Assembly (NCBI GenBank): GCA_003510435.1
Contig: DOMK01000001.1
Span: forward strand, 26,604-90,603
DNA: 64,000 nucleotides
Origin: Candidatus Magasanikiibacteriota bacterium
GTDB lineage: Bacteria; Patescibacteriota; Patescibacteriia; Magasanikbacterales; UBA922
Direction: 5' to 3'
Shown: in pieces, positions 1 through 64,000 of the stretch
How the letters are laid out: each line of letters starts with the position of its first letter
Position numbering within the stretch: the stretch's first letter is position 1
The notes under the pieces: generated by a model
The model's database searches: none
Told to the model about the DNA's origin: nothing
What the model saw: only the letters and a program-made list of their open reading frames with translations
Program-made: the position numbers and the translations under genes

Positions 1-972
1 GATATCCAAGTTACCCAAGAAAAACTTGATTCATTGCAATTGGAAATTGAAACTTTGCAATTATCAATCGAGGATAAAGAAAAGGTGATGAATAAACAAA
101 AATTAATTTTAGCCGAGTTAATCCAAGATATTCATTATAATGACAATAAAAATTATTTAGAAATTGCTGCTAGTTATGATAATTTTTCTGATTTTTATAA
201 TCAATTGCAATATGTCCAAACTATAGATCAAGAATTGGGTAAGAGTGTCAAGACTCTACGTGGAATTAAAGAAGAATTGCAAGATAAAAAAACTCAAACT
301 GAAGAGCGTAAAAAATCTTATGATGATTTGAAAAAAGAATTGGAAGGTAAAAAAGCTGATTATAAAGATCAAGTTAATTATAAAGCCACCTTATTGACCC
401 AAACTCAATCATCTGAAGCTAAATATCAGACATTACTCGCTAGTTTAAAAGCTCAATATCAACAAATAGAAAATGAGGTTTCCTCTATCGAACAGGAAGT
501 GAGAAGAAAATTAGAAGCTGCTAATAAATTGGATAATATTCCAGGTGATTCAACTCAATTATCTTGGCCAACACAGAGTCGGTATTTGACAGCTCGTTTT
601 CATGATCCAGATTATCCCTATCGTCATGTTTTTGAACACACAGGAATTGATATTAGAGCCGGACACGGGACAGCTCTAAAAGCGGTGGCTTCTGGTTATG
701 TAGCGCGCGCTAAACATTGTTCACTCTCAAGTTGTTATAGTTATGTTATGTTGGTCCACTCTAGTGGAATTGCCACTGTTTATGGCCACATGAGTGGTAT
801 TACAGTCTCAGAAGATCAATTTGTGACAAGAGGTGATGTAATTGGCTATTCTGGTGGTACACCTGGTACGGTTGGAGCTGGTCCGTTTGTCACTGGTCCA
901 CATCTTCATTTTGAAGTAAGAAAAGATGGTATCCCTGTTAATCCGTTGAATTATTTGGTTCAAGATTGGTAG
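1..972 (+). CDS. M23 family metallopeptidase (LytM-like) with long N-terminal coiled-coil; 5' end runs off the window
   Basis: Reading frame open from position 1 (the Met at 34 is internal). Charged coiled-coil N-terminal half, then an M23 peptidase-like C-terminal region (GIDIRAGHGTALKAVASGYV ... GPHLHFEVRKDG). Confidence 0.75.
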   Translation, partial: DIQVTQEKLDSLQLEIETLQLSIEDKEKVMNKQKLILAELIQDIHYNDNKNYLEIAASYDNFSDFYNQLQYVQTIDQELGKSVKTLRGIKEELQDKKTQTEERKKSYDDLKKELEGKKADYKDQVNYKATLLTQTQSSEAKYQTLLASLKAQYQQIENEVSSIEQEVRRKLEAANKLDNIPGDSTQLSWPTQSRYLTARFHDPDYPYRHVFEHTGIDIRAGHGTALKAVASGYVARAKHCSLSSCYSYVMLVHSSGIATVYGHMSGITVSEDQFVTRGDVIGYSGGTPGTVGAGPFVTGPHLHFEVRKDGIPVNPLNYLVQDW

Positions 973-1020
973 AAAAACACGAGACATAAAACACATATCA
1001 CATAACACGAGACAATTTAT

Positions 1021-1389
1021 ATGGCGAAAAATGACTACCATCAAAAATTGAGAGGATTGATTGTGGAGTACATCGTTTTAGGTTATAAGTCTTTGAAAAA
1101 ATTTCCTGATGACGAAAAGTATGGAATGATTTCACAATGTAAAAGAGCTCTGGTTTCAATCCTTTTAAATTATTTAGAAGGATTTGCTAGAACAAAGAAA
1201 AAAGTAATGGTAAATTTTTATGAAATTTCCTATGGCTCATTACAAGAAACTATAGGAATTTTTTATTTAGCAATATTTTTAGAATTTATTTCAAAAGAAG
1301 AATATAAAAAGTTGTTCGATATAAAAGAGGAAATAGCTAGAATGTTGTGGTCAACAACAAAAGGTGTAAAACAGGAAGATAGAGAATAA
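1021..1389 (+). CDS. four-helix-bundle protein (23S rRNA intervening-sequence protein family)
   Basis: 122 aa; helical; the LVSILLNYLEGFAR ... SYGSLQETIGIFYLA pattern is typical of the IVS-encoded four-helix-bundle family. Flanked by inverted repeats (see repeat feature and finding). Confidence 0.65.
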   Translation: MAKNDYHQKLRGLIVEYIVLGYKSLKKFPDDEKYGMISQCKRALVSILLNYLEGFARTKKKVMVNFYEISYGSLQETIGIFYLAIFLEFISKEEYKKLFDIKEEIARMLWSTTKGVKQEDRE

Positions 1390-1394
1390 AAACC

Positions 1395-1454
1395 ATTTGC
1401 CTTGTGTTGTGTGGTTTGTGGATTGTGTTATGTGATGTGTCGCACAATATTTTA
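1395..1454. repeat. inverted-repeat arm (TGTGTTATGTGATGTGTCG) complementary to ACACATATCACATAACACG at ~995-1020; the two arms bracket the four-helix-bundle ORF
   Basis: Read directly: the upstream arm cacatatcacataacacg is the reverse complement of the downstream arm tgtgttatgtgatgtg(tcg). Confidence 0.5.
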
Positions 1455-1503
1455 GTAGGGGAGAGGGAGCATGAAGAAGAGTAGGGGTGTTATTATAAAT
1501 TTA

Positions 1504-1540
1504 AAAAAGAGTTGGTTTCGTGCCAAACTCTTTTATTTTT
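1504..1540 (+). terminator. rho-independent terminator (AGAGTTGG-loop-CCAAACTCT + T-run)
   Basis: aaaaagagttggtttcgtgccaaactcttttattttt: perfect 9-bp stem followed by a T-tract, downstream of the plus-strand genes. Confidence 0.6.
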
Positions 1541-1805
1541 AAATTATTTTGAATTACTAATTACTAATTCACCTAATTTCTAATAAAAATTAAAATAAAA
1601 TTTTTAAATTAGTATTTTCTACATGCTGGAACGGTGAGAGTGTGATAAATGTATTAAATAGCATTAGTTATAAGCTTTTTTGGCTTAACTTAGTGATATG
1701 TTCATACCTGGGTTCTGAAAAGCCCTAGTATGTAGTGTCGTATAAGATATATTGTGCGACGCCAGTACTATCTTGAGCTAAGGAGAAAAAGCTATTCTCC
1801 CCTGC

Positions 1806-2822
1806 CTATTGCCAATAAACTTTTCCCAAATAACGAAGATCAATATATTGTAAATTATTTCTTTTTACTTTATTTTTTAAAGTAAATTGTAGTTCTTCAA
1901 ATTGTTTATCAATTTCTTTATCAAGTTTCACTTTTATGTTCCAACCCTCTCTGGTTTTGATTACCCCGTCGCCTAGGTCATTTTCTAGGACTACATAGCC
2001 AAATGGTATGTCAGTTTTCTTGGTTAATAAATTGAACCAATTTATAATCCCAGCCACATTAACTTCATCCAAAACCCGGTCATTCAAATTTGTATCTTTA
2101 TTTCTAATATCATAAACAATTGGATAGTCTCCCATTTCATTCACTATATTTCTAACTGATGGTATATGGGCTAATTTTATTATTTCAGTTTTTGTAATAG
2201 TTTCTCCAGTTTCATTGGTTGAAGTCGTTGTTTTGGTTTGTGTTTGCCATTCGTCATCCCCGACTTTGCGAAGAATTTCTACAATGTGGCCGTCAGTACC
2301 AATGTAACTGTAATTTTTTCCATTATCATATATTAGAGTGGAAATTTTTTCTTCAATATTAATATTTAAAACATTAGGAAAAGTCTTACTAATCACAATT
2401 GACTCAATAGGAAATTTTTCTTTTAAAATATCTCTAACCTCATCTAGGTCAACTATAAAATAATTTTGTCCAGGTAGAATAAATAATCGTTTGTAATTAA
2501 TTACACCTAGTGTGGCATTTTTTATTTCTGTTTCAGAAATTCTTTGCAAGCCTGTGATATTTATAGTTTTTATATAAAAGAAATGACTGAAGACACTAAT
2601 AATTATCATGGATAAAACAGCTATTCCCAAAATTGATAATTCAATAATCTTTTTCCAATCCTTCTCCCCTTGTTCTTGCCAAAATGGATTTCTTTTTCTT
2701 TTATGCCAGTCAAAGTCTCGATGAACAGTATTTTTTGATGAAGAAAAAATAAAATCAGAAGCGATCTTCAATCCCCGACCCCATTTGCGTTTGTGTTTGT
2801 GAATATTGAAATTATTGTACAC
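1806..2822 (-). CDS. ftsQ: cell-division protein FtsQ/DivIB-like (N-terminal TM + POTRA domain)
   Basis: Single TM (ILGIAVLSMIIISVF), then a POTRA-like block IKTINITGLQRISETEIKNA ... YFIVDLDEVRDILKEKFPIESIVISKTFPNVLNINIEEK. Confidence 0.55.
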   Translation of the reverse strand: MYNNFNIHKHKRKWGRGLKIASDFIFSSSKNTVHRDFDWHKRKRNPFWQEQGEKDWKKIIELSILGIAVLSMIIISVFSHFFYIKTINITGLQRISETEIKNATLGVINYKRLFILPGQNYFIVDLDEVRDILKEKFPIESIVISKTFPNVLNINIEEKISTLIYDNGKNYSYIGTDGHIVEILRKVGDDEWQTQTKTTTSTNETGETITKTEIIKLAHIPSVRNIVNEMGDYPIVYDIRNKDTNLNDRVLDEVNVAGIINWFNLLTKKTDIPFGYVVLENDLGDGVIKTREGWNIKVKLDKEIDKQFEELQFTLKNKVKRNNLQYIDLRYLGKVYWQ

Positions 2823-2833
2823 AAAAAAATATT

Positions 2834-3847
2834 TTATAATTCAGAATAAATTTTATTTATTTTTTCTATTATTGTTTTATCAACATCAAACCAGCCTTGT
2901 TTTAGACATTTAGCTTTGCATCTATAAGCTCTTTCGCCAGGTATAAGTATTTCTTGGTATTTTGCCATTTTTTTAGAATTTTTCAATTCTTTAATTAAGG
3001 CAGTATTTTCTCGTTTAAACTTATTAAGATTAACAAATTTACTTGGGTCAATGGCCAAATATAAAGCCCCACGGTATTTCCATTTTCCGTCTTTACTATT
3101 ATTTTTTAATCCAAAACCAGAATTTACTAGTGGCCCAGTTAAAATTTCAAATAATATTCCCAAAGCAAAGCCTTTGTAACCACCAAAAGGCAAAGCAGCA
3201 AAGGCATCATCTGGATTAAGGGTTACTTCCCCCTTTTTATTAATGAAAGCGTCGTTTGGTAATTTTTTATTTAGTAATTTTGCTAATTGTATTTCTCTAT
3301 AGGCTCTCACAGATGTGGCCATATCAGCTACAATTGGCAAGCCAGTCGTAGGGACAGCAAAACCAATAGGATCAGTACTAATAATTGGATCAATTCCTCC
3401 GTACGGAGCTACGAGTGGTCCTCCGCCATTGTGAAAAATAAGAGCGATTAAATCATGTTTAGCCAAAGCCTCAGCTTGACTACCCGGACGAAGAATTGCT
3501 CTGGTGTTGTAAGTGCCAACCATGGCAATGCCAAATTTTTTAGCTTTTTTTATTAAAATTTTTCTAGCCATTTCTGCCACCAATTGCCCAGCCTGTCCTT
3601 GGCCATCGATCAAAGTAAAAACTGCATCATCTTTTGTGATTTTAATTTTTTCGGTTTTAGAACTTTCTAATATTCTTTCGATATCATAAACTCCATTTAC
3701 AAAAGCGCTTAGGCCGTGGCTTTTTTTGTTTAGCAACTCCCCTTCTAGATAATCAGAAAAAATAATTTTAGTAGCTTTGCTTGATACGCCACTTTTTATT
3801 AAAATTTGTTCGCATTTTTTTCTAATTTCATTTATTTTTACCCGCAT
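2834..3847 (-). CDS. Ldh_2 family (malate/L-lactate/sulfolactate dehydrogenase-like) oxidoreductase
   Basis: 337 aa; GQGQAGQLVAEMA ... ILRPGSQAEA ... HNGGGPLVAPYGGIDPIISTDPIGFAVP ... GGYKGFALGILFEIL matches the Ldh_2 architecture. Confidence 0.6.
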   Translation of the reverse strand: MRVKINEIRKKCEQILIKSGVSSKATKIIFSDYLEGELLNKKSHGLSAFVNGVYDIERILESSKTEKIKITKDDAVFTLIDGQGQAGQLVAEMARKILIKKAKKFGIAMVGTYNTRAILRPGSQAEALAKHDLIALIFHNGGGPLVAPYGGIDPIISTDPIGFAVPTTGLPIVADMATSVRAYREIQLAKLLNKKLPNDAFINKKGEVTLNPDDAFAALPFGGYKGFALGILFEILTGPLVNSGFGLKNNSKDGKWKYRGALYLAIDPSKFVNLNKFKRENTALIKELKNSKKMAKYQEILIPGERAYRCKAKCLKQGWFDVDKTIIEKINKIYSEL

Positions 3848-3865
3848 ATTTTTAAAGTTTTTATG

Positions 3866-4297
3866 TTAAGTAATTTTACTTAAATCACCATAAACAACTA
3901 TTGGTTTTACAGCTTTAATTTCTGATTCACAATATGGTATATCTGGTATTGGATTTAGCATAAAAATTTTTTGGTTTAAAACATGAGCAAATCCTATCTC
4001 CATTAAAGTGTTGGCGCCAACATAATTTTTAATCCCGTTTTTATCTAAGTTTAAAACCAATACAGCATCAGCTCCTTGCATCATGTTCCAAAATTCACGA
4101 ATTGCATCAAGATTGTATTTTTGATAGAGTTTAATTTCTTCTATTTCCTCAGCTGATTTGTTGATCATTGTTTTGTGAAAATTTGTTAAAAAAGCTTCAT
4201 GACCTAGTTCAGAAAGTTTATCACGATACTCTACCATTTTATCAGTAAATTGCATGGAGCCTATTATCCCTATTTTCATATCAAATATAATTATCAA
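3866..4297 (-). CDS. nucleoside 2-deoxyribosyltransferase-like small protein
   Basis: 143 aa; the IGIIGS ... GANTLMEIGFAHVLNQKIFML pattern resembles the Rossmann-like deoxyribosyltransferase fold. Weak call. Confidence 0.4.
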   Translation of the reverse strand: MIIIFDMKIGIIGSMQFTDKMVEYRDKLSELGHEAFLTNFHKTMINKSAEEIEEIKLYQKYNLDAIREFWNMMQGADAVLVLNLDKNGIKNYVGANTLMEIGFAHVLNQKIFMLNPIPDIPYCESEIKAVKPIVVYGDLSKIT

Positions 4298-5343
4298 AAT
4301 CCTCTCTTAATTTTTCTAAATGATTCAACTAACCAATTTACCCAATACTTTTTTGTAATTGGTAAATCTTGACAATGCAATAAATCTTTTTGATAACCAC
4401 CAAAGCCCTTTTTAAAATGAGTAATACCAGCAAATGGATGATTTTTTGGTGAGTTTTCTGGGGCAATTCCCCAAAAATTATAATATTTTATATTTCTTTT
4501 CCTGGCTTCTTTAATTGCTTCCCATTGCAATAAATATGAGCTTGGTAAGCGTTTATCAAGCCCCAGCGAAGCTCCATGGCGATAAGCCGCCATATTGCCG
4601 TAAAACATGACTATAGCAGAAGAATCTAATCTACCATCTGGTAAGTAAGCATTAAGAACTAAAGCTTCATTGTTTGATGAAAAAACAGAAAATTCATTGG
4701 TAATATATTTTTTGGAAAAACGATGAAAATTATGACGCTTTGCTGTCTCGTCATGAAGTTTATTAAAATTTTCCAGGTCAACCACTTGGTTTTTAATTTC
4801 AATGGTTACATTTTCTTTTTCACAGCGGTGAATTAGATTGCGGTGATTTTTGTTCATGTCAGCTAAGAGTTGATCTTCAGTCTTGTCTAATTCCAAAAGC
4901 CAAGTAGTTTCGGCCAAGACGTGCATTGGGGCTGGTCTAAAGCCTAATTTTTTAAATAGATTTTTATTATCCTCTGTCTCATCTAAAAATGGACTGATTC
5001 TAATAAAATCATATTTATTTTTTTGCGCAAAAGTTTTTAAATAATTAACAAAAATATCTAAAAATTTGTTTATCTCCCCAACTGGGCCATAAGGTAGATA
5101 AAGAAAATTACCTCTTTTGGCATGGGTACTAATAACTAATGAGCCACCAATTAATTTATTATCTTCATAAACACCAAAAATCCAGGATTGTTCAGACATT
5201 GATTCATAAAATTTTCCATAATGAAAAGATTGAACAAATAATGCCATGCCCCGCACCGAGTTTTGCTCTGGTGTTGGGGTATTCACTTGTGATAAAACAA
5301 AATTTTCCCAGTCACTTTTATTCTCAATGATCTTGACTTCCAT
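4294..5343 (-). CDS. FemAB-family peptidoglycan interpeptide aminoacyltransferase-like protein
   Basis: 349 aa; duplicated GNAT-like halves (GSLVISTHAKRGNFLYLPYGPV ... NAYLPDGRLDSSAIVMFYGNMAAYRHGASL), typical of FemXAB/lipid II aminoacyltransferases. Confidence 0.6.
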   Translation of the reverse strand: MEVKIIENKSDWENFVLSQVNTPTPEQNSVRGMALFVQSFHYGKFYESMSEQSWIFGVYEDNKLIGGSLVISTHAKRGNFLYLPYGPVGEINKFLDIFVNYLKTFAQKNKYDFIRISPFLDETEDNKNLFKKLGFRPAPMHVLAETTWLLELDKTEDQLLADMNKNHRNLIHRCEKENVTIEIKNQVVDLENFNKLHDETAKRHNFHRFSKKYITNEFSVFSSNNEALVLNAYLPDGRLDSSAIVMFYGNMAAYRHGASLGLDKRLPSSYLLQWEAIKEARKRNIKYYNFWGIAPENSPKNHPFAGITHFKKGFGGYQKDLLHCQDLPITKKYWVNWLVESFRKIKRGF

Positions 5344-5346
5344 AGT

Positions 5347-6585
5347 TTAGTATTGGTTTACTAAATTAATTATTCTTTCCGCATCTGTATTTGTAATATT
5401 TTTATCTGTGGGTAGATTGATAGACATAGCGGAAAGTTGTTCAGCTTTTGGACAATCCCCTGCTTTGTAGCCAGATTTGGTAATGTTAATATCAGCCGGC
5501 GCAATAGGACAAGAATACCAATCGCCCAAAATTATATTTTGATTTTTAGCTAACCTTCTCAATTTATGGGGATTTTCGACTAAAATTGTATAACGCAGCC
5601 AAACAGATTCATTAGTCCAGTCTGGTTTAGTAATTTTTGGATTATTAATTTTATCATTGTAAAGTTTGGCAATCTGTTGTCTGTGATTATTAAATTCAGA
5701 AATTTTTTCAGTTTGATTTAATAAAATTTTAGCCAGAGCATTAGGTAAGAGTGAAGGATAAAATAAAACTTGTTTGCCAATTTTTTCTTGCTTATAAATT
5801 ATCTTATTTGTCAGATTTAGTTTTTTTGCTATAGCCAATATCCACTTCCCTACTCCAATACTATACAATTTTTTACCAATAAAAAATATTGGATAATGGC
5901 ATAGATGTTGTTTTATTTTTAATAATCTAGAGTGTGGTAATCGTGTTTGATATTCTTTTATTTTACTAGCAGTTTTATCATCATTTGTAATCAATCCCCC
6001 GCCTCGGACACATGAAATGATTTTGTCGCTCCCAAAACTAAAAATTCCTATATCTCCAAAAGTGCCAAGTAATTTATTATTAAATTTTCCACCAAGAGAA
6101 TGGGCACAATCCTCAATAATTTTTAGATTATTTTCTTTGGCAATATTTAATAACTTTTCTAGATTGGCCGGTTTTCCAAAAGTGTGTTGAATAATTAAAA
6201 CTTTTGCCTTGTTAGTAATTTTTTTTTGCAAATCATTTGCATCCATATTGAAATCACTATCTATGTCTACATAAATTGGTTTAGCCCCTGTCCAAACAAC
6301 CGCATTACTTACTACCATACAAGTGTAGGCTTGAACTAAGACTTCATCATCTGGTTTTATATTTAATGATTTTAAAGCGTAAAATAAAGCTGTCCGACCA
6401 CTATCAAAAGCAAAAGCATATTTAGTAGAAAAATAATTTTTTAGCCAAGTTTCTATTTTTTCCGCACTGTCCCCTTTTTTCCAACTCCAGGGTTTAAACA
6501 AAAGACCGCAAGCGGTTTTTACATCTTGGTTGGTTAGATTGGGCGCAAAGCCAGTAAAAATAAATTTTTTAAATATGGAACTCAC
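5347..6585 (-). CDS. DegT/DnrJ/EryC1/StrS-family PLP-dependent sugar aminotransferase
   Basis: AFDSGRTALFYALKSL ... VLVQAYTCMVVSNAV ... IIEDCAHSLGGKF ... FSFGSDKIIS (PLP-binding lysine motif). Confidence 0.75.
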   Translation of the reverse strand: MSSIFKKFIFTGFAPNLTNQDVKTACGLLFKPWSWKKGDSAEKIETWLKNYFSTKYAFAFDSGRTALFYALKSLNIKPDDEVLVQAYTCMVVSNAVVWTGAKPIYVDIDSDFNMDANDLQKKITNKAKVLIIQHTFGKPANLEKLLNIAKENNLKIIEDCAHSLGGKFNNKLLGTFGDIGIFSFGSDKIISCVRGGGLITNDDKTASKIKEYQTRLPHSRLLKIKQHLCHYPIFFIGKKLYSIGVGKWILAIAKKLNLTNKIIYKQEKIGKQVLFYPSLLPNALAKILLNQTEKISEFNNHRQQIAKLYNDKINNPKITKPDWTNESVWLRYTILVENPHKLRRLAKNQNIILGDWYSCPIAPADINITKSGYKAGDCPKAEQLSAMSINLPTDKNITNTDAERIINLVNQY

Positions 6586-6590
6586 AAAAT

Positions 6591-8198
6591 TTAGATTAAT
6601 TTGGAATTATCCCTAATTTCTTTCATAACTAATTCTGGAATGCGGTTTTCTAATAAAACTACTGAACCACTATTTTTAATATTTTTTATATAAGTTAGTA
6701 ATTTTACCGGTTCAAAAATTTCTTTAATTTCTAAACGATATTTTTGACTTAGAGACCCTTCAGTGAGAGGTTTGACAAAATCAGGCGTAATTATAACTAG
6801 CTCATCGGTACTATAAGAGATTTCTCCGCCAATTTTTTCGTGGATTTCATTACTTTTTTCTCCCAATTCTAACATGCCTCGAGTAATTACAATTCTCTTA
6901 CGTTCATTTTCAAAATTAGTAATATAATCTAAAGCCGCTTTAAAACCTTCGGGATTGGAATTATAGCTGTCATCAATAATATCACAATTGCCATATTTGA
7001 AAATATGAATAGTTTGCGGTAGATTTTTTATAACACCTTTAATCTCTTCCTCTGTCATTCCTAAATAACGAGCTACTAATGTGCATGGTAGAACATTCAT
7101 GGTATTGTGACTACCACGTAAGTTTGAGTCTATTTGAATTTCTACATTTTGACAAATCACGACGACTTTACCACCTTCAGTATTTTTTTCTATACTCTTT
7201 ACCAAGATAGTTGGTTTATGTTCTTCTTCTGTACCAAAGGTCATTACTTGACAATTTAATTCATTTAAAAATTCCCGACAATATGAATTGTCGCTATTAG
7301 TAATAGCTAAGCCATCTTTTGGTAGAGACCTGAATAATTCATATTTGGCCTTTTGGGTTTTTTTAATATTACCAAATAGCGCTATGTGCTGTTCATTGAT
7401 GGCAGTCAAGATACCAATTTTTGGTTTTACCATATCGCAAATCAATTTTATTTCTCCTTCGGCATAAGCACCCATTTCTACTATAAAAATATCTGTATTA
7501 GAAAAATTAGTTTTTAAAATAAATTTGGCTATGCCAATTTCGGTATTAACATGTTTAGGCGTACTTATAACATTAAATTTACTTTTTAAAATATGATCCA
7601 AAAAGATTTTTACTGTCGTTTTGCCATAACTGCCAGTAATACCGATTATTTTTAAATTTTTATATTGGCTAATTTTTTTTCTAGCGCGATTAATTAATAT
7701 TTTTTTTATTAAATCAGTCATTAGATTAAAAGCATAAACTATTAAACCTAAAATAAAAATTCTTGTCATCATTAATATTAATAAAGCATCCCAATCGTGT
7801 GATTTAAATAATAAACTTACTTCTAGTAAGATTGGGATTGAGATTAATAATAAAGATTTTAGAGTAATAGCTGGCTTAATAAATTTTTTTCTTTTAAATA
7901 TTTTATGTATATCATGGATGAAATTAATAGCCAAGATAGCCAAGATAACTATTTTTTGGATCTCAATGTTCAAAGGTAGAAATAAGGCGACCATTATTAA
8001 AAAGGCCCGATGGACAATGTTAAATTGAAAAGTAAAATGTTTACCTTGCTCAGTACTCAAAAAATCACGAAATCTATCCCAGCGATATTCTTTAAGTTGG
8101 AAAAAATACACAAAATAGCTATAATCCGAGATAGCTGAAAAAATCCAGAGAATAAAAATTATAGTATTAATATCAGAAAACATATTATTAATTAACAA
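6591..8198 (-). CDS. murF: UDP-MurNAc-tripeptide--D-Ala-D-Ala ligase (MurF) with ~170-aa N-terminal polytopic membrane extension
   Basis: Mur ligase P-loop IIGITGSYGKTTVK and ATP-grasp-like body (FIVEMGAYAEGEI ... ILTAINEQHIALFG). N-terminal 170 aa are hydrophobic helices. Confidence 0.75.
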   Translation of the reverse strand: MLINNMFSDINTIIFILWIFSAISDYSYFVYFFQLKEYRWDRFRDFLSTEQGKHFTFQFNIVHRAFLIMVALFLPLNIEIQKIVILAILAINFIHDIHKIFKRKKFIKPAITLKSLLLISIPILLEVSLLFKSHDWDALLILMMTRIFILGLIVYAFNLMTDLIKKILINRARKKISQYKNLKIIGITGSYGKTTVKIFLDHILKSKFNVISTPKHVNTEIGIAKFILKTNFSNTDIFIVEMGAYAEGEIKLICDMVKPKIGILTAINEQHIALFGNIKKTQKAKYELFRSLPKDGLAITNSDNSYCREFLNELNCQVMTFGTEEEHKPTILVKSIEKNTEGGKVVVICQNVEIQIDSNLRGSHNTMNVLPCTLVARYLGMTEEEIKGVIKNLPQTIHIFKYGNCDIIDDSYNSNPEGFKAALDYITNFENERKRIVITRGMLELGEKSNEIHEKIGGEISYSTDELVIITPDFVKPLTEGSLSQKYRLEIKEIFEPVKLLTYIKNIKNSGSVVLLENRIPELVMKEIRDNSKLI

Positions 8199-9012
8199 AA
8201 TTTTTAATTATTTCTAATAATTTTTCTTTTGTCTGTAAGTGTAGTCCGTGTCTAGCATTTTTAATTATTTCTAATTTTGAATTCTTGATTAGTTTGTTCA
8301 ATTTATAAGCATCAGACACTGGCAAATAACCATCCATGGTACCCCAGACAATTAAAGTCGGTACTGTAATTTTATTAGCCTCTTCTCCTCTATCTTGACG
8401 GATAATGTTTTTAAAAATTTCCCGTTTGATTCCAGATGTGTCGTGATAATCTTTGGCACCAATGGCTTTATGAAAAATATCTTCGGCCCAGAGAGAGCCT
8501 TTTTCTATCCACGGAATTTTAAAAATTAATTTACCAAATTTTGCGCCCGCGTTAAAAATTACACGTCTGAAAGTTTTCTTTGGTCGAAACACAGCCGGCG
8601 CAGTTAAAATTAATTTATCAATCATATCTGGATATTTACTAGCAAAAACTGTGGCGACTTGACCGCCGAAACTGTGACCGAGTAATACCACGTCATTCTG
8701 AGCGGAGCGGAGCGGAGTCGAAGAATCCCCTTGTTTGTACACAAAAAAATGGGATCCTTCGACTTCACTGCGGCTCACAAGCTCACCTTCGTTTCGCTCA
8801 GGATGAAGTAGTGATTCGATTTTATTTTTTACAAATTCAACATAATCCTCTACTCCCCAGACTTTATCTGGACATGGTTCATCACCAAAGCAAGGTAATT
8901 CAATAATTTGAATATCAAAATCATTACTGGCTAATTCAGCAAATTCGTTCCAAGTCGCTTTGTTTCCTCCCCAACCGGGAAGGATGATTAATTTTGATTT
9001 TAAATTATTCAT
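8188..9012 (-). CDS. alpha/beta-fold hydrolase carrying an in-frame palindromic-element insertion
   Basis: Nucleophile elbow LLGHSFGG. The 40-aa stretch LHPERNEGELVSRSEVEGSHFFVYKQGDSSTPLRSAQNDV is encoded by the repeat at 8692-8816. Confidence 0.65.
   Translation of the reverse strand: MNNLKSKLIILPGWGGNKATWNEFAELASNDFDIQIIELPCFGDEPCPDKVWGVEDYVEFVKNKIESLLHPERNEGELVSRSEVEGSHFFVYKQGDSSTPLRSAQNDVVLLGHSFGGQVATVFASKYPDMIDKLILTAPAVFRPKKTFRRVIFNAGAKFGKLIFKIPWIEKGSLWAEDIFHKAIGAKDYHDTSGIKREIFKNIIRQDRGEEANKITVPTLIVWGTMDGYLPVSDAYKLNKLIKNSKLEIIKNARHGLHLQTKEKLLEIIKNFVN
8692..8816. repeat. family-A palindromic element (GTCATYCTGAGCGGAGCGGAGCGGAGTCGAAG...CGCTCAGGATGA), inserted in frame
   Basis: Terminal inverted repeats gtcattctgagcg/cgctcaggatga and inner gtcgaagaatcccc/gggatccttcgac. 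Near-identical left half at 44340-44432. Confidence 0.7.
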
Positions 9013-9824
9013 TTTATAGAATTAATTTTTATAGAATTTTTTAATATGATAGATTTTAACTGACTGTAGATAATTAAATAAATTGTTGCTGCTCCAAACG
9101 ATAATAATGTCCCCCAGTATATTCCATATAAAGGATAGGCTATTGAAATTAATAAAGAATAAATAATGAGAGAAAACATCCCAATTGGTACATTTTTAAT
9201 AATTGTGTGAACATGTTCTTTTGAATATGTAAAATGAACAATTAAAATAAGTGGAAAAAGTGTAGTTGGAAATGCAGAAAATAAGCCGGCCCAGGTTGAA
9301 CCAACAAATTTTGGGATACTTGTAATAAAAAGTATAATCAAAGCTGAAAAGAAGGCACGCATAAAAAGTATTTTAAAATCTAATTTTACTTTATTTTCGA
9401 TTATGATGTTTTTGATATTTTTAAATAAATATATATATAGGAACGCAAAAACTATAGGAATAAGGATGGCGATGAATTTGTTTAATTGAATAAAGTGTAA
9501 TACATAAATAACCAAGAAATATCCTAAAATAGAAAATAACGACGATAACAATATACTGTATTTGTTAAAATATTTAGAAGAAACATAATAAAAATATACG
9601 AATGATAATGACGCTGTCATTCCTATCATATTAAAAATTGCGCTATCGGACGCGAATTGTGGACCTAATTCTAATCCAAAGAAAAAAAGTGTTATAGCAG
9701 ATCCTGTTGGATACCCAGATAAGATACCCGCAACTCTCGGACTTACATACTCAGCTAAAAGCGATAATCCTACCACAATAGAAATAGCAACGGTTAATTT
9801 AATTATAAACAACATTTCAAACAT
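9009..9824 (-). CDS. polytopic integral membrane protein, unknown function
   Basis: 271 aa, ~8 hydrophobic helices, no recognisable motif. Confidence 0.5.
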   Translation of the reverse strand: MFEMLFIIKLTVAISIVVGLSLLAEYVSPRVAGILSGYPTGSAITLFFFGLELGPQFASDSAIFNMIGMTASLSFVYFYYVSSKYFNKYSILLSSLFSILGYFLVIYVLHFIQLNKFIAILIPIVFAFLYIYLFKNIKNIIIENKVKLDFKILFMRAFFSALIILFITSIPKFVGSTWAGLFSAFPTTLFPLILIVHFTYSKEHVHTIIKNVPIGMFSLIIYSLLISIAYPLYGIYWGTLLSFGAATIYLIIYSQLKSIILKNSIKINSIK

Positions 9825-9858
9825 ATATTACTAAAATTTTGTAATAATTGTAAACAAT

Positions 9859-10377
9859 TTATTTATTAAATAGAGAAATAAATTTACCTTCATACAACAA
9901 TTTAGCCACTTCATCTGGTTGGAAATTTTTTCCATTCATGCAAACGCTTATACTTGGTTCCATATCCTGGACTTTTGCAATAGAATAACCGAGATTAAAA
10001 GGTGCGTCAGATGGAGTAAAACCGACTAATGGTATCATGGATCCCGTAAAAATAATTGTTTGATCTTTTCTTTTTAGATGTTTGTTTAAGTATCTAGCAG
10101 TGTCGGGCATTGTATAAGTTCCATGAGTAATAATTATTTTTTTGTAAGGACTTTTTTCAATGGTGTTTAGTATTTTTTTGAGATCTGCTTTGGTAAGATG
10201 TCGACTATCTTTCATACAGATTTCTGTGTATTCTGTCTTTTCATAAAGTTTTAAACTTTTAATAAAATCTGGCACCACTGAAGACCTATTAGTTATAGCC
10301 GTATCCTTTGTACCATCATAATGTGAATCAATTGTCCCCCCCGTAAGTATTATGTGAATTGTATTTTTATTGGGCAT
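9859..10377 (-). CDS. L-asparaginase/GatD-like N-terminal domain protein (truncated architecture)
   Basis: ILTGGTIDS (threonine-nucleophile motif) and ITHGTYTM (HGTDTM-like) in a 172-aa protein. Confidence 0.5.
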   Translation of the reverse strand: MPNKNTIHIILTGGTIDSHYDGTKDTAITNRSSVVPDFIKSLKLYEKTEYTEICMKDSRHLTKADLKKILNTIEKSPYKKIIITHGTYTMPDTARYLNKHLKRKDQTIIFTGSMIPLVGFTPSDAPFNLGYSIAKVQDMEPSISVCMNGKNFQPDEVAKLLYEGKFISLFNK

Positions 10378-10383
10378 ATATTT

Positions 10384-11613
10384 TTATTTTAAGATTTTTT
10401 TATTTAAAAACTTCTGTAAAACCTCTGGCACCAAAACACTACCATCAGCTTGTTGAAATTGTTCTAAAATAGCTGGAATAAGACGACTAGTAGCTAAACC
10501 AGAAGCATTTAAAGTATGAACAAATTTATTACCGTTTTCAGTTTTATAGCGAATATTGCCACGACGAGCTTGATAATCTAGTGCGTTGGAAGCACTACTA
10601 ACTTCTTTATAAATTTCCATGCTTGGAATCCAAACTTCTACATCCATAGTTTTGGCCATCGCAGACGAAGCATCACCAGCAGCCAAGAGTGAGGTTTGAT
10701 AGTGCAAACCCAAACCCTCAACTAATTTTTCGACTGCGCCGACCATTTCAGCAAACGCTTCCCAGGATTTATCTTCAGTTGTAAATTGGAACATTTCAAT
10801 TTTATTAAACTGATGTCCACGCACCATTCCCCTTTCTTCTTTTCTATAGCTACCGGCTTCTCTTCTAAAACAAGTGGAATAAGCATAATATTTTATGGGC
10901 AAATCTTCGCCAGATAAAATTTCATCGCGATGATAATTACCCAGCATCATTTCTGAAGTCGCGTTTAGACAATTGCCGTCTTGAGTCCAATACAAATCAT
11001 CTCTAAATTTTGGTAAGTGCCCAGAAACATAGGCAGAATCTTCGTTTAATAAATACGGTGGAATAATAAAAGTATAGCCATTATTACGGTGGAATTCTAT
11101 AAAATAATTTAATAAAGCCCATTCTAATAAAGCGCCATCACCTTTGTAAATCCAAAAACCAGCTCCAGACATTTTGGCGGCACGTTCATAATCAATTAAT
11201 CCCAAAGAAGTGACTAGTTCCACATGATCTTTTGGAACAAAATCAAATTTTGGTTTGGCTCCAAAAGTTTTTACTACTTTATTATTTTCTTTACCACCAG
11301 CTGGTACATCATCAGCCGGAATATTTGGTAAAGCTGATAATTTTTCTTTTAAATTATCTTCTACTATTTTTAATTCATCATCAAATTTTTTAATCTCATC
11401 GCCCAAAGCTTTCATTTTGGTAATTTCTTCTGGACTAGGTTTACCCTTACTGCCTTTGTTTCTTTCAGCTTTTAATTCATCAACTTTGGTAATTATATTT
11501 TTTCTTTCATCGTCTATTTTTATAATTGTTTCCAAATTAACACTTTCCATTCTTTTGAGAAGTGCTTGTCTAACTTCGTTTGTTTTTTCTCTGATTAAAT
11601 TTATGTCTAACAT
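10384..11613 (-). CDS. serS: seryl-tRNA synthetase
   Basis: N-terminal coiled-coil arm, class II motifs (FRREAGSYRKEERGMVRGHQFNKIEMFQF, TLNASGLATSR). Confidence 0.9.
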   Translation of the reverse strand: MLDINLIREKTNEVRQALLKRMESVNLETIIKIDDERKNIITKVDELKAERNKGSKGKPSPEEITKMKALGDEIKKFDDELKIVEDNLKEKLSALPNIPADDVPAGGKENNKVVKTFGAKPKFDFVPKDHVELVTSLGLIDYERAAKMSGAGFWIYKGDGALLEWALLNYFIEFHRNNGYTFIIPPYLLNEDSAYVSGHLPKFRDDLYWTQDGNCLNATSEMMLGNYHRDEILSGEDLPIKYYAYSTCFRREAGSYRKEERGMVRGHQFNKIEMFQFTTEDKSWEAFAEMVGAVEKLVEGLGLHYQTSLLAAGDASSAMAKTMDVEVWIPSMEIYKEVSSASNALDYQARRGNIRYKTENGNKFVHTLNASGLATSRLIPAILEQFQQADGSVLVPEVLQKFLNKKILK

Positions 11614-11656
11614 ATTTTTAGGTTTTAGTGATTAGGTTTTAGGTTATAATTATTTT

Positions 11657-11974
11657 CTAGTAAAGTTCTATTAAAACAGTTGTTGTAATTCTTTCTATGT
11701 CTGCAATTAATTCATTACTAAATTTTTTGTTGTTAGATGTCTGATGTTCTGTTTCTTTTTGTGCCCTAGCAATTAGTTCGCTAATTTCATTATCAAATTT
11801 TCCTTTTAATAAATTTGCTGAAGCCGTACTTAAAACTAATAACTTGGCAGAAATAGAATCTACAGCTTTTGTTCCAGAAGAAATCAATTCTGTTTTTAGA
11901 TTTTTTATTACCATGTCTTTTATTTGTTCTGGGGTTGGGCGTTGTGCTTCCACCCCTCTTTGAATTCTATTCAT
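11657..11974 (-). CDS. hypothetical protein
   Basis: 105-aa ORF in operon-like spacing; no motif recognised. Confidence 0.35.
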   Translation of the reverse strand: MNRIQRGVEAQRPTPEQIKDMVIKNLKTELISSGTKAVDSISAKLLVLSTASANLLKGKFDNEISELIARAQKETEHQTSNNKKFSNELIADIERITTTVLIELY

Positions 11975-12431
11975 AACTTTTTGCTTGATAAGATATTGGA
12001 AATAATTCTTGTGAATCGGTTTTGATTATTTTAGAAACATTTTCATTAGCTAATAATAAATTTATTTTTTTGTTTTTACCAGAATAATTTTCTGCCTCAC
12101 TTAAAATTTGTCTACACAATCCACAGGGCGAGATTACTTCATTTTCCATTTTACCATCATAAAAACCAACAATGGCAATTATTTTATAATTATAATTTTT
12201 GTCAAAAATAGCTTTGTCCAATGCCATGCGTTCAGCACAGGTGGAATTACTGACATTGGTACGGCGAATACTGGTGCCTTGATAAATTTTTCCATCTACA
12301 CATAGTAATGCTGCACCAACATGCCTCGTGCCTTTTTTATTCCAATATTGATTACCTGCTCCCCTAGCCTGTTCAAGCAAATTTTTTTCTTGTTCACTAA
12401 GTTTGTTGTATGAAATTTTTTTCATACTCAA
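11967..12431 (-). CDS. cdd: cytidine deaminase
   Basis: Zinc ligands CAERMA and PCGLCRQ in a 154-aa protein. Confidence 0.7.
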   Translation of the reverse strand: MSMKKISYNKLSEQEKNLLEQARGAGNQYWNKKGTRHVGAALLCVDGKIYQGTSIRRTNVSNSTCAERMALDKAIFDKNYNYKIIAIVGFYDGKMENEVISPCGLCRQILSEAENYSGKNKKINLLLANENVSKIIKTDSQELFPISYQAKSYE

Positions 12432-12432
12432 A

Positions 12433-13458
12433 TTATAAATTATTTTCTTGAATAGTTTCTAATAATTCTGGCATCATTTGATCTAGCCATTCATTATCTC
12501 CGGGCAAAAAGTCATATTTGTTGTGAGTAGTAGGATCAATCCACTTGGCATCCAGGACTTCGTTATTATTAATATTTAGTTTGCCACCAATTATTTTACA
12601 TATTATTGGCACAAGATAGACTTGATAACTAAAATTTGGAAACTTATGATTTTTGACTGCAATTTTTTGTAATTGTTTAATAATTTTTACTTTGTAGCCG
12701 ACTTCTTCTTTGGCTTCTTTTATAACCGTGCTTTCTACTGATTCGCCAAAATCACAAATGCCTCCTGGTACTTCCCACTTTTTGTGCGATTCTTTACGAT
12801 GGGGATCATTGCGAAGAGTAATTAATAATTTTTTGTCTTGAATTATCAAAGCACATGGTACAACAATATGCTTCGCGCCAAATTGATTTTGTAAATAATA
12901 TTTAATTTTTTGTAAAGCTTTACCACGATGGGAACAAGAATTTTTTTCTTGCATATCCATTTGCGCATAGGTTTTCTTTTTGGCATTGACATAAAAAATT
13001 GGATCATAAGCAAAACCATCTTTACCTGTTTCTTTTTCAGTGATTTTTCCTTCGGTTAGTCCACTAGCCAGATACACATCTTGATTGCTAGGATTATAAA
13101 GTGAACAAACAATGGCAAAAGTAGCAGTGCGATTTTTCTTTCCTTTCATTTTTTCCAAAATAATATTTCTTCTTTCAACATCATTTTTTCCAATGCGAGC
13201 GGAATATACACCCGGATAATTTTTTAAGGACTTAACAAAAATTCCCGAATCTTCACTTAGAGTAATCAGACCTGTTTTTTCACCATAATAATTAGCTTTG
13301 AGCATAGCATTTTGTTCTAGAGTAGTGCCATTTTCTTCTGGTTCTAGAATATTTTTATCCAAGTCTTTTAAACTTAAAAATTCAAATGGTAAATCACCAA
13401 GGAATTTTTTGATTTCTTTAAATTTTCCTTTATTGGTTGTGGCGATGAGAACTTTCAT
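12433..13458 (-). CDS. fusion protein: RdgB/Ham1 non-canonical NTP pyrophosphatase (N-terminal) + Nudix hydrolase (C-terminal)
   Basis: N-terminal KVLIATTNKGKFKEIKKFLG ... FAYDPIF (Ham1). C-terminal Nudix box GGICDFGESVESTVIKEAKEEVGY. Confidence 0.7.
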   Translation of the reverse strand: MKVLIATTNKGKFKEIKKFLGDLPFEFLSLKDLDKNILEPEENGTTLEQNAMLKANYYGEKTGLITLSEDSGIFVKSLKNYPGVYSARIGKNDVERRNIILEKMKGKKNRTATFAIVCSLYNPSNQDVYLASGLTEGKITEKETGKDGFAYDPIFYVNAKKKTYAQMDMQEKNSCSHRGKALQKIKYYLQNQFGAKHIVVPCALIIQDKKLLITLRNDPHRKESHKKWEVPGGICDFGESVESTVIKEAKEEVGYKVKIIKQLQKIAVKNHKFPNFSYQVYLVPIICKIIGGKLNINNNEVLDAKWIDPTTHNKYDFLPGDNEWLDQMMPELLETIQENNL

Positions 13459-13550
13459 ACACGGAAATAAGGAATTAAAGGATTATACGGATTTTTTATT
13501 ATCATATTTTTTCCGTGTGATCCTTTATCTCCGTATCTCAGTGTTATACC
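13458..13550. repeat. family-D hairpin element (ACACGGAAATAAGGA...GGATTATACGG...TCCGTGTGATCCTTTATCTCCGT)
   Basis: Internal inverted repeats. Paralogous copies at 13952-13990, 14394-14440 and 32293-32338. Confidence 0.5.
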
Positions 13551-13951
13551 AACCGTTCAATATATTTTCTAATTTTATTAGTCTTCAATTCCCCTTCTCT
13601 GTATGGGGTTAATTTTACTATTCGTGTGTTTAATCCAAATTTTGTTATAGCATTTTCTAGTTCATCAACATAAATTTTTTGATCATAACCAAGGGCAATT
13701 ACATCAGGTTTTTGATCCTGAATAACTTTATAAACATCAGTTTCATCACCTAACACTACCTCATCAATCAAATCAATATGTGTTAAAAATTCTAGACGTT
13801 CTTGTTCACTATGTAGAGATCCATATTCTTTTATTCTTTCTACATTAATATCGCGCGCTACGACAGCAATTAATTTGTCACCATATTCTCTAGCTTCCTT
13901 AAACATATGGATGTGACCACCATGGATAATATCAAATGTGCCAAAGATCAT
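13544..13951 (-). CDS. cytidylyltransferase-family nucleotidyltransferase (TagD/RfaE-domain-II-like)
   Basis: FGTFDIIHGGHIHMFKEAREYGDKLIAVVARD. Start moved to the Met of MIFGTFD because the upstream 20 codons are repeat-encoded. Confidence 0.55.
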   Translation of the reverse strand: MIFGTFDIIHGGHIHMFKEAREYGDKLIAVVARDINVERIKEYGSLHSEQERLEFLTHIDLIDEVVLGDETDVYKVIQDQKPDVIALGYDQKIYVDELENAITKFGLNTRIVKLTPYREGELKTNKIRKYIERLV

Positions 13952-13988
13952 AACACGGAGATGAGGAGAAGACGGATTATACGGAACA

Positions 13989-14393
13989 TTATTTTTTTTC
14001 ATATCGGTCATATTCTCTATAGTTTACAATTCTTTTTATTTCTAATTTTGGATTACCAAAGTTTATTAATAAACCAACTTCCAGCTTACTTGCCTTGAGA
14101 TATGAAACTGTTTGAGTCTGAAAGATTTTTGGTAATTCACCACTAACAGCTTTTAATTCTATTATTATTTTATTATTTACTAACAAGTCTACTCTAAAAG
14201 TTCCTATTAATTTATTTTTGTAATACACGTCATATTCAAATTCAGATTCTATATCAAATTTATTTTCTATTAAATCATTTATCATGGCTTGATGATAAAT
14301 ATACTCTTTAAAACCAGGCCCAAGTGTTTTGTGTATTTCTATCGCTATACCTATAATTTTTTGTGTTAGTTCCCACTCCTTTTTTATTATCAT
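13989..14393 (-). CDS. GxxExxY-family protein (family typically encoded inside rRNA intervening sequences)
   Basis: LGPGFKEYIYHQAM = G-x-x-E-x-x-Y signature; 134 aa. Bracketed by family-D inverted repeats. Confidence 0.65.
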   Translation of the reverse strand: MIIKKEWELTQKIIGIAIEIHKTLGPGFKEYIYHQAMINDLIENKFDIESEFEYDVYYKNKLIGTFRVDLLVNNKIIIELKAVSGELPKIFQTQTVSYLKASKLEVGLLINFGNPKLEIKRIVNYREYDRYEKK

Positions 14394-14440
14394 ATTTTTT
14401 CCGTGTAATTCTTTATTTCCGTGTCTCAGTGTTTATACCA
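14394..14440. repeat. family-D repeat arm (TTTTTTCCGTGTAATTCTTTATTTCCGTGTCTCAGTGTT)
   Basis: Inverted copy of ACACGGAGATGAGGAGAAGACGGATTATACGG at 13955-13988. Near-identical to 13498-13550. Confidence 0.5.
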
Positions 14441-16538
14441 AACCAATTTGTGGAGCAATTTTTTTTAATGCCTCAATAGCTAGTTGTAAAAATTCGTCCA
14501 AGCTCAAGCCAAGTTTTTCACATTCCATTATTATATCCCGATTACAGCCAGCGGCAAACTTTTTATCTTTAAATTTTTTCTTTAATGAGCTTAGTTCTAG
14601 ACTAGCAATTTTGTCTGGACGCATGCGAGCAGCTGCATAGACTAAACCGGTGGTGGTCTCAGCACAGGCCAAAGCATGTTCAATCATTTTAGTTCTAGTT
14701 TTATCTTGCAAATTTGCACAATTAAAACCATAGCCGTGAGAAACAACGACATTTATAAAATCATCAGCAAATCCAGCTTCCTTTAAAAGTTCTGGGGCTT
14801 TTGTCAAATGCTGAGTGGTATCGTTTTCTGTCAATTCCCAATCAATATCATGTAAAAGACCAAGCATTCCCCATGTTTCAACATCCTGACCTAGTTTTTC
14901 AGCAAGCTTTTTCATGATTGCTTCTGATTCTTGGTAATGGTTTAGATTGGCTTCTTTATTATTATATTTTTGTACTAATTGCCAGGCTTCTCCCCGATTC
15001 ATTGGTAGGGGTGATAAGCCTCCATCATTTTTTTGATTAGTGATATTAATCATTGGTTGATTGTTCTGTTCAACTGGTTTCATTAGCGGAAATAGCGTCA
15101 CTTCTCGTAAAGTGTGGGAACCAGTAATGAGCGCAGCAAAACGATCAATCCCAATGCCAGTGCCTGTGGCTGGAGGCATGCCATGTTCTAGAGCCTCGAC
15201 ATAGTCCCAATCGTTATTCATGGCCTCTTCATCACCTTCATCTTTATTTTTTACTTGTTCTTCAAATCTGGCTCGTTGATCAACTGGGTCATTTAATTCA
15301 GTATATGAATTGCTCAATTCAAAACCGTTAACAATTAGTTGAAACATCTCAGTATAGCGTGGATCTTCGGCTTTTTTTGCTAATGGTTTTAATTCAATTG
15401 GATAATTTAAAACAAAAGTTGGTTGAATTAATTTTGGTCGGGTTGATTGTTTATATAATTCGTCAATCAATTTACCACGTTCAGTAATATCTTCTGGATC
15501 ATAGCCCTTAGTTTTCATTTCTTTGGCTAGTGTTTCTACGTCAGTAAAATTATTAATATCAATACCAGAATGTTCCAAAACTGCATCATGAAAAGAAATT
15601 CGTTTGTATGGTCCGGCAAAATTAATTTTTTGATTATCAACTTCAACTTCCAATTTACCCACTGATTTTTCTACCACAAATGGAATTAATTCTTCATGCA
15701 TTTTCATATTATCTTCATAATCAGCATAAGCCCAATAATATTCTATCATGGTAAATTCTGGATTATGTTGGTGATCAACGCCTTCATTTCTAAAAGCCCG
15801 ACCCATTTCAAAGGTGCGTTCAAATCCTCCAACTAATAATCTTTTTTGCCATAGCTCGCCCATGCAAATACGCAAATGAACGGGTAAATTATAAGCATTG
15901 AGATGGGTGTCAAAAGTTTTGGCCATAGCGCCAGAAGCAATTGTTTCTAAGACTGGAGTTTCTACCTCAACAAAATCTTTGCTAAACATAAACTCGCGCA
16001 TATAACGCAAAATTCGTCCGCGAGCAAGAATTTTCTCTTTTTCTTCTGGATTAACAAGAAAATCAATATATCTTTTGCGATAGCGAGCTTCTTCATCTTG
16101 TAGACCATGAAATTTGTCTGGTAAAGGTAAGAGTGATTTGGCGAGCAATGTCCATTTTTTAACCAAAACAGATGGTTCACCTTTGTGAGTGGTAAATTTT
16201 TCGCCCTCTACAGAAATAATATCGCCAATATCAATTTTTTTGATAAATAATTTGTAATCAGTTTCATCAATTTCTCCTTGTTTAAAAGCGACTTGCATTT
16301 GGCCAGAATTGTCTTGCAAATGACAAAAAGTCAGTTTGCCCATGTCTCGTTTTGTCATGATTCTGCCAGCTGAAGCAATAGATTCACTTTCATTTTTTGT
16401 CAGAGCTTGTTTTAGGGTGTGCTCGCGTTTTACTCTGGCTGGATATGGGTTTATACCAACTTCTCTTAGTTCTTCTAGTTTTTTTAGACGAATGGCACGT
16501 TCGTCATTTATGTTTAATTCTGGAGAAATACTATCCAT
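14433..16538 (-). CDS. lysS: lysyl-tRNA synthetase (class II) fused to a ~210-aa C-terminal HD-superfamily phosphohydrolase-like domain
   Basis: LysS body through GIGIDRFAALITGSHTLREVTLFP. Then an extension with H...LLHDIDWE...VSHGYG...D (HD-domain metal-ligand pattern). Confidence 0.85.
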   Translation of the reverse strand: MDSISPELNINDERAIRLKKLEELREVGINPYPARVKREHTLKQALTKNESESIASAGRIMTKRDMGKLTFCHLQDNSGQMQVAFKQGEIDETDYKLFIKKIDIGDIISVEGEKFTTHKGEPSVLVKKWTLLAKSLLPLPDKFHGLQDEEARYRKRYIDFLVNPEEKEKILARGRILRYMREFMFSKDFVEVETPVLETIASGAMAKTFDTHLNAYNLPVHLRICMGELWQKRLLVGGFERTFEMGRAFRNEGVDHQHNPEFTMIEYYWAYADYEDNMKMHEELIPFVVEKSVGKLEVEVDNQKINFAGPYKRISFHDAVLEHSGIDINNFTDVETLAKEMKTKGYDPEDITERGKLIDELYKQSTRPKLIQPTFVLNYPIELKPLAKKAEDPRYTEMFQLIVNGFELSNSYTELNDPVDQRARFEEQVKNKDEGDEEAMNNDWDYVEALEHGMPPATGTGIGIDRFAALITGSHTLREVTLFPLMKPVEQNNQPMINITNQKNDGGLSPLPMNRGEAWQLVQKYNNKEANLNHYQESEAIMKKLAEKLGQDVETWGMLGLLHDIDWELTENDTTQHLTKAPELLKEAGFADDFINVVVSHGYGFNCANLQDKTRTKMIEHALACAETTTGLVYAAARMRPDKIASLELSSLKKKFKDKKFAAGCNRDIIMECEKLGLSLDEFLQLAIEALKKIAPQIGLV

Positions 16539-16612
16539 ATATATAAAAAATTGGCTAATAAAATTAGACTTAATTATGTAATTATTTTATCATAAAATAT
16601 ATTTAAATACAA

Positions 16613-16636
16613 ATACCCCCAGATCTGGGGGTATTT
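16613..16636 (-). terminator. intrinsic terminator hairpin (TACCCCCAGATCTGGGGGTA) downstream of greA
   Basis: Perfect GC-rich palindrome flanked by A/T runs on both sides. Confidence 0.55.
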
Positions 16637-16651
16637 TGCTATTTTTAGCAA

Positions 16652-17122
16652 TTATTTTACATGTAAAATCTTGAATTCTTGTACCCCTGACGGCAATTGG
16701 ACTTCAACCTTGTCACCCTTCTTCTTACTCATAAAAGCGGCTCCTAATGGAGATTCATTGGAAATTTTACCGGTTGATGGGTCAGCTTCTTGGGCACCAA
16801 CAATTATATATTCTTTTTCTCCTCGATCGCCCTTTACTAATACAGTAGAACCAATGTTTACTATACCGTCAGTTTGGTTGTCTTCATCTACAATTTTAAA
16901 ATTGTCCAAAATGTATTGGATTTGTTTTACTCGACTTTGTGCCCAAGCCATATCTTCACGAGCTTGGTGATATTCAGCGTTTTCTGACAAATCACCCATT
17001 TGTCTGGCATCATCAATTCTTTTGGCTAAACCAGGGATTTTTTCTTCTCTTAGTTCTTTTAGCTCGATTTCTAATGATTTTAATTTATCCTGGCTCATGT
17101 ATTGCGTAATTTCATCTGTCAT
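16652..17122 (-). CDS. greA: transcription elongation factor GreA
   Basis: N-terminal coiled-coil (DLSENAEYHQAREDMAWAQSRVKQIQ) plus C-terminal FKBP-like domain. Confidence 0.9.
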   Translation of the reverse strand: MTDEITQYMSQDKLKSLEIELKELREEKIPGLAKRIDDARQMGDLSENAEYHQAREDMAWAQSRVKQIQYILDNFKIVDEDNQTDGIVNIGSTVLVKGDRGEKEYIIVGAQEADPSTGKISNESPLGAAFMSKKKGDKVEVQLPSGVQEFKILHVK

Positions 17123-17155
17123 AATTAGTTGTTTACTATATAAAATCTTTAAAGT

Positions 17156-17180
17156 AATAAAAACCGCTTTTTTGCGGACT
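17156..17180 (-). terminator. terminator hairpin CCGCAAAAAAGCGG + T-run after the mre/mrdA operon
   Basis: aaaaaccgcttttttgcgg read on the minus strand gives a stem followed by TTTTT. Confidence 0.45.
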
Positions 17181-17244
17181 GTACAATAGTATTATAACAG
17201 AGTTCAAACATGAGTCAAGTTATTATCCACACTTGTCATAAAAA

Positions 17245-17327
17245 TACAATATACACGTAACAAAATACAAGTGAGTCCTGCAAATATGGTTTAATTTAAA
17301 AAATTGTATCTTGTTACGTGTATATTG
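17245..17327. repeat. long hairpin: 16-17-bp perfect inverted repeat CAATATACACGTAACAA / TTGTTACGTGTATATTG around a ~45-nt loop
   Basis: Read directly; resembles the empty stems of the IVS-like cassettes. Confidence 0.55.
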
Positions 17328-17335
17328 TGTATTGT

Positions 17336-19330
17336 CTATTGTTTCGTGTATTTCCACCACCAACGATAAAATTCATGAGCGATTGGAACGGAAATTGAAC
17401 TTCCTTCCCCACCCTCTTCCACCATGATAGTTATAACAATTTCTGGATTATCAAATGGGGCAAAGGAAGTAAACCAAGCGTGATTTTCTTTATTAGAACT
17501 CCATTGGGCTGTACCAGTTTTTCCCGCAGTAGTAAAAGGTAAAAGAGCTAAACGTCGACATGAACCATAGATAACACAGTCACGCATACCAAGTCTAACT
17601 ATACTAATATTTTTTTCATCTATAAAATTTTTATTGATTATTTCTGGAGAAATAGTTTGTTCTTCTTTTGTGATCGGATCAACAATAGATTTTACTATCT
17701 GGGGTTTGTAAATCGTACCGCCATTAGCAATGGTAGCAGTCATTTCGGCAATTTGTAGTGGTGTCACAAGTGTGTCTCCTTGACCAATTGATAAGTTGTA
17801 AGTATCTCCAACATACCATCTTTCTTTTTTGGTGGTTTCTTTCCATTCTTTTGAGGGTAAAAATCCAGCCTGTTCTCCTGGTAAATCTATACCCAATTTG
17901 GTAGCAAAATTAAATTTACGCAAATAATCAGTAATTTTACTAACACCTAGACCAACAAAGTCATTATAACCTCCAGCAATATAATAATAAAAAGTATTGA
18001 CTGACCAAGCTAGAGATTTTCTCACATCAGTTACGCCATGACCGCCAGCTTGCCAATCAGGAAAAAACCAAGTACCAATCTGTAGACCGCCAGTACTCAA
18101 AAAGCTTGTACTTTGATTAATAATCTTTTCTTGCAAGGCGGCCGCAGCAATTGCCGGTTTAATTGTTGAACCAGAGGGGTAGGTGCCACCAATTGCCCGA
18201 TTAAATAATGGGTTATTAATATCTTCGGTGTATTTTTTATAATTAGTATTGGTAATTCCGCCAGAAAAATCATTATTATCAAATGAGGGCAAACTGACCA
18301 ATGCTAATATTTCCCCAGTGTTAGGATTCATTACAATACCGCTAGCTCTTTGTTTTTTGGCAACATCTAGGTTTTGTTGAATAATTTTTTCTAAATTATT
18401 TTGAATATTGGCATCAATCGCTAATTTGATATGAAATCCTGGTTTGGGTGGTTCTTCGGCAATAATGGACTGTTCTTTACCAGTAGCATTTACTTCTATA
18501 CGCTTTTTTCCATAAGTACCCCGCATAAAATTTTCATAACTTTTTTCTATACCAGTTTTTCCTATACTATCTGATGGCAAATAACCAGATTTATATAATT
18601 CGTCTAATTCTGGTTTATTTAATTTTCCAATATAACCTAAAACATGGGCAAATGAATTGGCAGTGGTGGTAACACTGTTATCTTTTTCTACCAGAGGTAA
18701 ATAAAGTCTTTTGCTACTACGTTGGATTTGAATTCCTGGTAGTTCATTAGACTCAATTAAAATTGATAAAGCTTTTTCGTAATCTATATCTTCTTTTATA
18801 ATAATAGATTCATAGCTGTAAGAACCATATTCATCCAAAATTTTATTAATTTCATTTTTATCAACATCTAGTAGTTTGGATAATTTATCTATCAAATCAT
18901 TTTTTTGGGTTTTTTCTTTAGGTAGGTCTTGCGGTACTAAGGCTAAAGAAAAATTTGGAATATTTTTTGTTAATTGAATATTATTTCGATCATAAATTAA
19001 ACCTCGTTCAGCCACAATGGGAATTATTCTTTCACGATTGTTTTCGGCCGATAGTTTGTAGGTATCAGCCTTAATAATTTGTAGGTAAATTAGACGAGTT
19101 GTGATTAGAGAAAAAGATAATATTAAAAATATGAAAAAATAAAAGTTTTTTTTCGAGGTAAAACTGGTATTAGTGTACCGACCAATTTGTGGGGTTGAAA
19201 CTTGTTTGTCTGTTTTATTTTCAAAATATAAAGATTCTTCTGTCCAAGATTTTCGATACCTACCATCAAGTGAACCACTGTCTATTTCAGGAGAATTAAT
19301 TTCAAAAAAGTTTTTATTGTCATTAATCAT
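17336..19330 (-). CDS. mrdA: penicillin-binding protein 2 / peptidoglycan D,D-transpeptidase MrdA
   Basis: TM anchor, dimerisation domain, transpeptidase motifs (STIKP, SWN-like, KTGTA). Start placed at the ATG of MINDNKNFFE; the longer track ORF overlaps mreD. Confidence 0.85.
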   Translation of the reverse strand: MINDNKNFFEINSPEIDSGSLDGRYRKSWTEESLYFENKTDKQVSTPQIGRYTNTSFTSKKNFYFFIFLILSFSLITTRLIYLQIIKADTYKLSAENNRERIIPIVAERGLIYDRNNIQLTKNIPNFSLALVPQDLPKEKTQKNDLIDKLSKLLDVDKNEINKILDEYGSYSYESIIIKEDIDYEKALSILIESNELPGIQIQRSSKRLYLPLVEKDNSVTTTANSFAHVLGYIGKLNKPELDELYKSGYLPSDSIGKTGIEKSYENFMRGTYGKKRIEVNATGKEQSIIAEEPPKPGFHIKLAIDANIQNNLEKIIQQNLDVAKKQRASGIVMNPNTGEILALVSLPSFDNNDFSGGITNTNYKKYTEDINNPLFNRAIGGTYPSGSTIKPAIAAAALQEKIINQSTSFLSTGGLQIGTWFFPDWQAGGHGVTDVRKSLAWSVNTFYYYIAGGYNDFVGLGVSKITDYLRKFNFATKLGIDLPGEQAGFLPSKEWKETTKKERWYVGDTYNLSIGQGDTLVTPLQIAEMTATIANGGTIYKPQIVKSIVDPITKEEQTISPEIINKNFIDEKNISIVRLGMRDCVIYGSCRRLALLPFTTAGKTGTAQWSSNKENHAWFTSFAPFDNPEIVITIMVEEGGEGSSISVPIAHEFYRWWWKYTKQ

Positions 19331-19869
19331 ATTTTGAATAAACCAGATTCTATAATGGTGGTATTGAAACGACGAGATAATTTGGAAATGATAAAGTATA
19401 TAATGGCTAAGACTGATAGAGTAAATATAAATTCCCAAAAAAATGTAATAAAAATAGACTGCCAAGGTATATTAATAATTAAAGAGAAAGATTTGGCTAA
19501 AATTAATAATAACATGTAGAATAGACGATAAAAAAATAAGGCAAAAAATCCAATGGCAACAGTTGAAAGTAGAGAACGGTTGGTAAAAATTTCTTGGTAT
19601 AACCAATAGGTAAACAAAACACTGATGGTACTAGAAAAAAGGATAATACCAAATGGTGTAGTAGAAAAAAGTTCTAAAAGTAGATGTGAAAAAAAAGTAA
19701 ACCAAATAATTGTTCCTGAATTTTTCCAAAGAATAAAAATTATAATCACAATAAATAAGATATTTATTTTGTTAAAAGGATAAGGTAACAAATAAGATAA
19801 TCCAATATTAAAAATTGTTAATACCATTATAATAAGGCCGATACCAAAAAACTTTAAAAATTTTGCCAT
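19327..19869 (-). CDS. mreD: rod-shape-determining protein MreD-like small polytopic membrane protein
   Basis: 180 aa, 5-6 TM helices, sits between mreC and mrdA in the conserved order. Confidence 0.5.
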   Translation of the reverse strand: MAKFLKFFGIGLIIMVLTIFNIGLSYLLPYPFNKINILFIVIIIFILWKNSGTIIWFTFFSHLLLELFSTTPFGIILFSSTISVLFTYWLYQEIFTNRSLLSTVAIGFFALFFYRLFYMLLLILAKSFSLIINIPWQSIFITFFWEFIFTLSVLAIIYFIISKLSRRFNTTIIESGLFKI

Positions 19870-19870
19870 A

Positions 19871-20671
19871 TTATTTTTTCAATTTTATAATGGATACCAA
19901 AAATATTTTATTCAAATCACCAGAAGTTTTTAATATGGCTTTTTGAAAAGGTTGGTAAGCTTCTTTTTCAACCGCTTCGACTGTACCAATCAATAATCCT
20001 TTGGGAATGGTGACCTCTAAACCAGAAGTGACGATTATATCACCTACACTTACCTCTTCGTTTTGGGGAATATAATTCATTTTTACACTGATACCATAAC
20101 CACCCTCTACCAAACCAATACTTTTGTCTCGATTTAAAACTGTAGTGGCAACTTTACTTTGATTATCATTAATCAATCTAGCTGTGGCCGTATGTTCCTC
20201 TACTTTTATAATTTTACCAACCAAAATGCCTTCACCAATGATGACGGGAAAATCTTTTTCTATGCCATCACTTGATCCCCGATTTAAAATAATCGAGCTA
20301 CCAACTGGATCAATATTTTTTCCAATTACTTCTGCGCCAATAAAATTATAGTTATTTTTTTTAGAAAAATTTAATTGATTTCTTAATTCAGTATTTTCTT
20401 GTTCTAATAAATTATTATTAATAGCACTTGATTGACAACTCAAAAATTCTGATTTTATATTTTTATAAGCATTTTCCAGATCATTAACAGAAGAAAATTC
20501 CTCAGTCTCCCCATTGATTTTTAGGTTAGTTTTGTATATCAGTTTTGAACCTGGCGTCATGATTGCGCGAAAAAAATTTTCGATTGGATTTAACCAACCG
20601 ATATAATGGAAACTACTTATTATTATAATGACAAGAGAAACACTAAAAAATGTTTTTAATTTATTATTCAT
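19871..20671 (-). CDS. mreC: rod-shape-determining protein MreC
   Basis: N-terminal TM, coiled-coil (LEQENTELRNQL), then beta-rich domain (VIGKNIDPVGSSIILNRGSSDGIEKDFPVI ... GLLIGTV). Confidence 0.65.
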   Translation of the reverse strand: MNNKLKTFFSVSLVIIIISSFHYIGWLNPIENFFRAIMTPGSKLIYKTNLKINGETEEFSSVNDLENAYKNIKSEFLSCQSSAINNNLLEQENTELRNQLNFSKKNNYNFIGAEVIGKNIDPVGSSIILNRGSSDGIEKDFPVIIGEGILVGKIIKVEEHTATARLINDNQSKVATTVLNRDKSIGLVEGGYGISVKMNYIPQNEEVSVGDIIVTSGLEVTIPKGLLIGTVEAVEKEAYQPFQKAILKTSGDLNKIFLVSIIKLKK

Positions 20672-20726
20672 AAAAAATAAAGAACCGTCGTGGCATACTC
20701 ATAAGATATTACGGCGAGCTAAGGAT

Positions 20727-21776
20727 TTATTTTTTTGATTTTCTAGCAGATGGTAGAGCCACTTCTTTTAGAAGCGCTTCGTCTTCTAATAAAATACCAG
20801 TGCCTCTAACGACCGATGTAAGTGGATCATCTGCAATTCGTACAGGGATATCTGTGGCCTGTGAAATAACTCTATCTATACCTTTTAAAAGGGCTCCGCC
20901 ACCAGTTAAAAGCAGGCCTCTTTCGTGGATATCACCCGTTAATTCTGGTGGAGTTACTTCCAAAGTTGTTTTTACCAAATCAACAATTATATTAACCGAT
21001 CGAGCCAAAGCTTCTCTGATGTGTTCATCTGTCACCATCACTTCTCTTGGCAAACCACTCATCACATCTCGACCACGCATGGGAAATTGAATACTTTCTT
21101 CAGTGCTAATGGCCGTCCCAATTTTTATTTTTATTTGTTCAGCATGACTCTCACCAATAAACAAATTAAAAACTTCTTTGGCATATTGCATGATATTGCG
21201 GTTCATTTCATCACCAGCGACTGGAGTGGAGCGCCAATTGACTACACCGTTCAAAGAAATAACCGCTACTTCTGTAGTACCACCACCAATATCAACAATC
21301 ATATTGCCAATTGGATCTTGAATCGGCATATGTGAACCAATGGCCGCTGCCATTGGTTCTTGGACAATATAGACTTCTTTGGCGCCAGCCGAAATTGTGG
21401 CATCTTCTACGGCTTTGATTTCTACTTCTGTCACTTCTAGAGGTACACAGATTATTACTTTTGGTCTAGAAACCAGGGCAAATTTGTCATCATTTATTTT
21501 ATCAATAAAATATTTTAACATTTTTTCTGTTACTTCATAATCAGAAATAATACCATGATTTAATGGTCTAGTAATTTCGATATGTGGTGGAGTTTTTCCT
21601 AACATATACTTGGCTTCATTACCTACAGCCAAGATTTGTTCGGTTCTAGTATTTACTGCTACTACAGTTGGTTCATTGATAACAATGCCTTTTTCTTTTA
21701 TAAAAACTAAAGTATTGGCCGTACCAAGATCAATTCCAATTTCCGTATTAAATTTTTTGAAAAGATTTTTAAACAT
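20727..21776 (-). CDS. mreB: rod-shape-determining actin homologue MreB
   Basis: IGIDLGTANTLVF ... NEPTVVAV ... DIGGGTTEVAVIS. Start placed at MFKNLFKKF; the track ORF has a 20-codon hydrophobic extension. Confidence 0.9.
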   Translation of the reverse strand: MFKNLFKKFNTEIGIDLGTANTLVFIKEKGIVINEPTVVAVNTRTEQILAVGNEAKYMLGKTPPHIEITRPLNHGIISDYEVTEKMLKYFIDKINDDKFALVSRPKVIICVPLEVTEVEIKAVEDATISAGAKEVYIVQEPMAAAIGSHMPIQDPIGNMIVDIGGGTTEVAVISLNGVVNWRSTPVAGDEMNRNIMQYAKEVFNLFIGESHAEQIKIKIGTAISTEESIQFPMRGRDVMSGLPREVMVTDEHIREALARSVNIIVDLVKTTLEVTPPELTGDIHERGLLLTGGGALLKGIDRVISQATDIPVRIADDPLTSVVRGTGILLEDEALLKEVALPSARKSKK

Positions 21777-21878
21777 AATATATACAACATACAATATACA
21801 TGGAATAATATACAAAAAATATATATCAAAATACAAATTGTATTTTGATCCATGTATATTGAATTTTAATTTTTATAT

Positions 21879-23543
21879 TTATACAATTTTCTCCATTTTA
21901 ACTTCCCCACTTTTTCTATCCTTTACTTCCACACTCCCCTGTTCCAAAGTTTTTGGACTAACAATATATCGAGTAGGAATGCCAATCAAATCACTGTCAG
22001 CAAATTTTTCCCCAGCGCGAAGATCCCGATCGTCATATAAAACTTCTTTACCTTCACTAATTAATTTATTATATAATTCATCAGCTTTTTTTATTCCTTC
22101 TTCATCTTTGCAGAGTGAGATCAAATGAATTTGATAAGGCGCCACTGTCTCTGGCCAAATAATGCCTTTGTCATCATAAAATTTTTCAACAATCGTGGCG
22201 AGAGTCCGATCAACCCCAATTCCATAACAACCCATATAATATGGTTTTTCTTTGCCATCCTTATCTGTAAAATTGGCCTTCATACGACTACTATAGTGTT
22301 CACCGAGCTGAAAAATATTTCCTACTTCAATGCCTCGTCCTTCTTTTAAGACACTACCATTTTCGCTTTCGAATCCGTCCTGAGCCATAACAATATCACC
22401 TTCTTTGTGGGGAGTAAAATCTCTACCAATATTAATATTTAATAAATCACCATATTTTTTATTTGCTCCACCATAGGCATTTTTTATGGTTCTTAATGAA
22501 TCATCAGCTACAATAAAAACTTTTTTATCAATATTAACTGGTGAAATAAAGCCTGGTTCACTACCAATAGCGCGAACCTCATCTTCAGTAGCCATACGAA
22601 GTTCATTGGCTTCGCTCAAATGCTTTAATTTTATTTCATTCACATCCAAATCACCACGAATAATGGCTAAAATATATTTGCCTTTGTCATCAACAAAAAG
22701 TACATCTTTAATTTGTTGCCATAGTGGTAAATGGTGATACTCAACTCCGTCTTCCATTGAATTACCACGCTTGGCTTCAACTTCTTGCAAATCTTTTTCT
22801 TCCTCGTCAATATTTTTATTAATTTTTTTAAATTTGGCTACGTCTTCGTGAGCAGCATAGGTTCCATCTTCAGAAATCAGGAAACGACTTTCACCAGAAT
22901 CACATTCTACTACAAATTCATGACTGTATTCACCACCAATATAGCCATTATCGGCTTCTACTACCACGGTTTTTAAACCCATACGTTCAAATATCTTGGT
23001 ATAGGTATGCCACATTTTTTCATATTCAATTTTAAAATCTTCTTCATCAGCATGAAAAGAATAAGCATCCTTCATAAGGAATTCGCGAACTCTAAGTAAA
23101 CCACCGCGGACTCTCATTTCATCTCTAAATTTTTGAGAAAATTGATAGATGTTAAAAGGTAAATCTTTGTAACTCATGTTGTACTTTCGTACTAGATCAA
23201 CCATCATTTCTTCGGCTGTACCACCGAGAGCAAAACTACTACCATTTCTATCTTTTATAGTCATAAGTTCAAAACCAGCTGATTCTGTTCGACTGGTTTC
23301 TTTCCATAATTCTAATGGGTGTAAAACAGGGGTAATAATTTGCAAGGCACCAGCTTTGTTCATTTCTTCTTCAATAATTTTTATTACCCTATCTCTTACG
23401 CGTATTCCTAAGGGTAAAAAATAATATCGACCAGCAGTTGATTCTCTGATAAATCCAGCTTGATATAAATATTTATGACTGATCATTTTAATATCAGACG
23501 AAATCTCTTTTACTGTTTTTGTAAATAATTTTGATTGGCGCAT
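21879..23543 (-). CDS. proS: prolyl-tRNA synthetase
   Basis: Class II motifs and ProRS body; C-terminal anticodon-binding/zinc-type region (YMGCYGIGVDRTLA). Confidence 0.85.
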   Translation of the reverse strand: MRQSKLFTKTVKEISSDIKMISHKYLYQAGFIRESTAGRYYFLPLGIRVRDRVIKIIEEEMNKAGALQIITPVLHPLELWKETSRTESAGFELMTIKDRNGSSFALGGTAEEMMVDLVRKYNMSYKDLPFNIYQFSQKFRDEMRVRGGLLRVREFLMKDAYSFHADEEDFKIEYEKMWHTYTKIFERMGLKTVVVEADNGYIGGEYSHEFVVECDSGESRFLISEDGTYAAHEDVAKFKKINKNIDEEEKDLQEVEAKRGNSMEDGVEYHHLPLWQQIKDVLFVDDKGKYILAIIRGDLDVNEIKLKHLSEANELRMATEDEVRAIGSEPGFISPVNIDKKVFIVADDSLRTIKNAYGGANKKYGDLLNINIGRDFTPHKEGDIVMAQDGFESENGSVLKEGRGIEVGNIFQLGEHYSSRMKANFTDKDGKEKPYYMGCYGIGVDRTLATIVEKFYDDKGIIWPETVAPYQIHLISLCKDEEGIKKADELYNKLISEGKEVLYDDRDLRAGEKFADSDLIGIPTRYIVSPKTLEQGSVEVKDRKSGEVKMEKIV

Positions 23544-23607
23544 AGATTCATGACACTGATGACGCGGATTTTATGCGGATGACGCAGATCACGCGGATTG
23601 TTTAAAT

Positions 23608-24015
23608 TTAAGTATTGAAACGGGGTTGATTATTATGATTATTTTTTGTACTCCAAACAAAAGCTAGATATAAAACTAAAGCACCTAGTAAAAGTAAAGC
23701 ATTCCACCAGCGTAAATAATTTATACCTTGTAGATAAAGTAAAACTATAATTAATCCAGAAAAAAATATAGAATCTCTAAAGCTTTTTTGGACATAGCGA
23801 AACATTGGTAATTGTTCTTTGGAAAATAGTTTTCTAATGATAAAGGCAAAAATTGAAATAGTACCAAGCAAGGCCAAAAATAAACTAATATAAAAAAAAC
23901 TAAACCCTAGTCCAGTATCTTGAGATGGATCAATATTAATAACTACTATCCACCAGGCTGCCCAACACAAGATAGAACCTAAGATCATTACTGTAAAATA
24001 TTGTTTGAGAGTCAT
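23608..24015 (-). CDS. small membrane protein, unknown function
   Basis: 135 aa, 4 predicted TM helices. Confidence 0.4.
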   Translation of the reverse strand: MTLKQYFTVMILGSILCWAAWWIVVINIDPSQDTGLGFSFFYISLFLALLGTISIFAFIIRKLFSKEQLPMFRYVQKSFRDSIFFSGLIIVLLYLQGINYLRWWNALLLLGALVLYLAFVWSTKNNHNNQPRFNT

Positions 24016-24090
24016 ATTTGACTAATAAAATAGCCCTATTAAAGGCCATTCTATTGTATTATATTTAACAAAATTTATCAATACCCCATT

Positions 24091-24345
24091 TTAAAGCAAA
24101 TACCTTATTCTATCCACCTCGTTTTTGCCTAATTTTAGATTAATTTTTTTAACAATTTCTTCCTGATTTTCCCGAACTTGTTGGGCAATTTCAGAGTTAT
24201 TACAAGAAACAGTCAAAGTGCGGTTTTTCAAAAATAAAGGATTGACCGCATCAGTGGCAAATATTTTTTCACAAATTTCCTTGGCAAATTCAATCACCTT
24301 GGTATCATTAGCGGTTTTTTTGTTGTTATTGGGATAGTTAGTCAT
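24091..24345 (-). CDS. DUF721 (DciA-like) domain protein
   Basis: 84 aa; LTVSCNNSEIAQQVRENQEEIVKKINLKLG ... VDRIRY resembles the DUF721 pattern. Weak call. Confidence 0.4.
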   Translation of the reverse strand: MTNYPNNNKKTANDTKVIEFAKEICEKIFATDAVNPLFLKNRTLTVSCNNSEIAQQVRENQEEIVKKINLKLGKNEVDRIRYLL

Positions 24346-24348
24346 AGT

Positions 24349-24855
24349 TTATATTCTATATAACCTTATTTTACCACAGACTGTCTCAGGTTGCCAATTG
24401 GGGAAGCTAAAGCCATAGGAAATGACTCTGGCTCCAGGCTTCATTTCCTTCAATATTTTAGCCTTTAATTTTTCCATTTTTGACTGAATAAAATACAACA
24501 TGATTACATCAGTTTGATTTAAATTGGTTTTCCACAAATCTTCTCTTAGAATTGTAATATTTTTAATTTTACTTAATTTTATTTTACTCCACCAATATAG
24601 AATTGGATTTATTTCAATGCCAATGCATTTTTTACATTTAGGTGAAGCAATTTTCAAAAAACGACCGTCACCTGATCCTAAGTCCATCAAAATATCATCT
24701 GTTTTTAAATCAGCTAGTTCCAGCATTTCTTTTACGTGTTTGTTTGTTGTTGGAACAAAAGGAGCGCCAATAAACATTGTATAAGCAAAATAAAAAAAAT
24801 ATATTATCAATAACAGATAAATAATTAATATAGATATTAAAAAATAAATAAGCAT
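24349..24855 (-). CDS. class I SAM-dependent methyltransferase with N-terminal TM helix
   Basis: Motif I LMDLGSGDGRFLKIA and motif II IGIEINP. Confidence 0.6.
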   Translation of the reverse strand: MLIYFLISILIIYLLLIIYFFYFAYTMFIGAPFVPTTNKHVKEMLELADLKTDDILMDLGSGDGRFLKIASPKCKKCIGIEINPILYWWSKIKLSKIKNITILREDLWKTNLNQTDVIMLYFIQSKMEKLKAKILKEMKPGARVISYGFSFPNWQPETVCGKIRLYRI

Positions 24856-24867
24856 ATTAAATTAAGT

Positions 24868-24922
24868 GTTTAGGAATTAGGACTAGAGGCTGGATTTCTC
24901 GCATCTTACTCCCTAATTCCAA
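24868..24922. repeat. family-C REP-like palindrome (GGAATTAGGACTAGAGGC...GCATCTTACTCCCTAATTCC)
   Basis: Hairpin-forming; paralogs at 38104-38160, 42343-42404 and 48845-48910, always just past a gene 3' end. Confidence 0.55.
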
Positions 24923-24930
24923 TTACTATT

Positions 24931-27900
24931 TCACAATTGTCTAAATTCACAAATTTCCTTAAAATCACAATACTGACAAACATGTTTGTTTGGTGTGGCT
25001 GTAAAATCATTGGATTTAATTTGAGTAATTGTCTTAAGAATTTTTTCTTGTAATTTTTCTAGATCTTTAGCTTCACCAATAAAGGACGTTTTTATATTAT
25101 CATTGACATAATAAAAAGTTAGCTGGCCCACGGGACCAATGTTTCTATATTCAGGTAGAGTCTGAGTCGCGATTTGATAAATCAAAAGTTGTTGTTTGTC
25201 CTCGGTTGTTAAAGTTTCTTTGGACTTGCCAGTTTTGTAATCAATAATTTCTAAACTACCATCCGCTACTTTGTCTATTCTGTCAATTCTACCATGTACA
25301 ATGTAGTTACCTACTTTAACCTTGAACCACCCTTCCAATGATACAGGTACAGTCCACTTGCCATCTTCTGAAGAATAAAATATTTTCAAAATTTCTTTGC
25401 CTTTGGCATAGTATTTTTCCCTTTGTTCACGACTATTGTACCAGTCAGAAGCCCAATTTTTTTCATACATTTCCAATAATTCTTTTTCACTCGGAACTAT
25501 TATCTCCCCAGTATCTGATTTTTTTGTTTCTACTGGTAGACCAAACAAAGACGCTTGCTTGACACTATTTAATTCTTGAATTTTATTATAAAAATCCTGC
25601 AAAGTATTGTGAATGGTATTTCCAAAGCTAAAACTGGCACTGCCTTTCATGGGGATTTTTAAAACATGCGCTAGTTTGTATTGATAAGGACAACGTTCGT
25701 AGGAGCTGATTTGGGAGAAAGAGAACTTGTTGGGTGTTTCGTAAATTAACTCCTCGCCTACTAGAGGAAGTTTAGGAGAAGTCATTTTTAAATCCAAAAT
25801 TTGTTTTTTATCCAGACCCCCTCCAACTCCCCCTGATAGGGGGAGGGCATCAGACAGTTCTGCTAAAAATCTACTAATTTTCTTTTTTCTTGTTCCACCA
25901 TAATCTTCGGCACTGGTTAAAAATAGTTTTTCTTTTGCTCTTGTACAGGCAACATAAAATAAGCGTCGCTCTTCGGAATAATGAAAATCATCACTAGGTA
26001 AATTATCCTTGACTAGCTCATCGGGCAATTCCAAATTACCGCCTTTTTTTCTGGTAGGAAATCTTTCTTCAACTAAATTTACTACAAAAACATATTTATA
26101 TTCCAAACCTTTTGCCCCATGGACTGTAATAATATTAACTGAATCTGGTGTATCTTCTGGCTGGTAAATTTTTCCACCGTCACCGGATTCAATAATATTA
26201 TTAAAATGTTCTACAAATTCTAAGACTTTGCAATCGGGTGTAATTTGTTCAAAAGTTTTAATTAAATCAAAAAGTTGTCTAAGGTAATTTATTTGCCGAA
26301 TAATTTCTCTGTCGCCATTGGTTTCGCCATGAGTCAAGTAAGTTAAATATCCACTATTTTCTAAAAAATTGTATAAAACAGCGGTTGGTCTTTCATATCG
26401 CGCCTGCTTCATACCACTGTGAATAGTTTCTAAAATTTTACTAGCAATTTTTTGTCCGCTAGCAGAAATGTCAAATTCCACTCCTCGTTTTAAAATTTCG
26501 TAATAACTAATAGATTTCTGTTTGGCTCTAGCGGTAATTTTTTGCATGTCATTTTCATCCATTGCCCAGGCTGGCATACGTAAAAGTCGATACATGGCTC
26601 GGTCATCATAAACATGGGTAAGTAATTGAAAAAAAGCTAGGCAATTTAATACAATAGCCTGTCTATAAAGGCCAGATGAGGCCAAATACTCATATGGAAT
26701 ATTAGTCTGCTCTAAAGCGTGAATAAAGGGCTCTACGTGCGAGTTAGCCCTGACTAAAATGGCAAAATCATCCCATGATATTGATTTCACTGATTGTAAT
26801 TTGATTTCACTGATTTTTTTGATTACTTCCTGAACTTCATCATCTAAAGTTTGACAATGTATGTGTTCAATTTCAGTTTTGATGGTATTTTTAGCAATTA
26901 GTTTCTTATCAATTTTTAATTTTACTTCAAGGCGATCAGGATTATTATTTTGAATACTTTTATAACTTAGATCTAAAATTTCTTGACCAGAACGATAATT
27001 TTCATTCAAAACAATTTCTTTGGCATTTTTAAAATCTTCTTTAAAATGCATAATGACTGAAACGTTTGATCCACGGAAACTATAAATACTTTGGTCATCA
27101 TCCCCTACTACTGTTAGTTGACAATTCTGAGGCAAAGCCGAAGAATCCCGCTGTTTATCGCTTGAACCACAGGATCCTTCATCACTTCGTTCTTCAGGAT
27201 TAGCTAATAATTTTATTAATTGATATTGTGCCCAATTTACATCTTGAAATTCATCTACCAAAATATAGGTGAATCTGTCTTGCAAAGTTTTTAAAATATT
27301 TGGTCGATCTTTTAATAATTTGACAGTATAAAAAATCAAATCCCCAAAATCTAAATAACCATTATCCAAAAGTAATTGATTATAAGTATGATAAGCATTG
27401 GCGAGCTCTGTTTGACGATTTTTATCTTGGATATTAACTTCGTCTTTATCCATTTTTACATTTTCCACATATTCCAAATATTCAGTGGTAGAAACTAATT
27501 CATCTTTGGCTTTGGAAAAATGATTCAAAAGCGAATGAATCATAGACATGGGACTACCAAGCGGACGGTAATAATCTAGATTGAAATCGTACAAATGTTT
27601 TTTTACCAAGAGCCAAGCATCAGTGTCAGTAAGAAGTTTGAAACGTGATGGCAAACCAATTTCCAAACCATATTCCTCAAGAATTTTTTGACAAAAAGCA
27701 TGAAAAGTAGAGATTTGTAAATCTGTGTATCCAATATCCAAAATTTCATCCACTCTTTCTACCATTTCGCCAGCGGCTTTTTCTGTAAAAGTTAAGGCCA
27801 AAATATTTTCTGGCTTGGCTAATTTTTGATCAACCAAATAAGCAATCTTTTGGGTGATTACTGTGGTTTTGCCTGTACCTGCTCCGGCCACGATTAAAAG

Positions 27901-27960
27901 TGGACCAGTGGTATATTCTATGGCTTGTTTTTGTTGATTGTTTAGATTATATTCAGACAT
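24931..27960 (-). CDS. UvrD/PcrA-type SF1 helicase fused to a C-terminal RecB/Cas4-like PD-(D/E)xK nuclease with Cys cluster (AddA-like)
   Basis: Walker A AGAGTGKTTV, helicase motifs, C-terminal GRIDRIDKVADGSLEIIDYKTGKS + CPYQY ... CQYCDFKEIC. Two in-frame repeat insertions (27135-27200; 25816-25850). Confidence 0.8.
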   Translation of the reverse strand: MSEYNLNNQQKQAIEYTTGPLLIVAGAGTGKTTVITQKIAYLVDQKLAKPENILALTFTEKAAGEMVERVDEILDIGYTDLQISTFHAFCQKILEEYGLEIGLPSRFKLLTDTDAWLLVKKHLYDFNLDYYRPLGSPMSMIHSLLNHFSKAKDELVSTTEYLEYVENVKMDKDEVNIQDKNRQTELANAYHTYNQLLLDNGYLDFGDLIFYTVKLLKDRPNILKTLQDRFTYILVDEFQDVNWAQYQLIKLLANPEERSDEGSCGSSDKQRDSSALPQNCQLTVVGDDDQSIYSFRGSNVSVIMHFKEDFKNAKEIVLNENYRSGQEILDLSYKSIQNNNPDRLEVKLKIDKKLIAKNTIKTEIEHIHCQTLDDEVQEVIKKISEIKLQSVKSISWDDFAILVRANSHVEPFIHALEQTNIPYEYLASSGLYRQAIVLNCLAFFQLLTHVYDDRAMYRLLRMPAWAMDENDMQKITARAKQKSISYYEILKRGVEFDISASGQKIASKILETIHSGMKQARYERPTAVLYNFLENSGYLTYLTHGETNGDREIIRQINYLRQLFDLIKTFEQITPDCKVLEFVEHFNNIIESGDGGKIYQPEDTPDSVNIITVHGAKGLEYKYVFVVNLVEERFPTRKKGGNLELPDELVKDNLPSDDFHYSEERRLFYVACTRAKEKLFLTSAEDYGGTRKKKISRFLAELSDALPLSGGVGGGLDKKQILDLKMTSPKLPLVGEELIYETPNKFSFSQISSYERCPYQYKLAHVLKIPMKGSASFSFGNTIHNTLQDFYNKIQELNSVKQASLFGLPVETKKSDTGEIIVPSEKELLEMYEKNWASDWYNSREQREKYYAKGKEILKIFYSSEDGKWTVPVSLEGWFKVKVGNYIVHGRIDRIDKVADGSLEIIDYKTGKSKETLTTEDKQQLLIYQIATQTLPEYRNIGPVGQLTFYYVNDNIKTSFIGEAKDLEKLQEKILKTITQIKSNDFTATPNKHVCQYCDFKEICEFRQL

Positions 27961-27992
27961 ATTTATTTATATTTTAGCACAATTTTTGAGAC

Positions 27993-28021
27993 TTGACAAA
28001 GGTGGTAGTATATGATATTTT
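27993..28021 (+). promoter_or_regulatory. sigma70-type promoter TTGACA-N17-TGaTATTTT (extended -10) reading into the GC-rich island
   Basis: ttgaca at 27993-27998, 17-nt spacer, TG at 28013-14, tatttt at 28016-28021. Confidence 0.45.
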
Positions 28022-28029
28022 ATACAGTT

Positions 28030-28260
28030 CAGTATTATAGGCGAGAGGTCTGTAAGTTTTTGCTTATAGGCCCTTCTCCTAATCGTCGGGAGAGGCGTGC
28101 AAGAGCACGTATAAGTCAGCTGAATGCCGGGGTGTCGGCATGGAAAAACATCCCAAGAGGGGTGGCTGACAGGGATTGTACCCAGACGATAGTCCAAGAG
28201 GACTAGGGCATTGTACTAGTCGTTTAGTCAACGACTGGTGTCTCCAAGCGGAGATATACA
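28030..28260 (+). other. GC-rich ~230-nt leader with multiple predicted stem-loops (possible cis-regulatory RNA or ncRNA) upstream of the island ORF
   Basis: Local hairpins such as cccttctcctaatcgtcgggagagg, gccggggtgtcggc, agtcaacgact; composition jumps from very AT-rich to GC-rich exactly here. Confidence 0.3.
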
Positions 28261-29196
28261 ATGAATTCCACGACTAAACTGCGGAGAATGACGATGAAGC
28301 GTTGCTTGTCAGAGCAGTTCAACATCCTGATGGATGAATTGGCCTCCATTGGTATGGCTGGCCTCTTCTGCCTCATCATCGGGATGGCCAAGAGCAAGTC
28401 GCAATTGGCCAGGTTCCACAACGAACTCAAGCCCAACCAGCGTCTCGTGCGTGGAGATTATATCATGCTCGAGGACTGGTGGGAGGCCTCGTATGAAAAG
28501 GCCAGAGGAGAACTCACTGAAGTGGCTAGAGAGAAGTTGCAAGAAGTGATTCTTCTCTCCTATCGCAACGAGCACAGTGCTGCGAATCTGAGCCACTACT
28601 ACGAACGGAAAATTAACGAGGAACGTTGGAGTAGAGAACATCCGAAAACCCCGCTTGCAACTTCTAGCGTCAACCTCGTGCTCTCTTGCCCCGAACGTGA
28701 CGGGCATGGCTACCACCACTTTCGCGCGTTCATGTTTAATGTAGAATTTGAAGTCAGTTGTACTTTTCTGGATAGCACACTACTAGTTCATATGTGCATC
28801 AAGAGAAATAAACTGACCGAAAATCTCGTACACAGGATTCTGACGTCCAAGCTGGTTAATGCCAGTTTCGGACATACAGGAGTGTATGTAAATAGTGGTG
28901 ATGAGCTGACCTTCAGGTTCGATCTCGGGGCTGATATAGGTAGGCGCTTGAAGGAGATGATCTCGGCATTTGATAAATCCGAGGGCGCTCACCGACGTGC
29001 TGACGTAGTGGCCATGGACACTTTTGCACATGAGGTTGGAAGAAACCTCATTGACGTCTGTGACCTTGAGCTGGATGGGCTCTACGCTGTAGTGCTGTTT
29101 GTCGCAGATGACCCACGTTGTCTGCAGTCAACGGTATTCGAGGATGGCGCACCGCACGCCAGGCATCGGGTCTGGTGCCATCGCACCAACGCCTAA
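28261..29196 (+). CDS. hypothetical protein (311 aa) encoded on a compositionally foreign GC-rich island; no recognisable domain
   Basis: Long ORF with GC-rich codon usage unlike all neighbours. Lies between a consensus promoter and two intrinsic terminators. Opposite-strand ORFs here look like GC-composition artefacts. Confidence 0.55.
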   Translation: MNSTTKLRRMTMKRCLSEQFNILMDELASIGMAGLFCLIIGMAKSKSQLARFHNELKPNQRLVRGDYIMLEDWWEASYEKARGELTEVAREKLQEVILLSYRNEHSAANLSHYYERKINEERWSREHPKTPLATSSVNLVLSCPERDGHGYHHFRAFMFNVEFEVSCTFLDSTLLVHMCIKRNKLTENLVHRILTSKLVNASFGHTGVYVNSGDELTFRFDLGADIGRRLKEMISAFDKSEGAHRRADVVAMDTFAHEVGRNLIDVCDLELDGLYAVVLFVADDPRCLQSTVFEDGAPHARHRVWCHRTNA

Positions 29197-29235
29197 GACC
29201 ACAGAAGACTTTACAACTCGGAGGATGTGAAGTGA

Positions 29236-29306
29236 CACGGGCGACCTATGACACCCCACAGGTCGCCCGTTCAAAAAAACAGATATTGTTAAATGTCTGT
29301 TTTTTA
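29236..29306 (+). terminator. tandem intrinsic terminators (ACGGGCGACC...GGTCGCCCGT then AAAAAAACAGA...TCTGTTTTTT)
   Basis: Two perfect hairpins, the second followed by a T-run, immediately 3' of the island ORF. Confidence 0.65.
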
Positions 29307-29328
29307 ATATTACATTTTATTATAAATT

Positions 29329-29751
29329 TTATTTCAAAGTAATAATATAAGCTCCACCAGCAATCATGGCTGCACCCATTACACTGCGCCAAGTGAGGCC
29401 CTCACCCAAAAACAAAGCCGCGAGAATAATAACAAAAATTATACTAAGACGGTCAATGGCGACCACTTTTCCAGCCATACCATATTTAAGCGCAAAAAAA
29501 TAAAATAACCAGGATAGTGCGCCGGCAATACCAGATAAAGTAATTAATAACCAATCTTTACCATTTAAAGAATGAAAATTAAAACCATTAAACTTTTTTA
29601 AAGTTAGAGCGACCAGAAATAGAAAAATTGCCATGATAATTGAGCGAATCGTAGTTGCCAGTGTAGAATCAATTGTCTTGAGACCAAGTTTGCCAAAGAT
29701 TGCTACGGCTGCGGCAAAGATGGCAGATAAAAATGCATATAATAACCACAT
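29329..29751 (-). CDS. small 4-TM EamA/DMT-superfamily half-transporter-like protein
   Basis: 140 aa, four hydrophobic helices with an EamA-like pattern (AIFGKLGLK ... IIFVIILAALFLGE). Confidence 0.5.
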   Translation of the reverse strand: MWLLYAFLSAIFAAAVAIFGKLGLKTIDSTLATTIRSIIMAIFLFLVALTLKKFNGFNFHSLNGKDWLLITLSGIAGALSWLFYFFALKYGMAGKVVAIDRLSIIFVIILAALFLGEGLTWRSVMGAAMIAGGAYIITLK

Positions 29752-29866
29752 AAAGCATTGATTTAAACTGATTTAAACTGAATATATATTAACATTAATC
29801 AGATAAAAAGAAAACAGGCTTGTACAGAGCTCTGCTTTCTTTTGTGAGAGTGAAAAAATGTGTTAG

Positions 29867-29926
29867 TTAGTTACAACCGCAACCACCGCCACAACCTCCA
29901 CCGTCAGTTAAATTTTTATTCTTCAT
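29867..29926 (-). CDS. 19-aa Gly/Cys-rich peptide MKNKNLTDGGGCGGGCGCN (short paralog of the two downstream Cys-rich peptides)
   Basis: Found by hand translation; shares the C-terminal G-C-G-C-N motif with peptide 3. Preceded by a consensus promoter and AAGGAGGA. Confidence 0.35.
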   Translation of the reverse strand: MKNKNLTDGGGCGGGCGCN

Positions 29927-29962
29927 GTTTTGTATGCTTAAGAATTAATCCTCCTTATTTAT

Positions 29963-29992
29963 ATAATACATATTTAGTATGATATGTGTCAA
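29963..29992 (-). promoter_or_regulatory. sigma70-type promoter TTGACA-N18-TATTAT upstream of peptide 1
   Basis: Minus-strand read: cTTGACAcatatcatactaaatatgTATTATataaataAGGAGGAtt...ATG. Confidence 0.5.
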
Positions 29993-30047
29993 GGGGTGGA
30001 TAACTAGGGATAAAAAAACCAGCCTTTTCAGACTGATTTTTTTGATT

Positions 30048-30194
30048 TTATTCTTCGCTATCTTCTCCAAGTTTTTCGCCGTCCACTTCTTCTTCACTTT
30101 CACTTTCATAACATTCACAACAATCTCCACAACCACCACACTTGGGGCAAAGCTCGTCCTCGCTAAAGGGCATATCACATTTACGACATTCCAT
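30048..30194 (-). CDS. 48-aa acidic cysteine-rich peptide MECRKCDMPFSEDELCPKCGGCGDCCECYESESEEEVDGEKLGEDSEE (metallothionein-like)
   Basis: Hand-translated; 9 Cys in CxxC/CC/CxC arrangements, then a poly-acidic tail. Below the ORF-track size cutoff. Confidence 0.5.
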   Translation of the reverse strand: MECRKCDMPFSEDELCPKCGGCGDCCECYESESEEEVDGEKLGEDSEE

Positions 30195-30259
30195 ACTTAT
30201 AATTAATTAGATAGGGTGTCACGCTAGGGACGTGACAGGATATACAATTAAAATTTAAT

Positions 30260-30409
30260 TATTGGCAATTGCAACCACAACCACCATCACCACAACAAGA
30301 TTCTTCTTTCCCTTCTTCTTTACATTCGCAACAAGCTTTACAGCTAGTTTCTTCATCACAGCAAGTGTTTTCTTCGTTTAATTCTACTTCACATTTTGCA
30401 CAATTCATA
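30260..30409 (-). CDS. 49-aa acidic cysteine-rich peptide MNCAKCEVELNEENTCCDEETSCKACCECKEEGKEESCCGDGGCGCNCQ (metallothionein-like)
   Basis: Hand-translated; 14 Cys. The C-terminal GCGCNC is reminiscent of the bacterial SmtA C-terminus (GC..GCNC). Own perfect promoter. Confidence 0.55.
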
Positions 30410-30437
30410 TTTTTTTAGATTAATAATTATAGATTAT

Positions 30438-30466
30438 ATTATACATTTTTTATGTGGATTTGTCAA
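30438..30466 (-). promoter_or_regulatory. consensus sigma70 promoter TTGACA-N17-TATAAT upstream of peptide 3
   Basis: Minus-strand read: TTGACAaatccacataaaaaatgTATAATataatctataattattaatctaaaaaaatATG. Confidence 0.55.
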
Positions 30467-30470
30467 TCAA

Positions 30471-31775
30471 CTATATTCCCTCTCCTAACTCGCTTGGTTC
30501 AACTCTTGTTTGTTTGAAAATTTCTTTTTCAAATAGAATTATTCCTAATACACTGACCAAAACAATAGCCAAAAGAACAGAAGCTGATAAACTTTCTGTA
30601 AAAACATTATTAAAAATAGCAATGGCTAAAAATGCTAAGCCAATCTCCCCTCTTATGGTGGTGGCTCGAGCAATCAATATGCCTTCTCTTTTATTTTTAT
30701 AAAAGAAACGAATAAAACATTTACCAACAAAAGCCAAGATAACAAATATAAGAGCGTAGAGCCAAGTATGATAATTCAATAAAGATTCTCTACCCAACAT
30801 TGTTCCAAGACTAACCAAAAATCCACCCACAAAAATATGCATGTAGCCTTCAATTTTTGTCCAAACTTCGCTTTTTATTTTATGATCCATTTTGGATAGT
30901 ATTAAGCCAATACCAAATGCTCCCAAAATTGGTTCTAGACCAATCGCGGAAGTCAAGGCACAAGCCAAAATTAAAGCGCCAAAAAAGAAACGAGTATAAG
31001 ATCCTGTGCTAGTTGTCACATAATGTTGGTCAAGATATTTTGCAGCTTTGTCTATAAAATTGAATGACCACATAATAAAAGCAACAAATAAGAACCCAAT
31101 AACTGATAATGCTATTAAGAAAATATCACCAAATTCCGCACCACCATATAAAAATTTTCCTAAAATTGTCAAAAGCAACATTCCAATAATATTACTCATC
31201 AGGGCTATACTTAAAATTTTATCACCAACTTCGGTATGGAGTTTGTTGCCAGCTTTGAGAGCGGAAACTGAAAGCCCGAGCGATGTGGCCGTAAAAATAC
31301 CACCAAGAAAAACTGCTGGTAGCCAATTGAGATGTAATAAATAATAGCCAACTAAAGAAAATAAAGCCAATTGAACTAATGTGGCAGACACAGTGGATAA
31401 TATGTTAGAACCAAAATTCTTTTTTAGAATTGATAAATCAAAATATAATCCAGCTTCAAATAATATAAAAAATATACCAGCTAAGCGGACAATCTCTACT
31501 CCTTGAGCATAGGGATCAATCGCGCCAAACAAGGCTGGACCAATAATTATTCCTAAAAATATTTTACCAGCCATTGGTGCAACATTGAAGACCTTGGCTA
31601 GACGAGCACCAAAAGAGGCAAAAATTGCTAAGAATGAAATATCTAGTAGAATTGGTAAAATACTACTGATTTCGTAGTTATCATTTGCCAATAAAACTGG
31701 TCTTAGATAATACAAAATAAAAATTGCAATGGCTGATTCTATAATTACCAAGAATAAAGTTTTAAATTTATTCAT
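30471..31775 (-). CDS. monovalent cation:proton antiporter (CPA/Na+-H+ exchanger family)
   Basis: 434 aa, 11-13 TM helices, Na_H_Exchanger-like repeats (GIIIGPALFG ... LILSKMDHK). Confidence 0.7.
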   Translation of the reverse strand: MNKFKTLFLVIIESAIAIFILYYLRPVLLANDNYEISSILPILLDISFLAIFASFGARLAKVFNVAPMAGKIFLGIIIGPALFGAIDPYAQGVEIVRLAGIFFILFEAGLYFDLSILKKNFGSNILSTVSATLVQLALFSLVGYYLLHLNWLPAVFLGGIFTATSLGLSVSALKAGNKLHTEVGDKILSIALMSNIIGMLLLTILGKFLYGGAEFGDIFLIALSVIGFLFVAFIMWSFNFIDKAAKYLDQHYVTTSTGSYTRFFFGALILACALTSAIGLEPILGAFGIGLILSKMDHKIKSEVWTKIEGYMHIFVGGFLVSLGTMLGRESLLNYHTWLYALIFVILAFVGKCFIRFFYKNKREGILIARATTIRGEIGLAFLAIAIFNNVFTESLSASVLLAIVLVSVLGIILFEKEIFKQTRVEPSELGEGI

Positions 31776-32257
31776 AAAGTTGATTAATAAATTATAAATT
31801 AAGATGATGGTATTATACTATAATTAACTCAAAAGAAACAATATTCGTGGGGATAAAAAAACACTCACCAATCTCCTTGAACTAATTCCATAATATAGAA
31901 TCAATTCAAGTGCGGTGAGTGTTTTTTACACTACCCCAACCCACCATCCCACTGGATAGCGGGGTTGGCAGCTCTTCCACAACTAATGATGGTTCCGGTC
32001 TAGACGACCGGGTAGACCAACGTGTGGTCGGGGAAGAACACTTTCTTTTGTACCATCCCCTCCGACATCTCCACCCAACCTGTGGCGTTGAACTGATGAT
32101 GACCTTCTTGGGTCAACAACAGTTTCTCATAAATTGTTCCATCTGGGTGTTCACCCTGACGAAACTTGCCGTTGATAGGCAATTGACCAAAGCTCATATC
32201 CATGAATAAACCATACGGTAGTTTGAGTAATATATTTTATATTAATTTTAAATTTTG

Positions 32258-32292
32258 TCAATAAAAAAACACATACTAATTAGTATGTGTTT
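32258..32292 (-). terminator. atp-operon intrinsic terminator (AAACACATACTAATTAGTATGTGTTT + T-run)
   Basis: Perfect 11-bp stem. The minus-strand read is followed by TTTTTTT. Confidence 0.55.
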
Positions 32293-32338
32293 GGAATTTC
32301 CGTGTAATCTTATAATTCCGTATCTCCGTGTTTTATTT
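32293..32338. repeat. family-D repeat fragment (TTCCGTGTAATCTTATAATTCCGTATCTCCGTGTTTT)
   Basis: Matches the 13498-13550 / 14394-14440 consensus. Confidence 0.45.
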
Positions 32339-32761
32339 AACATTCTTATACTTCTTTGCTACCCTCACCCGATTCATTTCCCTATCAATTACCGCTTGCA
32401 GACGAGCAAAGTTAACATCTTCGCCAGTTTTGGCCTTGGTCATTTCTTCTTCGGCTCGAACTCTGGCTTGTTCAGCGCGATCAATATCAATCGTATCCGC
32501 TCTTTCCACGTTATCAGCCAAAATAATTAATTCGTTATTACCTTTTATTTCTAAGAAACCACCAGAGACTGCAAAAGGATGTTCACCTTCTTTATCAACA
32601 ATTTTTAATTCTCCAGCTTTAAGAACAGACACAAGTGGAATGTGATTTGGTAAAACTGTTATTTCACCAGACATAGTTGGAATAGAAACTTGAAAAATTT
32701 CATTTTCATAAACAACTTTTTCTGGTGTGGCAATTTTGAATTTTAATATATTCGTGTTCAT
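32333..32761 (-). CDS. atpC: F-type ATP synthase epsilon subunit
   Basis: KIATPEKVVYENEIFQVSIPTMSGEITVLPNHIPLVSVLKAGEL. Confidence 0.85.
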   Translation of the reverse strand: MNTNILKFKIATPEKVVYENEIFQVSIPTMSGEITVLPNHIPLVSVLKAGELKIVDKEGEHPFAVSGGFLEIKGNNELIILADNVERADTIDIDRAEQARVRAEEEMTKAKTGEDVNFARLQAVIDREMNRVRVAKKYKNVK

Positions 32762-32762
32762 A

Positions 32763-32868
32763 ATCTCGAGCGAAGCGAGAGATCCCTTTTCATTGGGTTT
32801 AACTTCGCTATATTTTAAGTATTGTTTAATGTTTTGGAAAGGGATTCCTCACCCTTCGGGATTCGGAA
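32763..32868. repeat. family-B palindromic element (~105 bp; CTCGAGCGAAGCGAGAGATCCCTTTT...AAAGGGATTCCTCACCCTTCGGGATTCGGA) between atpD and atpC
   Basis: Near-identical copy at 37411-37520; diverged copy at 45721-45835. Confidence 0.65.
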
Positions 32869-34254
<1,386 letters not shown>

Positions 34255-34264
34255 TTATTTTAAT

Positions 34265-34360
34265 TTGTGATTATTGTTTGTTAATCATTTTTTTCACATA
34301 TCACATAGCACGTATCACATATCAATTTATTTGTTGTGTGGTATGTGTTGTGTGGTACGT
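34265..34360. repeat. ORF-less inverted repeat of the CACATATCACATA / TGTGTGGTATGTG type (empty IVS-like stem) between atpG and atpD
   Basis: tcacatatcacatagcacgtatcacatatca ... tgtgtggtatgtgttgtgtggtacgtga; arms are reverse-complementary. Confidence 0.5.
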
Positions 34361-34362
34361 GA

Positions 34363-35331
34363 TTATTCAAGTGCCGCCGCACCACCAGCAATTTCGGCAA
34401 TTTCTTGGGTAATGCCAGCTTGGCGAGCTTTGTTATAAGTTAAATTTAATTCATCAATCATATCTTCGGCTGAATCAGAAGCATTTCTCATGGCCATCAT
34501 CCGAGCACTATGTTCACTGGCCGATGATTCCAAAGCGGCTTGAAATATTTGCGTCTCAACTAGTCTTGGTAAAATTGTTTTTAAAACATCAGTCGTGTTT
34601 GGTTCAAAAATGTATGTGTCAGTAATCAAAGTTTGATTTTGTTTTTGTTCGTCAGTCTTTAAGTCTTCATTGTCTGTGCCTAGATTATTCATCATTTTTT
34701 CCAAATCAAGTTCAGAAATTGGCAAAACTTGTCTCAACTTTGCAGTTTGGACAATAGCTGATTTGTAATCAGTATAAGCAACAACGACTTTGTCATATTT
34801 TTTAGCTTCGTATTCCCCGACTATCATTTTGGCAATTGGTAAAATATCATTTAGATTTGGGGTATCAGAGATATCACTATAAGATGCAATTAAATTATAA
34901 CCATTTTTCTTGGCAAAATCTGCACCTTTTTTTCCAATACCAACCACATCAATTTCAATATTCTCGCCAGCCTCAATATTATCTTTTCCTACCATGTGTT
35001 GACTAATATTTTTTGGATCTTTCAGTTGTTCAGCCGTCTTTCTAATAATATTAGCATTAAAACTTCCACATAAACCACGATTGGATGTTACCAAAACTAC
35101 AAGTAATTTTTTTACTGGCCGAATTTCTAACAAAGGCAAATTGACTTCTTGCACTTTTGACAAGTTCACCAAAAGATCCCAAGCCATTTTGGCATAGGTA
35201 CGAGTATTAACAGCTGCTTCAGTTGCTTTTCTCATTTTGGCAGCCGCGACCATTTCCATGGCTTTAGTAATCTTCTTAGTATTACCCACGGATTTGATAC
35301 GTCGTTTAATTGCTTTGGTGTTTACGGCCAT
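34363..35331 (-). CDS. atpG: F-type ATP synthase gamma subunit
   Basis: N-terminal IKRRIKSVGNTKKITKAMEMVAAAKMRKA and C-terminal LTYNKARQAGITQEIAEI. Confidence 0.85.
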   Translation of the reverse strand: MAVNTKAIKRRIKSVGNTKKITKAMEMVAAAKMRKATEAAVNTRTYAKMAWDLLVNLSKVQEVNLPLLEIRPVKKLLVVLVTSNRGLCGSFNANIIRKTAEQLKDPKNISQHMVGKDNIEAGENIEIDVVGIGKKGADFAKKNGYNLIASYSDISDTPNLNDILPIAKMIVGEYEAKKYDKVVVAYTDYKSAIVQTAKLRQVLPISELDLEKMMNNLGTDNEDLKTDEQKQNQTLITDTYIFEPNTTDVLKTILPRLVETQIFQAALESSASEHSARMMAMRNASDSAEDMIDELNLTYNKARQAGITQEIAEIAGGAAALE

Positions 35332-35433
35332 AAAAGGCTTACGAAGCCGACAAGGCTGACTAGGCTCGCAAGGCTTTTGTAAGCCTTGTTAGCTTTGTGA
35401 ACATTGTAAGCTCTAAGTATATTAGTTTATTAA

Positions 35434-36960
35434 TTATTTACTAAATTCTTGACAGGCTGATTTAAGTTCAGCTTCTACAGTCTCGTCCCAATCACCTTTA
35501 GCTAACTTGTTTAACAAAGCTCGTTTTGATTTATTCATAAATTCAATCATTTTCTTTTCTGCGTCGGCAATTTCTTTGACAGCAAATTTATCAAAATAAC
35601 CATTGGATACAGCATAGATAACCGCGATTTGTTCCTCTACAGCCATTGGACTATATTGTGGTTGTTTTAATAATTCTGTCATGCGTTGACCCAGATCAAT
35701 TTGTTTTTTTGTATCAGCATCTAAGTCACTAGCAAATTGAGCAAAAGCTTCTAATTCACGGAATTGGGCCATGGCCAGTTTAATTTTACCAGCCACTTTT
35801 TTCATGGCTTTTAATTGGGCTGCTCCACCGACACGAGATACAGATATACCAATATTTAAAGCCGGTCTAATACCTTTGTAAAATAAATCGGTTTCTAGGA
35901 AAATTTGTCCATCAGTAATAGAAATTACATTGGTTGGAATATATGCAGTTACGTCCCCTGCTTGAGTTTCTATAATTGGTAGAGCCGTAATAGAACCACC
36001 ACCATTTTCTTTGCTTAGTTTGCAAGCGCGTTCCAAAAGACGTGAATGTAAATAAAATACATCGCCAGGATAGGCTTCACGTCCTGGTGGACGGCGGAGT
36101 AACAAAGAAATTTCACGATAAGCCCAAGCTTGTTTGGTCAAATCATCATAAACAACTAAAACATCTTCACCTTTATCAGCAAAATATTCAGCCATGGCTA
36201 CGCCAGCATATGGAGCAATAAATGACATAGAGGCAGGATCAGAAGCACCAGCTACGACCACAGTCGTATACTCCATTGCCCCAGTTTCTTTTAACTTGGC
36301 GACGATACGAGCAACTTTGGATTCTTTTTGACCAACCGCTACATATACGCATTTCATGTTTTGACCTTTTTGGTTGATAATAGTGTCAATCGCAATGGCA
36401 GTCTTACCAGTTTGTCTGTCGCCGATAATAAGTTCACGTTGACCACGGCCAATTGGAATCATTGCATCAATGGCTTTGATACCAGTCTGCACTGGTTGAT
36501 GAACTGGGTGACGTTTCATAACACCAGGAGCAATTTTTTCTACTGGATAAAATTCTTTAGTATTGATTTCACCCTTGCCATCAATCTCTTGACCCAGAGC
36601 ATTCACGACTCTACCAACCATTTGTTCACCAACAGGCACAGACAAAATTCTACCAGTACGTTTAACTGTGTCTCCTTCTTTAATGGCTTTATAATCACCC
36701 AAAATCATGGCACCAACAGTCTCTTCTTCCAAGTTTAGAGCCACACCAAAAACCCCACCAGTAAATTCCAACATCTCCTGGTATTGACATTTGGTTAGAC
36801 CAGACATGCGAGCAATACCATCACCGACTTGAATAACAGTACCAACTTCTTCAGTTTGGACTGTCTTTTCAAAGTCAGCAATGTGCTTTTTTAATTCTTC
36901 AACGATTGCGTTTGTGGACATATATTTTATATTATGATTATTTATAATATTTGTTATCAC
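35434..36960 (-). CDS. atpA: F-type ATP synthase alpha subunit
   Basis: P-loop [13 protein letters not shown] and the conserved alpha body. Confidence 0.95.
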
Positions 36961-37008
36961 CTATCATTTATTTTACAGAATTATTAATGATAAGTGATAA
37001 ATGATAAC

Positions 37009-37401
37009 CTAATTTAGTGAATTTTTAAGTAATTTTAGTTGTGTTTTTAAACTTCCATCCAAAATTTTATCTTCAGTTTTGACTGACACACCACCAAGTA
37101 AATTTGTATCAATAGTTTCAATCGCTTCTACTTGATTACCAAAAATTGATTTAATTTTTTCTAAAGTATTTTTATCTAATTTTCTAGCTGACTTAACTTC
37201 TATCTCTATTACCCCAGCCTGTTTTTTGGCGTATTTTTCAAATTCTTTAATAATATTGTCAGATTGTTTTAATTTTTGATTAGCAACTAAAATAGTGACA
37301 AACTTTTTTAAAGCATTGTTTAATTTTTCGCCTTTAAGTTCTTTTGTGCTATCATACAAGGCTTCGGCGTATTGTTTGTTGCTAATTTTTTTCTTTGACA
37401 T
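37009..37401 (-). CDS. atpH: F-type ATP synthase delta (OSCP) subunit
   Basis: Helical N-domain and C-terminal LLGGVSVKTEDKILDGSLKTQL. Start moved to MSKKKIS because upstream codons are repeat-derived. Confidence 0.7.
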   Translation of the reverse strand: MSKKKISNKQYAEALYDSTKELKGEKLNNALKKFVTILVANQKLKQSDNIIKEFEKYAKKQAGVIEIEVKSARKLDKNTLEKIKSIFGNQVEAIETIDTNLLGGVSVKTEDKILDGSLKTQLKLLKNSLN

Positions 37402-37410
37402 AATCTCGAG

Positions 37411-37520
37411 CCAAAGCGAGAGATCCCTTTTCATTGGGTTTAACTTCGCTTTATTTTAAATATTGTTTAATGTGTTGGAAAGGGATTCCTCTCCGTCAGC
37501 TGACGGATCGGAATGAACGA
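37411..37520. repeat. family-B palindromic element between atpF and atpH; supplies the last codons of atpF
   Basis: taatctcgagccaaagcgagagatcccttttcattgggtttaacttcgctttattttaaatattgtttaatgtgttggaaagggattcctc... Confidence 0.65.
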
Positions 37521-38083
37521 AGAGTTTCCTCAATCAAAGCCACATCTTTCTTATCATCCAATTTTTCATTCATTATTTTTTCTACTGCAGCGATAATAAG
37601 ATTAACAGTTTCTTTCTTAATTTCAGACATCATATTTTCTTTTTCTGTTTGGATATTGCGTTTGGCCTGATCAATTAACATTTCAATTTCTTTTTTAGCT
37701 TTTTCTTTCATGTCAACTGATAATTTTTCTGCTTCAGTGTGTGATTTTTCAATAATTTTATTCGCTTCCACCTTAGCTTCATCCAATTTTTCTTGAAACT
37801 TAACTTCGCTCATTTGCAAATTGGTTTCAACAGCCTTAGCATTATCAATACTGTCGTCAATCAATTTTTTGCGTTCTTCCATGGTCTTGGTCAATGGTTT
37901 TAAAATCAAAAACCAAACGATTCCGGCTACGATAGCAAAGTTTAATAATTGAAAACCAAATAATTGAGCATTGATACCGAGTGAAGCAGCAACACCTTCA
38001 TCACCAGCTGGTTGGGTAGTGTGTTCAGCTGTGGCCACAATTGGTTCTTCTGATGTTGCGTAAACATTTTCTATTAAAAACAT
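37496..38083 (-). CDS. atpF: F-type ATP synthase subunit b
   Basis: Single N-terminal TM (FAIVAGIVWFLIL) followed by a long charged helix. Confidence 0.7.
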   Translation of the reverse strand: MFLIENVYATSEEPIVATAEHTTQPAGDEGVAASLGINAQLFGFQLLNFAIVAGIVWFLILKPLTKTMEERKKLIDDSIDNAKAVETNLQMSEVKFQEKLDEAKVEANKIIEKSHTEAEKLSVDMKEKAKKEIEMLIDQAKRNIQTEKENMMSEIKKETVNLIIAAVEKIMNEKLDDKKDVALIEETLRSFRSVS

Positions 38084-38103
38084 ATTGTATATTTATAAGA
38101 GTA

Positions 38104-38160
38104 ATAGGGAGTTAGGGCTGGAGGCGGGTAAATATTTTTTCACATCTAGTCCTAATTCCC
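38104..38160. repeat. family-C REP-like palindrome (ATAGGGAGTTAGGGCTGGAGGCG...CATCTAGTCCTAATTCCC)
   Basis: See 24868-24922. Confidence 0.55.
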
Positions 38161-38221
38161 AACTACTATTTATTTTAAATAATCTTATTCATCCGGATCA
38201 AAATTGACCCGGAAAGTAAAA

Positions 38222-38488
<267 letters not shown>

Positions 38489-38607
38489 TTACCTCGCGGA
38501 ATGATAGCAATTAATTAATAATAAAATTCAATATACATGCCTGCCTGCCGGTAGGCAGGGATCAAAATATAAATTGTATCGTGTTATGTGTATGTTGAAT
38601 TTTGTTA

Positions 38608-39417
38608 TTAATGTTCCTCTGCTCCATGTGGAGCGCTAGTGGCTACTGTCAAATATACAATTGTTAACATGGAAAATACCGCCGCTTGAATCAAGCCGAC
38701 TAATAATTCTAATAACATAAATGGTGTCGGTACCAAAGCTGCTACCAAAGCAGAAATTACAGAAATTAAAACTTCACCAGCAAAAATATTTCCAAATAAC
38801 CGAAGGGATAAAGAAACCACTTTAGCAATTTCAGACATGATCTCAATTAAACCAACTGCAAATTCAATCAAGGCAGTAAAAACAGCAATCGCGCCATCAG
38901 CAATGCCATGTTTAAACTGAGCAAAACTTTTAATAAAATTTTTAATTTGAAAAAATTTACCTAAATGAGTAAAGACTCCAATCGCAATAAAAGCATAAAC
39001 ATGAGAACCAATCACTGAGACTAAAGCCATAGCTAAAGTAAGATTCAAATCAGTATTAGCTGGACGCAAGAGCATATTATGACCAACAGTAATACTACCC
39101 GTACCTGGCAAAAGACCTAGCCAATTGGATAATAAGACGAAAAAGAAAATAGAACCGACAATTGGTAAAAATTTGACAGTTTTTTTTCTGTTACCTGTGA
39201 CACCGTCGAAATAACCGAGAACAGCTTCCAAAAAATATTCACACCAATTTTGTAATTTTCCTGGACGAAGTCTAATGGCTCGTTTGAGAACAATACCCAA
39301 TACCAAAAAAATAATAATGGCAATCCAAGCATTAATCATGGTATTAGTAATGTTTATATTACCAATATGAAAAACAACTTCTGGAGCTAAGGGTGGAATG
39401 TGAATTTCACTGGACAT
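38608..39417 (-). CDS. atpB: F-type ATP synthase subunit a
   Basis: 5-6 TM helices; conserved arginine helix region LSLRLFGNIFAGEV. Confidence 0.85.
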   Translation of the reverse strand: MSSEIHIPPLAPEVVFHIGNINITNTMINAWIAIIIFLVLGIVLKRAIRLRPGKLQNWCEYFLEAVLGYFDGVTGNRKKTVKFLPIVGSIFFFVLLSNWLGLLPGTGSITVGHNMLLRPANTDLNLTLAMALVSVIGSHVYAFIAIGVFTHLGKFFQIKNFIKSFAQFKHGIADGAIAVFTALIEFAVGLIEIMSEIAKVVSLSLRLFGNIFAGEVLISVISALVAALVPTPFMLLELLVGLIQAAVFSMLTIVYLTVATSAPHGAEEH

Positions 39418-39516
39418 AAATTCTTTTTTGTCACCCTGAATTTATTTCAGGGTCTTTTATATATTTTATTATCTTTTTTGAGAAAGATGCTGAAATAAAT
39501 TCAGCATGACAGTGTT

Positions 39517-39777
39517 CTATTTTTCTTCGTCTATTTTTTTATATTCATCTCCGTACTGCTTGGCTTTTTTGTAAATCATTTTACCAGATAAAACAGCCGC
39601 AATGATGAAAGCAATTACTGTAAACCAAGGGGCATAACCATATTTTCCTTCTAACCACTGACCAATTAAAACAAAAACTACAACTGGTACAGCGATGGTT
39701 GCGCCAAAATCACCAATAATCCTTAGTCCCATTAACATATATTTTCTGTCTTTAGGATTTTCTGGTAATAAGGCCAT
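39517..39777 (-). CDS. AtpZ/AtpI-like small membrane protein at the head of the atp operon
   Basis: 86 aa, two TM helices, LMGLRIIGDFGATIAVPVVV typical of the ATPase_gene1 family. Confidence 0.5.
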   Translation of the reverse strand: MALLPENPKDRKYMLMGLRIIGDFGATIAVPVVVFVLIGQWLEGKYGYAPWFTVIAFIIAAVLSGKMIYKKAKQYGDEYKKIDEEK

Positions 39778-39824
39778 ATTATAAAGGAAAAGACGTCTCT
39801 TTATGAAACGCCCATATTTTACAC

Positions 39825-39853
39825 TTTTTCCAAACTTAAGTCAACTATTTTTT
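39825..39853 (-). promoter_or_regulatory. sigma70-type promoter TTGACT-N17-TAAAAT for the atp operon
   Basis: Minus-strand read: tagTTGACTtaagtttggaaaaagtgTAAAATatggg, ~45 nt upstream of atpZ. Confidence 0.5.
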
Positions 39854-39890
39854 TATATATTGGTTGTGGACATTTTTTTAACTAAAATAA

Positions 39891-40475
39891 CTATAATTTA
39901 GTCATTTTTCCTCTTATCTCTCTTTCCTCTTTTTTTTCGACCCTTACTTTACAATCAACTGTTTTAAATTCTTTACTATTATTAAATCTGAACAACCCTC
40001 TTAAAGTTTCACCATTTAATACATGTAGTGGCCATTCCTTGTCTGCCCCTAAAAAATTACCCGCCTCTAAAATTTCTTTTAGTTCTTCTCTTTTTACCCA
40101 TTTCCATCCTTCTAATTTTTCTTTTTCTTTTTCTGAAACAGTTGGTTCACCAATAAATTTTTTGGTTCTATATAAGTAGATAATGAATTCTTTTTCTGGT
40201 TCTTCTAAAAAACTAACTTTTAGACTCCCAGCTAATTCAAGATCTTTTTCATCAACAACTAATGAGGTTTCTTCATACACCTCCCTAACAGCGCTTTTTT
40301 TAATTGCTTCTGACATGGCTGGAATTTTACCCTTTCCTTCTCCGTCTGATGATTCTTCTACTTTTCCGCCCGGTCCATTGTATTTACCAGCTCCAATACC
40401 TTTTAATTTTTTACTTAAAAGAACCTCACCACTATCATTTTCTATAAAAACAACATTCATGAATTTGTATGGCAT
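39891..40475 (-). CDS. Nudix hydrolase (MutT-like) with a Gly/Lys-rich insertion inside the Nudix box
   Basis: GPGGKVEE-[SSDGEGKGKIPAMSE]-AIKKSAVREVYEETSLVV. Confidence 0.65.
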   Translation of the reverse strand: MPYKFMNVVFIENDSGEVLLSKKLKGIGAGKYNGPGGKVEESSDGEGKGKIPAMSEAIKKSAVREVYEETSLVVDEKDLELAGSLKVSFLEEPEKEFIIYLYRTKKFIGEPTVSEKEKEKLEGWKWVKREELKEILEAGNFLGADKEWPLHVLNGETLRGLFRFNNSKEFKTVDCKVRVEKKEEREIRGKMTKL

Positions 40476-40477
40476 AC

Positions 40478-41359
40478 TTATTTTATATTAGTAAATAAGT
40501 TTTTGGCATTGTTTACACTCAGTTCCATAATTTCTTCTACAGATTTTTGTTTTATTTCTGCCATTTTTTTAGCCACTTCTTCTACCATCCAGGGTTCACA
40601 TCTTTTACCTCTATAAGCCTGTGGGGATAAATATGGTGCATCAGTTTCAATTAAAAATCTATCTAGGGGTATATTTTTTGCTACTTCTAATAAATCTATA
40701 GTTGGTTGTGGGTTTGTTTTGCGAGCAGGAAAAGTTAATACACCGGTAAAGCCGAGGTATAAACCAAGATCAATAAATTGTTGGGCATTTTCCCAGTTTG
40801 AGGAATAACAATGTACTACGCCAGTGATCGGTGATCCCTGATCACTGGTCACTAATTTTAAATATTCAAGAAGTTCATTATATGCATCCCGACAATGGAA
40901 TACAACGGGAAGATTGTGTTTTTTAGCAAACTTTATTTGTTTACCCAAAATATCTTTTTGCTTGTCTAAAATCTTGTCAGAATTTTGTCCCTCAGGCACA
41001 TGATAAAGTTCCAAACCACACTCCCCGACTCCAATTACCTTTTTACTTTTGGCCAGTTCGTCATAATAAGTTTCATCAAAATCTTCATCGCGAGAAATAA
41101 AATTAGATTCTTCTTCGTCTACTTCGGTTGCATGCAAGTGAATGGGGTGCAAACCAATGGTAGCATAAATATTGTCATACTGCTCTGCCAATTCCATAGC
41201 TTTTTTTGAGGTATCCATCTGTGTACCGACCGCGTTCATTATTACATTCTTTTTAATACAACGAGAGATGACCTCATTACGGTCATCTTTGTAGCCTTGA
41301 AATTGAATATGACAGTGAGTGTCAATCAGAGTGCTCATAATTTTGTTATATTTGTTCAA
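40478..41359 (-). CDS. tatD: TatD-family metal-dependent deoxyribonuclease with an in-frame mini-palindrome insertion
   Basis: IDTHCHIQF ... GVGECGLE ... VVFHCRDA ... HCYS ... ETDAPYL. Extra LVTSDQGSPITGV encoded by the palindrome at 40821-40852. Confidence 0.8.
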   Translation of the reverse strand: MNKYNKIMSTLIDTHCHIQFQGYKDDRNEVISRCIKKNVIMNAVGTQMDTSKKAMELAEQYDNIYATIGLHPIHLHATEVDEEESNFISRDEDFDETYYDELAKSKKVIGVGECGLELYHVPEGQNSDKILDKQKDILGKQIKFAKKHNLPVVFHCRDAYNELLEYLKLVTSDQGSPITGVVHCYSSNWENAQQFIDLGLYLGFTGVLTFPARKTNPQPTIDLLEVAKNIPLDRFLIETDAPYLSPQAYRGKRCEPWMVEEVAKKMAEIKQKSVEEIMELSVNNAKNLFTNIK

Positions 41360-41479
41360 TCATTTCATTTCTACTAGCCTGCCAATCTAACACGGAAAGA
41401 CAGAAAAATATATTTAGTATAATAAATAAAATACCAATAATTATTGCAATTATAATAAGTGAATGATAATTTTTTTGAG

Positions 41480-41690
41480 TTTTATTCATAATAATCAACT
41501 TGACTAGCTTTACTTTTTAAAGCTTCTACTTTGTCTGAATAATTTTCAAAATATACTAATTTGTTTCTTTTGTATTTTTTAGACAAAGCATTATCATAAG
41601 TACCATCTTTATGTTGTTTACCTCTTTTTATTAAACTATCGGTATATCCCACTTATAAAACATTGTATATACTCGCCATAATATAAATAT
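41480..41690 (-). pseudogene. decayed GIY-YIG nuclease gene (paralog of 47930-48274), interrupted by an in-frame stop
   Basis: Minus-strand translation MASIYNVL*VGYTDSLIKRGKQHKDGTYDNALSKKYKRNKLVYFENYS... parallels YYVYIMASITKVLYVGYTDCLIKRGRQHKTGTYDNAFSKKYKTNKLVYFESYY. Confidence 0.55.
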
Positions 41691-41783
41691 AAGAAGTTCT
41701 ACTCCTTAATAATTTCATACAAAAGTTATGTATAAGAAAGACCCCTCCTCACTCTTTCAAGTTCGTTCGGGGTGGTGCAGTGA

Positions 41784-42335
41784 CTATATTGGTGTAGACG
41801 AAGTAATAACACCCTCAAGATTATCTATTGTATTTTGAATCATTTTTAAAGCATCGGGTAATAATGGCATAAGAATATCAGCCATACCAACAGCATATGG
41901 AGCGACAACGGAATCTTCTATATAATTCATAATAGTGGCTGATAAAGGAAAAATATCTATAAAATATAAAATTAAACCAATGGTAATAACACCTTCAAAA
42001 AATCCTAATATAAGCCCCAGGAAACGATTAATACCTTTTATAAATGGTAGATTAGTCAAGACACTGAGCATTTTATCTACAATCCAAAAACCAAAACCAA
42101 CCAAGCGATTGATAATAACAAAAGCAATAATAAACATTAAAACTTTTGGGCCATTGCCTTCCCAGCCAGTAATTCCCATTAACCAATTGGCCATTGGTTC
42201 ATAATAACGTGAGGCTAAATAGGCACCGAGCACTGTACCCAAGAGTGAACCAAAAGTATGAATTAAACCAAACCAAAAGCCAAACATGGCAAACCCACCA
42301 ATAATGATGAGAAGAATTACGTCAAATAATCCCAT
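41784..42335 (-). CDS. cvpA: CvpA-family membrane protein
   Basis: LFDVILLIIIGGFAMFGFWFGLIHTFGSLLGTVLGAYLASRYY. Confidence 0.6.
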   Translation of the reverse strand: MGLFDVILLIIIGGFAMFGFWFGLIHTFGSLLGTVLGAYLASRYYEPMANWLMGITGWEGNGPKVLMFIIAFVIINRLVGFGFWIVDKMLSVLTNLPFIKGINRFLGLILGFFEGVITIGLILYFIDIFPLSATIMNYIEDSVVAPYAVGMADILMPLLPDALKMIQNTIDNLEGVITSSTPI

Positions 42336-42342
42336 ATATTTT

Positions 42343-42404
42343 AGGAATTAGGAATAAGGGCTAGAAGCGGGTTTTCTCGCCTCTAGTCCCAATTCCCTAT
42401 TCCT
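42343..42404. repeat. family-C REP-like palindrome (AGGAATTAGGAATAAGGGCTAGAAGCG...CGCCTCTAGTCCCAATTCCCTATTCCT)
   Basis: See 24868-24922. Confidence 0.55.
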
Positions 42405-42407
42405 ATT

Positions 42408-43901
42408 TTATTTCTCCAGTCTAGGAAACAATATCTCACCTTTGTTTATTATACCACCTTCTCTCAATTTTCCCCAGTCGCGTGAAGTATCAGTCGTGCC
42501 TAATTGTTTTAAAATCTTTTCTGCGGTCTCAGGAATTATTGGTAATAAGGCAACAGCAATGTGACGTAAACATTCGGCCAGTTGATAAAGTAAACCAGAA
42601 ATGTCTTCACCTGCTTTGGCTTTTTCCCATGGTTTTTCATCAGTAATAATTTTATCAATTACCGAAACCATAACGTCGATAATTTTGATTGAAGCTTCAA
42701 AATTATAATCTTCTATTGATTTAGGATACCACCCTGGACTCCAGAATTGATTAAATTCCGTTTGTAAAATCCCGTTAAAAACTTTTGGAATTTTACCATT
42801 ACTATATTTCTCTAACATCGTCAAAATTCTACTCGTCAAATTCCCTATTCCATTTACCAAACGGGCTGTGTAAAAATCTTCAAATCTTTCAATAGAAAAA
42901 TCACCGTCTTCATAAGATGGTAAGCCACCAAGCAAAAAATAACGTGTAGCATCTGTGCCATATTTATCAACAATTTTGTATGGCTCAACTACATTACCAA
43001 GGCTCTTGCTCATTTTTTGTCCTTCAGATGTAATAAAACCATGAATAAAGATTTGTTTGGAAGTTGGTAAGCCGGCTGACAACAGCATGGCTTGCCACAT
43101 GGCAGATTGTTGACGTAAATTATCTTTACCAGCCACCTGATAACCTGGCCAAAAATTATTAAAATTATTTTCATCTTCTGGCCAACCTAATGTGGAAATA
43201 TAGTTTATAAGAGCATCAAACCAAACATACATCACATGATCTGGATCATTTGGTACAGGAATACCCCAAGGCATTTTGGCTTTTAATCTAGAAATACTAA
43301 AATCTTCTAGACCACGCTCTACAAAGTTTTTTATTTCTAATTGACGATGAGCAGGTACAACAAATTCTGGATTAGATTGATATAAATCTAAAAGCGATTC
43401 TTGATATTTAGAAAATCTAAAAAAATAATTTTCTTCTTCAATTAATTCAATATTTAAATTTGGATGCACTGGACATTTGTCATCTACCAGTTCTGAATCA
43501 GTTTTTTCCAATTCGCAACCTACACAATATTTTACTTTGTAATTCTTTTTGTAAATATCACCATTCTTTTCACAACGCAACCAAAATTCTTGAGTTGCTT
43601 TGATATGATGTGGGTCGGTGGTACGAATAAAATGAGTATAGCTCAAATTCAAGGCTTGTTTTAGAGCATCAAACTTGGCTGCGTACTCATCACAATATTT
43701 TTGTGGGTCAATACCAAGTTCTTCGGCTTTACGATAAATTTTTAGACCATGTTCATCTGTGCCGGTATTAAAAATTACTTCTTCACCAAGTAATTTATGA
43801 TAACGAGCGATCACATCGGCTTGAATAATTTCCAAAGCAAAACCAATATGCGGTTCGGCATTGACGTATGGTAGGGTGGTTGTTAAATAAAAGTTTTTCA
43901 T
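42408..43901 (-). CDS. metG: methionyl-tRNA synthetase
   Basis: HIGH-class motifs (PYVNAEPHIGF ... KMSKSLGN) and CxxC zinc knuckles (CVGC ... CPVH). Confidence 0.9.
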   Translation of the reverse strand: MKNFYLTTTLPYVNAEPHIGFALEIIQADVIARYHKLLGEEVIFNTGTDEHGLKIYRKAEELGIDPQKYCDEYAAKFDALKQALNLSYTHFIRTTDPHHIKATQEFWLRCEKNGDIYKKNYKVKYCVGCELEKTDSELVDDKCPVHPNLNIELIEEENYFFRFSKYQESLLDLYQSNPEFVVPAHRQLEIKNFVERGLEDFSISRLKAKMPWGIPVPNDPDHVMYVWFDALINYISTLGWPEDENNFNNFWPGYQVAGKDNLRQQSAMWQAMLLSAGLPTSKQIFIHGFITSEGQKMSKSLGNVVEPYKIVDKYGTDATRYFLLGGLPSYEDGDFSIERFEDFYTARLVNGIGNLTSRILTMLEKYSNGKIPKVFNGILQTEFNQFWSPGWYPKSIEDYNFEASIKIIDVMVSVIDKIITDEKPWEKAKAGEDISGLLYQLAECLRHIAVALLPIIPETAEKILKQLGTTDTSRDWGKLREGGIINKGEILFPRLEK

Positions 43902-43991
43902 AACATTGATTTCACAGATTAGAAATGATTACACTGATTAAATCTATAAATTTTTTAATAACCTTATTCGTATTATTCTGTTTACTGAATA

Positions 43992-44732
43992 CTACTTACT
44001 GATTACTATTACAAACTCCCCTTTTTCTGAAATATTCATCGCCAATATTTCTTTAATTGTCCCGCGATAAATTGTTTCAAATTTTTTAGTTAATTCACGA
44101 CACACACACATTTGTCTGTCTTCTTCTAAAACTTCAGCCAATTCTCCTAAACATTTTTTTATTCTGTGATTTGATTCATAAAATGCGACTGTGTATTCTG
44201 CCTTCGCCACATCAGCAAAAAAAGTTTTACGACCTTTTTTGTGTGGCGGAAAACCCATGAATACAAATTTGTCGGTTGGAAAGCCTGAAATACTTAAAGC
44301 CGTTATTACTGCACTTGGTCCTGGAATTGGCTCTACTGTGTCATCCTGAGCGGAGCGGAGCGGAGTCGAAGGATCCCCTTCTTCAACAGGGGGATATTTC
44401 GACTTCGCCCTCCGGGCTTCGCTCAATATGACGTTTATGAGTTGGTTTCCTGGATCTGATATACCTGGCGTACCAGCATCAGTTACTAATGCCAAATTTT
44501 TACCTTGTTCCAACAATTCCTTGATCTCACGAACTTTCTTTTCTTCACTATGTTGATGATAAGAAATAGTTTTGGTTTTAATCTCAAAATGATTCAACAA
44601 ATTTAGTGTTACTCTAGTATCTTCACACAAAATAAAATCCACACTTTTTAATATTTTAAGTGCACGTAAAGTGATGTCGCCTAGATTACCAATTGGCGTG
44701 GCGACTATGTATAATTTACCTGTATTTTCCAT
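43992..44732 (-). CDS. rsmI: 16S rRNA (cytidine1402-2'-O)-methyltransferase RsmI, carrying an in-frame family-A element
   Basis: LYIVATPIGNLGDITLRALKIL ... ILCEDTRVT. Inserted RRAKSKYPPVEEGDPSTPLRSAQDDTVEPIPGPS is encoded by the repeat. Confidence 0.85.
   Translation of the reverse strand: MENTGKLYIVATPIGNLGDITLRALKILKSVDFILCEDTRVTLNLLNHFEIKTKTISYHQHSEEKKVREIKELLEQGKNLALVTDAGTPGISDPGNQLINVILSEARRAKSKYPPVEEGDPSTPLRSAQDDTVEPIPGPSAVITALSISGFPTDKFVFMGFPPHKKGRKTFFADVAKAEYTVAFYESNHRIKKCLGELAEVLEEDRQMCVCRELTKKFETIYRGTIKEILAMNISEKGEFVIVISK
44340..44432. repeat. family-A palindromic element inside rsmI
   Basis: gtcatcctgagcggagcggagcggagtcgaaggatcccc...gggggatatttcgacttcgccctccgggcttcgctcaatatgac. 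Confidence 0.7.
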
Positions 44733-44801
44733 GGTTTAATTGTATCAAAAAAGCCCTCTTAAATCAAGGAGCTTTGAATAATTAAAAATATTGATATAGA
44801 A

Positions 44802-45185
44802 TTATATTAATGTTATGTCGCCTAAATAAATATCTTTAGATCTTGGTTTAATAGGAGATTCTGAAAAACAAAATTCAACTTTTACTCTAAATTGATTATT
44901 AGTTTTTGTGAATAATGGTACATCAGTTGTTAGACTGATTATTCCAGCCATTATCCCTCCGTTGCTTTGTATTAGTTGTTCTTTGGTGCCAACAAATTTA
45001 TCTGATGAATTAAGCAAATATGTTTTGAAGTCTTCTTTATCTTTAAAAAAAGCATTTCTAGATAAACTTCCTAAATACATAATGTATTCTCCATTTATCA
45101 TGTCGCGCATATTATCAGAGCTAGAACGCTCTGCATTTTCAATTAAGTCGGCTGGTAACCTGTCAATTTCTAGAAAATCAGACAT
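44802..45185 (-). CDS. hypothetical protein in the Fe-S cluster operon
   Basis: ORF in operon spacing. Start moved to MSDFLEID so it abuts rather than overlaps the ferredoxin gene. Confidence 0.4.
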   Translation of the reverse strand: MSDFLEIDRLPADLIENAERSSSDNMRDMINGEYIMYLGSLSRNAFFKDKEDFKTYLLNSSDKFVGTKEQLIQSNGGIMAGIISLTTDVPLFTKTNNQFRVKVEFCFSESPIKPRSKDIYLGDITLI

Positions 45186-45186
45186 A

Positions 45187-45372
45187 TTATTCTTCAATTT
45201 CAATGGCCCCAACTGGACAAGCACCAGCGGCATCTTTAATAGTTTGTTCGTCATCCCCTGGTGGAACGACTTCTACTGCTTTACCATCCTCATCCCATTT
45301 AAAACTGGCTTCAGCCAAGACAATACATGTACCACAGCTGATACATTTTTCTTTGTTTACTTTACACTTCAT
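45187..45372 (-). CDS. small 4Fe-4S ferredoxin
   Basis: 61 aa: CISCGTC ... CP (CxxCxxC...CP cluster motif). Confidence 0.75.
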   Translation of the reverse strand: MKCKVNKEKCISCGTCIVLAEASFKWDEDGKAVEVVPPGDDEQTIKDAAGACPVGAIEIEE

Positions 45373-45418
45373 ATTAAATGCTTAAAATGCCTGAAAGGCC
45401 AAAAAGGCTTGAGAGGCT

Positions 45419-45724
45419 TTATAATTTAGTAAGTTCATCAATGTTTAAATCTAGTTCTTTTGTATTTGCGTCAGAAAAATCAGTCGGATTCTCAATTTCT
45501 GTCATCACATTTTCTGGAGTAATATTATGAATAACTATATCATCTACTCGGATATTAGGTGATCTATGACAATGTCCAGTACAAGTACAAATATCTAAAC
45601 AGATTTTATCATTACATTCACCTTTTTGCAAACCAGTCTCCATTTCAATTTTGTGCAATATTGCATCCGAACCTTTGGCAGAACAAGTTATACCTTTGCA
45701 GATTTTTATTTGTTTCATAATCAT
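45419..45724 (-). CDS. thioredoxin-like [2Fe-2S] ferredoxin (NuoE-like fold)
   Basis: ICKGITCSAKGSDAI ... CLDICTCTGHC spacing. Start moved to an internal Met because the upstream 39 codons are encoded by repeat 45721-45835. Confidence 0.5.
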   Translation of the reverse strand: MIMKQIKICKGITCSAKGSDAILHKIEMETGLQKGECNDKICLDICTCTGHCHRSPNIRVDDIVIHNITPENVMTEIENPTDFSDANTKELDLNIDELTKL

Positions 45725-45835
45725 TCCGAGTGTAGCGAGGAATCCCTTTTCCTTGGGGTTAACATCGGTTTTATTTAATGCTTTTTTTAATGAATCAAAA
45801 AGGGATCCCTCACCCTTCGGGATTCGGGATGACGG
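45721..45835. repeat. family-B palindromic element (diverged copy)
   Basis: tcattccgagtgtagcgaggaatcccttttccttggggttaacatcgg...aaaagggatccctcacccttcgggattcgggatga. Confidence 0.6.
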
Positions 45836-45837
45836 TG

Positions 45838-46524
45838 TCAACCATAATACTTCTCCATATAAAATCTAATCAATTCTTCAATTTCTGGAATGGCTTCGGG
45901 ATCACCCACACCAACTTTTAATTTCTTTTGCACATCTTCCAAATTTTGCGCGCCTTCTAGTACCGCTTCTTCTATATCATGATCAGTAATATTTAGAACT
46001 TTATCAATAATTTTACTTCCAGCTGTCACAATTCTACCGTGTTGTCCAGTTTTACGAAAATAATCATTAACTGCGGCTTGTAAAGCTTTGTCACCCAAGA
46101 CTGAACAGTGTACTTTTCTATCTGGTAAGCCACCAAGCCGAGCTAAAATATCTTGTGGTTTTATTTTTAAAGCGTCTTCGAGTTTCATTCCACCCTTTTC
46201 AACGATCATTTCTGATAAAACCGAAGTGGAGGCAATGGCTGAACCACAACCAAAAGTGCGCCAGCGACAGTCCTTTATTTTTTCACTTTTTTCATCTACT
46301 AAAATCCACAGTACCATTTCATCACCACAAGCTGGCGAACCTACGCGTCCCATTCCATCATATTTAAACTTTTCTTCCTCGCCCTGTTTCATAAAATTTC
46401 GCGGATTAAAAAAATGATCCTTAACAATGTCAGAATACAACCAACCAGAACCATCATTACTGCGGATATCTACCGGTTTAGTTAAATTCTTAGTTTTGGT
46501 TACTTTTTTAATTATTTTTTTCAT
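45838..46524 (-). CDS. NifU/IscU-family Fe-S cluster assembly scaffold protein
   Basis: GSPACGDEMVLWI ... FGCGSAIASTS (three scaffold cysteines) plus a C-terminal extension. Confidence 0.75.
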   Translation of the reverse strand: MKKIIKKVTKTKNLTKPVDIRSNDGSGWLYSDIVKDHFFNPRNFMKQGEEEKFKYDGMGRVGSPACGDEMVLWILVDEKSEKIKDCRWRTFGCGSAIASTSVLSEMIVEKGGMKLEDALKIKPQDILARLGGLPDRKVHCSVLGDKALQAAVNDYFRKTGQHGRIVTAGSKIIDKVLNITDHDIEEAVLEGAQNLEDVQKKLKVGVGDPEAIPEIEELIRFYMEKYYG

Positions 46525-46616
46525 AGACTATTGGATACTAAATACGAAATTTACAAAAATACGAACTGAGGTGCAATAATTTTTGTAATTTTGTACTTTT
46601 TGTATTTCGTATCCTA

Positions 46617-47858
46617 TTATTTATACTTAGCATGTTTTTTATTTCCCATTTGTACAGGACTAATTTCCCTTAACTTTTCAACTATGCCCGGCAAATATTT
46701 CATGACATAATCAATATCAGCTTTGGTATTGCAATGCCCAAGAGTAAAACGCAAGCTACCATGAGCATATTCATAAGGTAAACCAAGCGCAGTGAGAACA
46801 TGTGATGGTTCTAGTGAGGTAGAAGTACAAGCTGAACCAGTGGAACAGCAAATGCCATAAGCATCTAAATATAATAACATAGCTTCACCTTCTACATCCA
46901 TAAAAGTGACATTCAAATTATTTGGCAGACGTGAGTTTTCATTTCCCAAAGAGGCGCCGTTCAATTTTATTTTATCAATTTTTTTACTAATTTGGTCGTA
47001 AAAATAATCACGCAATTCAACTAAACGCATGTTTTCATCTTGTCTATTTTCCTGAGCCAATTCTAACGCTTTGGTAAAGCCGACAATTCCAGCTAGATTC
47101 TCTGTACCACTGCGTAAATTCATTTCCTGACCACCACCATAGATAAGTGGCACGATATTCACTCCACGTCGCTTGTAGAGCATTCCTACGCCTTTGGGGC
47201 CATATATTTTGCTAGCATTGAGTGTCAATAGATCCACATGGAGCTTTTCCACGTCCAATTCTAAAACTCCGCCAGCTTGGCAAGCATCTGTATGAAAAAA
47301 TGGATATATAGAATTATTTTCTTTGCGATATTTTAAAATTTCTCTTCCAATATCAGCGATTGGTTCTACCGTACCAATTTCATTATTGGCATACATAATA
47401 GAAATCAAAATTGTGTCAGGACGAATCTCAGCTCGAACTTTTTTTGGTGAAATAAAACCCCGTGAATCTGGTTCTAAATATGTCACAACAAAACTTTCTT
47501 TTTCTAAGTGTTCAATTGGATTTAAAACCGCATGATGTTCAATCTTCGTGGTAATAATATGTTTACCAAAATTTGCGTGTTTTCTAGTCACACCGAATAT
47601 TGCCAAATTATCTGACTCACTACCACCACCAGTAAAAATAATATTGTCTGGTAAAGCATGAATAATCTCTGCGACTTTTCTGTGACAATCATTCAGTTCG
47701 CCATTGGCAACCCGACCTGCTTCATAAAGACTACTCGGGTTACCAAAAATCTTACCATAATATGGCTTCATGACTTTTTCTACTCGTTCATCAACGTAAG
47801 TCGTAGCCGCGTGGTCTAGATAAACAAATTTTTTGGTTTTTGGTTTTGGGGGGAACAT
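46617..47858 (-). CDS. cysteine desulfurase (NifS/IscS/SufS-type class V aminotransferase)
   Basis: YLDHAATT ... TGGGSESDNLAI ... SASKIYGPKGVG ... SSTGSACTS. Start moved to MFPPKPK; the track ORF's extra 48 codons are repeat-derived and overlap the GIY-YIG gene. Confidence 0.85.
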   Translation of the reverse strand: MFPPKPKTKKFVYLDHAATTYVDERVEKVMKPYYGKIFGNPSSLYEAGRVANGELNDCHRKVAEIIHALPDNIIFTGGGSESDNLAIFGVTRKHANFGKHIITTKIEHHAVLNPIEHLEKESFVVTYLEPDSRGFISPKKVRAEIRPDTILISIMYANNEIGTVEPIADIGREILKYRKENNSIYPFFHTDACQAGGVLELDVEKLHVDLLTLNASKIYGPKGVGMLYKRRGVNIVPLIYGGGQEMNLRSGTENLAGIVGFTKALELAQENRQDENMRLVELRDYFYDQISKKIDKIKLNGASLGNENSRLPNNLNVTFMDVEGEAMLLYLDAYGICCSTGSACTSTSLEPSHVLTALGLPYEYAHGSLRFTLGHCNTKADIDYVMKYLPGIVEKLREISPVQMGNKKHAKYK

Positions 47859-47929
47859 AGTATAAATTAATCTCGAACGAAAAACAGAAAGCGAAGCGAA
47901 CTGTTTTGAGGAGAGATCTTTCTTACCTC

Positions 47930-48274
47930 TTAATTCTCTACGCGAGTAAAACCCTGCATAATATAAAAATTTTTCTTTACTTGTAAATATAAATCTATCC
48001 AATCTGGATTATCTTTTTCAATTAATTTGATCTTCTTCTCTTTTCTATATTTTTTAATTTGACTTTCTCTTTTTAGAGATTCTTCTTTTGTATAATAACT
48101 TTCAAAATAGACTAACTTATTAGTTTTATATTTTTTAGAAAAAGCATTATCGTATGTACCTGTTTTGTGTTGTCTACCTCTTTTTATAAGACAATCTGTA
48201 TAACCTACATACAATACTTTCGTTATACTTGCCATTATATAGACGTAGTAATTTCTCCTCCTTAAATTGTTCAT
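47930..48274 (-). CDS. stand-alone GIY-YIG nuclease-domain protein (UPF0213-like)
   Basis: YYVYIMASITKVLYVGYTDCLIKRGRQHKTG ... YFESYYTKEESLKRESQIKKY = GIY-YIG core. Confidence 0.7.
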   Translation of the reverse strand: MNNLRRRNYYVYIMASITKVLYVGYTDCLIKRGRQHKTGTYDNAFSKKYKTNKLVYFESYYTKEESLKRESQIKKYRKEKKIKLIEKDNPDWIDLYLQVKKNFYIMQGFTRVEN

Positions 48275-48327
48275 AGTGAGATTAGTTTTAAGAAAGATCT
48301 CTCGTCGCCCTTCGGGCTCACTCGAGA

Positions 48328-48729
48328 TTAATTTATCACTTCACTCAACTTCAATTCACCTAAATACTTAACTAATTTTTCATTAACCATTTTAAAAACT
48401 TTTTGAGAGTCACATTTTCCTTCTTTGGTGCAATGACAGCCTTTTTTTAGACAATTGGTGACAGCATACTCCCCTTCCAGTGCTTCGACAATATTTTTGA
48501 TAGTTAGATTTTTAAATTCATTATTTAGTTGATATCCACCCTGTGCGCCCTTTACTGATTTTACAATCTTGGCTTCACGAAGTTTTTTGGCAATTCTTTG
48601 TAAAAATAAAAAAGATATTTTTGAATCTTTTGAAAAATTTCGTAGACTTAATAATTCCCCACTCTTTGATTTTGTTAGAGCAGAGATGAGTTGGATACCA
48701 TAGTCTACTTCTTTGGTGAATTGCAACAT
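48328..48729 (-). CDS. Rrf2-family transcriptional regulator (IscR/SufR-like)
   Basis: wHTH DYGIQLISALTKSKSGELLSLRNFSKDSKISFLFLQRIAKKLREAKIVKSVKGAQGGYQL plus CxxxxxxC...C cluster ligands. Confidence 0.75.
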   Translation of the reverse strand: MLQFTKEVDYGIQLISALTKSKSGELLSLRNFSKDSKISFLFLQRIAKKLREAKIVKSVKGAQGGYQLNNEFKNLTIKNIVEALEGEYAVTNCLKKGCHCTKEGKCDSQKVFKMVNEKLVKYLGELKLSEVIN

Positions 48730-48804
48730 ACGTTGAAGTTAAAAGTAAAAAGTTTCCGCCAGAGGACGGATCAGTCTTTGGCTGAAAAAGTATAAAGTAC
48801 TAAA

Positions 48805-48832
48805 ATTATACCACTCTAGTATGATATGTCAA
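48805..48832 (-). promoter_or_regulatory. consensus sigma70 promoter TTGACA-N16-TATAAT for the Fe-S operon
   Basis: Minus-strand read: ctcTTGACAtatcatactagagtggTATAATttt. Confidence 0.55.
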
Positions 48833-48844
48833 GAGAAAATAAAA

Positions 48845-48910
48845 AGGAGTTAGGAATTGGGTATAGAGGCGAGAAAAATTATCCCGCATCTAGTCCTTAC
48901 TCCTAACTCC
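48845..48910. repeat. family-C REP-like palindrome
   Basis: ggagttaggaattgggtatagaggcg...cgcatctagtccttactcctaactcc. Confidence 0.55.
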
Positions 48911-48926
48911 TTCTAATAATAAGGAT

Positions 48927-49535
48927 CTATAGAGGAAGCGTTAAATTAATATTATTAATCACTTCGCCACTAGCATTCATAGGTATTACAGGCGGATCAA
49001 AATTCACAGGAAATGGTGTAAGGTCCCCAGTTAAAGTATTATAGTATAGCATCTTATTTTTTCGACCATATTCATACAATTCCATCGTCACTTTCACATC
49101 TTGTTCACAATATTTTTTTATCTCATCAATTTTTCCTTCTTCCCACCATTTTTGGGCTTGGAGACCATCGGCGCTTTTTTCCATTTGCAAAGTGGCTTTG
49201 ACTAGATCATTCAATTTGAAACGAGAGCCAGTAGATTCTCTAACAACTTTTAAAAGATCTAGATGAGGAAATTTCATCAAATCACCCGCATAATATTTAT
49301 CCAAAATTGGCAAATCAAAATGTTCGCTATTATAGCCAATAATCCGTTCAGCTTTTTCTAAAATTGGCCAAAGCTGACCAAGCTCACTTTCCAAAAATGA
49401 TTGATACTTATTTGTTTCATATTCATAAATAGAAACAACTGTCACTTTCAGATTATCAAAATCTCGGATATCACCAATGGTTTCTATGTCTAACACAACT
49501 TCTTTGGACATAATTTTATAATTTAACGATGCCAA
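48927..49535 (-). CDS. DEDD-family 3'-5' exonuclease (RNase H-like fold)
   Basis: Exo I VLDIETIG, Exo II IGYNSEHFDLPIL, Exo III YCEQDVKVTMELY. Confidence 0.6.
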   Translation of the reverse strand: MASLNYKIMSKEVVLDIETIGDIRDFDNLKVTVVSIYEYETNKYQSFLESELGQLWPILEKAERIIGYNSEHFDLPILDKYYAGDLMKFPHLDLLKVVRESTGSRFKLNDLVKATLQMEKSADGLQAQKWWEEGKIDEIKKYCEQDVKVTMELYEYGRKNKMLYYNTLTGDLTPFPVNFDPPVIPMNASGEVINNINLTLPL

Positions 49536-49621
49536 TATACGAATGGTACTAATTATACTAATAAATTATTATTAGTTGTGATTAGTATTATTGGTATGAA
49601 TTAGTATATTAGTATCGCAAT

Positions 49622-49975
49622 TTAAGCGACTTTTTTAAAATTAACTTTAAATACTGGTTCATAATCTTTTCCATCTTCATCTTTTATTGCAATACTCTCG
49701 CCTTTCATAAGTTGAGTAATAGCAATATCAGTAATTAATTCAGTGTCAGATTCAATATCAATTTTTAAATCCTCTAACTTAGTAAATTCCGAACCAAAAT
49801 CTCTCCGTACGGCTTCTTCAATTTCCTTTTTCTTGGCGCGCAAAGTTTTTAATTCATCAACCAAATCAGTGTAAGAAGAAGAATTTTTTAAAGCTTCTTT
49901 ATAAGAGGCTTTTATATCTTTTTGTTTTTTCTTGGCCTCTTGCAGGCGGTTAAAAATGGCTTGTAGATCTTGCAT
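49622..49975 (-). CDS. hypothetical coiled-coil protein
   Basis: 117 aa, charged helical N-half; no motif. Confidence 0.35.
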   Translation of the reverse strand: MQDLQAIFNRLQEAKKKQKDIKASYKEALKNSSSYTDLVDELKTLRAKKKEIEEAVRRDFGSEFTKLEDLKIDIESDTELITDIAITQLMKGESIAIKDEDGKDYEPVFKVNFKKVA

Positions 49976-50071
49976 AAAATTTCACAATAAATACATCTTA
50001 TTAATCTTATTAATCTTTGCCCATAAGTACTTAGCAAAGATTTATATGATTTATATGATTTTAAATAAAGA

Positions 50072-50584
50072 TTATAAATATTCTTGACACGCTTTGAAAT
50101 AGTTTTTCAAATATGGATGCTCAGATAAAATTTCTCTGGACCATTTATACTCGACTGATTGTTCATCCAATTTCACATCTTCACTATTTTCAATTTTCAT
50201 GAGAATGGCTGTGCCAAGATAATGAACATTTTCTACAGAAAAAGGATAAAAATGTCTGTCTTCATTACTCCATTCGGCTGTGGAAAAAATTTCTTCAAAA
50301 TATTGAGGTGAAACATAAACTATTTTTCCTTTTATTCCTGTTTCTTTTTCTAAAACTGCCTTTGCACCCTGTTCAATAGTTTCACCATTAAATATTCTTC
50401 CACCTGGCACCCACCACTCGTCTTTGGCTGGATTATTTTTTCTTTTTATCCAAAGGAACTCATTATTTTCATTTTTCAAAATAATGTTGACTGAAACCAT
50501 TGGATAATATTCGACTGTTTTGGCAAAAACTCCAAATGGAGCTTTTCTATCTTTAGGAATTTTCATAGGCCAGTATTTTAGCAC
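50072..50584 (-). CDS. Nudix hydrolase
   Basis: WWVPGGRIFNGETIEQGAKAVLEKETGI Nudix box. Confidence 0.65.
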   Translation of the reverse strand: MLKYWPMKIPKDRKAPFGVFAKTVEYYPMVSVNIILKNENNEFLWIKRKNNPAKDEWWVPGGRIFNGETIEQGAKAVLEKETGIKGKIVYVSPQYFEEIFSTAEWSNEDRHFYPFSVENVHYLGTAILMKIENSEDVKLDEQSVEYKWSREILSEHPYLKNYFKACQEYL

Positions 50585-50623
50585 AAAAAAACAAAACCGC
50601 CAAATGGCGGATTGTTTATTATT

Positions 50624-50878
50624 CTATTCTAACCAAGCGGGCATTTTTTTGATATAATTTTCCGCAGCAATTTGGGCTTCTTCCTCGGACAAACCAAGTT
50701 CACCCACAAAATAAAAATCTCGACTGCCAGAAATTATATCTTCTTTTGGCCAGAGTTCGCCAGTTTCATCACACACACAATACAGGCACAAATTCCATTT
50801 GGTATTATTTTTTCGAGCTCTATTATCTTTGTCTAAAGGTAAACCACAAGAATCACATTTTATTTCTTCCTGCATCAT
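50624..50878 (-). CDS. small zinc-ribbon protein
   Basis: 84 aa with CDSCG ... CLYCVC. Confidence 0.4.
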   Translation of the reverse strand: MMQEEIKCDSCGLPLDKDNRARKNNTKWNLCLYCVCDETGELWPKEDIISGSRDFYFVGELGLSEEEAQIAAENYIKKMPAWLE

Positions 50879-50908
50879 ATTTTTGCAAGTTAAATTTAAT
50901 ATAATTTA

Positions 50909-51619
50909 TTAGTCAGCAATATTAATTTTTGTTGAACCACTACCGCCTATCGTAGCATTCAACAAGGGTCCAGAACACTGAGCCACTTTTGTTATAATAG
51001 TTGACACCCTATCACCAGCTTGCCATTCTGTTAACAACTGAGTCAGTAGTGAATTTTGTGAAAAAATACACACAGCATCTTTTCCATTAAAATTATTTTG
51101 TACATCAGCATTACCACTTTTTTCAAATTCACTTATTTGAGCTTCTGACATACCTGAAGCAATTAAATCATCTTTAGCTTCTTTATTATAACTCACTGTT
51201 ACATTGTTTGTTTTCATGTACAATATACATTTTCCCTTTACTGTATCTTTTATCTCATAATAATCAGTAAAATTATAATTAACACCAAACATATCAAGTG
51301 TGTATGAAATATTTGCTTTTGCTGGCAAACATGTTTTTGATAATTCTACCAAACATAACAAATCATTGGAACAATTTTTTATTTCATTAGCTTTAATTAC
51401 TTCAACTTTTGGTAAACTTGTTTCTTTAGTTTCTAATTCATCTACTAATGTTTTATTTGGATCCAACTCCTTTTGGTCGGTGGTTTCTCTTTTTTGAGTT
51501 TCTGTTGTAGTCTTCTGTATTTCTGTCTTTATATTATTATCTTTTGTTTGGAAACTGCAACCAACTCCCAAAAACAAAAAAGATAACAAGCATATTGAGA
51601 TATATTTGAATGATTTCAT
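50909..51619 (-). CDS. lipoprotein, unknown function
   Basis: Signal peptide with lipobox (LLSFLFLGVGC). Confidence 0.55.
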   Translation of the reverse strand: MKSFKYISICLLSFLFLGVGCSFQTKDNNIKTEIQKTTTETQKRETTDQKELDPNKTLVDELETKETSLPKVEVIKANEIKNCSNDLLCLVELSKTCLPAKANISYTLDMFGVNYNFTDYYEIKDTVKGKCILYMKTNNVTVSYNKEAKDDLIASGMSEAQISEFEKSGNADVQNNFNGKDAVCIFSQNSLLTQLLTEWQAGDRVSTIITKVAQCSGPLLNATIGGSGSTKINIAD

Positions 51620-51724
51620 AACTTTTGTTTAATAATTAAATTTTAAATATAAAGCTATACACATATTGTACCACAATAAATAAAAAACTCCAGCCATAGC
51701 CAGAGTTTTTTAAAATACATGAAA

Positions 51725-51955
51725 TTACAACCCTAGAGCTTTATTAATTTTAGGTTTATCAAACCCAACAATAATTGTACCGTCAATATCAATCACTGGC
51801 ACCCCCATTTGGCCTGATTTTTTGATCATTTCTTGGGCTTTGTCTTGATCTTCACCCACATTATAATCCACAAACTCTACTTTATTATCTTTAAAATAAT
51901 CTTTGGCCATATGGCAGTATGGACAGCTGGGGGTAGAATAAACAGTTACGTTCAT
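51725..51955 (-). CDS. glutaredoxin/NrdH-like redoxin
   Basis: 76 aa, CPYC active site, thioredoxin fold. Confidence 0.85.
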   Translation of the reverse strand: MNVTVYSTPSCPYCHMAKDYFKDNKVEFVDYNVGEDQDKAQEMIKKSGQMGVPVIDIDGTIIVGFDKPKINKALGL

Positions 51956-52087
51956 ATTTTAATAAGTTAATTAAGTTAAACTAAATGAATAAGTACTTAC
52001 AATATAAGTTTATACTATTAAAAATTTAGTTCAATCTGTGGATAATTTATTATCAAAAATATTTATGTGTCAACGGTGGTTGGGTGG

Positions 52088-52852
52088 TCAAGTGATTTGT
52101 AACACTTCCATCACTACTTTTCTATAAGTACAATAATCACAGTCTTTGTTTGGATTGGGTAACTTATCACTTAATAAACATTTATGTGCTTCTATAATAG
52201 TTTTTTCTACCCATTCATCACTACCCTCATAAGGTATAAGTGTAATATCAAATTCGAGTTTACCGTCAAAAGCTTCTTTGTCAGTATCACCATTGCAATA
52301 CACAAAATAGCCAGTATTAGAGACTTTGTAGCCATTTTGGCGAAGTAGCCATTGATATACTTCCATTTGCCGTTTATAACCATCATGCCAGGTATTATTT
52401 AATTCGGTAATGGCTTCTTGTTTACTCGTAGCCTTATAATCCACCACAATATACTCATTATTAGAATTAATCCACAAGTCGTCAATGGCACCAGTAATTG
52501 TAATGCCAGTTTTTGGATGAACATATTGAATACCAGTAAAATTGTCGCGCCATTCATTTAATTTTTCATGAGGGGCAGGAATAGCATCAATACTATATTT
52601 TTCTTGGAGAGGATGTTGTTGATTTTTTGCACGATGAATATCAAATTCTTTTTTTAATAAAGTATCGACCGCTGAGTTTAGATTAAATGGAAAACCTGGT
52701 GGTCTTTTTACACCCAATTTATTATCAATATAAAAGCACCTGGGACACTCCACAAACAAATCAATTTTTGATCGGCTTAATTTCCAATTATTTTTTACCC
52801 CGGGAACAAAATTCCAGTTTTGTCCACGCGGGACTTTGTAATATTCTGACAT
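52088..52852 (-). CDS. stand-alone Cas4-like PD-(D/E)xK nuclease with 4-Cys cluster
   Basis: N-terminal ECPRC; GAIDDLWINSNNEYIVVDYKATSK (D ... EYxVVDYK); C-terminal CLLSDKLPNPNKDCDYC. Confidence 0.6.
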   Translation of the reverse strand: MSEYYKVPRGQNWNFVPGVKNNWKLSRSKIDLFVECPRCFYIDNKLGVKRPPGFPFNLNSAVDTLLKKEFDIHRAKNQQHPLQEKYSIDAIPAPHEKLNEWRDNFTGIQYVHPKTGITITGAIDDLWINSNNEYIVVDYKATSKQEAITELNNTWHDGYKRQMEVYQWLLRQNGYKVSNTGYFVYCNGDTDKEAFDGKLEFDITLIPYEGSDEWVEKTIIEAHKCLLSDKLPNPNKDCDYCTYRKVVMEVLQIT

Positions 52853-53168
52853 AATATTTTATTATAAATAAATTATTTGTAAGATTAATGAGCATTGTAT
52901 ATGATTTTAATCAGTAATAATATTATTTGCTAAAATCCGTTATAATCTGCTTAATGTGCCGTTTTGTATAATTTAACAGCAGATTTGAACAGATTACAGC
53001 AGATTAAAACGGAAAATAAATATAATACTTGTCTTTTTGTAAAATATAAAAGTATAAACAACACCAATATATCTTACAAATTATGTCTTAAAATGATATA
53101 TAAAACACAGATCAGTAAAAATTAGTTTAATCAGTTAAATCAGCGTTCTATCTAACTTTATAAGTACT

Positions 53169-53699
53169 TTATATATCCAAACCCTTAATCCTTTTTCTTT
53201 TCTCTTTATGATCAGGGATTGTTTTGGCAACTAGATCCCAAAATTTTTTACTATGATTCATCTGTTCTAGATGACAAAGCTCGTGCACTACCACATAATC
53301 AACCAGTTCTAATGGCAAAAAAAATAATTTATAATTAAAATTCAGATGTTTTTTTGTAGAACAACTCCCCCATCTGGTTTTTTGCCGACGAATCACTACA
53401 TGATTGTATTTAAAATTATAAAATTCATTATAATATTTTAATCTCTCGGTAATTAACTTTTTTGCTCTCGCCTGACAAGAATGAAAACTTGGCAATACTG
53501 GTTTGTCTTTTTTAATTTTACTTTTTGTCTTGGCTAATTGTTCAGTAATCCAGGCTTGTTTATTTTTAACAAAATCTTCTATAGTTTTTTTTGCTACCCA
53601 AGCTGGGCTAGTGACTACCACTTTTCCATCGGCATGAACTAAAATTTTTATAGAACGAGATCTTTTGAATTTTTTAAGTGTATACTCAAATTGGGACAT
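53169..53699 (-). CDS. YgjP/DUF45-family (M48-like) zinc metallohydrolase
   Basis: HELCHLEQMNHSKKFW (HExxH) near the C-terminus of a 176-aa protein. Confidence 0.7.
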   Translation of the reverse strand: MSQFEYTLKKFKRSRSIKILVHADGKVVVTSPAWVAKKTIEDFVKNKQAWITEQLAKTKSKIKKDKPVLPSFHSCQARAKKLITERLKYYNEFYNFKYNHVVIRRQKTRWGSCSTKKHLNFNYKLFFLPLELVDYVVVHELCHLEQMNHSKKFWDLVAKTIPDHKEKRKRIKGLDI

Positions 53700-53708
53700 A
53701 TTTTATTG

Positions 53709-53848
53709 TTCCTCCCCTATAAGGGGAGGCGGACACGAAGTGCCAGTGGGGTCGTTTGACTCTCCAAATTCTCACTTGTTATTCTGAATTAAAATGTTTT
53801 GTGACACGAATGACCCCCTCCTACCTCCCCCTCATAGGGGGAGAGCTA
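53709..53848. repeat. family-F palindromic element (CCTCCCCTATAAGGGGAGG ... CCTCCCCCTCATAGGGGGAG)
   Basis: Two G/C palindromes around an AT-rich core; the right end supplies the last codons of the downstream oxidoreductase gene. Related in-frame copy at 25816-25850. Confidence 0.55.
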
Positions 53849-55088
53849 ATGAATTTCCCGCTGTATACCCAGTACCCCAAGCGACGGTTAGATTATAACC
53901 CCCAGTAATACCATCAATATCCAAAATCTCTCCGGCAAAGTATAAATTATCTATTAATTTTGATTGCATAGTCTTCGGATCAATTTCTTTTAAATCAACC
54001 CCGCCACTCGTGACAATGGCTTGCTCAAATCCCATATCCCCCACCACTGTTAATTTTAAATCATGTAAAATTTCTAGTATTTTTTTTCTTTCTTCCTTGC
54101 TAATACTGTTAGCTAATTTTTCTGGATAAATATCGGCCAAGTCCAACATAATGCCAACAAATTTACTTGGTAGAAAATTATCCCAAATATTTTTAATAGT
54201 TTTTTTACCATTATCATGAAAGATTTTTTGTAAAAATAAATCTAATTGTTTTTCATTTTGTTTGGGTTTAAAATTTATTCTTAATTCTACATTGCCATTT
54301 TTTCTGGCAGTAATAACCTGCTTACTCAAATTCAAAATCATCGGACCACTAATACCAAAATGAGTAAATAAAATATCACCAATTTTTTTAGTAATTTTCT
54401 TATTATTTTGATAAAGACTGACTTCTATATCACTAAAACTTAAACCTTGTAAATCTTTTACAAAAGTTTCTTTTATTTTTAATGGTACAAGCGACGGAAT
54501 GGTTGGTGTAATCGTATGACCAAGATTTTTGGCAAATTTAAATCCATCACCAGTCGAGCCAGTACCAGGATAAGATAATCCCCCAGTAGCAATTAACAAA
54601 TTGGTTGTATTAAATAATTCTCCATTTTCAAGTTCAACGCCAGTAATATTAGTTTTGTCTTTAAAAATATTTTTTACTTGAGCTAAAGTTTTAATTTCTA
54701 CTTTATTATTTTTTAAATATTTTATTAGAGAATTAACAATCTCTTGGGACGAATCACTCCTAGGAAAAACCCGTCTATCATCTTCAATTTTTAATTTAAC
54801 ACCCAAATTTTCAAAGAAATTCATAATTTCCTGTGGAGGAAAATTGTTTAGAGCAGAAAATAAAAAAGCGCCATTATCACCATAGGCTTTGATTAGTTCT
54901 CTAATATTTGATTCATCGTGAGTCAGGTTGCAACGCGTATGTCCAGAAATCAAAATTTTTCTGCCTAATTCTTTATTTTTTTCCAATAACAAAACTTTGG
55001 CTCCGCGTTCACTGGCTATACCAGCCGCCACCATACCAGCTGCGCCACCACCGATGACGATTAGATCATATTGATTTTTCATACACAT
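53832..55088 (-). CDS. HI0933/BaiN-family NAD(FAD)-utilising dehydrogenase
   Basis: YDLIVIGGGAAGMVAAGIASERGAKVLLLEKN dinucleotide-binding motif; 418 aa. Confidence 0.75.
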   Translation of the reverse strand: MCMKNQYDLIVIGGGAAGMVAAGIASERGAKVLLLEKNKELGRKILISGHTRCNLTHDESNIRELIKAYGDNGAFLFSALNNFPPQEIMNFFENLGVKLKIEDDRRVFPRSDSSQEIVNSLIKYLKNNKVEIKTLAQVKNIFKDKTNITGVELENGELFNTTNLLIATGGLSYPGTGSTGDGFKFAKNLGHTITPTIPSLVPLKIKETFVKDLQGLSFSDIEVSLYQNNKKITKKIGDILFTHFGISGPMILNLSKQVITARKNGNVELRINFKPKQNEKQLDLFLQKIFHDNGKKTIKNIWDNFLPSKFVGIMLDLADIYPEKLANSISKEERKKILEILHDLKLTVVGDMGFEQAIVTSGGVDLKEIDPKTMQSKLIDNLYFAGEILDIDGITGGYNLTVAWGTGYTAGNSLALPL

Positions 55089-55107
55089 GTGTCATCCTGA
55101 ATAATAA

Positions 55108-55635
55108 TTATATATTCCTACTATCATACGCCCAATGCAGTAAAGCTTGACGTTGTTTTCTTCGACACGAAGTATCTCTTGGTCGACAATTTTTCTTTAT
55201 AGCGCCAACATGACGAGCAATCGCTTTCCAACGTTTAATTTGCCTGTCATCTTCACCAGGAATTCTCCGCCCTAAATAATACCGACAATACCACTGAAAC
55301 CAACCATGGGGATCATCTTTATAAATCCAACCTTTCTTTTGCCAAACAGATAATGGCTGACTAGCAGATACACCAAAATAATTTAATTCACCATGCTTTT
55401 CTTGATCTGGAGATAATTTTATAATCTTAAACCAAGATTTTGGCAAATCTTTGGGAATTAAACCTTTGGCACCAATAAAATAAGCTCCACCAAACACACC
55501 CAACTTTAACATTTCAGCTGGCGTTAGATTTGGCCTAAAATCAGGGTGAAATTTTTTCCCCGCTGACGTAATTATTTGATATTTATAATTCTTTTGAAAG
55601 TTGTCAGAATATACTACAGTCTTCATATTACTCAA
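55108..55635 (-). CDS. conserved hypothetical protein (aromatic-rich; GWFQWYCRYYLGRR motif)
   Basis: 175-aa ORF, no confident family assignment. Confidence 0.4.
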   Translation of the reverse strand: MSNMKTVVYSDNFQKNYKYQIITSAGKKFHPDFRPNLTPAEMLKLGVFGGAYFIGAKGLIPKDLPKSWFKIIKLSPDQEKHGELNYFGVSASQPLSVWQKKGWIYKDDPHGWFQWYCRYYLGRRIPGEDDRQIKRWKAIARHVGAIKKNCRPRDTSCRRKQRQALLHWAYDSRNI

Positions 55636-56629
55636 AAAATACTGGGATTTCTAAAGCATCATCATTTTGTGGCAAACCAGATGGATTATCTTTCTTTAAT
55701 ATTAAAGCACCACGATTGGAAACAGTTGTGTCAGCTGTGAAATTTAGTGTGGCTTTGAACGGTACAAATTCCGTTGTCATCCAACCTGCCCCGTCAGTAT
55801 CGTCGGGGTCAAGTTGAGCTTGAGCAACACCTTCGGCAATAATCAATCCGTCCCAATTGGTCAAAACTATTGGAAAACTTGCTTCGAAAAACCATGTTCC
55901 TCGCGCTTGACCAGTAATTTCTAATGGTGAAGAAATAAAAGAAGCTGGCTTTGGTGAAGTTAATTCAATTGTCTCTTTTTTATAATTTAATTCTTTTAAA
56001 ATTCCTTCTTCAAAAACAAAATACCTTTGTCTTTCTAATGTCGGTTCATCAGTCATAGCTTGTCCATCAGCATGATCTTTATAATTTACAATAATTATGC
56101 CTTGTCGAAACTCAATATCTTTTGGTAAAATTCTATCTCCCAAAAAAATCGCATTATAACCATAATAAGTGCTAGAAGCTTGTAAAGCAATGGAAACATA
56201 ATAAAATGTACCGCTTCCACCATCATTTTGAGTCAAAATAACTACAGCATCATCAAGATTATTATCATCCAAATCTCCTAATTCACTAGCAGAGAGTAAT
56301 TCTGTTATATTTTTACTTTTTTCTCCTGGCAATATTTCTTGTTCAAATTTATCTTCTACCATTTTGCCATCTACGAGAGTAATAATTTCATTTTCAATCG
56401 TATAAGTGGCATTTTTAACTCCGTCTAACATATTAAAACTGGGCTTTTCATTTTTTTGGGTCAAACAGATTTCATCGGGCATAGGTTCACTGGGGTGGCC
56501 ATGCTGTATCCACTGGCCATTTTCACACAACCAAGCATCTTCGTCTCCACCAACAAAAAATCTTAGACCAACTATAACTAATAAAAAAATTGCTATAATT
56601 GTTAGAAAAATATAAATTACTTTATTCAT
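55628..56629 (-). CDS. exported/membrane-anchored hypothetical protein
   Basis: N-terminal TM (IYIFLTIIAIFLLVIVGL), beta-rich remainder. Confidence 0.45.
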   Translation of the reverse strand: MNKVIYIFLTIIAIFLLVIVGLRFFVGGDEDAWLCENGQWIQHGHPSEPMPDEICLTQKNEKPSFNMLDGVKNATYTIENEIITLVDGKMVEDKFEQEILPGEKSKNITELLSASELGDLDDNNLDDAVVILTQNDGGSGTFYYVSIALQASSTYYGYNAIFLGDRILPKDIEFRQGIIIVNYKDHADGQAMTDEPTLERQRYFVFEEGILKELNYKKETIELTSPKPASFISSPLEITGQARGTWFFEASFPIVLTNWDGLIIAEGVAQAQLDPDDTDGAGWMTTEFVPFKATLNFTADTTVSNRGALILKKDNPSGLPQNDDALEIPVFFE

Positions 56630-56642
56630 AAAATTTTTTAGA

Positions 56643-57311
56643 CTAGTCCCAGCTCAAACGACTATCGCCTGTGATAGGAATAACTTCACCTAAAAATTTA
56701 GGCTTAGTATTAAATAAAATAGAAAAAAATGCTTTTATCCTGGCCAGTGATTCTCTAAATTCCAATCTGGCCTCACCTTTATAAATTTGTTTATCTGCGG
56801 AAAAACCTTTAGCATTCAAACCAAGATTTTTTGCCATATATAATGCCCGGGGTAAATGAAATCTCTGGGTCACAATTATCACAGATTCAACTTGAAAAAT
56901 ATCCCTAGCCCGATAAATACTATCATAAGTATCAAAACCAGCATGATCTAAAAAAATATCTTCGGCTAGCACACCATTATCAAGAAAATATTTTTTCATG
57001 GCATTGACCTCGTCATACTCTGTGGTACCATGGTCACCACTCACCAAAATCTTTTGTACTTTTTTATTTTGATATAGTTCCAAAGCAGTTTTTGCTCGGT
57101 CGCCTAGAATAGCACTGAGACTGCCATTGTTATTCACTTTAGCACCTAATACTAAAGCCGTTTGAAACTGCCCGACTTGGTCTATATCAATGGCATACTC
57201 ATCTTGAAAAGTGGAAGCGACAATATAATAATTTACACTTGCGTAAAACAAAAACAAAGCCACACACCCGATTAAAAAGAGAATAATTATTTTTGAAAGT
57301 TTTGTTAACAT
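56643..57311 (-). CDS. SanA/YdcF (DUF218) family protein
   Basis: ALVLGAKVNNNGSLSAILGDRAKTALELYQNKKVQKILVSGDHG. Start at the ATG of MLTKLSK; the track ORF begins at a GTG 17 codons upstream and overlaps the next gene. Confidence 0.7.
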   Translation of the reverse strand: MLTKLSKIIILFLIGCVALFLFYASVNYYIVASTFQDEYAIDIDQVGQFQTALVLGAKVNNNGSLSAILGDRAKTALELYQNKKVQKILVSGDHGTTEYDEVNAMKKYFLDNGVLAEDIFLDHAGFDTYDSIYRARDIFQVESVIIVTQRFHLPRALYMAKNLGLNAKGFSADKQIYKGEARLEFRESLARIKAFFSILFNTKPKFLGEVIPITGDSRLSWD

Positions 57312-57631
57312 AAATTTATTTTTTTTGTCTTTTTCTTTGATTTTCCTTTTTTCTCCCAACACGACCCTGTCTCTAGCTCTTTTTTAAATTCTACCATCCT
57401 CTTATCAAAATAATATTCAACATCATTTATTCCTAATCTTTTGGCAATAACAAATGTTCCAATAAGTAAGTTAGCTAAACGTTTACCAACTTCGTCTTTA
57501 TCTTTTTTCCAAGAAGCTATCCATAATTTAGTAATTGATTCTTGAATACCCAACAAATCATAGTCTTTACTAGGAGATGTTAGTAATTCTAATTTTTTAA
57601 CAATTTTGTAAGCTTCATTTAATGTGGTCAT
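57305..57631 (-). CDS. MazG-like nucleotide pyrophosphohydrolase-domain protein
   Basis: LGIQESITKLWIASWKKDKDEVGKRLANLLIGTFVIAKRLGI; start at MTTLNEAY. Confidence 0.45.
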   Translation of the reverse strand: MTTLNEAYKIVKKLELLTSPSKDYDLLGIQESITKLWIASWKKDKDEVGKRLANLLIGTFVIAKRLGINDVEYYFDKRMVEFKKELETGSCWEKKGKSKKKTKKINLC

Positions 57632-57701
57632 ATATATTAACTTATTAAAAATAAACAAGTTTATTATAACAAAAATCGCCAGGTTTGGCGATTTTATGAT
57701 G

Positions 57702-59498
57702 TTATTGCTTAGCTTCTTTTCTCGCATTCCTGATTCTATCATTATCAGTCAAAAGTTGCTTGCGCATTCTCACACTTTTTGGCGTAATTTCCAAATATTC
57801 ATCTTCAGCCATAATCTCCATACCACGCTCTAGAGTCAATTCTATTGGTGGAGTCAATTGAATGGCCATATCAGCGGTAGAAGCTCTCATATTGGTCAAA
57901 TGCTTGCCTTTAATAGGGTTTACAGTCATATCTTGGCCTTTGGCAGTATTGCCAATTACCTGGCCTTCATAGACCTCTACATTTGGTCCCACAAACAAAG
58001 TCCCACGATCTTGTAAATTGGCTAGAGAATAGGATAATACTTTACCAGTCTCGCCAGAAATCATAGAACCAACATCGCGCTTTTCAATTTCACCCACATA
58101 TGGTTTAAATCCAATCATTTCACTGCACAGAATGCCTTCACCCCGAGTATCAACAATGAATTCATTGCGATAACCCAGTAGACCACGAGTTGGAATTTCA
58201 TAAATCAAACGGGTATGATTTTGTTCTGGCTTCATGGCAATCATTTGACCTTTTCTTTTGGACATTTTTTCAATTACCACTCCGGCAGATTCCTGAGGTA
58301 TATCAATGGTCACTTCTTCAAATGGTTCACACTTTACCGCATCCACGTCTTTGATAATAACTTGAGGTTGGGAGACTTGAATTTCAAAACCTTCACGACG
58401 CATATTTTCCAAAAGAACGGCAATATGCAATTCGCCTCGGCCATTAACTTTGTAATATTCTACTGGCGTAAAATCAACTTTCAATCCCACATTGACTTCC
58501 AATTCTTTTTCTAGTCTTTCTTTTATTTGTCTACTTGTCACATACTTCCCTTCTTTACCGGCAAAGGGAGAATTATTAACTAAAAAATTTAGTGAGATAG
58601 TTGGTTCATCAATTTTAATGGCGGGCAAAAGCGCTTCATCTTTATTAGCACAAATGGTGTCCCCAATATAAATATCAGGGAGCCCAGCGATCATAACAAT
58701 ATCACCAGCCGTCGCTTCGGTCACTTCTTTTCTAGTAAGACCTTCAAACGTGATCAATTGGTTAATCTGTCCGGAAATAATTTCTCCGGTTTGTTTTTTT
58801 ATAAAAACTCTATCACCATTTTTCATTGTCCCTTTATATATTCGGCCAATACCCATACGACCAAGATAATTATCATAAGCCAAATTGAATGGTTGCATAG
58901 TGAAAGGCAGAGTGGTATCAGCTAAGACGGCTGGTACTTTGGCAAGAATTGTATCCAAGAGCGGAGACAAATTATCAGATTCATCTGTTAGATTAATTTT
59001 GGCAATCCCCTGCTTGGCAATCGCAAACACGGTCGCAAAATTTAATTGTTCATCGGTCGCACCAAGATCCATAAATAATTCCAAAACTTTGTCATGAGTC
59101 CATTCTGGTCTGGCCGCTGGTTTATCAATTTTATTAATCACCACAATTGGCTTTAAACCAAGTTCCAAAGATTTTTTCAAAACAAATTTTGTTTGTGGCA
59201 TTGGCCCCTCCTGAGCATCGACGACTAATAAAACTGAATCAATTGAGCGTAAAACCCGTTCGACTTCTGAACCAAAATCAGCATGGCCGGGAGTATCTAC
59301 GATATTGATTTTTGTCCCTTTATAAAATACTGAGGTATTTTTTGAATAAATAGTAATGCCCCGTTCCATTTCCAAAGCATTGGAATCCATACTAACACTA
59401 TCATCTGTCACCATACCAGTTTGACGCATCAAAGCATCGGTCAATTTGGTTTTGCCGTGGTCTACGTGAGCAATAATTGCAATATTTCTAACTTCCAC
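57702..59498 (-). CDS. typA: translational GTPase TypA/BipA
   Basis: [20 protein letters not shown] ... [14 protein letters not shown]; EF-G-like five-domain length. Confidence 0.9.
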
Positions 59499-59536
59499 AA
59501 ATTTTTAGTTAACTAGTAAATTTCTAGAATTGCCTA

Positions 59537-59565
59537 ATTATAGCGAAAAATTTGTAATATGTCAA
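59537..59565 (-). promoter_or_regulatory. consensus sigma70 promoter TTGACA-N17-TATAAT for typA
   Basis: Minus-strand read: cTTGACAtattacaaatttttcgcTATAATtagg. Confidence 0.55.
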
Positions 59566-59575
59566 GTTGTGAAAC

Positions 59576-59604
59576 AAAAACCGCCTGTTAAGACGGTTTT
59601 ATTA
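59576..59604 (-). terminator. intrinsic terminator (AACCGTCTTAACAGGCGGTT + T-run) after the upstream membrane-protein gene
   Basis: aaaaaccgcctgttaagacggtttt palindrome. Confidence 0.5.
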
Positions 59605-59635
59605 TATTTAGTCGGTTAAAAATAGATACTAAACT

Positions 59636-60658
59636 TTAAAATTTTGTAGGTACAGCTGGTGTATTTTTGTATAATTCTGGATCAATTGTTCTTTCAAAAC
59701 ACACTCTACCCTTATCATGGCTCCAGTTTTGTTGGTAATTATCATAAGGTGAATAATAAGTAGGTTCTCGATTCACCAAACTGTCAGTCAAATTTGAACC
59801 AGCAAAATTAGCGCACAAATTGAATGATAATGGACTAATTATATTATACTCATAAGCAATCTGAGTATTTGGGTCAGTTGGTACCATAAATCCAGAGATA
59901 TTGTCTTGTAAGTCTGCCAATTTTGTTGGCAAAGCATTTTTCTTGGTCCAGTAATCAACGACTTGACTTTGCATTACTTGCAAATCATTTAGCCTTTGGT
60001 CATCAAACCGACGATTGCGTTGTTCACTTGGGGTACCAACAATAAAAAATCCCAAGACCACACTACCTAAAACCAAAACTCCAGACACAATAGCCAAAAT
60101 TCTCAACACTTTAGTTTTTTGTTCTTCTCTTTTTAGATCCCATAGATAATAACCAAAAACCGCTCCGGCTACCACTAATACGACTAAAACTTTTAAGAAA
60201 AATCTAGTACTCAATTCTCCATTTAGAAAATTATAAACAAAAGTCATGAGGTCTATAATAATCGTAATGGCCGACACAAACAAAGTAAAGTAAGTGAGCC
60301 ACTTGCGTAATTTCAAATCTCGTTTGGCTGGAATGCTAATCAAATCTTTTTCCAAAAACCAAGTTGTCAATAGATAAGCGGGAAAAGCAATCAAAAGAAC
60401 CGATGATGACCAACGCACCCCATTGGCAATGTTCATAAAATAATAATCTAGCGAATCTGGAAATGAGGCATTGATATATTGGATGAACAAAGTGATAAAA
60501 CCAATCACACTAAGATAAAATGTGACAATATTGAAAAGATGTAAAAAAACATCCTTTGGTGTGCTTTTTATGTGATTTTCCATATTAAATAAATTAATAC
60601 TAATTAAATTTTTATTTGTATAGAACACAAATTTTACAAATTGGACAAATTTACTCAA
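59636..60658 (-). CDS. polytopic membrane protein with C-terminal extracytoplasmic domain, unknown function
   Basis: 340 aa; 5-6 TM helices then a soluble tail. Confidence 0.45.
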   Translation of the reverse strand: MSKFVQFVKFVFYTNKNLISINLFNMENHIKSTPKDVFLHLFNIVTFYLSVIGFITLFIQYINASFPDSLDYYFMNIANGVRWSSSVLLIAFPAYLLTTWFLEKDLISIPAKRDLKLRKWLTYFTLFVSAITIIIDLMTFVYNFLNGELSTRFFLKVLVVLVVAGAVFGYYLWDLKREEQKTKVLRILAIVSGVLVLGSVVLGFFIVGTPSEQRNRRFDDQRLNDLQVMQSQVVDYWTKKNALPTKLADLQDNISGFMVPTDPNTQIAYEYNIISPLSFNLCANFAGSNLTDSLVNREPTYYSPYDNYQQNWSHDKGRVCFERTIDPELYKNTPAVPTKF

Positions 60659-60898
60659 ATCTAACTAATATAATTTGTGAAGATTTGTGATAATTTAGGT
60701 AATTTGAGTTCTATTTGAACATGGTTATTATACCACAAAGTTAGACTTTTAAATATTTTGTCAATGGCGTTGATTTTTAAAAAAACAAAAACCATCCTAC
60801 TCCCACGCAAATCTAAAATAATTTTAAACTTACGCGGACGGATGGCTTTTGAGTGGGAAAAAGAGCTATTGGAGAAAAACCAACCGTCAGCGGGTGAA

Positions 60899-61348
60899 TC
60901 ACCAGGAGCCGTGATACCTGCTGTCCGACTCCTGGGACACCTTGATGACCTGTTGTCGACTGATGACGACGAGCTGGAACATGTGGTGGCAGTTCGGACA
61001 CCTGATCGGCCCCGTGGTCGCGTTCGATAGCAACGAGACCTTCCTGCCACAGTCCTCGTGGGGGCACTGGACGCTGGCTTGCCCCGCGTGGATCTGCATG
61101 TCAGGAAGAGCCTTGGGCTTGGGCGTCGTGTCGGTCTTCTTGGACGCGGACGACAACGACTGGCAGTTGGGGCACAGCCCGTTGTGCTTGGTCGTGAGAC
61201 CGTTGCACTGAGGGCAACGCTCCATCTGCCCATCCTTGGTGCCGACGGCGTTGCACCGCTGGCACCAGTACTGATCGCCATGGTGCGGGTGAGGCACCAT
61301 GTGGTGGGGCTTGGCCCCTTTACACCCTTTCCAGAGACCCTTCTTCAT
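60899..61348 (-). CDS. His-rich, multi-CxxC zinc-ribbon protein on a GC-rich island
   Basis: 149 aa with CQRC ... CPQC ... CPNC ... CPHEDC ... CPNC. GC-rich codon usage unlike neighbours. The other long frames across this island are composition artefacts. Confidence 0.5.
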   Translation of the reverse strand: MKKGLWKGCKGAKPHHMVPHPHHGDQYWCQRCNAVGTKDGQMERCPQCNGLTTKHNGLCPNCQSLSSASKKTDTTPKPKALPDMQIHAGQASVQCPHEDCGRKVSLLSNATTGPIRCPNCHHMFQLVVISRQQVIKVSQESDSRYHGSW

Positions 61349-61411
61349 CGAAACACCACTTGGTTGAATTCTCCAATAGAAATTTAATCATTTCTACTTA
61401 AAAATGTCAAT

Positions 61412-62572
61412 TTATTTTTTTATTATTTTATACACCCCTGCCTTTTTCCCAGAAATTAATACTGAGAAATTTTGTTCTAATATAAATTTATCAGTAAAGT
61501 CTTTTAATAAATCTAAAAATAATTCTCTCTGCCCCAACAATACAACCGCCACGCCACCTGGTTTTAAAACTCTAAAAAATGATTGAAGCATCTGGGTGTA
61601 AAATATATTTAATTCACTCTCGCTCTTTTTATTAAAAATCCCCCACGGTGGATCAGTCACAATTTTATCAATTGAATTATTAGCAATACTGGGCAAAACC
61701 AAAGCATCACCATTATATACTTCAATTTTCAAATTCATCCTTTGGACATTAGTTTGCAAATAATTAACTAGTTTTTTATCATTGTCCGTGGCAATCACGC
61801 GCGTATACTTATTTATTTTTACCCGCTCAATCGGAATCGCACCCGAGCCAACAAACGGATCCAAAAAAACATCAGTCTTATTCATGTCTGACAATTGACA
61901 CAAAATATTTGTCACTTCGGGACGGAGTTCACCTTGTTGAAGACTCTTGGCTGAATCATGGTTGTGAGTAATCCGCATACCAAAAAATCCCCTGCCTTCA
62001 CTCCGCAATAATATCCAAAATTCAATATCAGGTTTTTTTCGATTAGTTCTATATTTGGTAAAGTATTTTATTTTTTCTTCCAATTTTATTAAAAGCGTAT
62101 TGTCCACGGCTGACAATTGATTTTCTTTGGAAGTAATAATGCGAAAAGTTTTTTGTCTCACTGACAAAACCGGAATATTAAGCTTGGCATTATTCACCAA
62201 TTCATTAAGCATTAAATCTAAGGATAAATTTTTGTCAGAAAATTCTTTTATGAGAATAAAAGTATTATTTACAAACCGTAATTCTTTTACTTTGTTTACA
62301 TCTGTCGTAGTAGTATAAACAACTAACCCGTCCAAAAGTAAAACAATCTTGGTTTTATCCAGAGATTTAATTAGAAAATCTTTGACGGCATTTTCAAAAC
62401 CGCTTACAAATGTTGAATAATAGATGTACATAATAAGGAATAAGGAGAAAGGAATAAAAAAATATAATAAACTCTGTTTGTTCTGTTTGTTCTGTTTGTT
62501 CTGTTTGTTCTGTTTGTTCTGTTTGTTCTGTTTGTTCTGTTTGTTCTGTTTGTTCTGTTGTAAAATTAACAA
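61412..62572 (-). CDS. class I SAM-dependent RNA methyltransferase (DPPW amino-methyltransferase motif; THUMP-like N-terminal region) with (QNK)9 N-terminal repeat
   Basis: FLDPFVGSGAIPIE (motif I), IVTDPPWG (motif IV). True start may be the ATG at 62431 downstream of the repeat. Confidence 0.6.
   Translation of the reverse strand: MLILQQNKQNKQNKQNKQNKQNKQNKQNKQNKQSLLYFFIPFSLFLIMYIYYSTFVSGFENAVKDFLIKSLDKTKIVLLLDGLVVYTTTTDVNKVKELRFVNNTFILIKEFSDKNLSLDLMLNELVNNAKLNIPVLSVRQKTFRIITSKENQLSAVDNTLLIKLEEKIKYFTKYRTNRKKPDIEFWILLRSEGRGFFGMRITHNHDSAKSLQQGELRPEVTNILCQLSDMNKTDVFLDPFVGSGAIPIERVKINKYTRVIATDNDKKLVNYLQTNVQRMNLKIEVYNGDALVLPSIANNSIDKIVTDPPWGIFNKKSESELNIFYTQMLQSFFRVLKPGGVAVVLLGQRELFLDLLKDFTDKFILEQNFSVLISGKKAGVYKIIKK
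62474..62560. repeat. perfect tandem repeat (CTGTTTGTT)x~9.5
   Basis: Read directly. In frame it encodes QNKQNK... at the 5' end of the methyltransferase ORF. Confidence 0.9.
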
Positions 62573-62614
62573 CAGAAATAGCAGAATTGAGCGGAAAAAA
62601 ACAGAAAATAAAAT

Positions 62615-63220
62615 TTATAAATTATTTTCTTCTTTGTTATTTTTGCAAACAAAAGCTTTTCCATCATTAAACTTTTCCTTCCATTCTTCTGGATTGCCAT
62701 AATCAGCAAATTCACTGTACCAACCATGATGAAACTTTGGTTTATGAGCCGCTTTGATTGGACACCAATATCTCTCAGTTCGGCCAGCAATTTCTACCGC
62801 ATAAGCAAATAGACCACCAACATAGGTGCAATAAATGCAATGAATTTTTTGAATCCAATTGAGATAATCCAAAAACTGACGATCATAAACAATAAAATCT
62901 TTACGATTAACTTTTGGAATGTGAAAAAGAGGAAAGGCTACCATGTGATAAAGTGTTAGGAAAAAATCCAAAATAAAGGCCGGGATTATCATCATGTAAA
63001 TAAATGGCATGGACAATAAATGTCGAATATTTTGAGGAACAACATATTTCCAAGCCGGAATTTTGAAAGATTTATTTATTCGTTTAATTTCTTTTAAAAA
63101 CACGACTTTTCTACCAGAAAAATAAAAACCATACTTCTCAGCCAACTGATTATATTTATCTGACAACTGTTTGTTTAAAGAATTAATTTTCTCTATGATC
63201 TGTTTTATACTTTGGTTCAT
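62615..63220 (-). CDS. hypothetical membrane-associated protein
   Basis: 201 aa; two central hydrophobic helices; Cys/His-containing C-terminal part (HCIYCTY ... WCPIKAAHKPKFHHGW). Confidence 0.4.
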   Translation of the reverse strand: MNQSIKQIIEKINSLNKQLSDKYNQLAEKYGFYFSGRKVVFLKEIKRINKSFKIPAWKYVVPQNIRHLLSMPFIYMMIIPAFILDFFLTLYHMVAFPLFHIPKVNRKDFIVYDRQFLDYLNWIQKIHCIYCTYVGGLFAYAVEIAGRTERYWCPIKAAHKPKFHHGWYSEFADYGNPEEWKEKFNDGKAFVCKNNKEENNL

Positions 63221-63223
63221 AAA

Positions 63224-64000
63224 TTAGTTATTTTTAAGAAATGCAAAAAATATTGGTGGAATAATCAAAATTATTAAACCACTTAAAAGAAAAGCCGTAC
63301 CCACAGAAAACAAATCTGACCAATAACCGACAATTGGTATTGTAATAGCTACACCCAATTGATAAACCAGAGCATTTATAGAATTCATAGTCGCTCGTTT
63401 TCTAGATTCACATTCTTCATTCCACAGATGCCCTAATATTGGACTGCGCAAGCCAAAAAAGAAAGAGGAAGTGGAAAATAATATTAACATAGTTAAGCCT
63501 GTTGTCCAAGTAGCAAAAATCAATAGCAAGGCTAATAATATTACCGACATTATCACTGTCCGTTTATTGCCAAATCGCTCGGATATAGCATGTGAAAAAT
63601 AAAAACCCAGTGAAGACAGGGCAAACTCAGCCGCGGTAGCATAACCAAACCACAAAATAGGAATATTTTTAAATTGAAAAAATAATTGACTCAAAAAATG
63701 AGTACTCTCACCAAACGACCAAGCCACTATTCCACCCAGCAAAATAAACATCAGTTGTTTATTTTTTAAAACATCTTTAGCAGATTCTAACATGTGTCCA
63801 TTTAAAGTTGCATCAGCTTTTTTTTCGTACGGTGGTTCATCAATAAAAAATATAATAATTAAAGCGATTAGAAACGGAAAAATTGTATAAAATATTGGAG
63901 TGCGAAGTGAGATGGTAGCCAAATATCCTCCAATCACGGAACTGATAGCCGCCCCAGCTGGCCAAATCGCCATATAAATTCCACTAATTTTTTTATATAA
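63224..64000 (-). CDS. MFS-type transporter, C-terminal half (5' end beyond window)
   Basis: Six TM helices with MFS-like loops; ORF runs to the window edge. Confidence 0.5.
   Translation of the reverse strand, partial: LYKKISGIYMAIWPAGAAISSVIGGYLATISLRTPIFYTIFPFLIALIIIFFIDEPPYEKKADATLNGHMLESAKDVLKNKQLMFILLGGIVAWSFGESTHFLSQLFFQFKNIPILWFGYATAAEFALSSLGFYFSHAISERFGNKRTVIMSVILLALLLIFATWTTGLTMLILFSTSSFFFGLRSPILGHLWNEECESRKRATMNSINALVYQLGVAITIPIVGYWSDLFSVGTAFLLSGLIILIIPPIFFAFLKNN

What the first reader, a model, noticed from the sequence alone, without database searches (positions are those of the whole stretch)
995..1454. Four-helix-bundle ORF bracketed by an ~18-bp inverted repeat: an rRNA-IVS-like cassette outside any rRNA gene
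Four-helix-bundle proteins of this type are normally reported inside 23S/16S rRNA intervening sequences, where flanking inverted repeats form the RNase III-processed stem. Here the same layout (stem arm, ORF, stem arm) sits between an M23 peptidase gene and cell-wall genes. ORF-less versions of the same stem recur at 34265-34360 and 17245-17327. This points to a dispersed, possibly mobile, IVS-like element family rather than an rRNA-specific feature.
Basis: partly seen in the sequence, partly recalled or inferred. Interest (0 to 1): 0.55.

Follow-up and report, generated by a model that had tools for sequence, protein, structure and literature searches.

The report
Small gene bracketed by heptamer-repeat stem
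A small, conserved four-helix-bundle gene sits inside a long stem built from mirrored runs of 7-base repeats, a layout that I also found around related genes in four bacterial phyla and that may link to the long-unexplained tandem heptamer repeats of Nostoc and Xanthomonas.

Summary
ORF 1021-1389 is a PF05635 protein. It lies inside a 38-position stem (978-1015 with 1397-1434), and each arm is about five tandem 7-nt units.

The hairpin at 34294-34362 is an ORF-less copy of the same arm type. Those at 17244-17330 and 21786-21861 are ORF-less copies of a second arm type.

Of 75 related gene loci, nearly all from CPR bacteria, 54 have complementary flanks (z < -3) against 8 of 170 neighbouring genes. 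Repeats have period 7 or 8 on both sides in 61. Only one locus lies beside an rRNA gene. The cassettes are wedged into unrelated housekeeping operons.

Against its one syntenic ortholog the protein gives dN/dS 0.07, and arms and protein co-vary across loci.

The same layout flanks related genes on cyanobacterial plasmids and in Xanthomonas (accB|accC, GGGAATC repeats).

Best reading: an ORF-bearing member of a dispersed, probably mobile, IVS-like cassette family with hairpin derivatives. RNase III excision is inferred. Wobble-pair asymmetry, my one indirect test of an RNA stem, was negative across the family. I found no paper that links these genes to heptamer repeats.

The parts
978..1015 (+). 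5' arm: five tandem heptamers (CACGAGA CATAAAA CACATAT CACATAA CACGAGA) plus CAA. It starts 6 nt after the M23 peptidase stop codon and ends 5 nt before the ATG.
   Evidence: The outer 33 nt are 30/33 identical in the syntenic ortholog L015 although synonymous sites are saturated.
1021..1389 (+). Four-helix-bundle protein gene (PF05635, '23S rRNA intervening sequence protein'), 122 aa, pI 9.0.
   Evidence: Pfam E 1.2e-21. PDB 2GSC at E 1e-7, and 4.6e-12 with a profile. dN/dS 0.07 against L015. Named 'four helix bundle protein', Candidatus Magasanikbacteria.
1397..1434 (+). 3' arm: the mirror run of heptamers (nnnnGTG units). It pairs in register with 978-1015. An alternative register uses 1423-1440.
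   Evidence: The inner part differs from L015 by changes on both arms that keep the pairing.
1503..1535 (.). Terminator-like hairpin with an A-run before it and a T-run after it. It closes the M23-to-cassette transcription unit and faces the convergent ftsQ gene.
   Evidence: Read from the sequence. It folds in the window and in L015 with different stem sequences. The consensus scan did not call it.
34294..34362 (+). ORF-less hairpin of the same arm type (CACATAT CACATAG CACGTAT CACATAT CAA / mirror), with a 5-nt loop. It starts directly after the atpG stop codon in the atpG|atpD spacer. It is much more stable on the + strand, which is antisense to the operon.
   Evidence: The 5' arm is 34/35 identical to the upstream arm of an ORF-bearing cassette in L019. 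In relative L097 the atpG|atpD spacer is 22 nt.
17244..17330 (.). ORF-less hairpin of a second arm type (ATACAATATACACGTAACAAAATACAA / mirror), between greA and a PBP2-type gene.
   Evidence: It is 24/27 identical to arms of ORF-bearing cassettes in L029 and L033.
21786..21861 (.). ORF-less hairpin of the second arm type (ATACAATATACATGGAATAATATACAA / mirror).
   Evidence: It is 28/29 identical to arms of ORF-bearing cassettes in L033 and L032, and 25/26 to L046.

Best explanation
The element 978-1434 is one ORF-bearing copy of a family of compact cassettes with no room for a promoter or terminator of their own. Each is a four-helix-bundle (PF05635) gene enclosed by two complementary runs of tandem 7-nt (sometimes 8-nt) units.

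The cassette sits at the 3' end of the M23 peptidase transcription unit. It starts 6 nt after the host stop codon and lies before the shared terminator-like hairpin. It is therefore most likely read through from the host promoter.

Shown:
- The layout.
- Its conservation across 75 related loci.
- Its specificity to this gene family.
- Tight wedging into unrelated housekeeping operons.
- Co-inheritance of arms and ORF.
- Strong purifying selection on the protein (one ortholog pair) and conservation of the arms.
- Hairpins with the same arms but no ORF.
- Relatives whose corresponding spacers are short and empty.

Inferred:
- The unit has moved, or been copied, between intergenic sites and between lineages.
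- The ORF-less hairpins are internal-deletion derivatives, as MITEs are of transposons.
- In a read-through transcript the arms pair into a 30-40 bp duplex that RNase III would cut, releasing the cassette RNA and separating the flanking host messages, as in an rRNA intervening sequence. I put this step at about 0.4.

The role of the protein is not shown. My working guess is that its oligomer binds the repeat runs, as RNA or DNA.
For: Layout in the window.

Family-wide:
- 54 of 75 loci have an arm-arm duplex z < -3, and 61 have z < -2. The best tandem lag is 7 or 8 on both sides in 61 of 75, whereas control segments spread over all lags.
- Only 8 of 170 neighbouring ORFs reach z < -3. Two of those are further PF05635 genes and one is a DUF559 nuclease.
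- In-register pairing is 88%, against 62-66% when slid by one unit and 32-49% at other shifts.

Contexts of the closest homologs differ: recG, DUF3467|dnaJ, L27..ftsW, ftsW|murG, LemA|M48, and downstream of a 16S gene. Only L015 is syntenic.

The cassette is co-oriented with the upstream gene in 59 of 69 loci. The 5' arm starts within about 13 nt of the upstream stop codon in about 40 of the 59 co-oriented cases.

Selection and co-inheritance:
- dN/dS is 0.07 with dS 1.8 against L015, yet the arms are 30/33 identical in the outer part and still complementary in the inner part.
- Arm similarity tracks protein similarity: Mantel rho 0.22, p <= 0.002.

ORF-less hairpins carry arms 24/27 to 34/35 identical to arms of ORF-bearing cassettes in other CPR lineages.

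Empty spacers in L097 are 22, 8 and 21 nt. Three FtsQ-syntenic relatives lack the gene.

The same layout occurs outside the CPR. Seven of 13 cyanobacterial-plasmid genes have mirrored heptamer runs. Ten of 27 period-7 arrays in 200 kb lie within 150 nt of 5 such genes, p 1.6e-11. In Xanthomonas the gene sits at accB|accC between GGGAATC-type repeats.

IVS precedent: PMC4990558. CPR rRNA insertions encode 23S_rRNA_IVP and GIY-YIG: PMC11270868.
Against: - No base-exact empty site for this particular insertion was found. The M23|ftsQ region of relatives carries other genes instead.
- No transposase, integrase or reverse transcriptase is in or next to the cassette, so there is no known way for it to move.
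- No target-site duplication was established.
- Family-wide, sense-strand G.U and A.C mismatches in the stems are equal (137 vs 133; 30 vs 27 loci, p 0.79). This gives no support to selection for an RNA stem on the coding strand. It fits a DNA-level palindrome, or a recent symmetric origin, just as well.
- The strong + strand bias of the two window elements is local. For the atp hairpin it lies on the strand antisense to the operon.
- No transcript data were available.
- No relatives were found in viral contigs.
Confidence: 0.7

Rival explanations
1. The arms act as double-stranded or single-stranded DNA, not RNA. They would be mirrored arrays of 7-bp binding sites for a protein: the encoded four-helix-bundle protein or a host recombinase. 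They would serve as element ends or as operators, the way multiple end-binding sites work in Tn7 or Mu, or heptad operators in the omega repressor system. On this reading the RNA stem is a by-product.
For: - G.U equals A.C in the sense strand across 70 loci.
- Arm sequence, not only pairing, is conserved beyond synonymous-site saturation.
- Arms are near-identical across distant CPR lineages.
- Two loci have the repeat runs in direct rather than mirrored orientation (L103, L108). These cannot form a stem, yet they keep the repeats.
- The heptamer consensus C-A-Y-R-W-A-A is shared across CPR loci.
Against: - In-register complementarity (88%) clearly exceeds what two independent arrays of the same unit give (62-66% when slid by one unit). 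Palindromic symmetry is therefore kept position by position.
- The protein has no known DNA-cleaving or recombinase motif.
- The cassettes lie inside operons, so both arms are expected in one transcript and would pair anyway.
Confidence: 0.3
2. The heptamer hairpins are host elements in their own right, for example RNA-stability, attenuator or regulatory hairpins, or a separate MITE-like family. The small genes insert into hairpin tips, as IVSs sit at tips of rRNA helices. The arms would then belong to the target, not to the gene cassette.
For: - ORF-less hairpins and lone heptamer runs outnumber the genes. There are three hairpins to one gene in this window. About 21 short-loop periodic hairpins occur in 433 kb of CPR loci. 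There are 70-75 convergent GGGAATC pairs per Xanthomonas genome (PMC4692102).
- Heptamer repeats affect expression of recF and recO in Nostoc (bioRxiv 2022.06.06.494920).
- CPR rRNA insertions lie mostly at the top or base of stem-loops (PMC11270868).
Against: - Arm type goes with the gene family. PF05635 genes have heptamer runs. The PDDEXK_3, GIY-YIG and DUF559 cassettes have non-periodic arms.
- Arm similarity tracks protein similarity.
- The ORF-less PDDEXK_3 hairpin at 13458-13547 keeps the 5' leader, ATG and first four codons of the ORF-bearing copy. It is therefore a deletion product, not an empty target.
Confidence: 0.15
3. It is the accessory (Avd-type) gene of a diversity-generating retroelement, or a remnant of one.
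For: PF05635 proteins are homologous to Avd (PMC10053308). Several close homologs carry a weak PF22296 bAvd hit.
Against: - No reverse transcriptase domain was found in the window ORFs that were scanned, nor among the called neighbours of the homolog loci looked up.
- There is no template/variable repeat pair. The only long direct repeat in 64 kb is a GIY-YIG paralog.
- The window protein itself gave no bAvd hit.
Confidence: 0.03
4. It is an ordinary vertically inherited host gene, and its flanking complementarity is chance or simple low-complexity sequence.
For: - The genome is AT-rich (33.7% G+C) and full of hairpins.
- The promoter scan gave no more sites than shuffled sequence, and no terminator was called.
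Against: - z -4.8 in the window.
- 72% of family loci reach z < -3 against 5% of neighbouring genes.
- Contexts of close homologs differ.
- Periodicity is specific to lags 7 and 8.
Confidence: 0.03

Closest known systems
ORF-bearing 23S rRNA intervening sequences (Coxiella burnetii IVS with S23p; Leptospira IVS)
   Same: - The protein family is the same (PF05635).
- The size is the same: 428 nt in Coxiella, 457 nt here.
- The layout is the same: terminal complementary arms forming a long stem (28 bp in Coxiella, 38 positions here) around a roughly 120-codon ORF.
- The distribution is sporadic and suggests transfer (PMC4990558).
   Different: - It is not in an rRNA gene. It lies at the end of a peptidase operon.
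- None of 81 related loci screened lies inside an rRNA gene, and one lies beside one.
- The arms are tandem heptamers. Whether real IVS arms are too was not tested.
- The protein here is under strong purifying selection. Coxiella S23p is reported as probably not made.
- RNase III cleavage is not shown here.
REPIN-RAYT systems (REP sequences and their flanked transposase gene)
   Same: - A gene is bracketed by its own repeat type in inverted orientation.
- Short ORF-less inverted pairs of that repeat are scattered in intergenic spacers of the same genome.
- Several repeat types occur per genome.
   Different: - The encoded protein is a four-helix bundle with no HUH/Y1 transposase motif.
- The repeats are runs of 7-nt units, not single 20-40 nt palindromes.
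- The genes are multi-copy and wedged inside operons.
Tandem heptamer repeats of cyanobacteria (STRR) and Xanthomonas (GGGAATC), and TAACTGA repeats of Beggiatoaceae
   Same: - Units of 7 nt in 3-14 copies.
- Intergenic, often abutting start codons.
- Frequent convergent (mirrored) pairs in Xanthomonas.
- Function unknown (PMC4692102, PMC4679880, bioRxiv 2022.06.06.494920).
   Different: Those papers do not mention PF05635 genes. Here the repeats bracket such genes in the CPR, in cyanobacterial plasmids and in Xanthomonas accB|accC. Unit sequences differ between phyla: C-A-Y-R-W-A-A here, G-rich units there.
MITEs and their autonomous parents
   Same: Terminal inverted repeats, short ORF-less derivatives, intergenic insertion, and presence/absence differences between relatives.
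   Different: No transposase and no demonstrated target-site duplication. The 'parent' is only about 460 nt and encodes a non-enzymatic-looking protein.
DGR accessory protein Avd
   Same: A homologous four-helix-bundle fold family. Avd is a basic pentamer that binds nucleic acid and its reverse transcriptase (own knowledge, and PMC10053308).
   Different: No reverse transcriptase and no template/variable repeats here.

Membership tests
PF05635 four-helix-bundle protein ('23S rRNA intervening sequence protein') | Profile match above the curated cut-off over most of the domain | tested here: met
   77.4 bits against 33.8, E 1.2e-21, profile positions 17-105 of 106.
PF05635 four-helix-bundle protein ('23S rRNA intervening sequence protein') | Sequence relationship to solved four-helix-bundle members | tested here: met
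   2GSC (XCC0516) at E 1.1e-7 as a single sequence and 4.6e-12 with the family profile. 2RLD at 3e-4. The fold itself was not predicted here.
rRNA intervening sequence (IVS) | Lies inside an rRNA gene, at a helix tip (23S helices 9, 25, 45 or 16S sites) | tested here: not met
   No rRNA in the window. The flanks are an M23 peptidase and ftsQ.
rRNA intervening sequence (IVS) | Complementary termini forming a long stem that encloses the insert | tested here: met
   38-position stem, -41 kcal/mol, z about -4.8.
rRNA intervening sequence (IVS) | Excised from the precursor by RNase III without re-ligation | not testable with these tools
   No transcript data. The indirect wobble-asymmetry test was negative family-wide.
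rRNA intervening sequence (IVS) | Sporadic distribution among relatives | tested here: met
   Present in the window and in L015. Absent from three FtsQ-syntenic relatives. Homologs sit in different contexts.
DGR accessory protein (Avd) | Adjacent reverse transcriptase and a template/variable repeat pair | tested here: not met
   No RT domain among the window ORFs that were scanned. No such repeat pair in 64 kb.
REPIN-RAYT system | Gene flanked by its cognate repeat in inverted orientation, with ORF-less inverted pairs of that repeat in the same genome | tested here: met
   The arms of 978-1434 and the hairpin 34294-34362 share the CACATAT-type units. Only 64 kb of the genome was seen.
REPIN-RAYT system | The gene encodes an HUH/Y1 (IS200/IS605-like) transposase | tested here: not met
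   PF05635 is the only Pfam match.
MITE / TIR transposon | Terminal inverted repeats plus target-site duplication, and a transposase in the autonomous copy | tested here: inconclusive
   Inverted repeats are present. No transposase domain. Target-site duplication was not established because the boundaries are fuzzy in AT-rich sequence. One 7-nt direct repeat seen at the L019 junctions is anecdotal.
Bacterial tandem heptamer repeats (STRR / GGGAATC class) | Three or more head-to-tail 7-nt units in intergenic DNA, often as convergent pairs | tested here: met
   TRF rows 974-1014, 1402-1427, 34294-34361, 17241-17342 and 21780-21831. Family-wide lag 7 or 8.

The most novel reading that the evidence does not exclude
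PF05635 four-helix-bundle genes and bacterial tandem heptamer repeats form one system that spans phyla. The gene, bracketed by mirrored runs of its own heptamer, is the ORF-bearing 'master'. The many ORF-less heptamer hairpins and arrays are its satellites. These satellites would include cyanobacterial STRRs and Xanthomonas GGGAATC pairs, unexplained since 1990 and 2015. The protein would be the missing factor that binds, maintains or spreads them, analogous to RAYT-REPIN but with a non-transposase protein. ORF-bearing rRNA intervening sequences would then be the rare cases in which such an element landed in an rRNA helix.
Probability: 0.25. Interest if true: 0.85.

Novelty: new variant of a known kind. 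Interest (0 to 1): 0.68.

Why it matters
PF05635 proteins are among the commonest unexplained small proteins in bacterial genomes. They carry a name, 'rRNA intervening sequence protein', that does not fit this sample, where none of 81 related loci lies inside an rRNA gene.

Tandem heptamer repeats have been used for strain typing and noted in several phyla, without an origin or a binding partner.

If the two belong together, three puzzles fold into one testable system:
- what IVS proteins are for;
- where heptamer repeats come from;
- why CPR and cyanobacterial operons are peppered with hairpins.

Culturable models and a solved structure already exist: Xanthomonas accB|FHB|accC with PDB 2GSC, and Nostoc plasmids.

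There is also a practical side. Such cassettes split operons, break assemblies and create spurious 'CRISPR-associated' signals.

Tried and rejected
- Rfam over the whole window at gathering scores gave nothing. An E-value scan of 900-1900 gave only chance-level hits.
- No tRNA or tmRNA.
- The promoter scan gave no more sites than shuffled sequence, and no terminator was called.
- Viral contigs hold no relative of the protein.
- FtsQ-based search for an empty site: three relatives were found, but the M23|ftsQ interval holds other genes there (xerC-like, HAD, a membrane protein). No base-exact empty site resulted.
- Closest AtpG relative (92%): its contig ends exactly at the atpG 3' end, so it is uninformative for the atp hairpin.
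- Wobble asymmetry: my first count used a scoring scheme that favoured G.U (173 vs 88). Redone with symmetric scoring it vanished (137 vs 133), so I dropped the claim of RNA-strand selection.
- DGR reading rejected: no RT and no TR/VR.
- Literature: one search was swamped by an unrelated acronym. No paper in the library links PF05635, S23 or four-helix-bundle genes to heptamer repeats.
- The rRNA operon of the source genome could not be reached.
- Real IVS sequences (Coxiella, Leptospira) could not be fetched to check their arms.
Full report
**1. What is at the coordinates**

The window is AT-rich (33.7% G+C). Its proteins match a Candidatus Magasanikbacteria (CPR) groundwater genome.

ORF 1021..1389 (+) encodes a 122-aa basic protein (pI 9.0). 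It matches PF05635 '23S_rRNA_IVP' at E 1.2e-21 and the solved four-helix bundle 2GSC.

The 16-nt inverted repeat found by the repeat finder (993-1008/1425-1440) is the core of a longer stem. In that stem 978-1015 pairs with 1397-1434 over 38 positions, including G.U pairs.
- Duplex energy is -41 kcal/mol on the + strand and -26 on the - strand.
- With 70-nt flanks the z-score against shuffles is -4.8.
- The 5' arm begins 6 nt after the M23 peptidase stop codon and ends 5 nt before the ATG.
- The 3' arm begins 8 nt after the stop codon.
- A terminator-like hairpin follows at 1503-1535 and faces the convergent ftsQ gene.

The 5' arm reads CACGAGA CATAAAA CACATAT CACATAA CACGAGA CAA, and the 3' arm is its mirror.

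**2. The other hairpins in the window**

- 34294-34362 is a 32+32-nt hairpin with a 5-nt loop (-44 kcal/mol, z -8.8). It is made of the same units: CACATAT CACATAG CACGTAT CACATAT CAA.
- The shared 17-mer has 9 matches at up to 3 mismatches against 0.24 expected. All lie inside these two elements.
- This hairpin sits directly after the atpG stop codon, in the atpG|atpD spacer.
- 17244-17330, and a fourth hairpin at 21786-21861, are built from a different unit series, ATACAATATACAyGkAAwAAATACAA.

**3. Is this a property of the gene family?**

Look-ups of the closest homologs (56-82% identity) place them in unrelated housekeeping contexts:
- next to recG;
- between DUF3467 and dnaJ;
- on both sides of ftsW;
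- between LemA and an M48 peptidase;
- about 150 nt downstream of a complete 16S rRNA gene.

Only the 79% homolog (L015) is syntenic with the window.

A scan of one genome per species returned 76 loci, nearly all Patescibacteria. Printing 60 nt on each side of every ORF shows, in almost every case, 3-6 tandem 7- or 8-nt units upstream and their reverse complement downstream. The unit differs from locus to locus: GTAACTT, GAAACCT, CATGAAT, CATTAAAA, CAGTAAA and others.

Quantified:
- 54 of 75 loci have an arm-arm duplex z < -3, and 61 have z < -2.
- The best tandem lag is 7 in 55 (upstream) and 56 (downstream) loci, and 8 in 11 and 13. Both sides have lag 7 or 8 in 61 of 75.
- Random segments of the same loci spread over all lags.
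- Among 170 neighbouring ORFs only 8 reach z < -3. Two of these are further PF05635 genes and one is a DUF559 nuclease.
- Pairing is 88% in register, 62-66% when one arm is slid by one unit, and 32-49% at other shifts.

The arms are therefore both periodic and true position-by-position palindromes. The pooled unit is C-A-Y-R-W-A-A, with a median of 4.4 units per arm.

**4. Wedging and orientation**

The cassette is co-oriented with the upstream gene in 59 of 69 loci and with the downstream gene in 54 of 69. The 5' arm starts within about 13 nt of the upstream stop codon in about 40 of the 59 co-oriented cases. The 3' arm often ends at the next start codon. There is no room for a promoter or terminator of the cassette's own.

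**5. Selection and co-inheritance**

Against its syntenic ortholog the protein shows dN/dS 0.07 with dS 1.8, which is saturated. This rests on one pair of sequences.

The outer 33 nt of the 5' arm are nevertheless 30/33 identical. The inner part has changed on both arms so that pairing is kept: ACACGAGACAA:TTGCCTTGTGT against ACACAAACCA:TGGTTTGTGG.

Across 70 loci, arm similarity rises with protein similarity (Mantel rho 0.22, p <= 0.002).

**6. ORF-less hairpins are the same thing without the gene**

- The 5' arm of 34294-34362 is 34/35 identical to the upstream arm of an ORF-bearing cassette in a Paceibacter genome (L019).
- 21786-21861 is 28/29 identical to arms in L033 and L032, and 25/26 to L046.
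- 17244-17330 is 24/27 identical to arms in L029 and L033.
- In L097, a relative with 77% AtpG identity, the atpG|atpD, atpD|atpC and atpF|atpH spacers are 22, 8 and 21 nt. In the window they are 114, 107 and about 60 nt and hold hairpins.
- About 21 short-loop hairpins with 7/8-nt periodic arms occur in 433 kb of the fetched CPR loci.

**7. RNA or DNA?**

In the window both the cassette and the atp hairpin are far more stable on the + strand: 6 G.U to 1 A.C and 7 to 1. For the atp hairpin that strand is antisense to the operon.

My first family-wide count favoured G.U, but the scoring was biased. With symmetric scoring the sense strand has 137 G.U and 133 A.C, and 30 loci against 27 (p 0.79).

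The data therefore do not show selection for an RNA stem on the coding strand. They fit a DNA-level palindrome, or a recent symmetric origin, equally well. Because both arms lie inside operons, an RNA duplex of 30-40 bp is still the physical expectation. RNase III cleavage remains an inference by analogy with the Coxiella IVS, where cuts map inside the 28-bp stem (PMC4990558).

**8. Link to rRNA**

- The window has no rRNA.
- Of 81 related loci screened with universal rRNA motifs, only L014 has one. Rfam confirms a complete 16S gene there, with a terminator-like hairpin between it and the cassette.
- The literature reports 23S_rRNA_IVP and GIY-YIG ORFs in non-intron insertions of CPR rRNA genes (PMC11270868).
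- rRNA is thus an occasional landing site, not the norm, for this clade.

**9. Beyond the CPR**

tblastn against plasmids found 19 records, mostly Nostoc and Calothrix. I read thirteen genes.
- Seven have mirrored heptamer runs on both sides: GTAGGGA/TCCCTAC, GGGTGTA/TACACCC (twice), GAGGAGATAAG-type, GGGAAAA/TTTCCCT, GGGAACA/TGTTCCC and GAAGTCG/ACTTCCG.
- Two have direct runs on both sides. One of these is a Gemmatimonadota plasmid with 8-mers.
- Three have one-sided runs, and one has none.

In 200 kb from four plasmids, 10 of 27 period-7 arrays lie within 150 nt of the five annotated genes. About 0.47 would be expected (p 1.6e-11). Other arrays form ORF-less mirrored pairs.

In Xanthomonas the 2GSC-type gene sits between accB and accC. 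It has GGGAATC-type units upstream and CATTCCC-type units downstream, and the 3' arm ends at the accC ATG.

GGGAATC repeats, including 70-75 convergent pairs per genome, were described in 2015 with no function and no mention of this gene (PMC4692102). [quoted passage not shown] I found no paper in the held library that connects the two.

**10. Parallel cassettes in the window**

- A PDDEXK_3 ORF (13989..14393, -) lies inside a 35-nt inverted repeat. An ORF-less copy at 13458-13547 keeps the leader, the ATG and four codons, so it is a deletion product.
- A GIY-YIG ORF (47930..48274, -) lies inside nested inverted repeats, between an Rrf2 regulator and a cysteine-desulfurase-like gene.
- Their arms are not heptameric. 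The heptamer construction goes with PF05635.

**11. Verdict**

The finding is real. The best-supported reading is an ORF-bearing member of a dispersed, probably mobile, IVS-like cassette family with hairpin derivatives (confidence about 0.7). The RNase III step and the role of the protein are inferred.

It fails the defining location test for an rRNA IVS and the enzyme test for a REPIN-RAYT or MITE system. I therefore file it as a new variant of a known kind.

The most novel reading not excluded is that PF05635 genes and bacterial tandem heptamer repeats are one system and the protein is their missing partner. I give it about 0.25.

Noticed in passing
window 13952-14433 and 13458-13547: A PDDEXK_3 (PF13366) ORF, 13989..14393 (-), is enclosed by a 35-nt inverted repeat. 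An ORF-less hairpin with the same arms lies one gene away. It keeps the leader, the ATG and the first four codons, so it looks like a deletion product. Together they flank a cytidylyltransferase gene.
   Followed up: partly
window 47862-48336 and 41482-41756: A GIY-YIG ORF, 47930..48274 (-), sits inside two nested inverted repeats, wedged between an Rrf2 regulator and an Aminotran_5 gene. A decayed GIY-YIG fragment, 75% identical over 244 nt, lies at 41513-41756.
   Followed up: partly
window 32773-32853, 37414-37494, 45733-45813: An 81-nt hairpin element occurs three times (95% and 64% identity). Two copies are in spacers of the atp operon. It is present at the same place in a 92%-AtpG relative (L096) and absent from a 77% relative (L097), whose spacers are 8-22 nt.
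   Followed up: partly
window 8692-8806 and 44340-44408: A palindromic element beginning GTCATTCTGAGCGGAGCGGAGCGGAGTCGAAG (93% between copies) lies inside two long ORFs, an alpha/beta hydrolase and a TP_methylase. These may be in-frame insertions into coding sequence.
   Followed up: no
window 38539-38559 (inside hairpin 38514-38612); L025 2456-2476: A 21-nt GC-rich palindrome, GCCTGCCTGCCGGTAGGCAGG, sits in a hairpin loop here. The identical 21-mer interrupts the heptamer arm of a cassette in a Falkowbacteria genome. It may be a very small nested element.
   Followed up: partly
window 1437-1762: A perfect 14-nt inverted repeat (GTGTCGCACAATAT / ATATTGTGCGAC) brackets a 300-nt ORF-less stretch next to the cassette. 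The stretch contains the terminator-like hairpin and an (AATTACT)x4.4 run. Blocks of it are identical in L015 although synonymous sites of the neighbouring gene are saturated. There is no Rfam match.
   Followed up: partly
L019 3375-3740: A DUF559 (Vsr-like endonuclease) ORF of 121 aa is enclosed by a very strong stem (z -10). This is a fourth small-gene family with the stem-ORF-stem layout.
   Followed up: partly
L102 553-909; L103 541-900: On cyanobacterial plasmids the four-helix-bundle gene is wedged between cas10 and cmr3, and between cas6 and cas4. Such insertions and their flanking repeat runs may explain the reported 'CRISPR association' of 23S rRNA IVP (PMC10910872).
   Followed up: no
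window 62464-62568: A near-perfect tandem 9-mer, TCTGTTTGT, of about 11 copies lies at the overlap of two ORF calls.
   Followed up: no
L096 (contig end at 6958): The contig of the closest relative (AtpG 92%) ends exactly at the atpG 3' end, where the window carries the heptamer hairpin. This may be an assembly break at a repeat.
   Followed up: no
window 11616-11645 and 42383-42407: Lone period-7 runs, (TTTTAGG)x4.3 and (CTATTCC)x3.7, occur in intergenic spacers. I saw no obvious mirrored partner.
   Followed up: no

What the first reader, a model, noticed from the sequence alone, without database searches (positions are those of the whole stretch)
8692..8816. Palindromic ~120-bp element family A inserted in frame into conserved genes
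The same element (terminal IR GTCATYCTGAGCG / CGCTCAGGATGA around GTCGAAGRATCCCC / GGGGATMYTTCGAC) lies inside three unrelated ORFs. These are the alpha/beta hydrolase (8692-8816), rsmI (44340-44432) and, in shorter form, the helicase (27135-27200). All keep the reading frame and add 25-40 residues with a shared ...STPLRSAQ(N/D)D... peptide. This recalls Rickettsia RPEs: selfish palindromes that survive by inserting into surface loops of proteins.
Basis: seen in the sequence. Interest (0 to 1): 0.7.

Follow-up and report, generated by a model that had tools for sequence, protein, structure and literature searches.

The report
Palindromic hairpin element inside conserved genes
A GC-rich, roughly 90-120-base palindromic repeat sits in frame inside three housekeeping genes of a groundwater Magasanikbacteria (CPR) genome, adding disordered loops to the proteins; the same repeat family turns up, almost identical in sequence, in several other bacterial phyla, so the "Rickettsia-style" colonisation of protein genes by palindromes is much more widespread than Rickettsia.

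Summary
Two near-consensus copies lie at 8692-8807 (alpha/beta hydrolase) and 44340-44432 (rsmI). A diverged sister-subfamily copy lies at about 27120-27203 (UvrD/AddB-type helicase). All three are in frame.

Most orthologues lack the inserts, so these are insertions. They fall in low-confidence coil between conserved secondary-structure elements.

The element is not homologous to Rickettsia RPEs but behaves like them. Its anatomy is REPIN-like: two inverted copies of a 27-40-nt hairpin unit, GTC-ATYCY-[GAGCG...GAGTCGA]-RGRAT-CC, around a variable spacer. The 5-bp stem inside each arm covaries strongly, more strictly than the pairing between arms.

An exact 24-mer of the arm occurs in Verrucomicrobiota, Dehalococcoidia, Acidobacteria, Oscillospiraceae, Bifidobacterium and CPR. 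In CPR and soil Verrucomicrobia it lies in frame in other housekeeping genes (RluD, TsaD, Dus, IscS, IspG, UvrC and others).

The rsmI loop is a hot spot that carries at least six different palindrome families in different orthologues.

No target-site duplication, transposase partner, Rfam family or publication was found. Best reading: a selfish REPIN/RPE-like mobile hairpin filtered by selection into permissive loops. Nucleotide-level conservation in the rsmI copy leaves some room for a functional role.

The parts
8692..8807 (-). Family-A copy 1 (116 nt) inside the alpha/beta-hydrolase gene. The long arm is 8692-8728 (GTCATTCTGAGCGGAGCGGAGCGGAGTCGAAGAATCC), the spacer is 8729-8751 and the second arm is 8752-8807. 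On the - strand it is translated as ...HPERNEGELVSRSEVEGSHFFVYKQGDSSTPLRSAQND...
   Evidence: arm HMM E = 2e-8 and 1.8e-6. In frame. Absent from most orthologues. Modelled as coil with pLDDT 46-50.
44340..44432 (-). Family-A copy 2 (93 nt = 31 codons) inside rsmI. The long arm is 44340-44376, the spacer is 44377-44391 and the second arm is 44392-44432. The second arm carries the ATATT/AATAT stem variant and a GCCCGGAGGGC apical insert. It is translated as VILSEARRAKSKYPPVEEGDPSTPLRSAQDD.
   Evidence: E = 1.7e-8 and 3.6e-5. It replaces the native loop DLRHKIENF of the insert-free relative L004. The PDB alignment is split at residues 103/133. pLDDT is 50-62.
27120..27203 (-). Diverged sister-subfamily copy inside the UvrD/PD-(D/E)XK helicase-nuclease gene, between motif II (DEFQD) and motif III (VVGDDDQ). 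The arms are 27124-27146 (ATTCT...AGAAT) and 27174-27200 (ATCCT...AGGAT); the GTCAT termini have eroded. It is translated as NPEERSDEGSCGSSDKQRDSSALPQN.
   Evidence: Shared only with the 90%-identical orthologue P0242/L038 and absent from P0243 and nearly all other orthologues.
8188..9012 (-). Host gene 1: alpha/beta hydrolase (BioH-like), 274 aa.
   Evidence: Pfam Abhydrolase_1/6 and Hydrolase_4. The identical protein occurs on 8 independently assembled contigs.
43992..44732 (-). Host gene 2: rsmI (16S rRNA C1402 2'-O-methyltransferase), 246 aa.
   Evidence: Pfam TP_methylase. TIGR00096 scores 233 bits in two stretches.
24931..27960 (-). Host gene 3: UvrD-type helicase fused to a PD-(D/E)XK nuclease, 1009 aa.
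   Evidence: Pfam UvrD-helicase, UvrD_C and PDDEXK_1.
32757..32872 (.). Related long-spacer member of the same superfamily. The arms are ATCTC..GAGAT and ATTCC..GGAAT. It lies between atpD and atpC, and its terminal CAT is the atpC start codon.
   Evidence: (weak arm hit, E = 0.016).
37399..37517 (.). Second long-spacer member, between two ATP-synthase genes. Its terminal CAT at 37399-37401 matches the start of a 130-aa OSCP-like gene.
   Evidence: The 130-aa OSCP orthologue is seen in L004.
45716..45835 (.). Third long-spacer member, immediately upstream of a 2Fe-2S thioredoxin-like gene. The arms are ATTCC..GGAAT and ATCCC..GGGAT.
   Evidence: (E = 8e-4). The 99-aa orthologue is seen in L004.

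Best explanation
Family A is a non-autonomous, GC-rich palindromic repeat of the REPIN / RPE type.

**Anatomy**
- Its unit is a 27-40-nt hairpin: GTC, then a 5-nt stem half (ATYCY), a conserved loop (GAGCG, 0-3 further GAGCG-like repeats, GAGTCGA), the complementary stem half (RGRAT), then CC.
- Two such units in inverted orientation flank a variable 15-90-nt spacer. The whole element can therefore also fold into one long hairpin ending in GTCAT...ATGAC.

**Spread and survival**
- The element spreads within genomes and, over long times, between lineages.
- In gene-dense genomes many landings are in coding DNA. Such a copy survives only under three conditions.
  1. It is read in one of the stop-free frames. 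Two of the three frames on each strand are open, giving VILSE.../HPER... at one end and ...SAQ(N/D)D/...LRMT at the other.
  2. The net length change is a multiple of three.
  3. The site is a structurally permissive surface loop or linker.
- It is then translated as a 22-38-residue disordered loop that the enzyme tolerates.
- Copies later erode by AT-biased substitution and internal deletion, or are replaced by fresh copies.

**Shown here:** insertion relative to orthologues; in-frame status; loop position; repeated independent insertions into the same loop; turnover; arm-level covariation; cross-phylum occurrence.

**Inferred:** mobility through a single-stranded hairpin intermediate handled by a hairpin-specific (HUH/Y1, RAYT-like) enzyme without target duplication; translation of the inserts; their near-neutrality.
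For: **Repeat family and palindrome**
- establish the repeat and its hairpin.

**Arm-level hairpin**
- The outer and inner 5-mers are perfectly complementary in 64 of 77 arms, across 7 variants. Shuffles give a mean of 15.2 and a maximum of 34 in 10,000.
- On 36 distinct arm types, 90.6% of cells pair against 76.2% when shuffled. There are 39 double-sided changes against 12.3, reached by 0 of 500 shuffles, and slid controls give 15-57%.
- Between-arm complementarity of the same 5-mers is perfect in only 6 of 34 elements.
- Single arms occur alone in an isolate genome, Bifidobacterium vespertilionis.

**Insertion rather than ancestral segment**
-.

**Loop position**
-.

**Independent insertions**
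- RsmI orthologues carry at least 6 different palindrome-derived peptide families, starting 3 to 13 residues after DPGNxLI.
- The hydrolase and helicase sites also carry other families in other orthologues.

**Decay and turnover**
- Internally deleted remnants occur in P0036 and P0004.
- The sister genome's hydrolase copy is unalignable (identity 0.36-0.5), although flanking third positions are 0.67 identical.

**Other in-frame hosts of the same family**
- CPR: RluD-like (two copies), TsaD, Dus and an ATE_C protein.
- Verrucomicrobia-like soil contigs: IscS (two orthologues), IspG, glycogen debranching enzyme and UvrC.

**Cross-phylum spread**
- The exact 24-mer is found in 27 genome loci and 40 metagenome loci.

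**Target duplication**
- No target-site duplication is visible at any copy.
Against: - No transposase partner was identified. ORFs between neighbouring copies are ordinary genes.
- The only RAYT-like gene found (L022) is flanked by a different, GTAG-type REP.
- The rsmI copy is more conserved than a neutral passenger should be. Third-codon identity is 0.77-0.89 in the element against 0.47-0.53 in the rest of rsmI, among four genomes.
- Near-identity of a 37-nt arm across phyla is unusual for REPINs, which are described as lineage-specific and vertically inherited (abstracts listed).
- No hit in viral contigs that could serve as a vector.
- Translation of the inserts is not demonstrated.
Confidence: 0.7

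Rival explanations
1. The hairpin unit is a functional nucleic-acid motif rather than merely selfish DNA. It would be a DNA or RNA hairpin bound by a conserved host or element-encoded protein, or a regulatory or mRNA-stabilising structure. On this view the intragenic copies are kept by selection at the nucleotide level.
For: - The loop sequence is conserved while the stem covaries, which is the classical signature of a constrained structure.
- A compensated stem variant (ATATT/AATAT) is kept in the rsmI copies of four genomes.
- Third-codon identity is 0.77-0.89 in the element against about 0.5 in the flanking rsmI.
- A GC-rich sequence is maintained in a 33% GC genome.
- The long-spacer relatives sit exactly in front of gene starts and share a conserved spacer.
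Against: - Presence among close relatives is patchy: P0006, at 80% identity, has no insert.
- Copies are seen decaying or internally deleted.
- Both orientations are used in coding regions.
- No Rfam family matches.
- The conservation could also come from a subfamily master copy or from gene conversion.
Confidence: 0.15
2. [quoted passage not shown] On this view it is an internally deleted IS whose terminal inverted repeats (GTCAT...) are bound by a DDE transposase supplied in trans.
For: - It has terminal inverted repeats, a small size, many copies and a variable interior.
- Prokaryotic MITEs are known to make in-frame fusions (review PMC10969869).
Against: - No target-site duplication at any of about 80 copies inspected.
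- Each arm is self-complementary and also occurs singly. A transposase-binding TIR model does not predict this.
- The element is GC-rich, whereas MITEs are typically AT-rich.
- No IS with these ends was seen in any fetched locus.
Confidence: 0.1
3. The segments are ancient, conserved parts of the three proteins, or lineage-specific functional loops. On this view they resemble each other only by chance or by composition.
For: Close relatives share the segment at the same site: P0002-P0004 for RsmI and P0242 for the helicase.
Against: - The majority of orthologues and the solved homologues lack the segments.
- The same DNA sequence occurs in unrelated genes, in intergenic DNA and in other phyla.
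- The similarity is at the DNA level and palindromic.
Confidence: 0.02
4. The palindromes are an assembly or binning artefact.
For: The data are MAG-derived. One 'Udaeobacter' contig (L018, GC 0.37) looks misbinned.
Against: - The identical hydrolase protein, with its insert, is found on 8 contigs from independent assemblies (Logan, JGI, ENA).
- Orthologous copies occur in four other MAGs.
- The family is present in an isolate genome (Bifidobacterium vespertilionis) and in chromosome-level Dehalococcoidia assemblies.
Confidence: 0.01

Closest known systems
Rickettsia palindromic elements (RPE-1 to RPE-10; Ogata et al. 2000, Science 290:347, as summarised in PMC10969869)
   Same: - A palindromic repeat of about 100-150 bp, present in many copies.
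- Inserted in frame into unrelated housekeeping genes.
- Encodes a recurrent peptide.
- Located where the protein fold tolerates it.
- The transposition mechanism is unknown.
   Different: - No sequence or peptide homology: no NCBIfam/TIGRFAM hit.
- GC-rich in an AT-rich host.
- Built as an inverted doublet of self-complementary hairpin units.
- Found in Patescibacteria and at least five other phyla rather than one genus.
- The same loop is hit repeatedly by different families.
REP / REPIN elements mobilised by RAYT (Y1/HUH) transposases (Bertels & Rainey 2011, PMC3116915; PMC3337134)
   Same: - The unit is a short imperfect palindrome.
- The mobile form is two units in inverted orientation around a spacer, which can fold into a long hairpin.
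- No target-site duplication.
- Single units occur as remnants.
- High copy number in some genomes: 3 copies per 8 kb in Chthoniobacterales loci.
   Different: - The conserved foot is GTCAT, not GTAG.
- No flanked RAYT gene was found.
- Copies are frequently intragenic and translated.
- The arm is almost identical across phyla, whereas REPIN-RAYT systems are described as vertically inherited and lineage-specific.
Prokaryotic MITEs that overlap ORFs (for example Coxiella QMITE1, intragenic ERIC, Anabaena MITEs; PMC5896051, PMC10969869)
   Same: Small non-autonomous repeats with inverted termini that can create in-frame fusions with host ORFs.
   Different: Those elements have direct repeats or target-site duplications, are usually AT-rich, and are species- or genus-restricted. 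Here there is no duplication, the element is GC-rich and the distribution is cross-phylum.

Membership tests
Rickettsia RPE families | Sequence or peptide homology to RPE consensus domains (TIGRFAM/NCBIfam RPE models). | tested here: not met
   An NCBIfam scan of the two whole proteins and the three insert peptides at E <= 10 gave no family on the inserts.
Rickettsia RPE families | Palindromic repeat inserted in frame in unrelated protein genes at structurally permissive positions. | tested here: met
Rickettsia RPE families | Host range limited to Rickettsia or Rickettsiales. | tested here: not met
   The host is Candidatus Magasanikbacteria. The family also occurs in Verrucomicrobiota, Dehalococcoidia, Acidobacteria, Firmicutes and Actinobacteria.
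REP / REPIN-RAYT | The unit (REP) is a short imperfect palindrome able to form its own hairpin. | tested here: met
   Within-arm 5-bp stem perfect in 64 of 77 arms, with 7 covarying variants. Covariation is reached by 0 of 500 shuffles.
REP / REPIN-RAYT | [quoted passage not shown] | tested here: met
   45 complete doublets were extracted, with spacers of 15-90 nt. The long hairpin has z = -5.4 and -6.5.
REP / REPIN-RAYT | Conserved GTAG tetranucleotide at the foot of the REP hairpin. | tested here: not met
   The foot is GTC-AT (GTCAT) in essentially all arms. A GTAG-type REP pair was seen only around the unrelated RAYT of L022.
REP / REPIN-RAYT | A cognate, usually single-copy RAYT (Y1_Tnp) gene flanked by the REPs. 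| tested here: inconclusive
   None was found in the 64-kb window or in about 80 loci of 1-20 kb. The methods were tblastn with remembered RAYT/IS200 sequences and Pfam on ORFs between copies. Whole genomes could not be searched.
REP / REPIN-RAYT | Extragenic location. | tested here: not met
   The three window copies and many others lie inside ORFs. In high-GC phyla most copies are intergenic.
MITE (IS-derived) | Terminal inverted repeats. | tested here: met
   GTCATYCYGAGCG / CGCTCRGRATGAC.
MITE (IS-derived) | Target-site duplication flanking the element. | tested here: not met
   No direct repeat flanks any copy inspected. The rsmI insertion is accompanied by loss of 27 nt of native sequence, not by a duplication.
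MITE (IS-derived) | A parent IS with the same termini and a transposase gene. | not testable with these tools
   No terminal pairs 0.3-4 kb apart enclosing a transposase were seen in the fetched loci. Collection-wide searches with long gaps are not possible.
Known structured RNA families (Rfam 15) | A match to a covariance model. | tested here: not met
   The window at gathering threshold gave 0 hits. Four element-bearing loci at E <= 1 gave only a chance miRNA-like hit, 30 bits against a gathering score of 80.

The most novel reading that the evidence does not exclude
One REP-like hairpin module, GTC-ATYCY-(GAGCG)n-GAGTCGA-RGRAT-CC, is kept almost letter-for-letter in at least six bacterial phyla. 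It would be either (a) the substrate of a still unidentified, horizontally spreading hairpin-specific mobilisation system, or (b) a host-exploited DNA/RNA structural signal under nucleotide-level selection.

In either case it colonises the surface loops of core enzymes (RsmI, UvrD-like helicase, IscS, IspG, TsaD, RluD, UvrC) in Patescibacteria and Verrucomicrobia. 'Protein-coding palindromes', long regarded as a Rickettsia peculiarity, would then be a general mode of protein-loop evolution. There would also be recurrent hot-spot loops that are re-invaded or overwritten by different palindrome families.
Probability: 0.3. Interest if true: 0.8.

Novelty: new variant of a known kind. Interest (0 to 1): 0.62.

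Why it matters
- In-frame palindromic 'selfish DNA' has been treated as a hallmark of Rickettsia. Here the same behaviour is shown for an unrelated element in the Candidate Phyla Radiation, and for the same family in soil Verrucomicrobia.
- This gives a concrete, searchable sequence model for finding such insertions in metagenomic proteins. There they inflate protein lengths, create spurious 'novel' loops and seed false homology between unrelated proteins.
- The arm-level covariation and the cross-phylum identity point to a specific, still unknown protein partner.
- The hot-spot loops give natural experiments on how much extra sequence conserved enzymes tolerate.

Tried and rejected
- **Rfam.** The window at gathering threshold and element-bearing loci at E <= 1 matched no family.
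- **tRNA/tmRNA.** None in the window.
- **RPE membership.** NCBIfam/TIGRFAM gave no hit on the inserts.
- **Literature.**
  - Searches by DNA termini and by insert peptides gave no relevant paper.
  - CPR plus palindrome terms also gave nothing relevant.
  - Only general RPE, MITE and REPIN papers came up.
- **Viral contigs.** The arm 24-mer gave 0 hits.
- **rsmI-specific arm variant.**
  - A metagenome scan for GAAGCCCNNAGGGCNAAGTCGAAATATC gave 0 hits.
  - I therefore could not decide whether that variant exists as a dispersed subfamily.
  - A similar GAGCCCGGAGGGCGGAG apical variant does occur in Bifidobacterium.
- **Search for a transposase.**
  - ORFs lying between neighbouring copies are ordinary genes: UvrC, HisRS, AspRS, AhpC and a pyridine-nucleotide oxidoreductase.
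It is flanked by GTAG-type REPs, not by family A.
- **Target-site duplication.** None was seen.
- **Strict hairpin scan.** My first scan (16-nt arms, at least 14 matches) was too strict and found almost nothing.
- **RNA-level reading from G-U pairs in the helicase copy.**
  - I considered this reading and dropped it.
  - In consensus elements the outer stem has T-G on one strand and the inner stem has G-T on the other, so no strand is favoured (reading).
Full report
**1. Source and context**

The window is about 33% GC. It matches a 171,568-nt groundwater metagenome contig assigned to Candidatus Magasanikbacteria (CPR/Patescibacteria). The hydrolase protein with its insert is found unchanged on 8 contigs from independent assemblies.

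Yes.
- **Copy 1** runs from GTCATTCTGAGCG at 8692 to CGCTCAGGATGAA at 8807, 116 nt.
- **Copy 2** spans 44340-44432, 93 nt.
- **Chance.** The terminal 13-mer occurs 4 times against 0.79 expected by chance.
- **Similarity.** The + strand left arms of the two copies agree at 39 of 41 positions.
- **Folding.** Both copies fold into long hairpins far better than shuffles: DNA z = -5.4 and -6.5, RNA z = -5.6 and -5.5.
- **Copy 3 (helicase)** is diverged.
  - Its GTCAT termini are eroded and its long hairpin is weak (z = 0 as + strand DNA, -2.45 as sense RNA).
  - An HMM of the arms does not detect it.
  - It aligns above the shuffle maximum to a sister subfamily, GTCATCCTGAACGAAGTGAAGGATCC, that sits in a Dus gene of another Magasanikbacterium.
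  - Its own orthologue in a sister genome is nearly identical.
  - Its real extent is about 27120-27203.
- **Host genes.** All three read through the element and have Pfam domains on both sides.

**3. Insertion or ancestral segment?**

Insertion, at all three sites.
- **RsmI.**
  - Of 120 relatives, lengths are bimodal: 219-226 aa without an insert and 239-269 aa with one.
  - The solved homologue 3kwp aligns to query residues 2-103 and 133-244, with 5 residues in place of 29.
  - The 80%-identical relative P0006 (locus L004) keeps the ancestral loop EDLRHKIENFK. At the DNA level the window copy replaces 27 nt of that loop with the 93-nt element.
- **Hydrolase.** Most relatives (233-240 aa) go straight from helix ...YVEFVKNKI to strand ...LLGHSFGG.
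- **Helicase.** Only the 90%-identical P0242 shares the 24-residue insert between motif II and VVGDDDQ. P0243 (75% identical) and almost all others lack it.

**4. Where in the fold?**

- **Hydrolase model** (mean pLDDT 84.6). The insert, residues about 75-107, is coil with pLDDT 46-50. It lies between helix 54-74 and strand 108-113, which precedes the nucleophile elbow.
- **RsmI model** (mean pLDDT 82.3). The first residues of the insert extend helix 94-112. Residues 113-140 are coil with pLDDT 50-62, in the linker between the two subdomains.

**5. Anatomy of the element**

I extracted 45 complete elements from the window and from loci fetched elsewhere. The architecture is:

GTC-ATYCY-GAGCG(GAGCG)0-3...GAGTCGA-RGRAT-CC(CG) / spacer of 15-90 nt / (CG)GG-ATYCY-TCGAC...CGCTC-RGRAT-GAC

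The unexpected point is that each arm is self-complementary.
- The 5-mer after GTC and the 5-mer before CC are perfect Watson-Crick partners in 64 of 77 arms.
- Seven covarying variants occur: ATCCT/AGGAT, ATTCT/AGAAT, ATCCC/GGGAT, ATTCC/GGAAT, ATATT/AATAT, ATTTC/GAAAT and ATCTC/GAGAT.
- Random re-pairing gives 15.2 on average and never more than 34 in 10,000 trials.
- The same 5-mers are perfectly complementary between arms in only 6 of 34 elements.
- On 36 distinct arm types the independent pair counter gives:
  - 90.6% of cells paired, against 76.2% shuffled;
  - 39 cells changed on both sides, against 12.3;
  - a covariation score of 0.495, against 0.213;
  - 0 of 500 shuffles reaching the observed values on each of these three measures;
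  - 15-57% pairing in slid registers.
- The odd ATATT and AATAT in the rsmI copy are such a compensated pair. Even the eroded helicase copy keeps ATTCT/AGAAT and ATCCT/AGGAT.
- Single arms occur alone in Bifidobacterium vespertilionis.

The element is therefore an inverted doublet of a REP-like hairpin unit, which is the definition of a REPIN (abstracts). No direct repeat flanks any copy.

**6. Distribution**

- An exact 24-mer of the long arm (about 0.03 matches expected by chance, my estimate from the collection size) hits 27 loci among species-representative genomes.
- The hosts are Chthoniobacterales/Udaeobacter and other Verrucomicrobiota, three chromosome-level Dehalococcoidia, Acidobacteria, Oscillospiraceae, an isolate Bifidobacterium, Moraniibacteriota and Magasanikbacteria.
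- It also hits 40 metagenome contigs, mostly from soil, with GC 0.51-0.64.
- Several loci carry 2-3 copies within 8 kb.
- There is no hit in viral contigs.

**7. In-frame insertion is general for this family**

- **CPR loci.** The hosts are a RluD-like pseudouridine synthase (two copies), TsaD, Dus and an ATE_C protein.
- **Verrucomicrobia-like contigs.**
  - The hosts are cysteine desulfurase (two orthologues, same site, different spacers), IspG, a glycogen debranching enzyme and a tRNA-synthetase-like fragment.
  - In a Verrucomicrobiae MAG the host is UvrC.
- **Split Pfam matches.** Pfam matches are split exactly at the inserts; for example Aminotran_5 breaks at residue 185.
- **Orientation.** Both orientations are used, giving ...STPLRSAQ(N/D)D or GHPERSGAESKDP....
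- **Open frames.** On each strand one of the three frames is closed by the TGA in TCTGAGCG. This explains the recurrent peptides (sequence reading).

**8. Hot-spot loops and turnover**

- **RsmI loop.**
  - Different orthologues carry clearly different palindrome-derived peptides at the loop: VILSEARR...SAQDD, VIASEAKQS...PRND, CHPEFISGS...ILKQVQHD, VIPAKAGIQ...DSRFRGND, VIPTE...ARDD and PLPRG...LPLERGG.
  - These begin 3 to 13 residues after DPGNxLI.
  - That fits repeated independent insertion into a permissive loop rather than a single exact target.
- **Hydrolase and helicase sites.** They show the same pattern.
- **Decay.** It is visible in P0036, which keeps only GTCATCCTGAGCGTGAGTCGAAGGGCTCAGGATGAC, and in P0004, which has an internal deletion.
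- **Turnover.**
  - The sister genome (third-position identity 0.67-0.70 in the host genes) has a hydrolase insert that is essentially unalignable to the window copy (identity 0.36-0.5).
  - It keeps only the inner AAGTCGAAAGATC...GGATCCTTCG core.
  - The window copy has a consensus-perfect long arm.
  - Either one lineage decayed much faster than neutral, or the site was re-invaded or overwritten.

**9. A complication**

- The rsmI copy is shared by four genomes (window, L035, L036, L037).
- It is far better conserved than the gene around it. Third-codon identity is 0.77-0.89 in the element and 0.86-1.00 in its 5' arm, against 0.47-0.53 in 215 flanking codons.
- Three explanations are possible: nucleotide-level selection on the hairpin, copying from a dispersed subfamily, or gene conversion.
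- My scan for that arm variant in metagenomes returned nothing, so this stays open. It is the main support for the 'functional motif' rival.

**10. Comparison with known systems**

- It works like Rickettsia RPEs but is not one of them: no RPE model hit, and a different host range.
- Structurally it meets the REP/REPIN definition, with three departures: the GTAG foot, extragenic location and lineage specificity. A cognate RAYT could not be found in the limited DNA available.
- It lacks the target duplications expected of IS-derived MITEs.
- No Rfam family matches.
- No paper in the searchable library mentions the sequence or its peptides, or describes such elements in CPR.

**11. Verdict**

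The finding is correct and its interpretation is essentially right. The element is a new, cross-phylum, REPIN-like relative-in-behaviour of RPEs.

The mechanism of spread is inferred (hairpin-specific, no duplication), not shown. Whether any copy has acquired a function is open.

Noticed in passing
window 32757-32872, 37399-37517, 45716-45835: Three copies of a long-spacer relative of the same superfamily share 82% column identity, including a conserved AT-rich spacer of about 60 nt. Each lies directly upstream of a - strand gene: atpC, an OSCP-like atpH and a 2Fe-2S thioredoxin-like gene. In each case the element's terminal CAT coincides with the gene's ATG, as if the element supplies the start codon and 5' leader. 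Related copies sit at other ATP-synthase junctions in sister genomes (L004 15140-15265; L035 near 19547 and 20690).
   Followed up: partly
RsmI orthologues P0001-P0120 (site equivalent to window 44340-44432): The helix-to-strand linker of RsmI is a hot spot. At least six unrelated-looking palindrome-derived peptide families occupy it in different Magasanikbacteria. All begin with VI/VV/CH... and end in ...(N/D)D, which implies shared GTCAT...ATGAC-type termini across families.
   Followed up: partly
L022 3373-6051 (Candidatus Udaeobacter MAG): A RecG ORF of 892 aa contains an in-frame Y1_Tnp (RAYT-like) domain (Pfam 26 bits, cut-off 23). The domain is flanked by GTAG-type REP hairpins (GTAGCGCACGCGTC... 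/ ...GACGCGTGCGCTAC). A whole REP-RAYT unit appears to be embedded in frame in a core helicase gene. This is a different REP class from family A.
   Followed up: partly
window 25799-25869 (inside the helicase gene); 53701-53778 and 53792-53906: Another GC-rich palindrome family (CCCCCTCC...CCCCCTGATAGGGGGAGGG; CCTCCCCTATAAGGGGAGG) is present. The copy in the helicase is translated as LPLSGGVGGGLD, in the variable linker between the helicase and nuclease domains. An orthologue (P0254) has a similar ALPLSGGA...GGGLE.
   Followed up: no
window 39429-39511: An intergenic palindrome of yet another family, TGTCACCCTGAATTTATTTCAGGG ... CTGAAATAAATTCAGCATGACA (29-nt arms, 86% complementary). This is the family whose peptide (CHPEF...ILKQVQHD) appears in some RsmI orthologues.
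   Followed up: no
window 13459-13544, 17241-17333, 21806-21868, 38514-38612; also 38097-38170 and 48839-48917: Two AT-rich inverted-repeat families recur in the window. One contains ...AAAATACAATATACACGTAACAAAATACAA / TTGTAT...; the other contains GGAGTTAGG.
   Followed up: no
window 31900-32125 (- strand): A GC-rich stretch (0.54) downstream of atpC folds strongly as RNA (-87 kcal/mol, z = -3.5, 0 of 200 shuffles as good). It has no Rfam match and no convincing ORF, so it may be an unannotated structured RNA.
   Followed up: partly
window 28000-29300 and 60860-61360: Two islands of much higher GC (0.49-0.54 and 0.60) sit in a 33% GC genome. The first holds a 311-aa ORF (28261-29196, +) with no obvious identity. 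The second holds a 149-aa Cys-rich ORF (60899-61348, -) with several CxxC pairs. Both may be foreign DNA.
   Followed up: no
L027 (Bifidobacterium vespertilionis RST16, isolate genome) 2242, 5998, 6105: Single family-A arms occur without an inverted partner. One has a GAGCCCGGAGGGCGGAG apical variant like the one in the window's rsmI copy. The hairpin unit therefore exists as a stand-alone REP in a high-GC actinobacterium.
   Followed up: partly
L018 (DATION010000002.1, labelled Candidatus Udaeobacter): This 233-kb contig has GC 0.37. It encodes a helicase 60% identical to the Magasanikbacteria one (P0284). It looks like a CPR contig misbinned into a Verrucomicrobia MAG.
   Followed up: no
Helicase orthologues P0266 (1373 aa) and P0354 (1336 aa): Two orthologues of the window helicase carry Hint/intein Pfam domains (PF01079, PF14890). 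The same gene is therefore also a host for inteins in related lineages.
   Followed up: no

What the first reader, a model, noticed from the sequence alone, without database searches (positions are those of the whole stretch)
13458..14440. GxxExxY ORF bracketed by family-D inverted repeats, with an ORF-less copy of the same hairpin 450 bp away
GxxExxY proteins, like four-helix-bundle proteins, are classically IVS-encoded. The arms ACACGGAGATGAGGAGAAGACGGATTATACGG (13955-13988) and its inverted partner (14394-14440) bracket the ORF. A near-identical ~50-nt segment recurs at 13498-13550 with no ORF, and again at 32293-32338. The left arm and the 13458 copy overlap or encode the ends of the cytidylyltransferase gene. 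This is a second, sequence-distinct IVS-like cassette family in the same window.
Basis: partly seen in the sequence, partly recalled or inferred. Interest (0 to 1): 0.55.

Follow-up and report, generated by a model that had tools for sequence, protein, structure and literature searches.

The report
Hairpin-flanked mobile nuclease gene cassette
A small nuclease gene, bracketed by inverted repeats, sits exactly between two housekeeping genes of a groundwater Magasanikbacteria (CPR) genome, next to a decayed copy that lost its gene; comparison with relatives shows it behaves as a mobile cassette of a widespread kind I found no paper describing.

Summary
All genes here are on the minus strand. A GxxExxY/PDDEXK_3 gene (13989-14393) is bracketed by 33-nt imperfect inverted arms (14400-14433 and 13953-13985). 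These arms fill the whole gap between the lysS-HD stop codon and the cytidylyltransferase start codon.

450 bp downstream, 13459-13544 holds the same arms around a 20-nt loop that keeps the first 14 nt of the ORF. It is a strong hairpin (z -6). 32298-32332 is a left arm on its own.

Evidence from relatives:
- An 83%-identical ORF occupies the site of the ORF-less hairpin.
- Another relative has an empty lysS/cytidylyltransferase junction.
- One genome carries two 95%-identical copies whose similarity starts and stops exactly at the arm tips.
- In 88 cassettes from many phyla, most flanks are inverted arrays of a short motif, with the variable base mirrored in both arms.
- The upstream gene is co-oriented in 84/88.
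- dN/dS is 0.05-0.16.

So this is a promoter-less, inverted-repeat-bounded mobile cassette plus its decayed derivatives. It is IVS-like in architecture but none of the sampled copies lies in rRNA.

Not shown: RNA processing at the stem, or that the nuclease drives mobility. Arm mismatches carry no RNA wobble signature.

The parts
14400..14433 (-). Left (5') arm of the ORF-bearing cassette. Sense strand: AACACTGAGACACGGAAATAAAGAATTACACGGA, with three copies of an ACAC(G/T)GA-type motif. It begins on the last A of the lysS-HD stop codon.
13989..14393 (-). GxxExxY / PDDEXK_3 ORF, 134 aa. G27-x-x-E30-x-x-Y33 and D69, E79, K81 are invariant in 34 homologues.
13953..13985 (-). Right (3') arm of the ORF-bearing cassette. 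Sense strand: TCCGTATAATCCGTCTTCTCCTCATCTCCGTGT. It ends 1 nt before the cytidylyltransferase ATG (13951).
   Evidence: It is 32/33 identical to the right arm at the same site in L006.
13512..13544 (-). Left arm of the ORF-less hairpin. It starts on the last A of the cytidylyltransferase stop codon.
13492..13511 (-). Loop of the ORF-less hairpin. It holds AAAAAATATGATAATAAAAAA, identical over 21 nt to the start region of the GxxExxY ORF, and so looks like a deletion scar.
   Evidence: (repeats D4/D5)
13459..13491 (-). Right arm of the ORF-less hairpin. It ends directly at the HAM1-NUDIX ATG (13458). It is orthologous to the right arm of the intact cassette at this site in L007.
13455..13505 (-). 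16-codon remnant ORF (MIIKNPYNPLIPYFRV*). It runs from the retained GxxExxY start codon through the right arm, and its TGA overlaps the HAM1 ATG (ATGA).
32298..32332 (-). Solo left arm (AACACGGAGATACGGAATTATAAGATTACACGGAAA) immediately after the atpC stop codon. There is no ORF and no right arm.
32263..32292 (-). Terminator-like hairpin plus T-run that follows the solo arm.
13544..13951 (-). Host cytidylyltransferase-like gene, lying between the two cassette sites.
14433..16538 (-). Host lysine-tRNA ligase with an extra C-terminal HD domain; the upstream neighbour.
12433..13458 (-). Host HAM1-NUDIX fusion gene; the downstream neighbour of the ORF-less hairpin.

Best explanation
This is a small mobile gene cassette. 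A GxxExxY PD-(D/E)XK nuclease gene is bounded by terminal inverted repeats of about 33 nt, each built from two to four copies of a short motif. Here the motif is ACACGGA on the 5' side and TCCGTGT on the 3' side.

Shown:
- The cassette sits exactly in the stop/start junction between co-directional host genes, in their orientation.
- It is copied, lost and replaced as a unit bounded by the arm tips.
- 13459-13544 is a copy that lost its ORF by internal deletion; it keeps the first 14 nt of the ORF.
- 32298-32332 is a solo left arm.

Inferred:
- The cassette has no promoter of its own and is transcribed by read-through from the upstream gene.
- In the polycistronic RNA the two arms pair into a long stem. 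The stem closes off the insert and brings the upstream stop codon next to the downstream start codon.
- This makes the insertion tolerable in one of two ways. It may be cut out by RNase III, as for rRNA intervening sequences and Correia elements. Or ribosomes terminating inside the arms may open the stem and expose the next start codon. The second route fits because this genome does not use Shine-Dalgarno sites.
- The nuclease, whose catalytic residues are intact and under purifying selection, makes the DNA break that starts copying of the cassette into new or ORF-less sites (homing or gene-conversion type spread).
For: Anatomy:
- The arms fill the whole intergenic gaps, and the stop and start codons touch the arm tips.
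- In the CPR clade the upstream stop lies at or inside the left arm, and the next ATG is within 6 nt of the right-arm end, in 17 of 19 cassettes.

Mobility:
- In L007, an 83%-identical ORF with 33-nt arms pairing at 29 of 33 positions sits at the cytidylyltransferase/HAM1 junction. That is exactly where the window has the ORF-less hairpin.
- L007 keeps only a ~22-nt right-arm remnant at the lysS junction.
- L063 has an empty lysS junction: TAG-ACTTTT-ATG.
- L063 and L064 are two copies in one contig, 95% identical in protein. Their similarity begins at ACACAGATTA and ends at TAATCTGTGT, and the flanks are unrelated.
- Cassette and host phylogenies disagree. L009 has host genes 91-96% identical to the window's but a GxxExxY protein only 76% identical, with arms switched from ACGGA/TCCGT to ACAGA/TCTGT. 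The distant L006 and L007 have 83%-identical proteins.
- Several Magasanikbacteria assemblies carry 2-4 copies on different contigs.

Generality:
- Up/downstream flanks are complementary well beyond shuffles for most of 88 cassettes.
- The variable base of the terminal motif is complementary between the arms in 29 of 35 cassettes, using four pair types. Shuffled pairings give a mean of 13 and a maximum of 24 in 10,000 trials.
- The upstream gene is co-oriented in 84 of 88, against a background of 0.80 (p 2.5e-5).

Functionality of the ORF:
- dN/dS is 0.05-0.16.
- E30, D69, E79 and K81 are invariant.

Hairpin stability: z -6.1 for the ORF-less copy, -10 for L007 and -12 for L063.

Other points:
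- Only 5 of 65 genes have a Shine-Dalgarno-like motif.
- The remnant mini-ORF ends in an ATGA overlap with HAM1.
Against: - No transcript or cleavage data exist for this element.
- Arm mismatches show no RNA signature: 34 sense G:U, 39 antisense G:U and 110 transversions.
- Both strands of the hairpin fold equally well. For the window, L007 and L009 the antisense duplex is the more stable one. The complementarity could therefore be kept at the DNA level.
- The arms of the window's ORF-bearing copy pair poorly, at 25 of 35 positions.
- No target-site duplication is visible, so cut-and-paste transposition is not supported, and the insertion chemistry is unknown.
- No RNase III gene was seen among the window ORFs I scanned. 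The rest of the genome was not available.
- Long vertical retention under strong purifying selection in reduced genomes fits a host-beneficial or addictive gene as well as a selfish one.
- The related sequences in the covariation and co-orientation counts are not phylogenetically independent.
Confidence: 0.65

Rival explanations
1. The arms work at the DNA level only. They are arrays of binding sites (terminal inverted repeats with sub-repeats, as at Tn7 or Mu ends) for the GxxExxY protein, which acts as the element's own recombinase or nuclease. Any RNA stem is a by-product.
For: - Each arm is a tandem array of a motif of about 9 nt (GATTACACNGA type) that is conserved in form across phyla.
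- The arrays expand to many tandem copies in metagenome contigs.
- There is no G:U bias on either strand, and transversions dominate the mismatches.
- Both strands fold equally well.
- The site-1 right arm is 32/33 identical between the window and L006 although synonymous sites in the ORF are saturated.
- The cassette ends are exchanged or homogenised separately from the middle of the ORF.
Against: - There is no target-site duplication.
- A 130-aa PD-(D/E)XK protein has no precedent that I know of as a sole transposase.
- The strong bias to sit co-oriented directly after a host gene, and the exact abutment to stop and start codons, point to a transcript-level constraint as well.
Confidence: 0.3
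2. It is an ordinary, vertically inherited host gene. Its flanking hairpins are host mRNA processing, stability or attenuation elements, and neither is mobile.
For: - The cassette is at the same lysS/cytidylyltransferase junction in the window, L006, L009 and L066.
- The ORF is under strong purifying selection.
- The window holds several other intergenic hairpin families.
Against: - The insert is at alternative sites in syntenic genomes (L007, L063), and L063 has an empty site.
- Within one genome there is a duplicate with unrelated flanks.
- Cassette and host divergence disagree.
- Assemblies carry 2-4 dispersed copies.
- The same intergenic site holds different hairpin families in L006, L009 and L066.
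Confidence: 0.05
3. The nuclease is kept because it serves or addicts the host (a defence, repair or toxin-like function). The inverted repeats merely mark how it arrived.
For: - dN/dS is 0.05-0.16 over comparisons with saturated synonymous sites.
- The gene is retained in very small CPR genomes.
- The family is very large: 12,100 clusters at 50% identity with E <= 0.001.
Against: - No match to PADLOC defence models or to PHROGs, and no relative in viral contigs.
- There is no partner gene. The ORF is repeatedly lost, leaving hairpins or solo arms, which argues against strong dependence.
Confidence: 0.15

Closest known systems
Intervening sequences (IVS) of bacterial 23S rRNA genes. Some carry an ORF (the 23S_rRNA_IVP / S23p four-helix-bundle family). 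They are excised by RNase III without religation (background as summarised in PMC11270868).
   Same: - A short insert closed by a long stem formed from its inverted ends.
- Some inserts carry one small ORF and some none.
- Sporadic presence among relatives.
- Transcribed as part of the host transcript.
   Different: - Here the host transcript is a protein-coding operon, not rRNA, and no rRNA is in the window.
- The ORF is a PD-(D/E)XK nuclease, not the four-helix-bundle protein.
- RNase III cutting is not shown.
Correia repeat-enclosed elements and other bacterial MITEs (ERIC, RUP, BOX) (PMC2649163, PMC2229807, PMC3184786).
   Same: - Short elements bounded by inverted repeats in intergenic DNA and co-transcribed with neighbours.
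- Their hairpins can be bound or cut by RNase III.
- They are thought to be deletion derivatives of coding elements. This fits the 86-nt ORF-less copy at 13459-13544.
   Different: - No target-site duplication was seen.
- The presumed parent carries a PD-(D/E)XK nuclease rather than a DDE transposase.
- Only 2 copies plus 1 partial copy of this arm family are visible in 64 kb.
Free-standing homing endonuclease genes, such as the GIY-YIG and HNH genes between conserved genes in T4-like phages, and the PD-(D/E)XK homing endonuclease I-Ssp6803I (both recalled from my own knowledge).
   Same: - A single small nuclease gene inserted between conserved genes.
- Presence/absence among close relatives.
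- Mosaic divergence around the insert.
   Different: - Homing genes are not normally bounded by long inverted repeats.
- The insertion sites here are diverse.

Membership tests
GxxExxY protein family (NCBIfam TIGR04256 / Pfam PF13366 PDDEXK_3) | Profile score above the curated cut-off over the full length | tested here: met
   TIGR04256: 131 bits against a cut-off of 35. PF13366: 122.9 bits against 22. The match covers residues 8-123.
GxxExxY protein family (NCBIfam TIGR04256 / Pfam PF13366 PDDEXK_3) | G-x-x-E-x-x-Y motif and PD-(D/E)XK catalytic D...E-x-K | tested here: met
GxxExxY protein family (NCBIfam TIGR04256 / Pfam PF13366 PDDEXK_3) | Nuclease activity | not testable with these tools
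   No biochemical data were found. The family is listed as function unknown in PMC3424549.
rRNA intervening sequence (IVS) | Located inside a 23S (or 16S) rRNA gene | tested here: not met
   There is no Rfam hit in the window. The insert lies between protein-coding genes. No rRNA was found near the 16 related cassettes with large gaps.
rRNA intervening sequence (IVS) | Ends pair into an extended stem that closes off the insert | tested here: met
rRNA intervening sequence (IVS) | Excision by RNase III without religation | not testable with these tools
   This needs transcript end-mapping or an in vitro cleavage assay.
MITE / Correia-like element (applies to 13459-13544) | Short non-coding element with terminal inverted repeats, derived from a coding parent by internal deletion | tested here: met
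   It is 86 nt long with 33-nt arms. It keeps 21 nt identical to the ORF start region. It is orthologous to an intact cassette in L007.
MITE / Correia-like element (applies to 13459-13544) | Target-site duplication | tested here: not met
   None is visible at the L063/L064 boundaries or in the filled-versus-empty comparison.
MITE / Correia-like element (applies to 13459-13544) | Many dispersed copies in one genome | tested here: inconclusive
   The 64-kb window has two hairpin-forming copies and one solo arm of this arm family, plus solo arms of other variants. The rest of the genome was not available.
Free-standing homing endonuclease gene | Nuclease gene between conserved genes, with presence/absence among relatives | tested here: met
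Free-standing homing endonuclease gene | The enzyme cleaves the empty allele, and flanking sequence is co-converted | tested here: inconclusive
   Cleavage is not testable here. The cassette plus cytidylyltransferase stretch is 78% identical to L009, against 85-87% for the immediately adjacent blocks; a more distant block is also about 79%. Identity along the stretch is mosaic. This is suggestive only.
Insertion sequence / transposon | Encodes a recognised transposase (DDE, HUH, serine or tyrosine type) | tested here: not met
   The only ORF is PDDEXK_3.

The most novel reading that the evidence does not exclude
GxxExxY genes as a whole form a large class of minimal mobile elements that I found no paper describing. 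The family has at least 12,100 clusters at 50% identity, across many bacterial phyla. Each element is one PD-(D/E)XK nuclease gene plus terminal inverted arrays of a short motif. The elements insert at stop/start junctions downstream of host genes, ride on host transcription, and use their paired ends as an RNA 'zipper' that keeps the host operon working. ORF-bearing rRNA intervening sequences would then be the same kind of element landed in rRNA, and many intergenic hairpins in CPR genomes would be their decayed remains.
Probability: 0.35. Interest if true: 0.75.

Novelty: new variant of a known kind. Interest (0 to 1): 0.6.

Why it matters
- GxxExxY/PDDEXK_3 is a very large protein family with no assigned function. 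Full-text searches found no paper on its biology.
- These proteins come as inverted-repeat-bounded units. The units sit co-oriented right after host genes, move as a whole and decay to bare hairpins. This gives the family a concrete, testable role as the nuclease of a minimal mobile element.
- It also links three things usually treated separately: ORF-bearing rRNA intervening sequences, MITE-like intergenic hairpins, and free-standing homing nuclease genes.
- It explains part of the unexpectedly repeat-rich intergenic DNA of very small CPR genomes.
- It flags a source of annotation errors: host genes that end or start inside the arms, such as the 155-aa cytidylyltransferase call and lysS tails encoded by arm sequence.

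Tried and rejected
- A metagenome scan with a left-arm pattern found nothing.
- The right-arm pattern found 50 contigs, but most are unrelated arrays of TCCGTGTAATCC-type 9-mers from many phyla. Only 6 carry a PDDEXK_3 ORF on the (short) contig.
- Rfam gave no family in the window, and no rRNA near 16 related cassettes.
- The promoter and terminator consensus scan of 13300-14600 found nothing beyond chance.
- PADLOC, PHROGs and viral contigs gave no hit, so a defence or phage origin was not pursued.
- I tested for RNA-level selection in two ways. Comparing sense and antisense duplex energy gave only a weak overall bias (56 vs 31, p 0.014), and it is reversed in the window's own clade. Counting mismatch types gave 34 sense G:U against 39 antisense G:U. 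I therefore do not claim an RNA structure on covariation grounds.
- No target-site duplication was found.
- No RNase III gene was found among the window ORFs scanned.
- Chance or assembly artefact is rejected: the same cassette is present in contigs from several independent samples (JGI, ENA, Logan), five of them shown.
Full report
**What is in the sequence.** The window has 34% G+C and nearly all genes are on the minus strand. It matches contigs from groundwater metagenomes, and the protein is named as Candidatus Magasanikbacteria, a CPR/Patescibacteria lineage.

Read on the minus strand, the locus runs in this order:
- lysine-tRNA ligase with an extra C-terminal HD domain (16538..14433);
- a 33-nt arm (14433-14400);
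- a 134-aa ORF (14393..13989);
- a second arm (13985-13953);
- a cytidylyltransferase-like gene whose homology-supported start is ATG 13951 (13951..13544);
- an 86-nt hairpin (13544-13459);
- a HAM1-NUDIX fusion gene starting at 13458.

The ORF matches PF13366 PDDEXK_3 (E 1.2e-35) and TIGR04256 GxxExxY (E 2.5e-38). It carries the GxxExxY motif and an invariant D69...E79-x-K81.

**Check of the observation.**
- The arms of the ORF-bearing copy are real but imperfect: 25 of 35 aligned positions pair. Joined by a GAAA loop they fold at -20 kcal/mol, z -3.7. The long-range stem also appears in the MFE of the full 501-nt RNA.
- The ORF-less copy is a much better hairpin: 27 base pairs in an interrupted stem, -29.7 kcal/mol, z -6.1.
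- Its left arm and loop (13492-13545) are 93% identical to 14380-14433. The loop keeps AAAAAATATGATAATAAAAAA, the start region of the GxxExxY ORF, at 21 of 21 positions.
- A 23-mer from this stretch occurs twice in the window against 0 expected.
- The third site is a left arm only. It sits directly after the atpC stop codon (32298-32332) and is followed by a terminator-like hairpin.

**Comparative evidence that the unit is mobile.** Four lines of evidence come from close homologues of the ORF in syntenic contigs.
- Alternative sites. In L006, L009 and L066 the cassette is at the same lysS/cytidylyltransferase junction as in the window. In L007 an 83%-identical ORF lies at the next junction, cytidylyltransferase/HAM1. 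That is where the window has its ORF-less hairpin. The L007 arms are 33 nt and pair at 29 of 33 positions. The right arm there resembles the window's ORF-less right arm, so the window hairpin is the decayed orthologue of that cassette.
- Remnant and empty sites. L007 keeps only about 22 nt of a right arm at the lysS junction, and its lysS now ends (..KKSV*) inside that remnant. L063 has the cassette at the second site and an empty first site, TAG-ACTTTT-ATG.
- A duplicate within one genome. L063 and L064 are two copies on one contig, 95% identical in protein. Their nucleotide similarity begins at ACACAGATTA, the outer tip of the left arm. It ends at TAATCTGTGT, just before the downstream ATG. 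The flanks are unrelated and there is no target-site duplication.
- Discordant divergence. L009 is the closest genome: lysS 96%, HAM1 91% and serS 95% amino-acid identity, and the adjacent flanks are 85-87% identical in nucleotides. Yet its GxxExxY protein is only 76% identical, and its arms have ACAGA/TCTGT where the window has ACGGA/TCCGT. The much more distant L006 and L007 (HAM1 47-52%) have 83%-identical GxxExxY proteins.

Two further observations fit this picture. Identity along the cassette is mosaic, and the ends have a different history from the middle of the ORF. The cytidylyltransferase/HAM1 junction is occupied by other hairpin families in L006, L009 and L066.

**Generality.** A scan of one genome per species with a profile of 34 homologues returned 80 loci from many phyla. 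Several Magasanikbacteria assemblies have 2-4 copies on different contigs.
- In most of the 88 non-redundant cassettes, the 70 nt before the start and the 70 nt after the stop are complementary well beyond shuffles.
- The flanks are arrays of a short motif: ACACNGATT type on the 5' side and AATCNGTGT type on the 3' side. The variant differs between lineages but is mirrored in the two arms.
- I located the outermost motif on each side independently. The variable base was complementary in 29 of 35 cassettes, using four pair types. Shuffled pairings gave a mean of 13 and a maximum of 24 in 10,000 trials. The sequences are related to each other, so this is not a clean probability.
- The stop codon of many homologues lies inside the right arm (..KSV*).
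- The gene upstream of the cassette is co-oriented in 84 of 88 cases, against 0.80 for other adjacent pairs in the same loci (p 2.5e-5). The gap to it is usually only 20-90 nt.
- In the CPR clade the upstream stop lies at or inside the left arm, and the next ATG is within 6 nt of the right-arm tip, in 17 of 19 cases.
- The ORF is under purifying selection, with dN/dS 0.05-0.16.
- The family is very large: 12,100 cluster representatives at E <= 0.001.
- Arms without an ORF are common, both in related loci and in the window.

**How it most likely works.**

Shown: an arm-ORF-arm unit sits exactly in stop/start junctions of co-directional genes. It is copied and lost as a unit and decays to ORF-less hairpins and solo arms.

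Inferred:
- The cassette has no promoter and depends on read-through. This would explain the orientation bias and why a consensus scan shows nothing special.
- In the transcript the arms form a stem that juxtaposes the upstream stop and the downstream start.
- Two ways of making the insert harmless are compatible with the anatomy. One is RNase III excision, as for rRNA intervening sequences and Correia elements (PMC11270868, PMC2649163). The other is ribosome-driven opening of the stem.
- The second is attractive for three reasons. Only 5 of 65 genes have a Shine-Dalgarno-like motif, so start sites probably need to be unstructured. Stop codons sit inside the arms. And the remnant 16-codon ORF of the hairpin ends in an ATGA overlap with HAM1.
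- The step from nuclease to mobility (a break at an empty or ORF-less site, repaired from a filled copy) is inference only. It is supported indirectly by the intact catalytic residues, the mosaic ends, and the lower identity of the cytidylyltransferase gene caught between the two sites.

**What speaks against the RNA reading.**
- Among 183 mismatched arm positions in 41 well-paired cassettes, 34 would be G:U in the sense RNA, 39 in the antisense RNA, and 110 are transversions.
- The hairpin folds as well on the other strand.
- In the window's own clade the antisense duplex is the more stable one.

The complementarity may therefore be kept at the DNA level, for example as protein-binding terminal repeats or by conversion between arms. 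I keep this as the main rival for the role of the arms.

**Comparison with known systems.** The architecture is that of an ORF-bearing rRNA intervening sequence, but the defining location in rRNA is not met. The ORF-less copy fits a MITE in every respect tested except target-site duplication. The ORF-bearing copy resembles a free-standing homing nuclease gene, except for its long inverted ends. Full-text searches found no paper describing GxxExxY biology or these flanks. Pfam's source paper lists the family as function unknown. I therefore rate it a new variant of a known kind.

**Limits.**
- Only 64 kb of the genome was visible, and no expression data were available.
- The counts over related cassettes are not phylogenetically corrected.

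Noticed in passing
window 1021-1389 (+), flanks about 975-1020 and 1393-1450: A 122-aa 23S_rRNA_IVP (four-helix-bundle) ORF (Pfam E 1.2e-21). It is one of the few plus-strand genes. It is bracketed by its own inverted ACAC-rich and GTGT-rich arms (AACACGAGACATAAAACACATATCACATAACACGAGACA ... GTGTTGTGTGGTTTGTGGATTGTGTTATGTGATGTGTCG). No rRNA is nearby.
   Followed up: partly
window 47930-48274 (-) and 41482-41652 (-); repeat 41513-41756 / 48069-48312: A small GIY-YIG ORF (114 aa) is bracketed by GAGAGATCTTTCTTA / TAAGAAAGATCTCTC arms. A 75%-identical 244-nt copy holds only a truncated 56-aa ORF. This is a third hairpin-flanked nuclease cassette family with a decayed copy.
   Followed up: partly
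window 43903-43945 (-), 29755-29790 (-), 23540-23560 (-): Solo right arms of other GxxExxY-type variants (TAATCAGTGTAATCATTTCTAATCTGTGAAATCAATGTT and TTCAGTTTAAATCAGTTTAAATCAATGC). Each ends a few bases before the ATG of the next gene. The same arrangement is seen in L082 5119-5155 and in the L007 lysS junction.
   Followed up: partly
window 26787-26814 (-): A cluster of the same arm motif (AATCAGTGAAATCAAATTACAATCAGTGAAATCAAT) lies inside the 1009-aa ORF 24931..27960.
   Followed up: no
window 32773-32853, 37414-37494, 45733-45813: Three copies of an 81-nt hairpin-forming repeat (AAGCGAGAGATCCCTTTTC...GGAAAGGGATTCCTC). The first two (95% identical) lie in the gaps between ATP synthase genes; the third (64% identical) lies inside ORF 45419..45841.
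   Followed up: no
window 8692-8735 and 44340-44383: A 44-nt repeat (GTCATTCTGAGCGGAGCGGAGCGGAGTCGAAGAATCCCC, 93% identical between copies) lies inside two unrelated ORFs: 8188..9012 (hydrolase-like) and 43992..44732 (TP_methylase). A related TCATTCCGAGCGAGC...CGAGGAATC hairpin fills the cytidylyltransferase/HAM1 gap in L006.
   Followed up: no
window 14433-15062 (-): The lysine-tRNA ligase has an extra C-terminal HD/HDIG domain of about 200 aa. It is absent from the otherwise 96%-identical L009 protein and from L006 and L007. It ends exactly at the cassette's left arm. Its last 12 nt (GGTTTGGTATAA) nearly repeat the end of the cytidylyltransferase gene (GGTTGGTATAA).
   Followed up: partly
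whole window: Only 5 of 65 ORFs have a Shine-Dalgarno-like motif upstream of the start, so translation starts appear to be Shine-Dalgarno-independent in this genome.
   Followed up: partly
window about 29860-30410 (-): Three tiny cysteine-rich ORFs, for example MNCAKCEVELNEENTCCDEETSCKACCECKEEGKEESCCGDGGCGCNCQ and MKNKNLTDGGGCGGGCGCN, lie in the 719-nt gap upstream of the EamA-like gene.
   Followed up: no
window 62464-62568: A tandem array of a 9-nt unit (TCTGTTTGT), about 11 copies, lies at the 5' end of ORF 61412..62572.
   Followed up: no
L019 1-163, L049 11340-11475, L024 4633-4717, L043: Metagenome contigs from other organisms end in, or contain, long tandem arrays of TCCGTGTAATCC-type units (26-nt period). 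The arm motif can therefore expand into minisatellite-like arrays.
   Followed up: no
representative search, (e.g. P0122-P0125): Many GxxExxY family members of about 250-280 aa contain two tandem GxxExxY domains.
   Followed up: no
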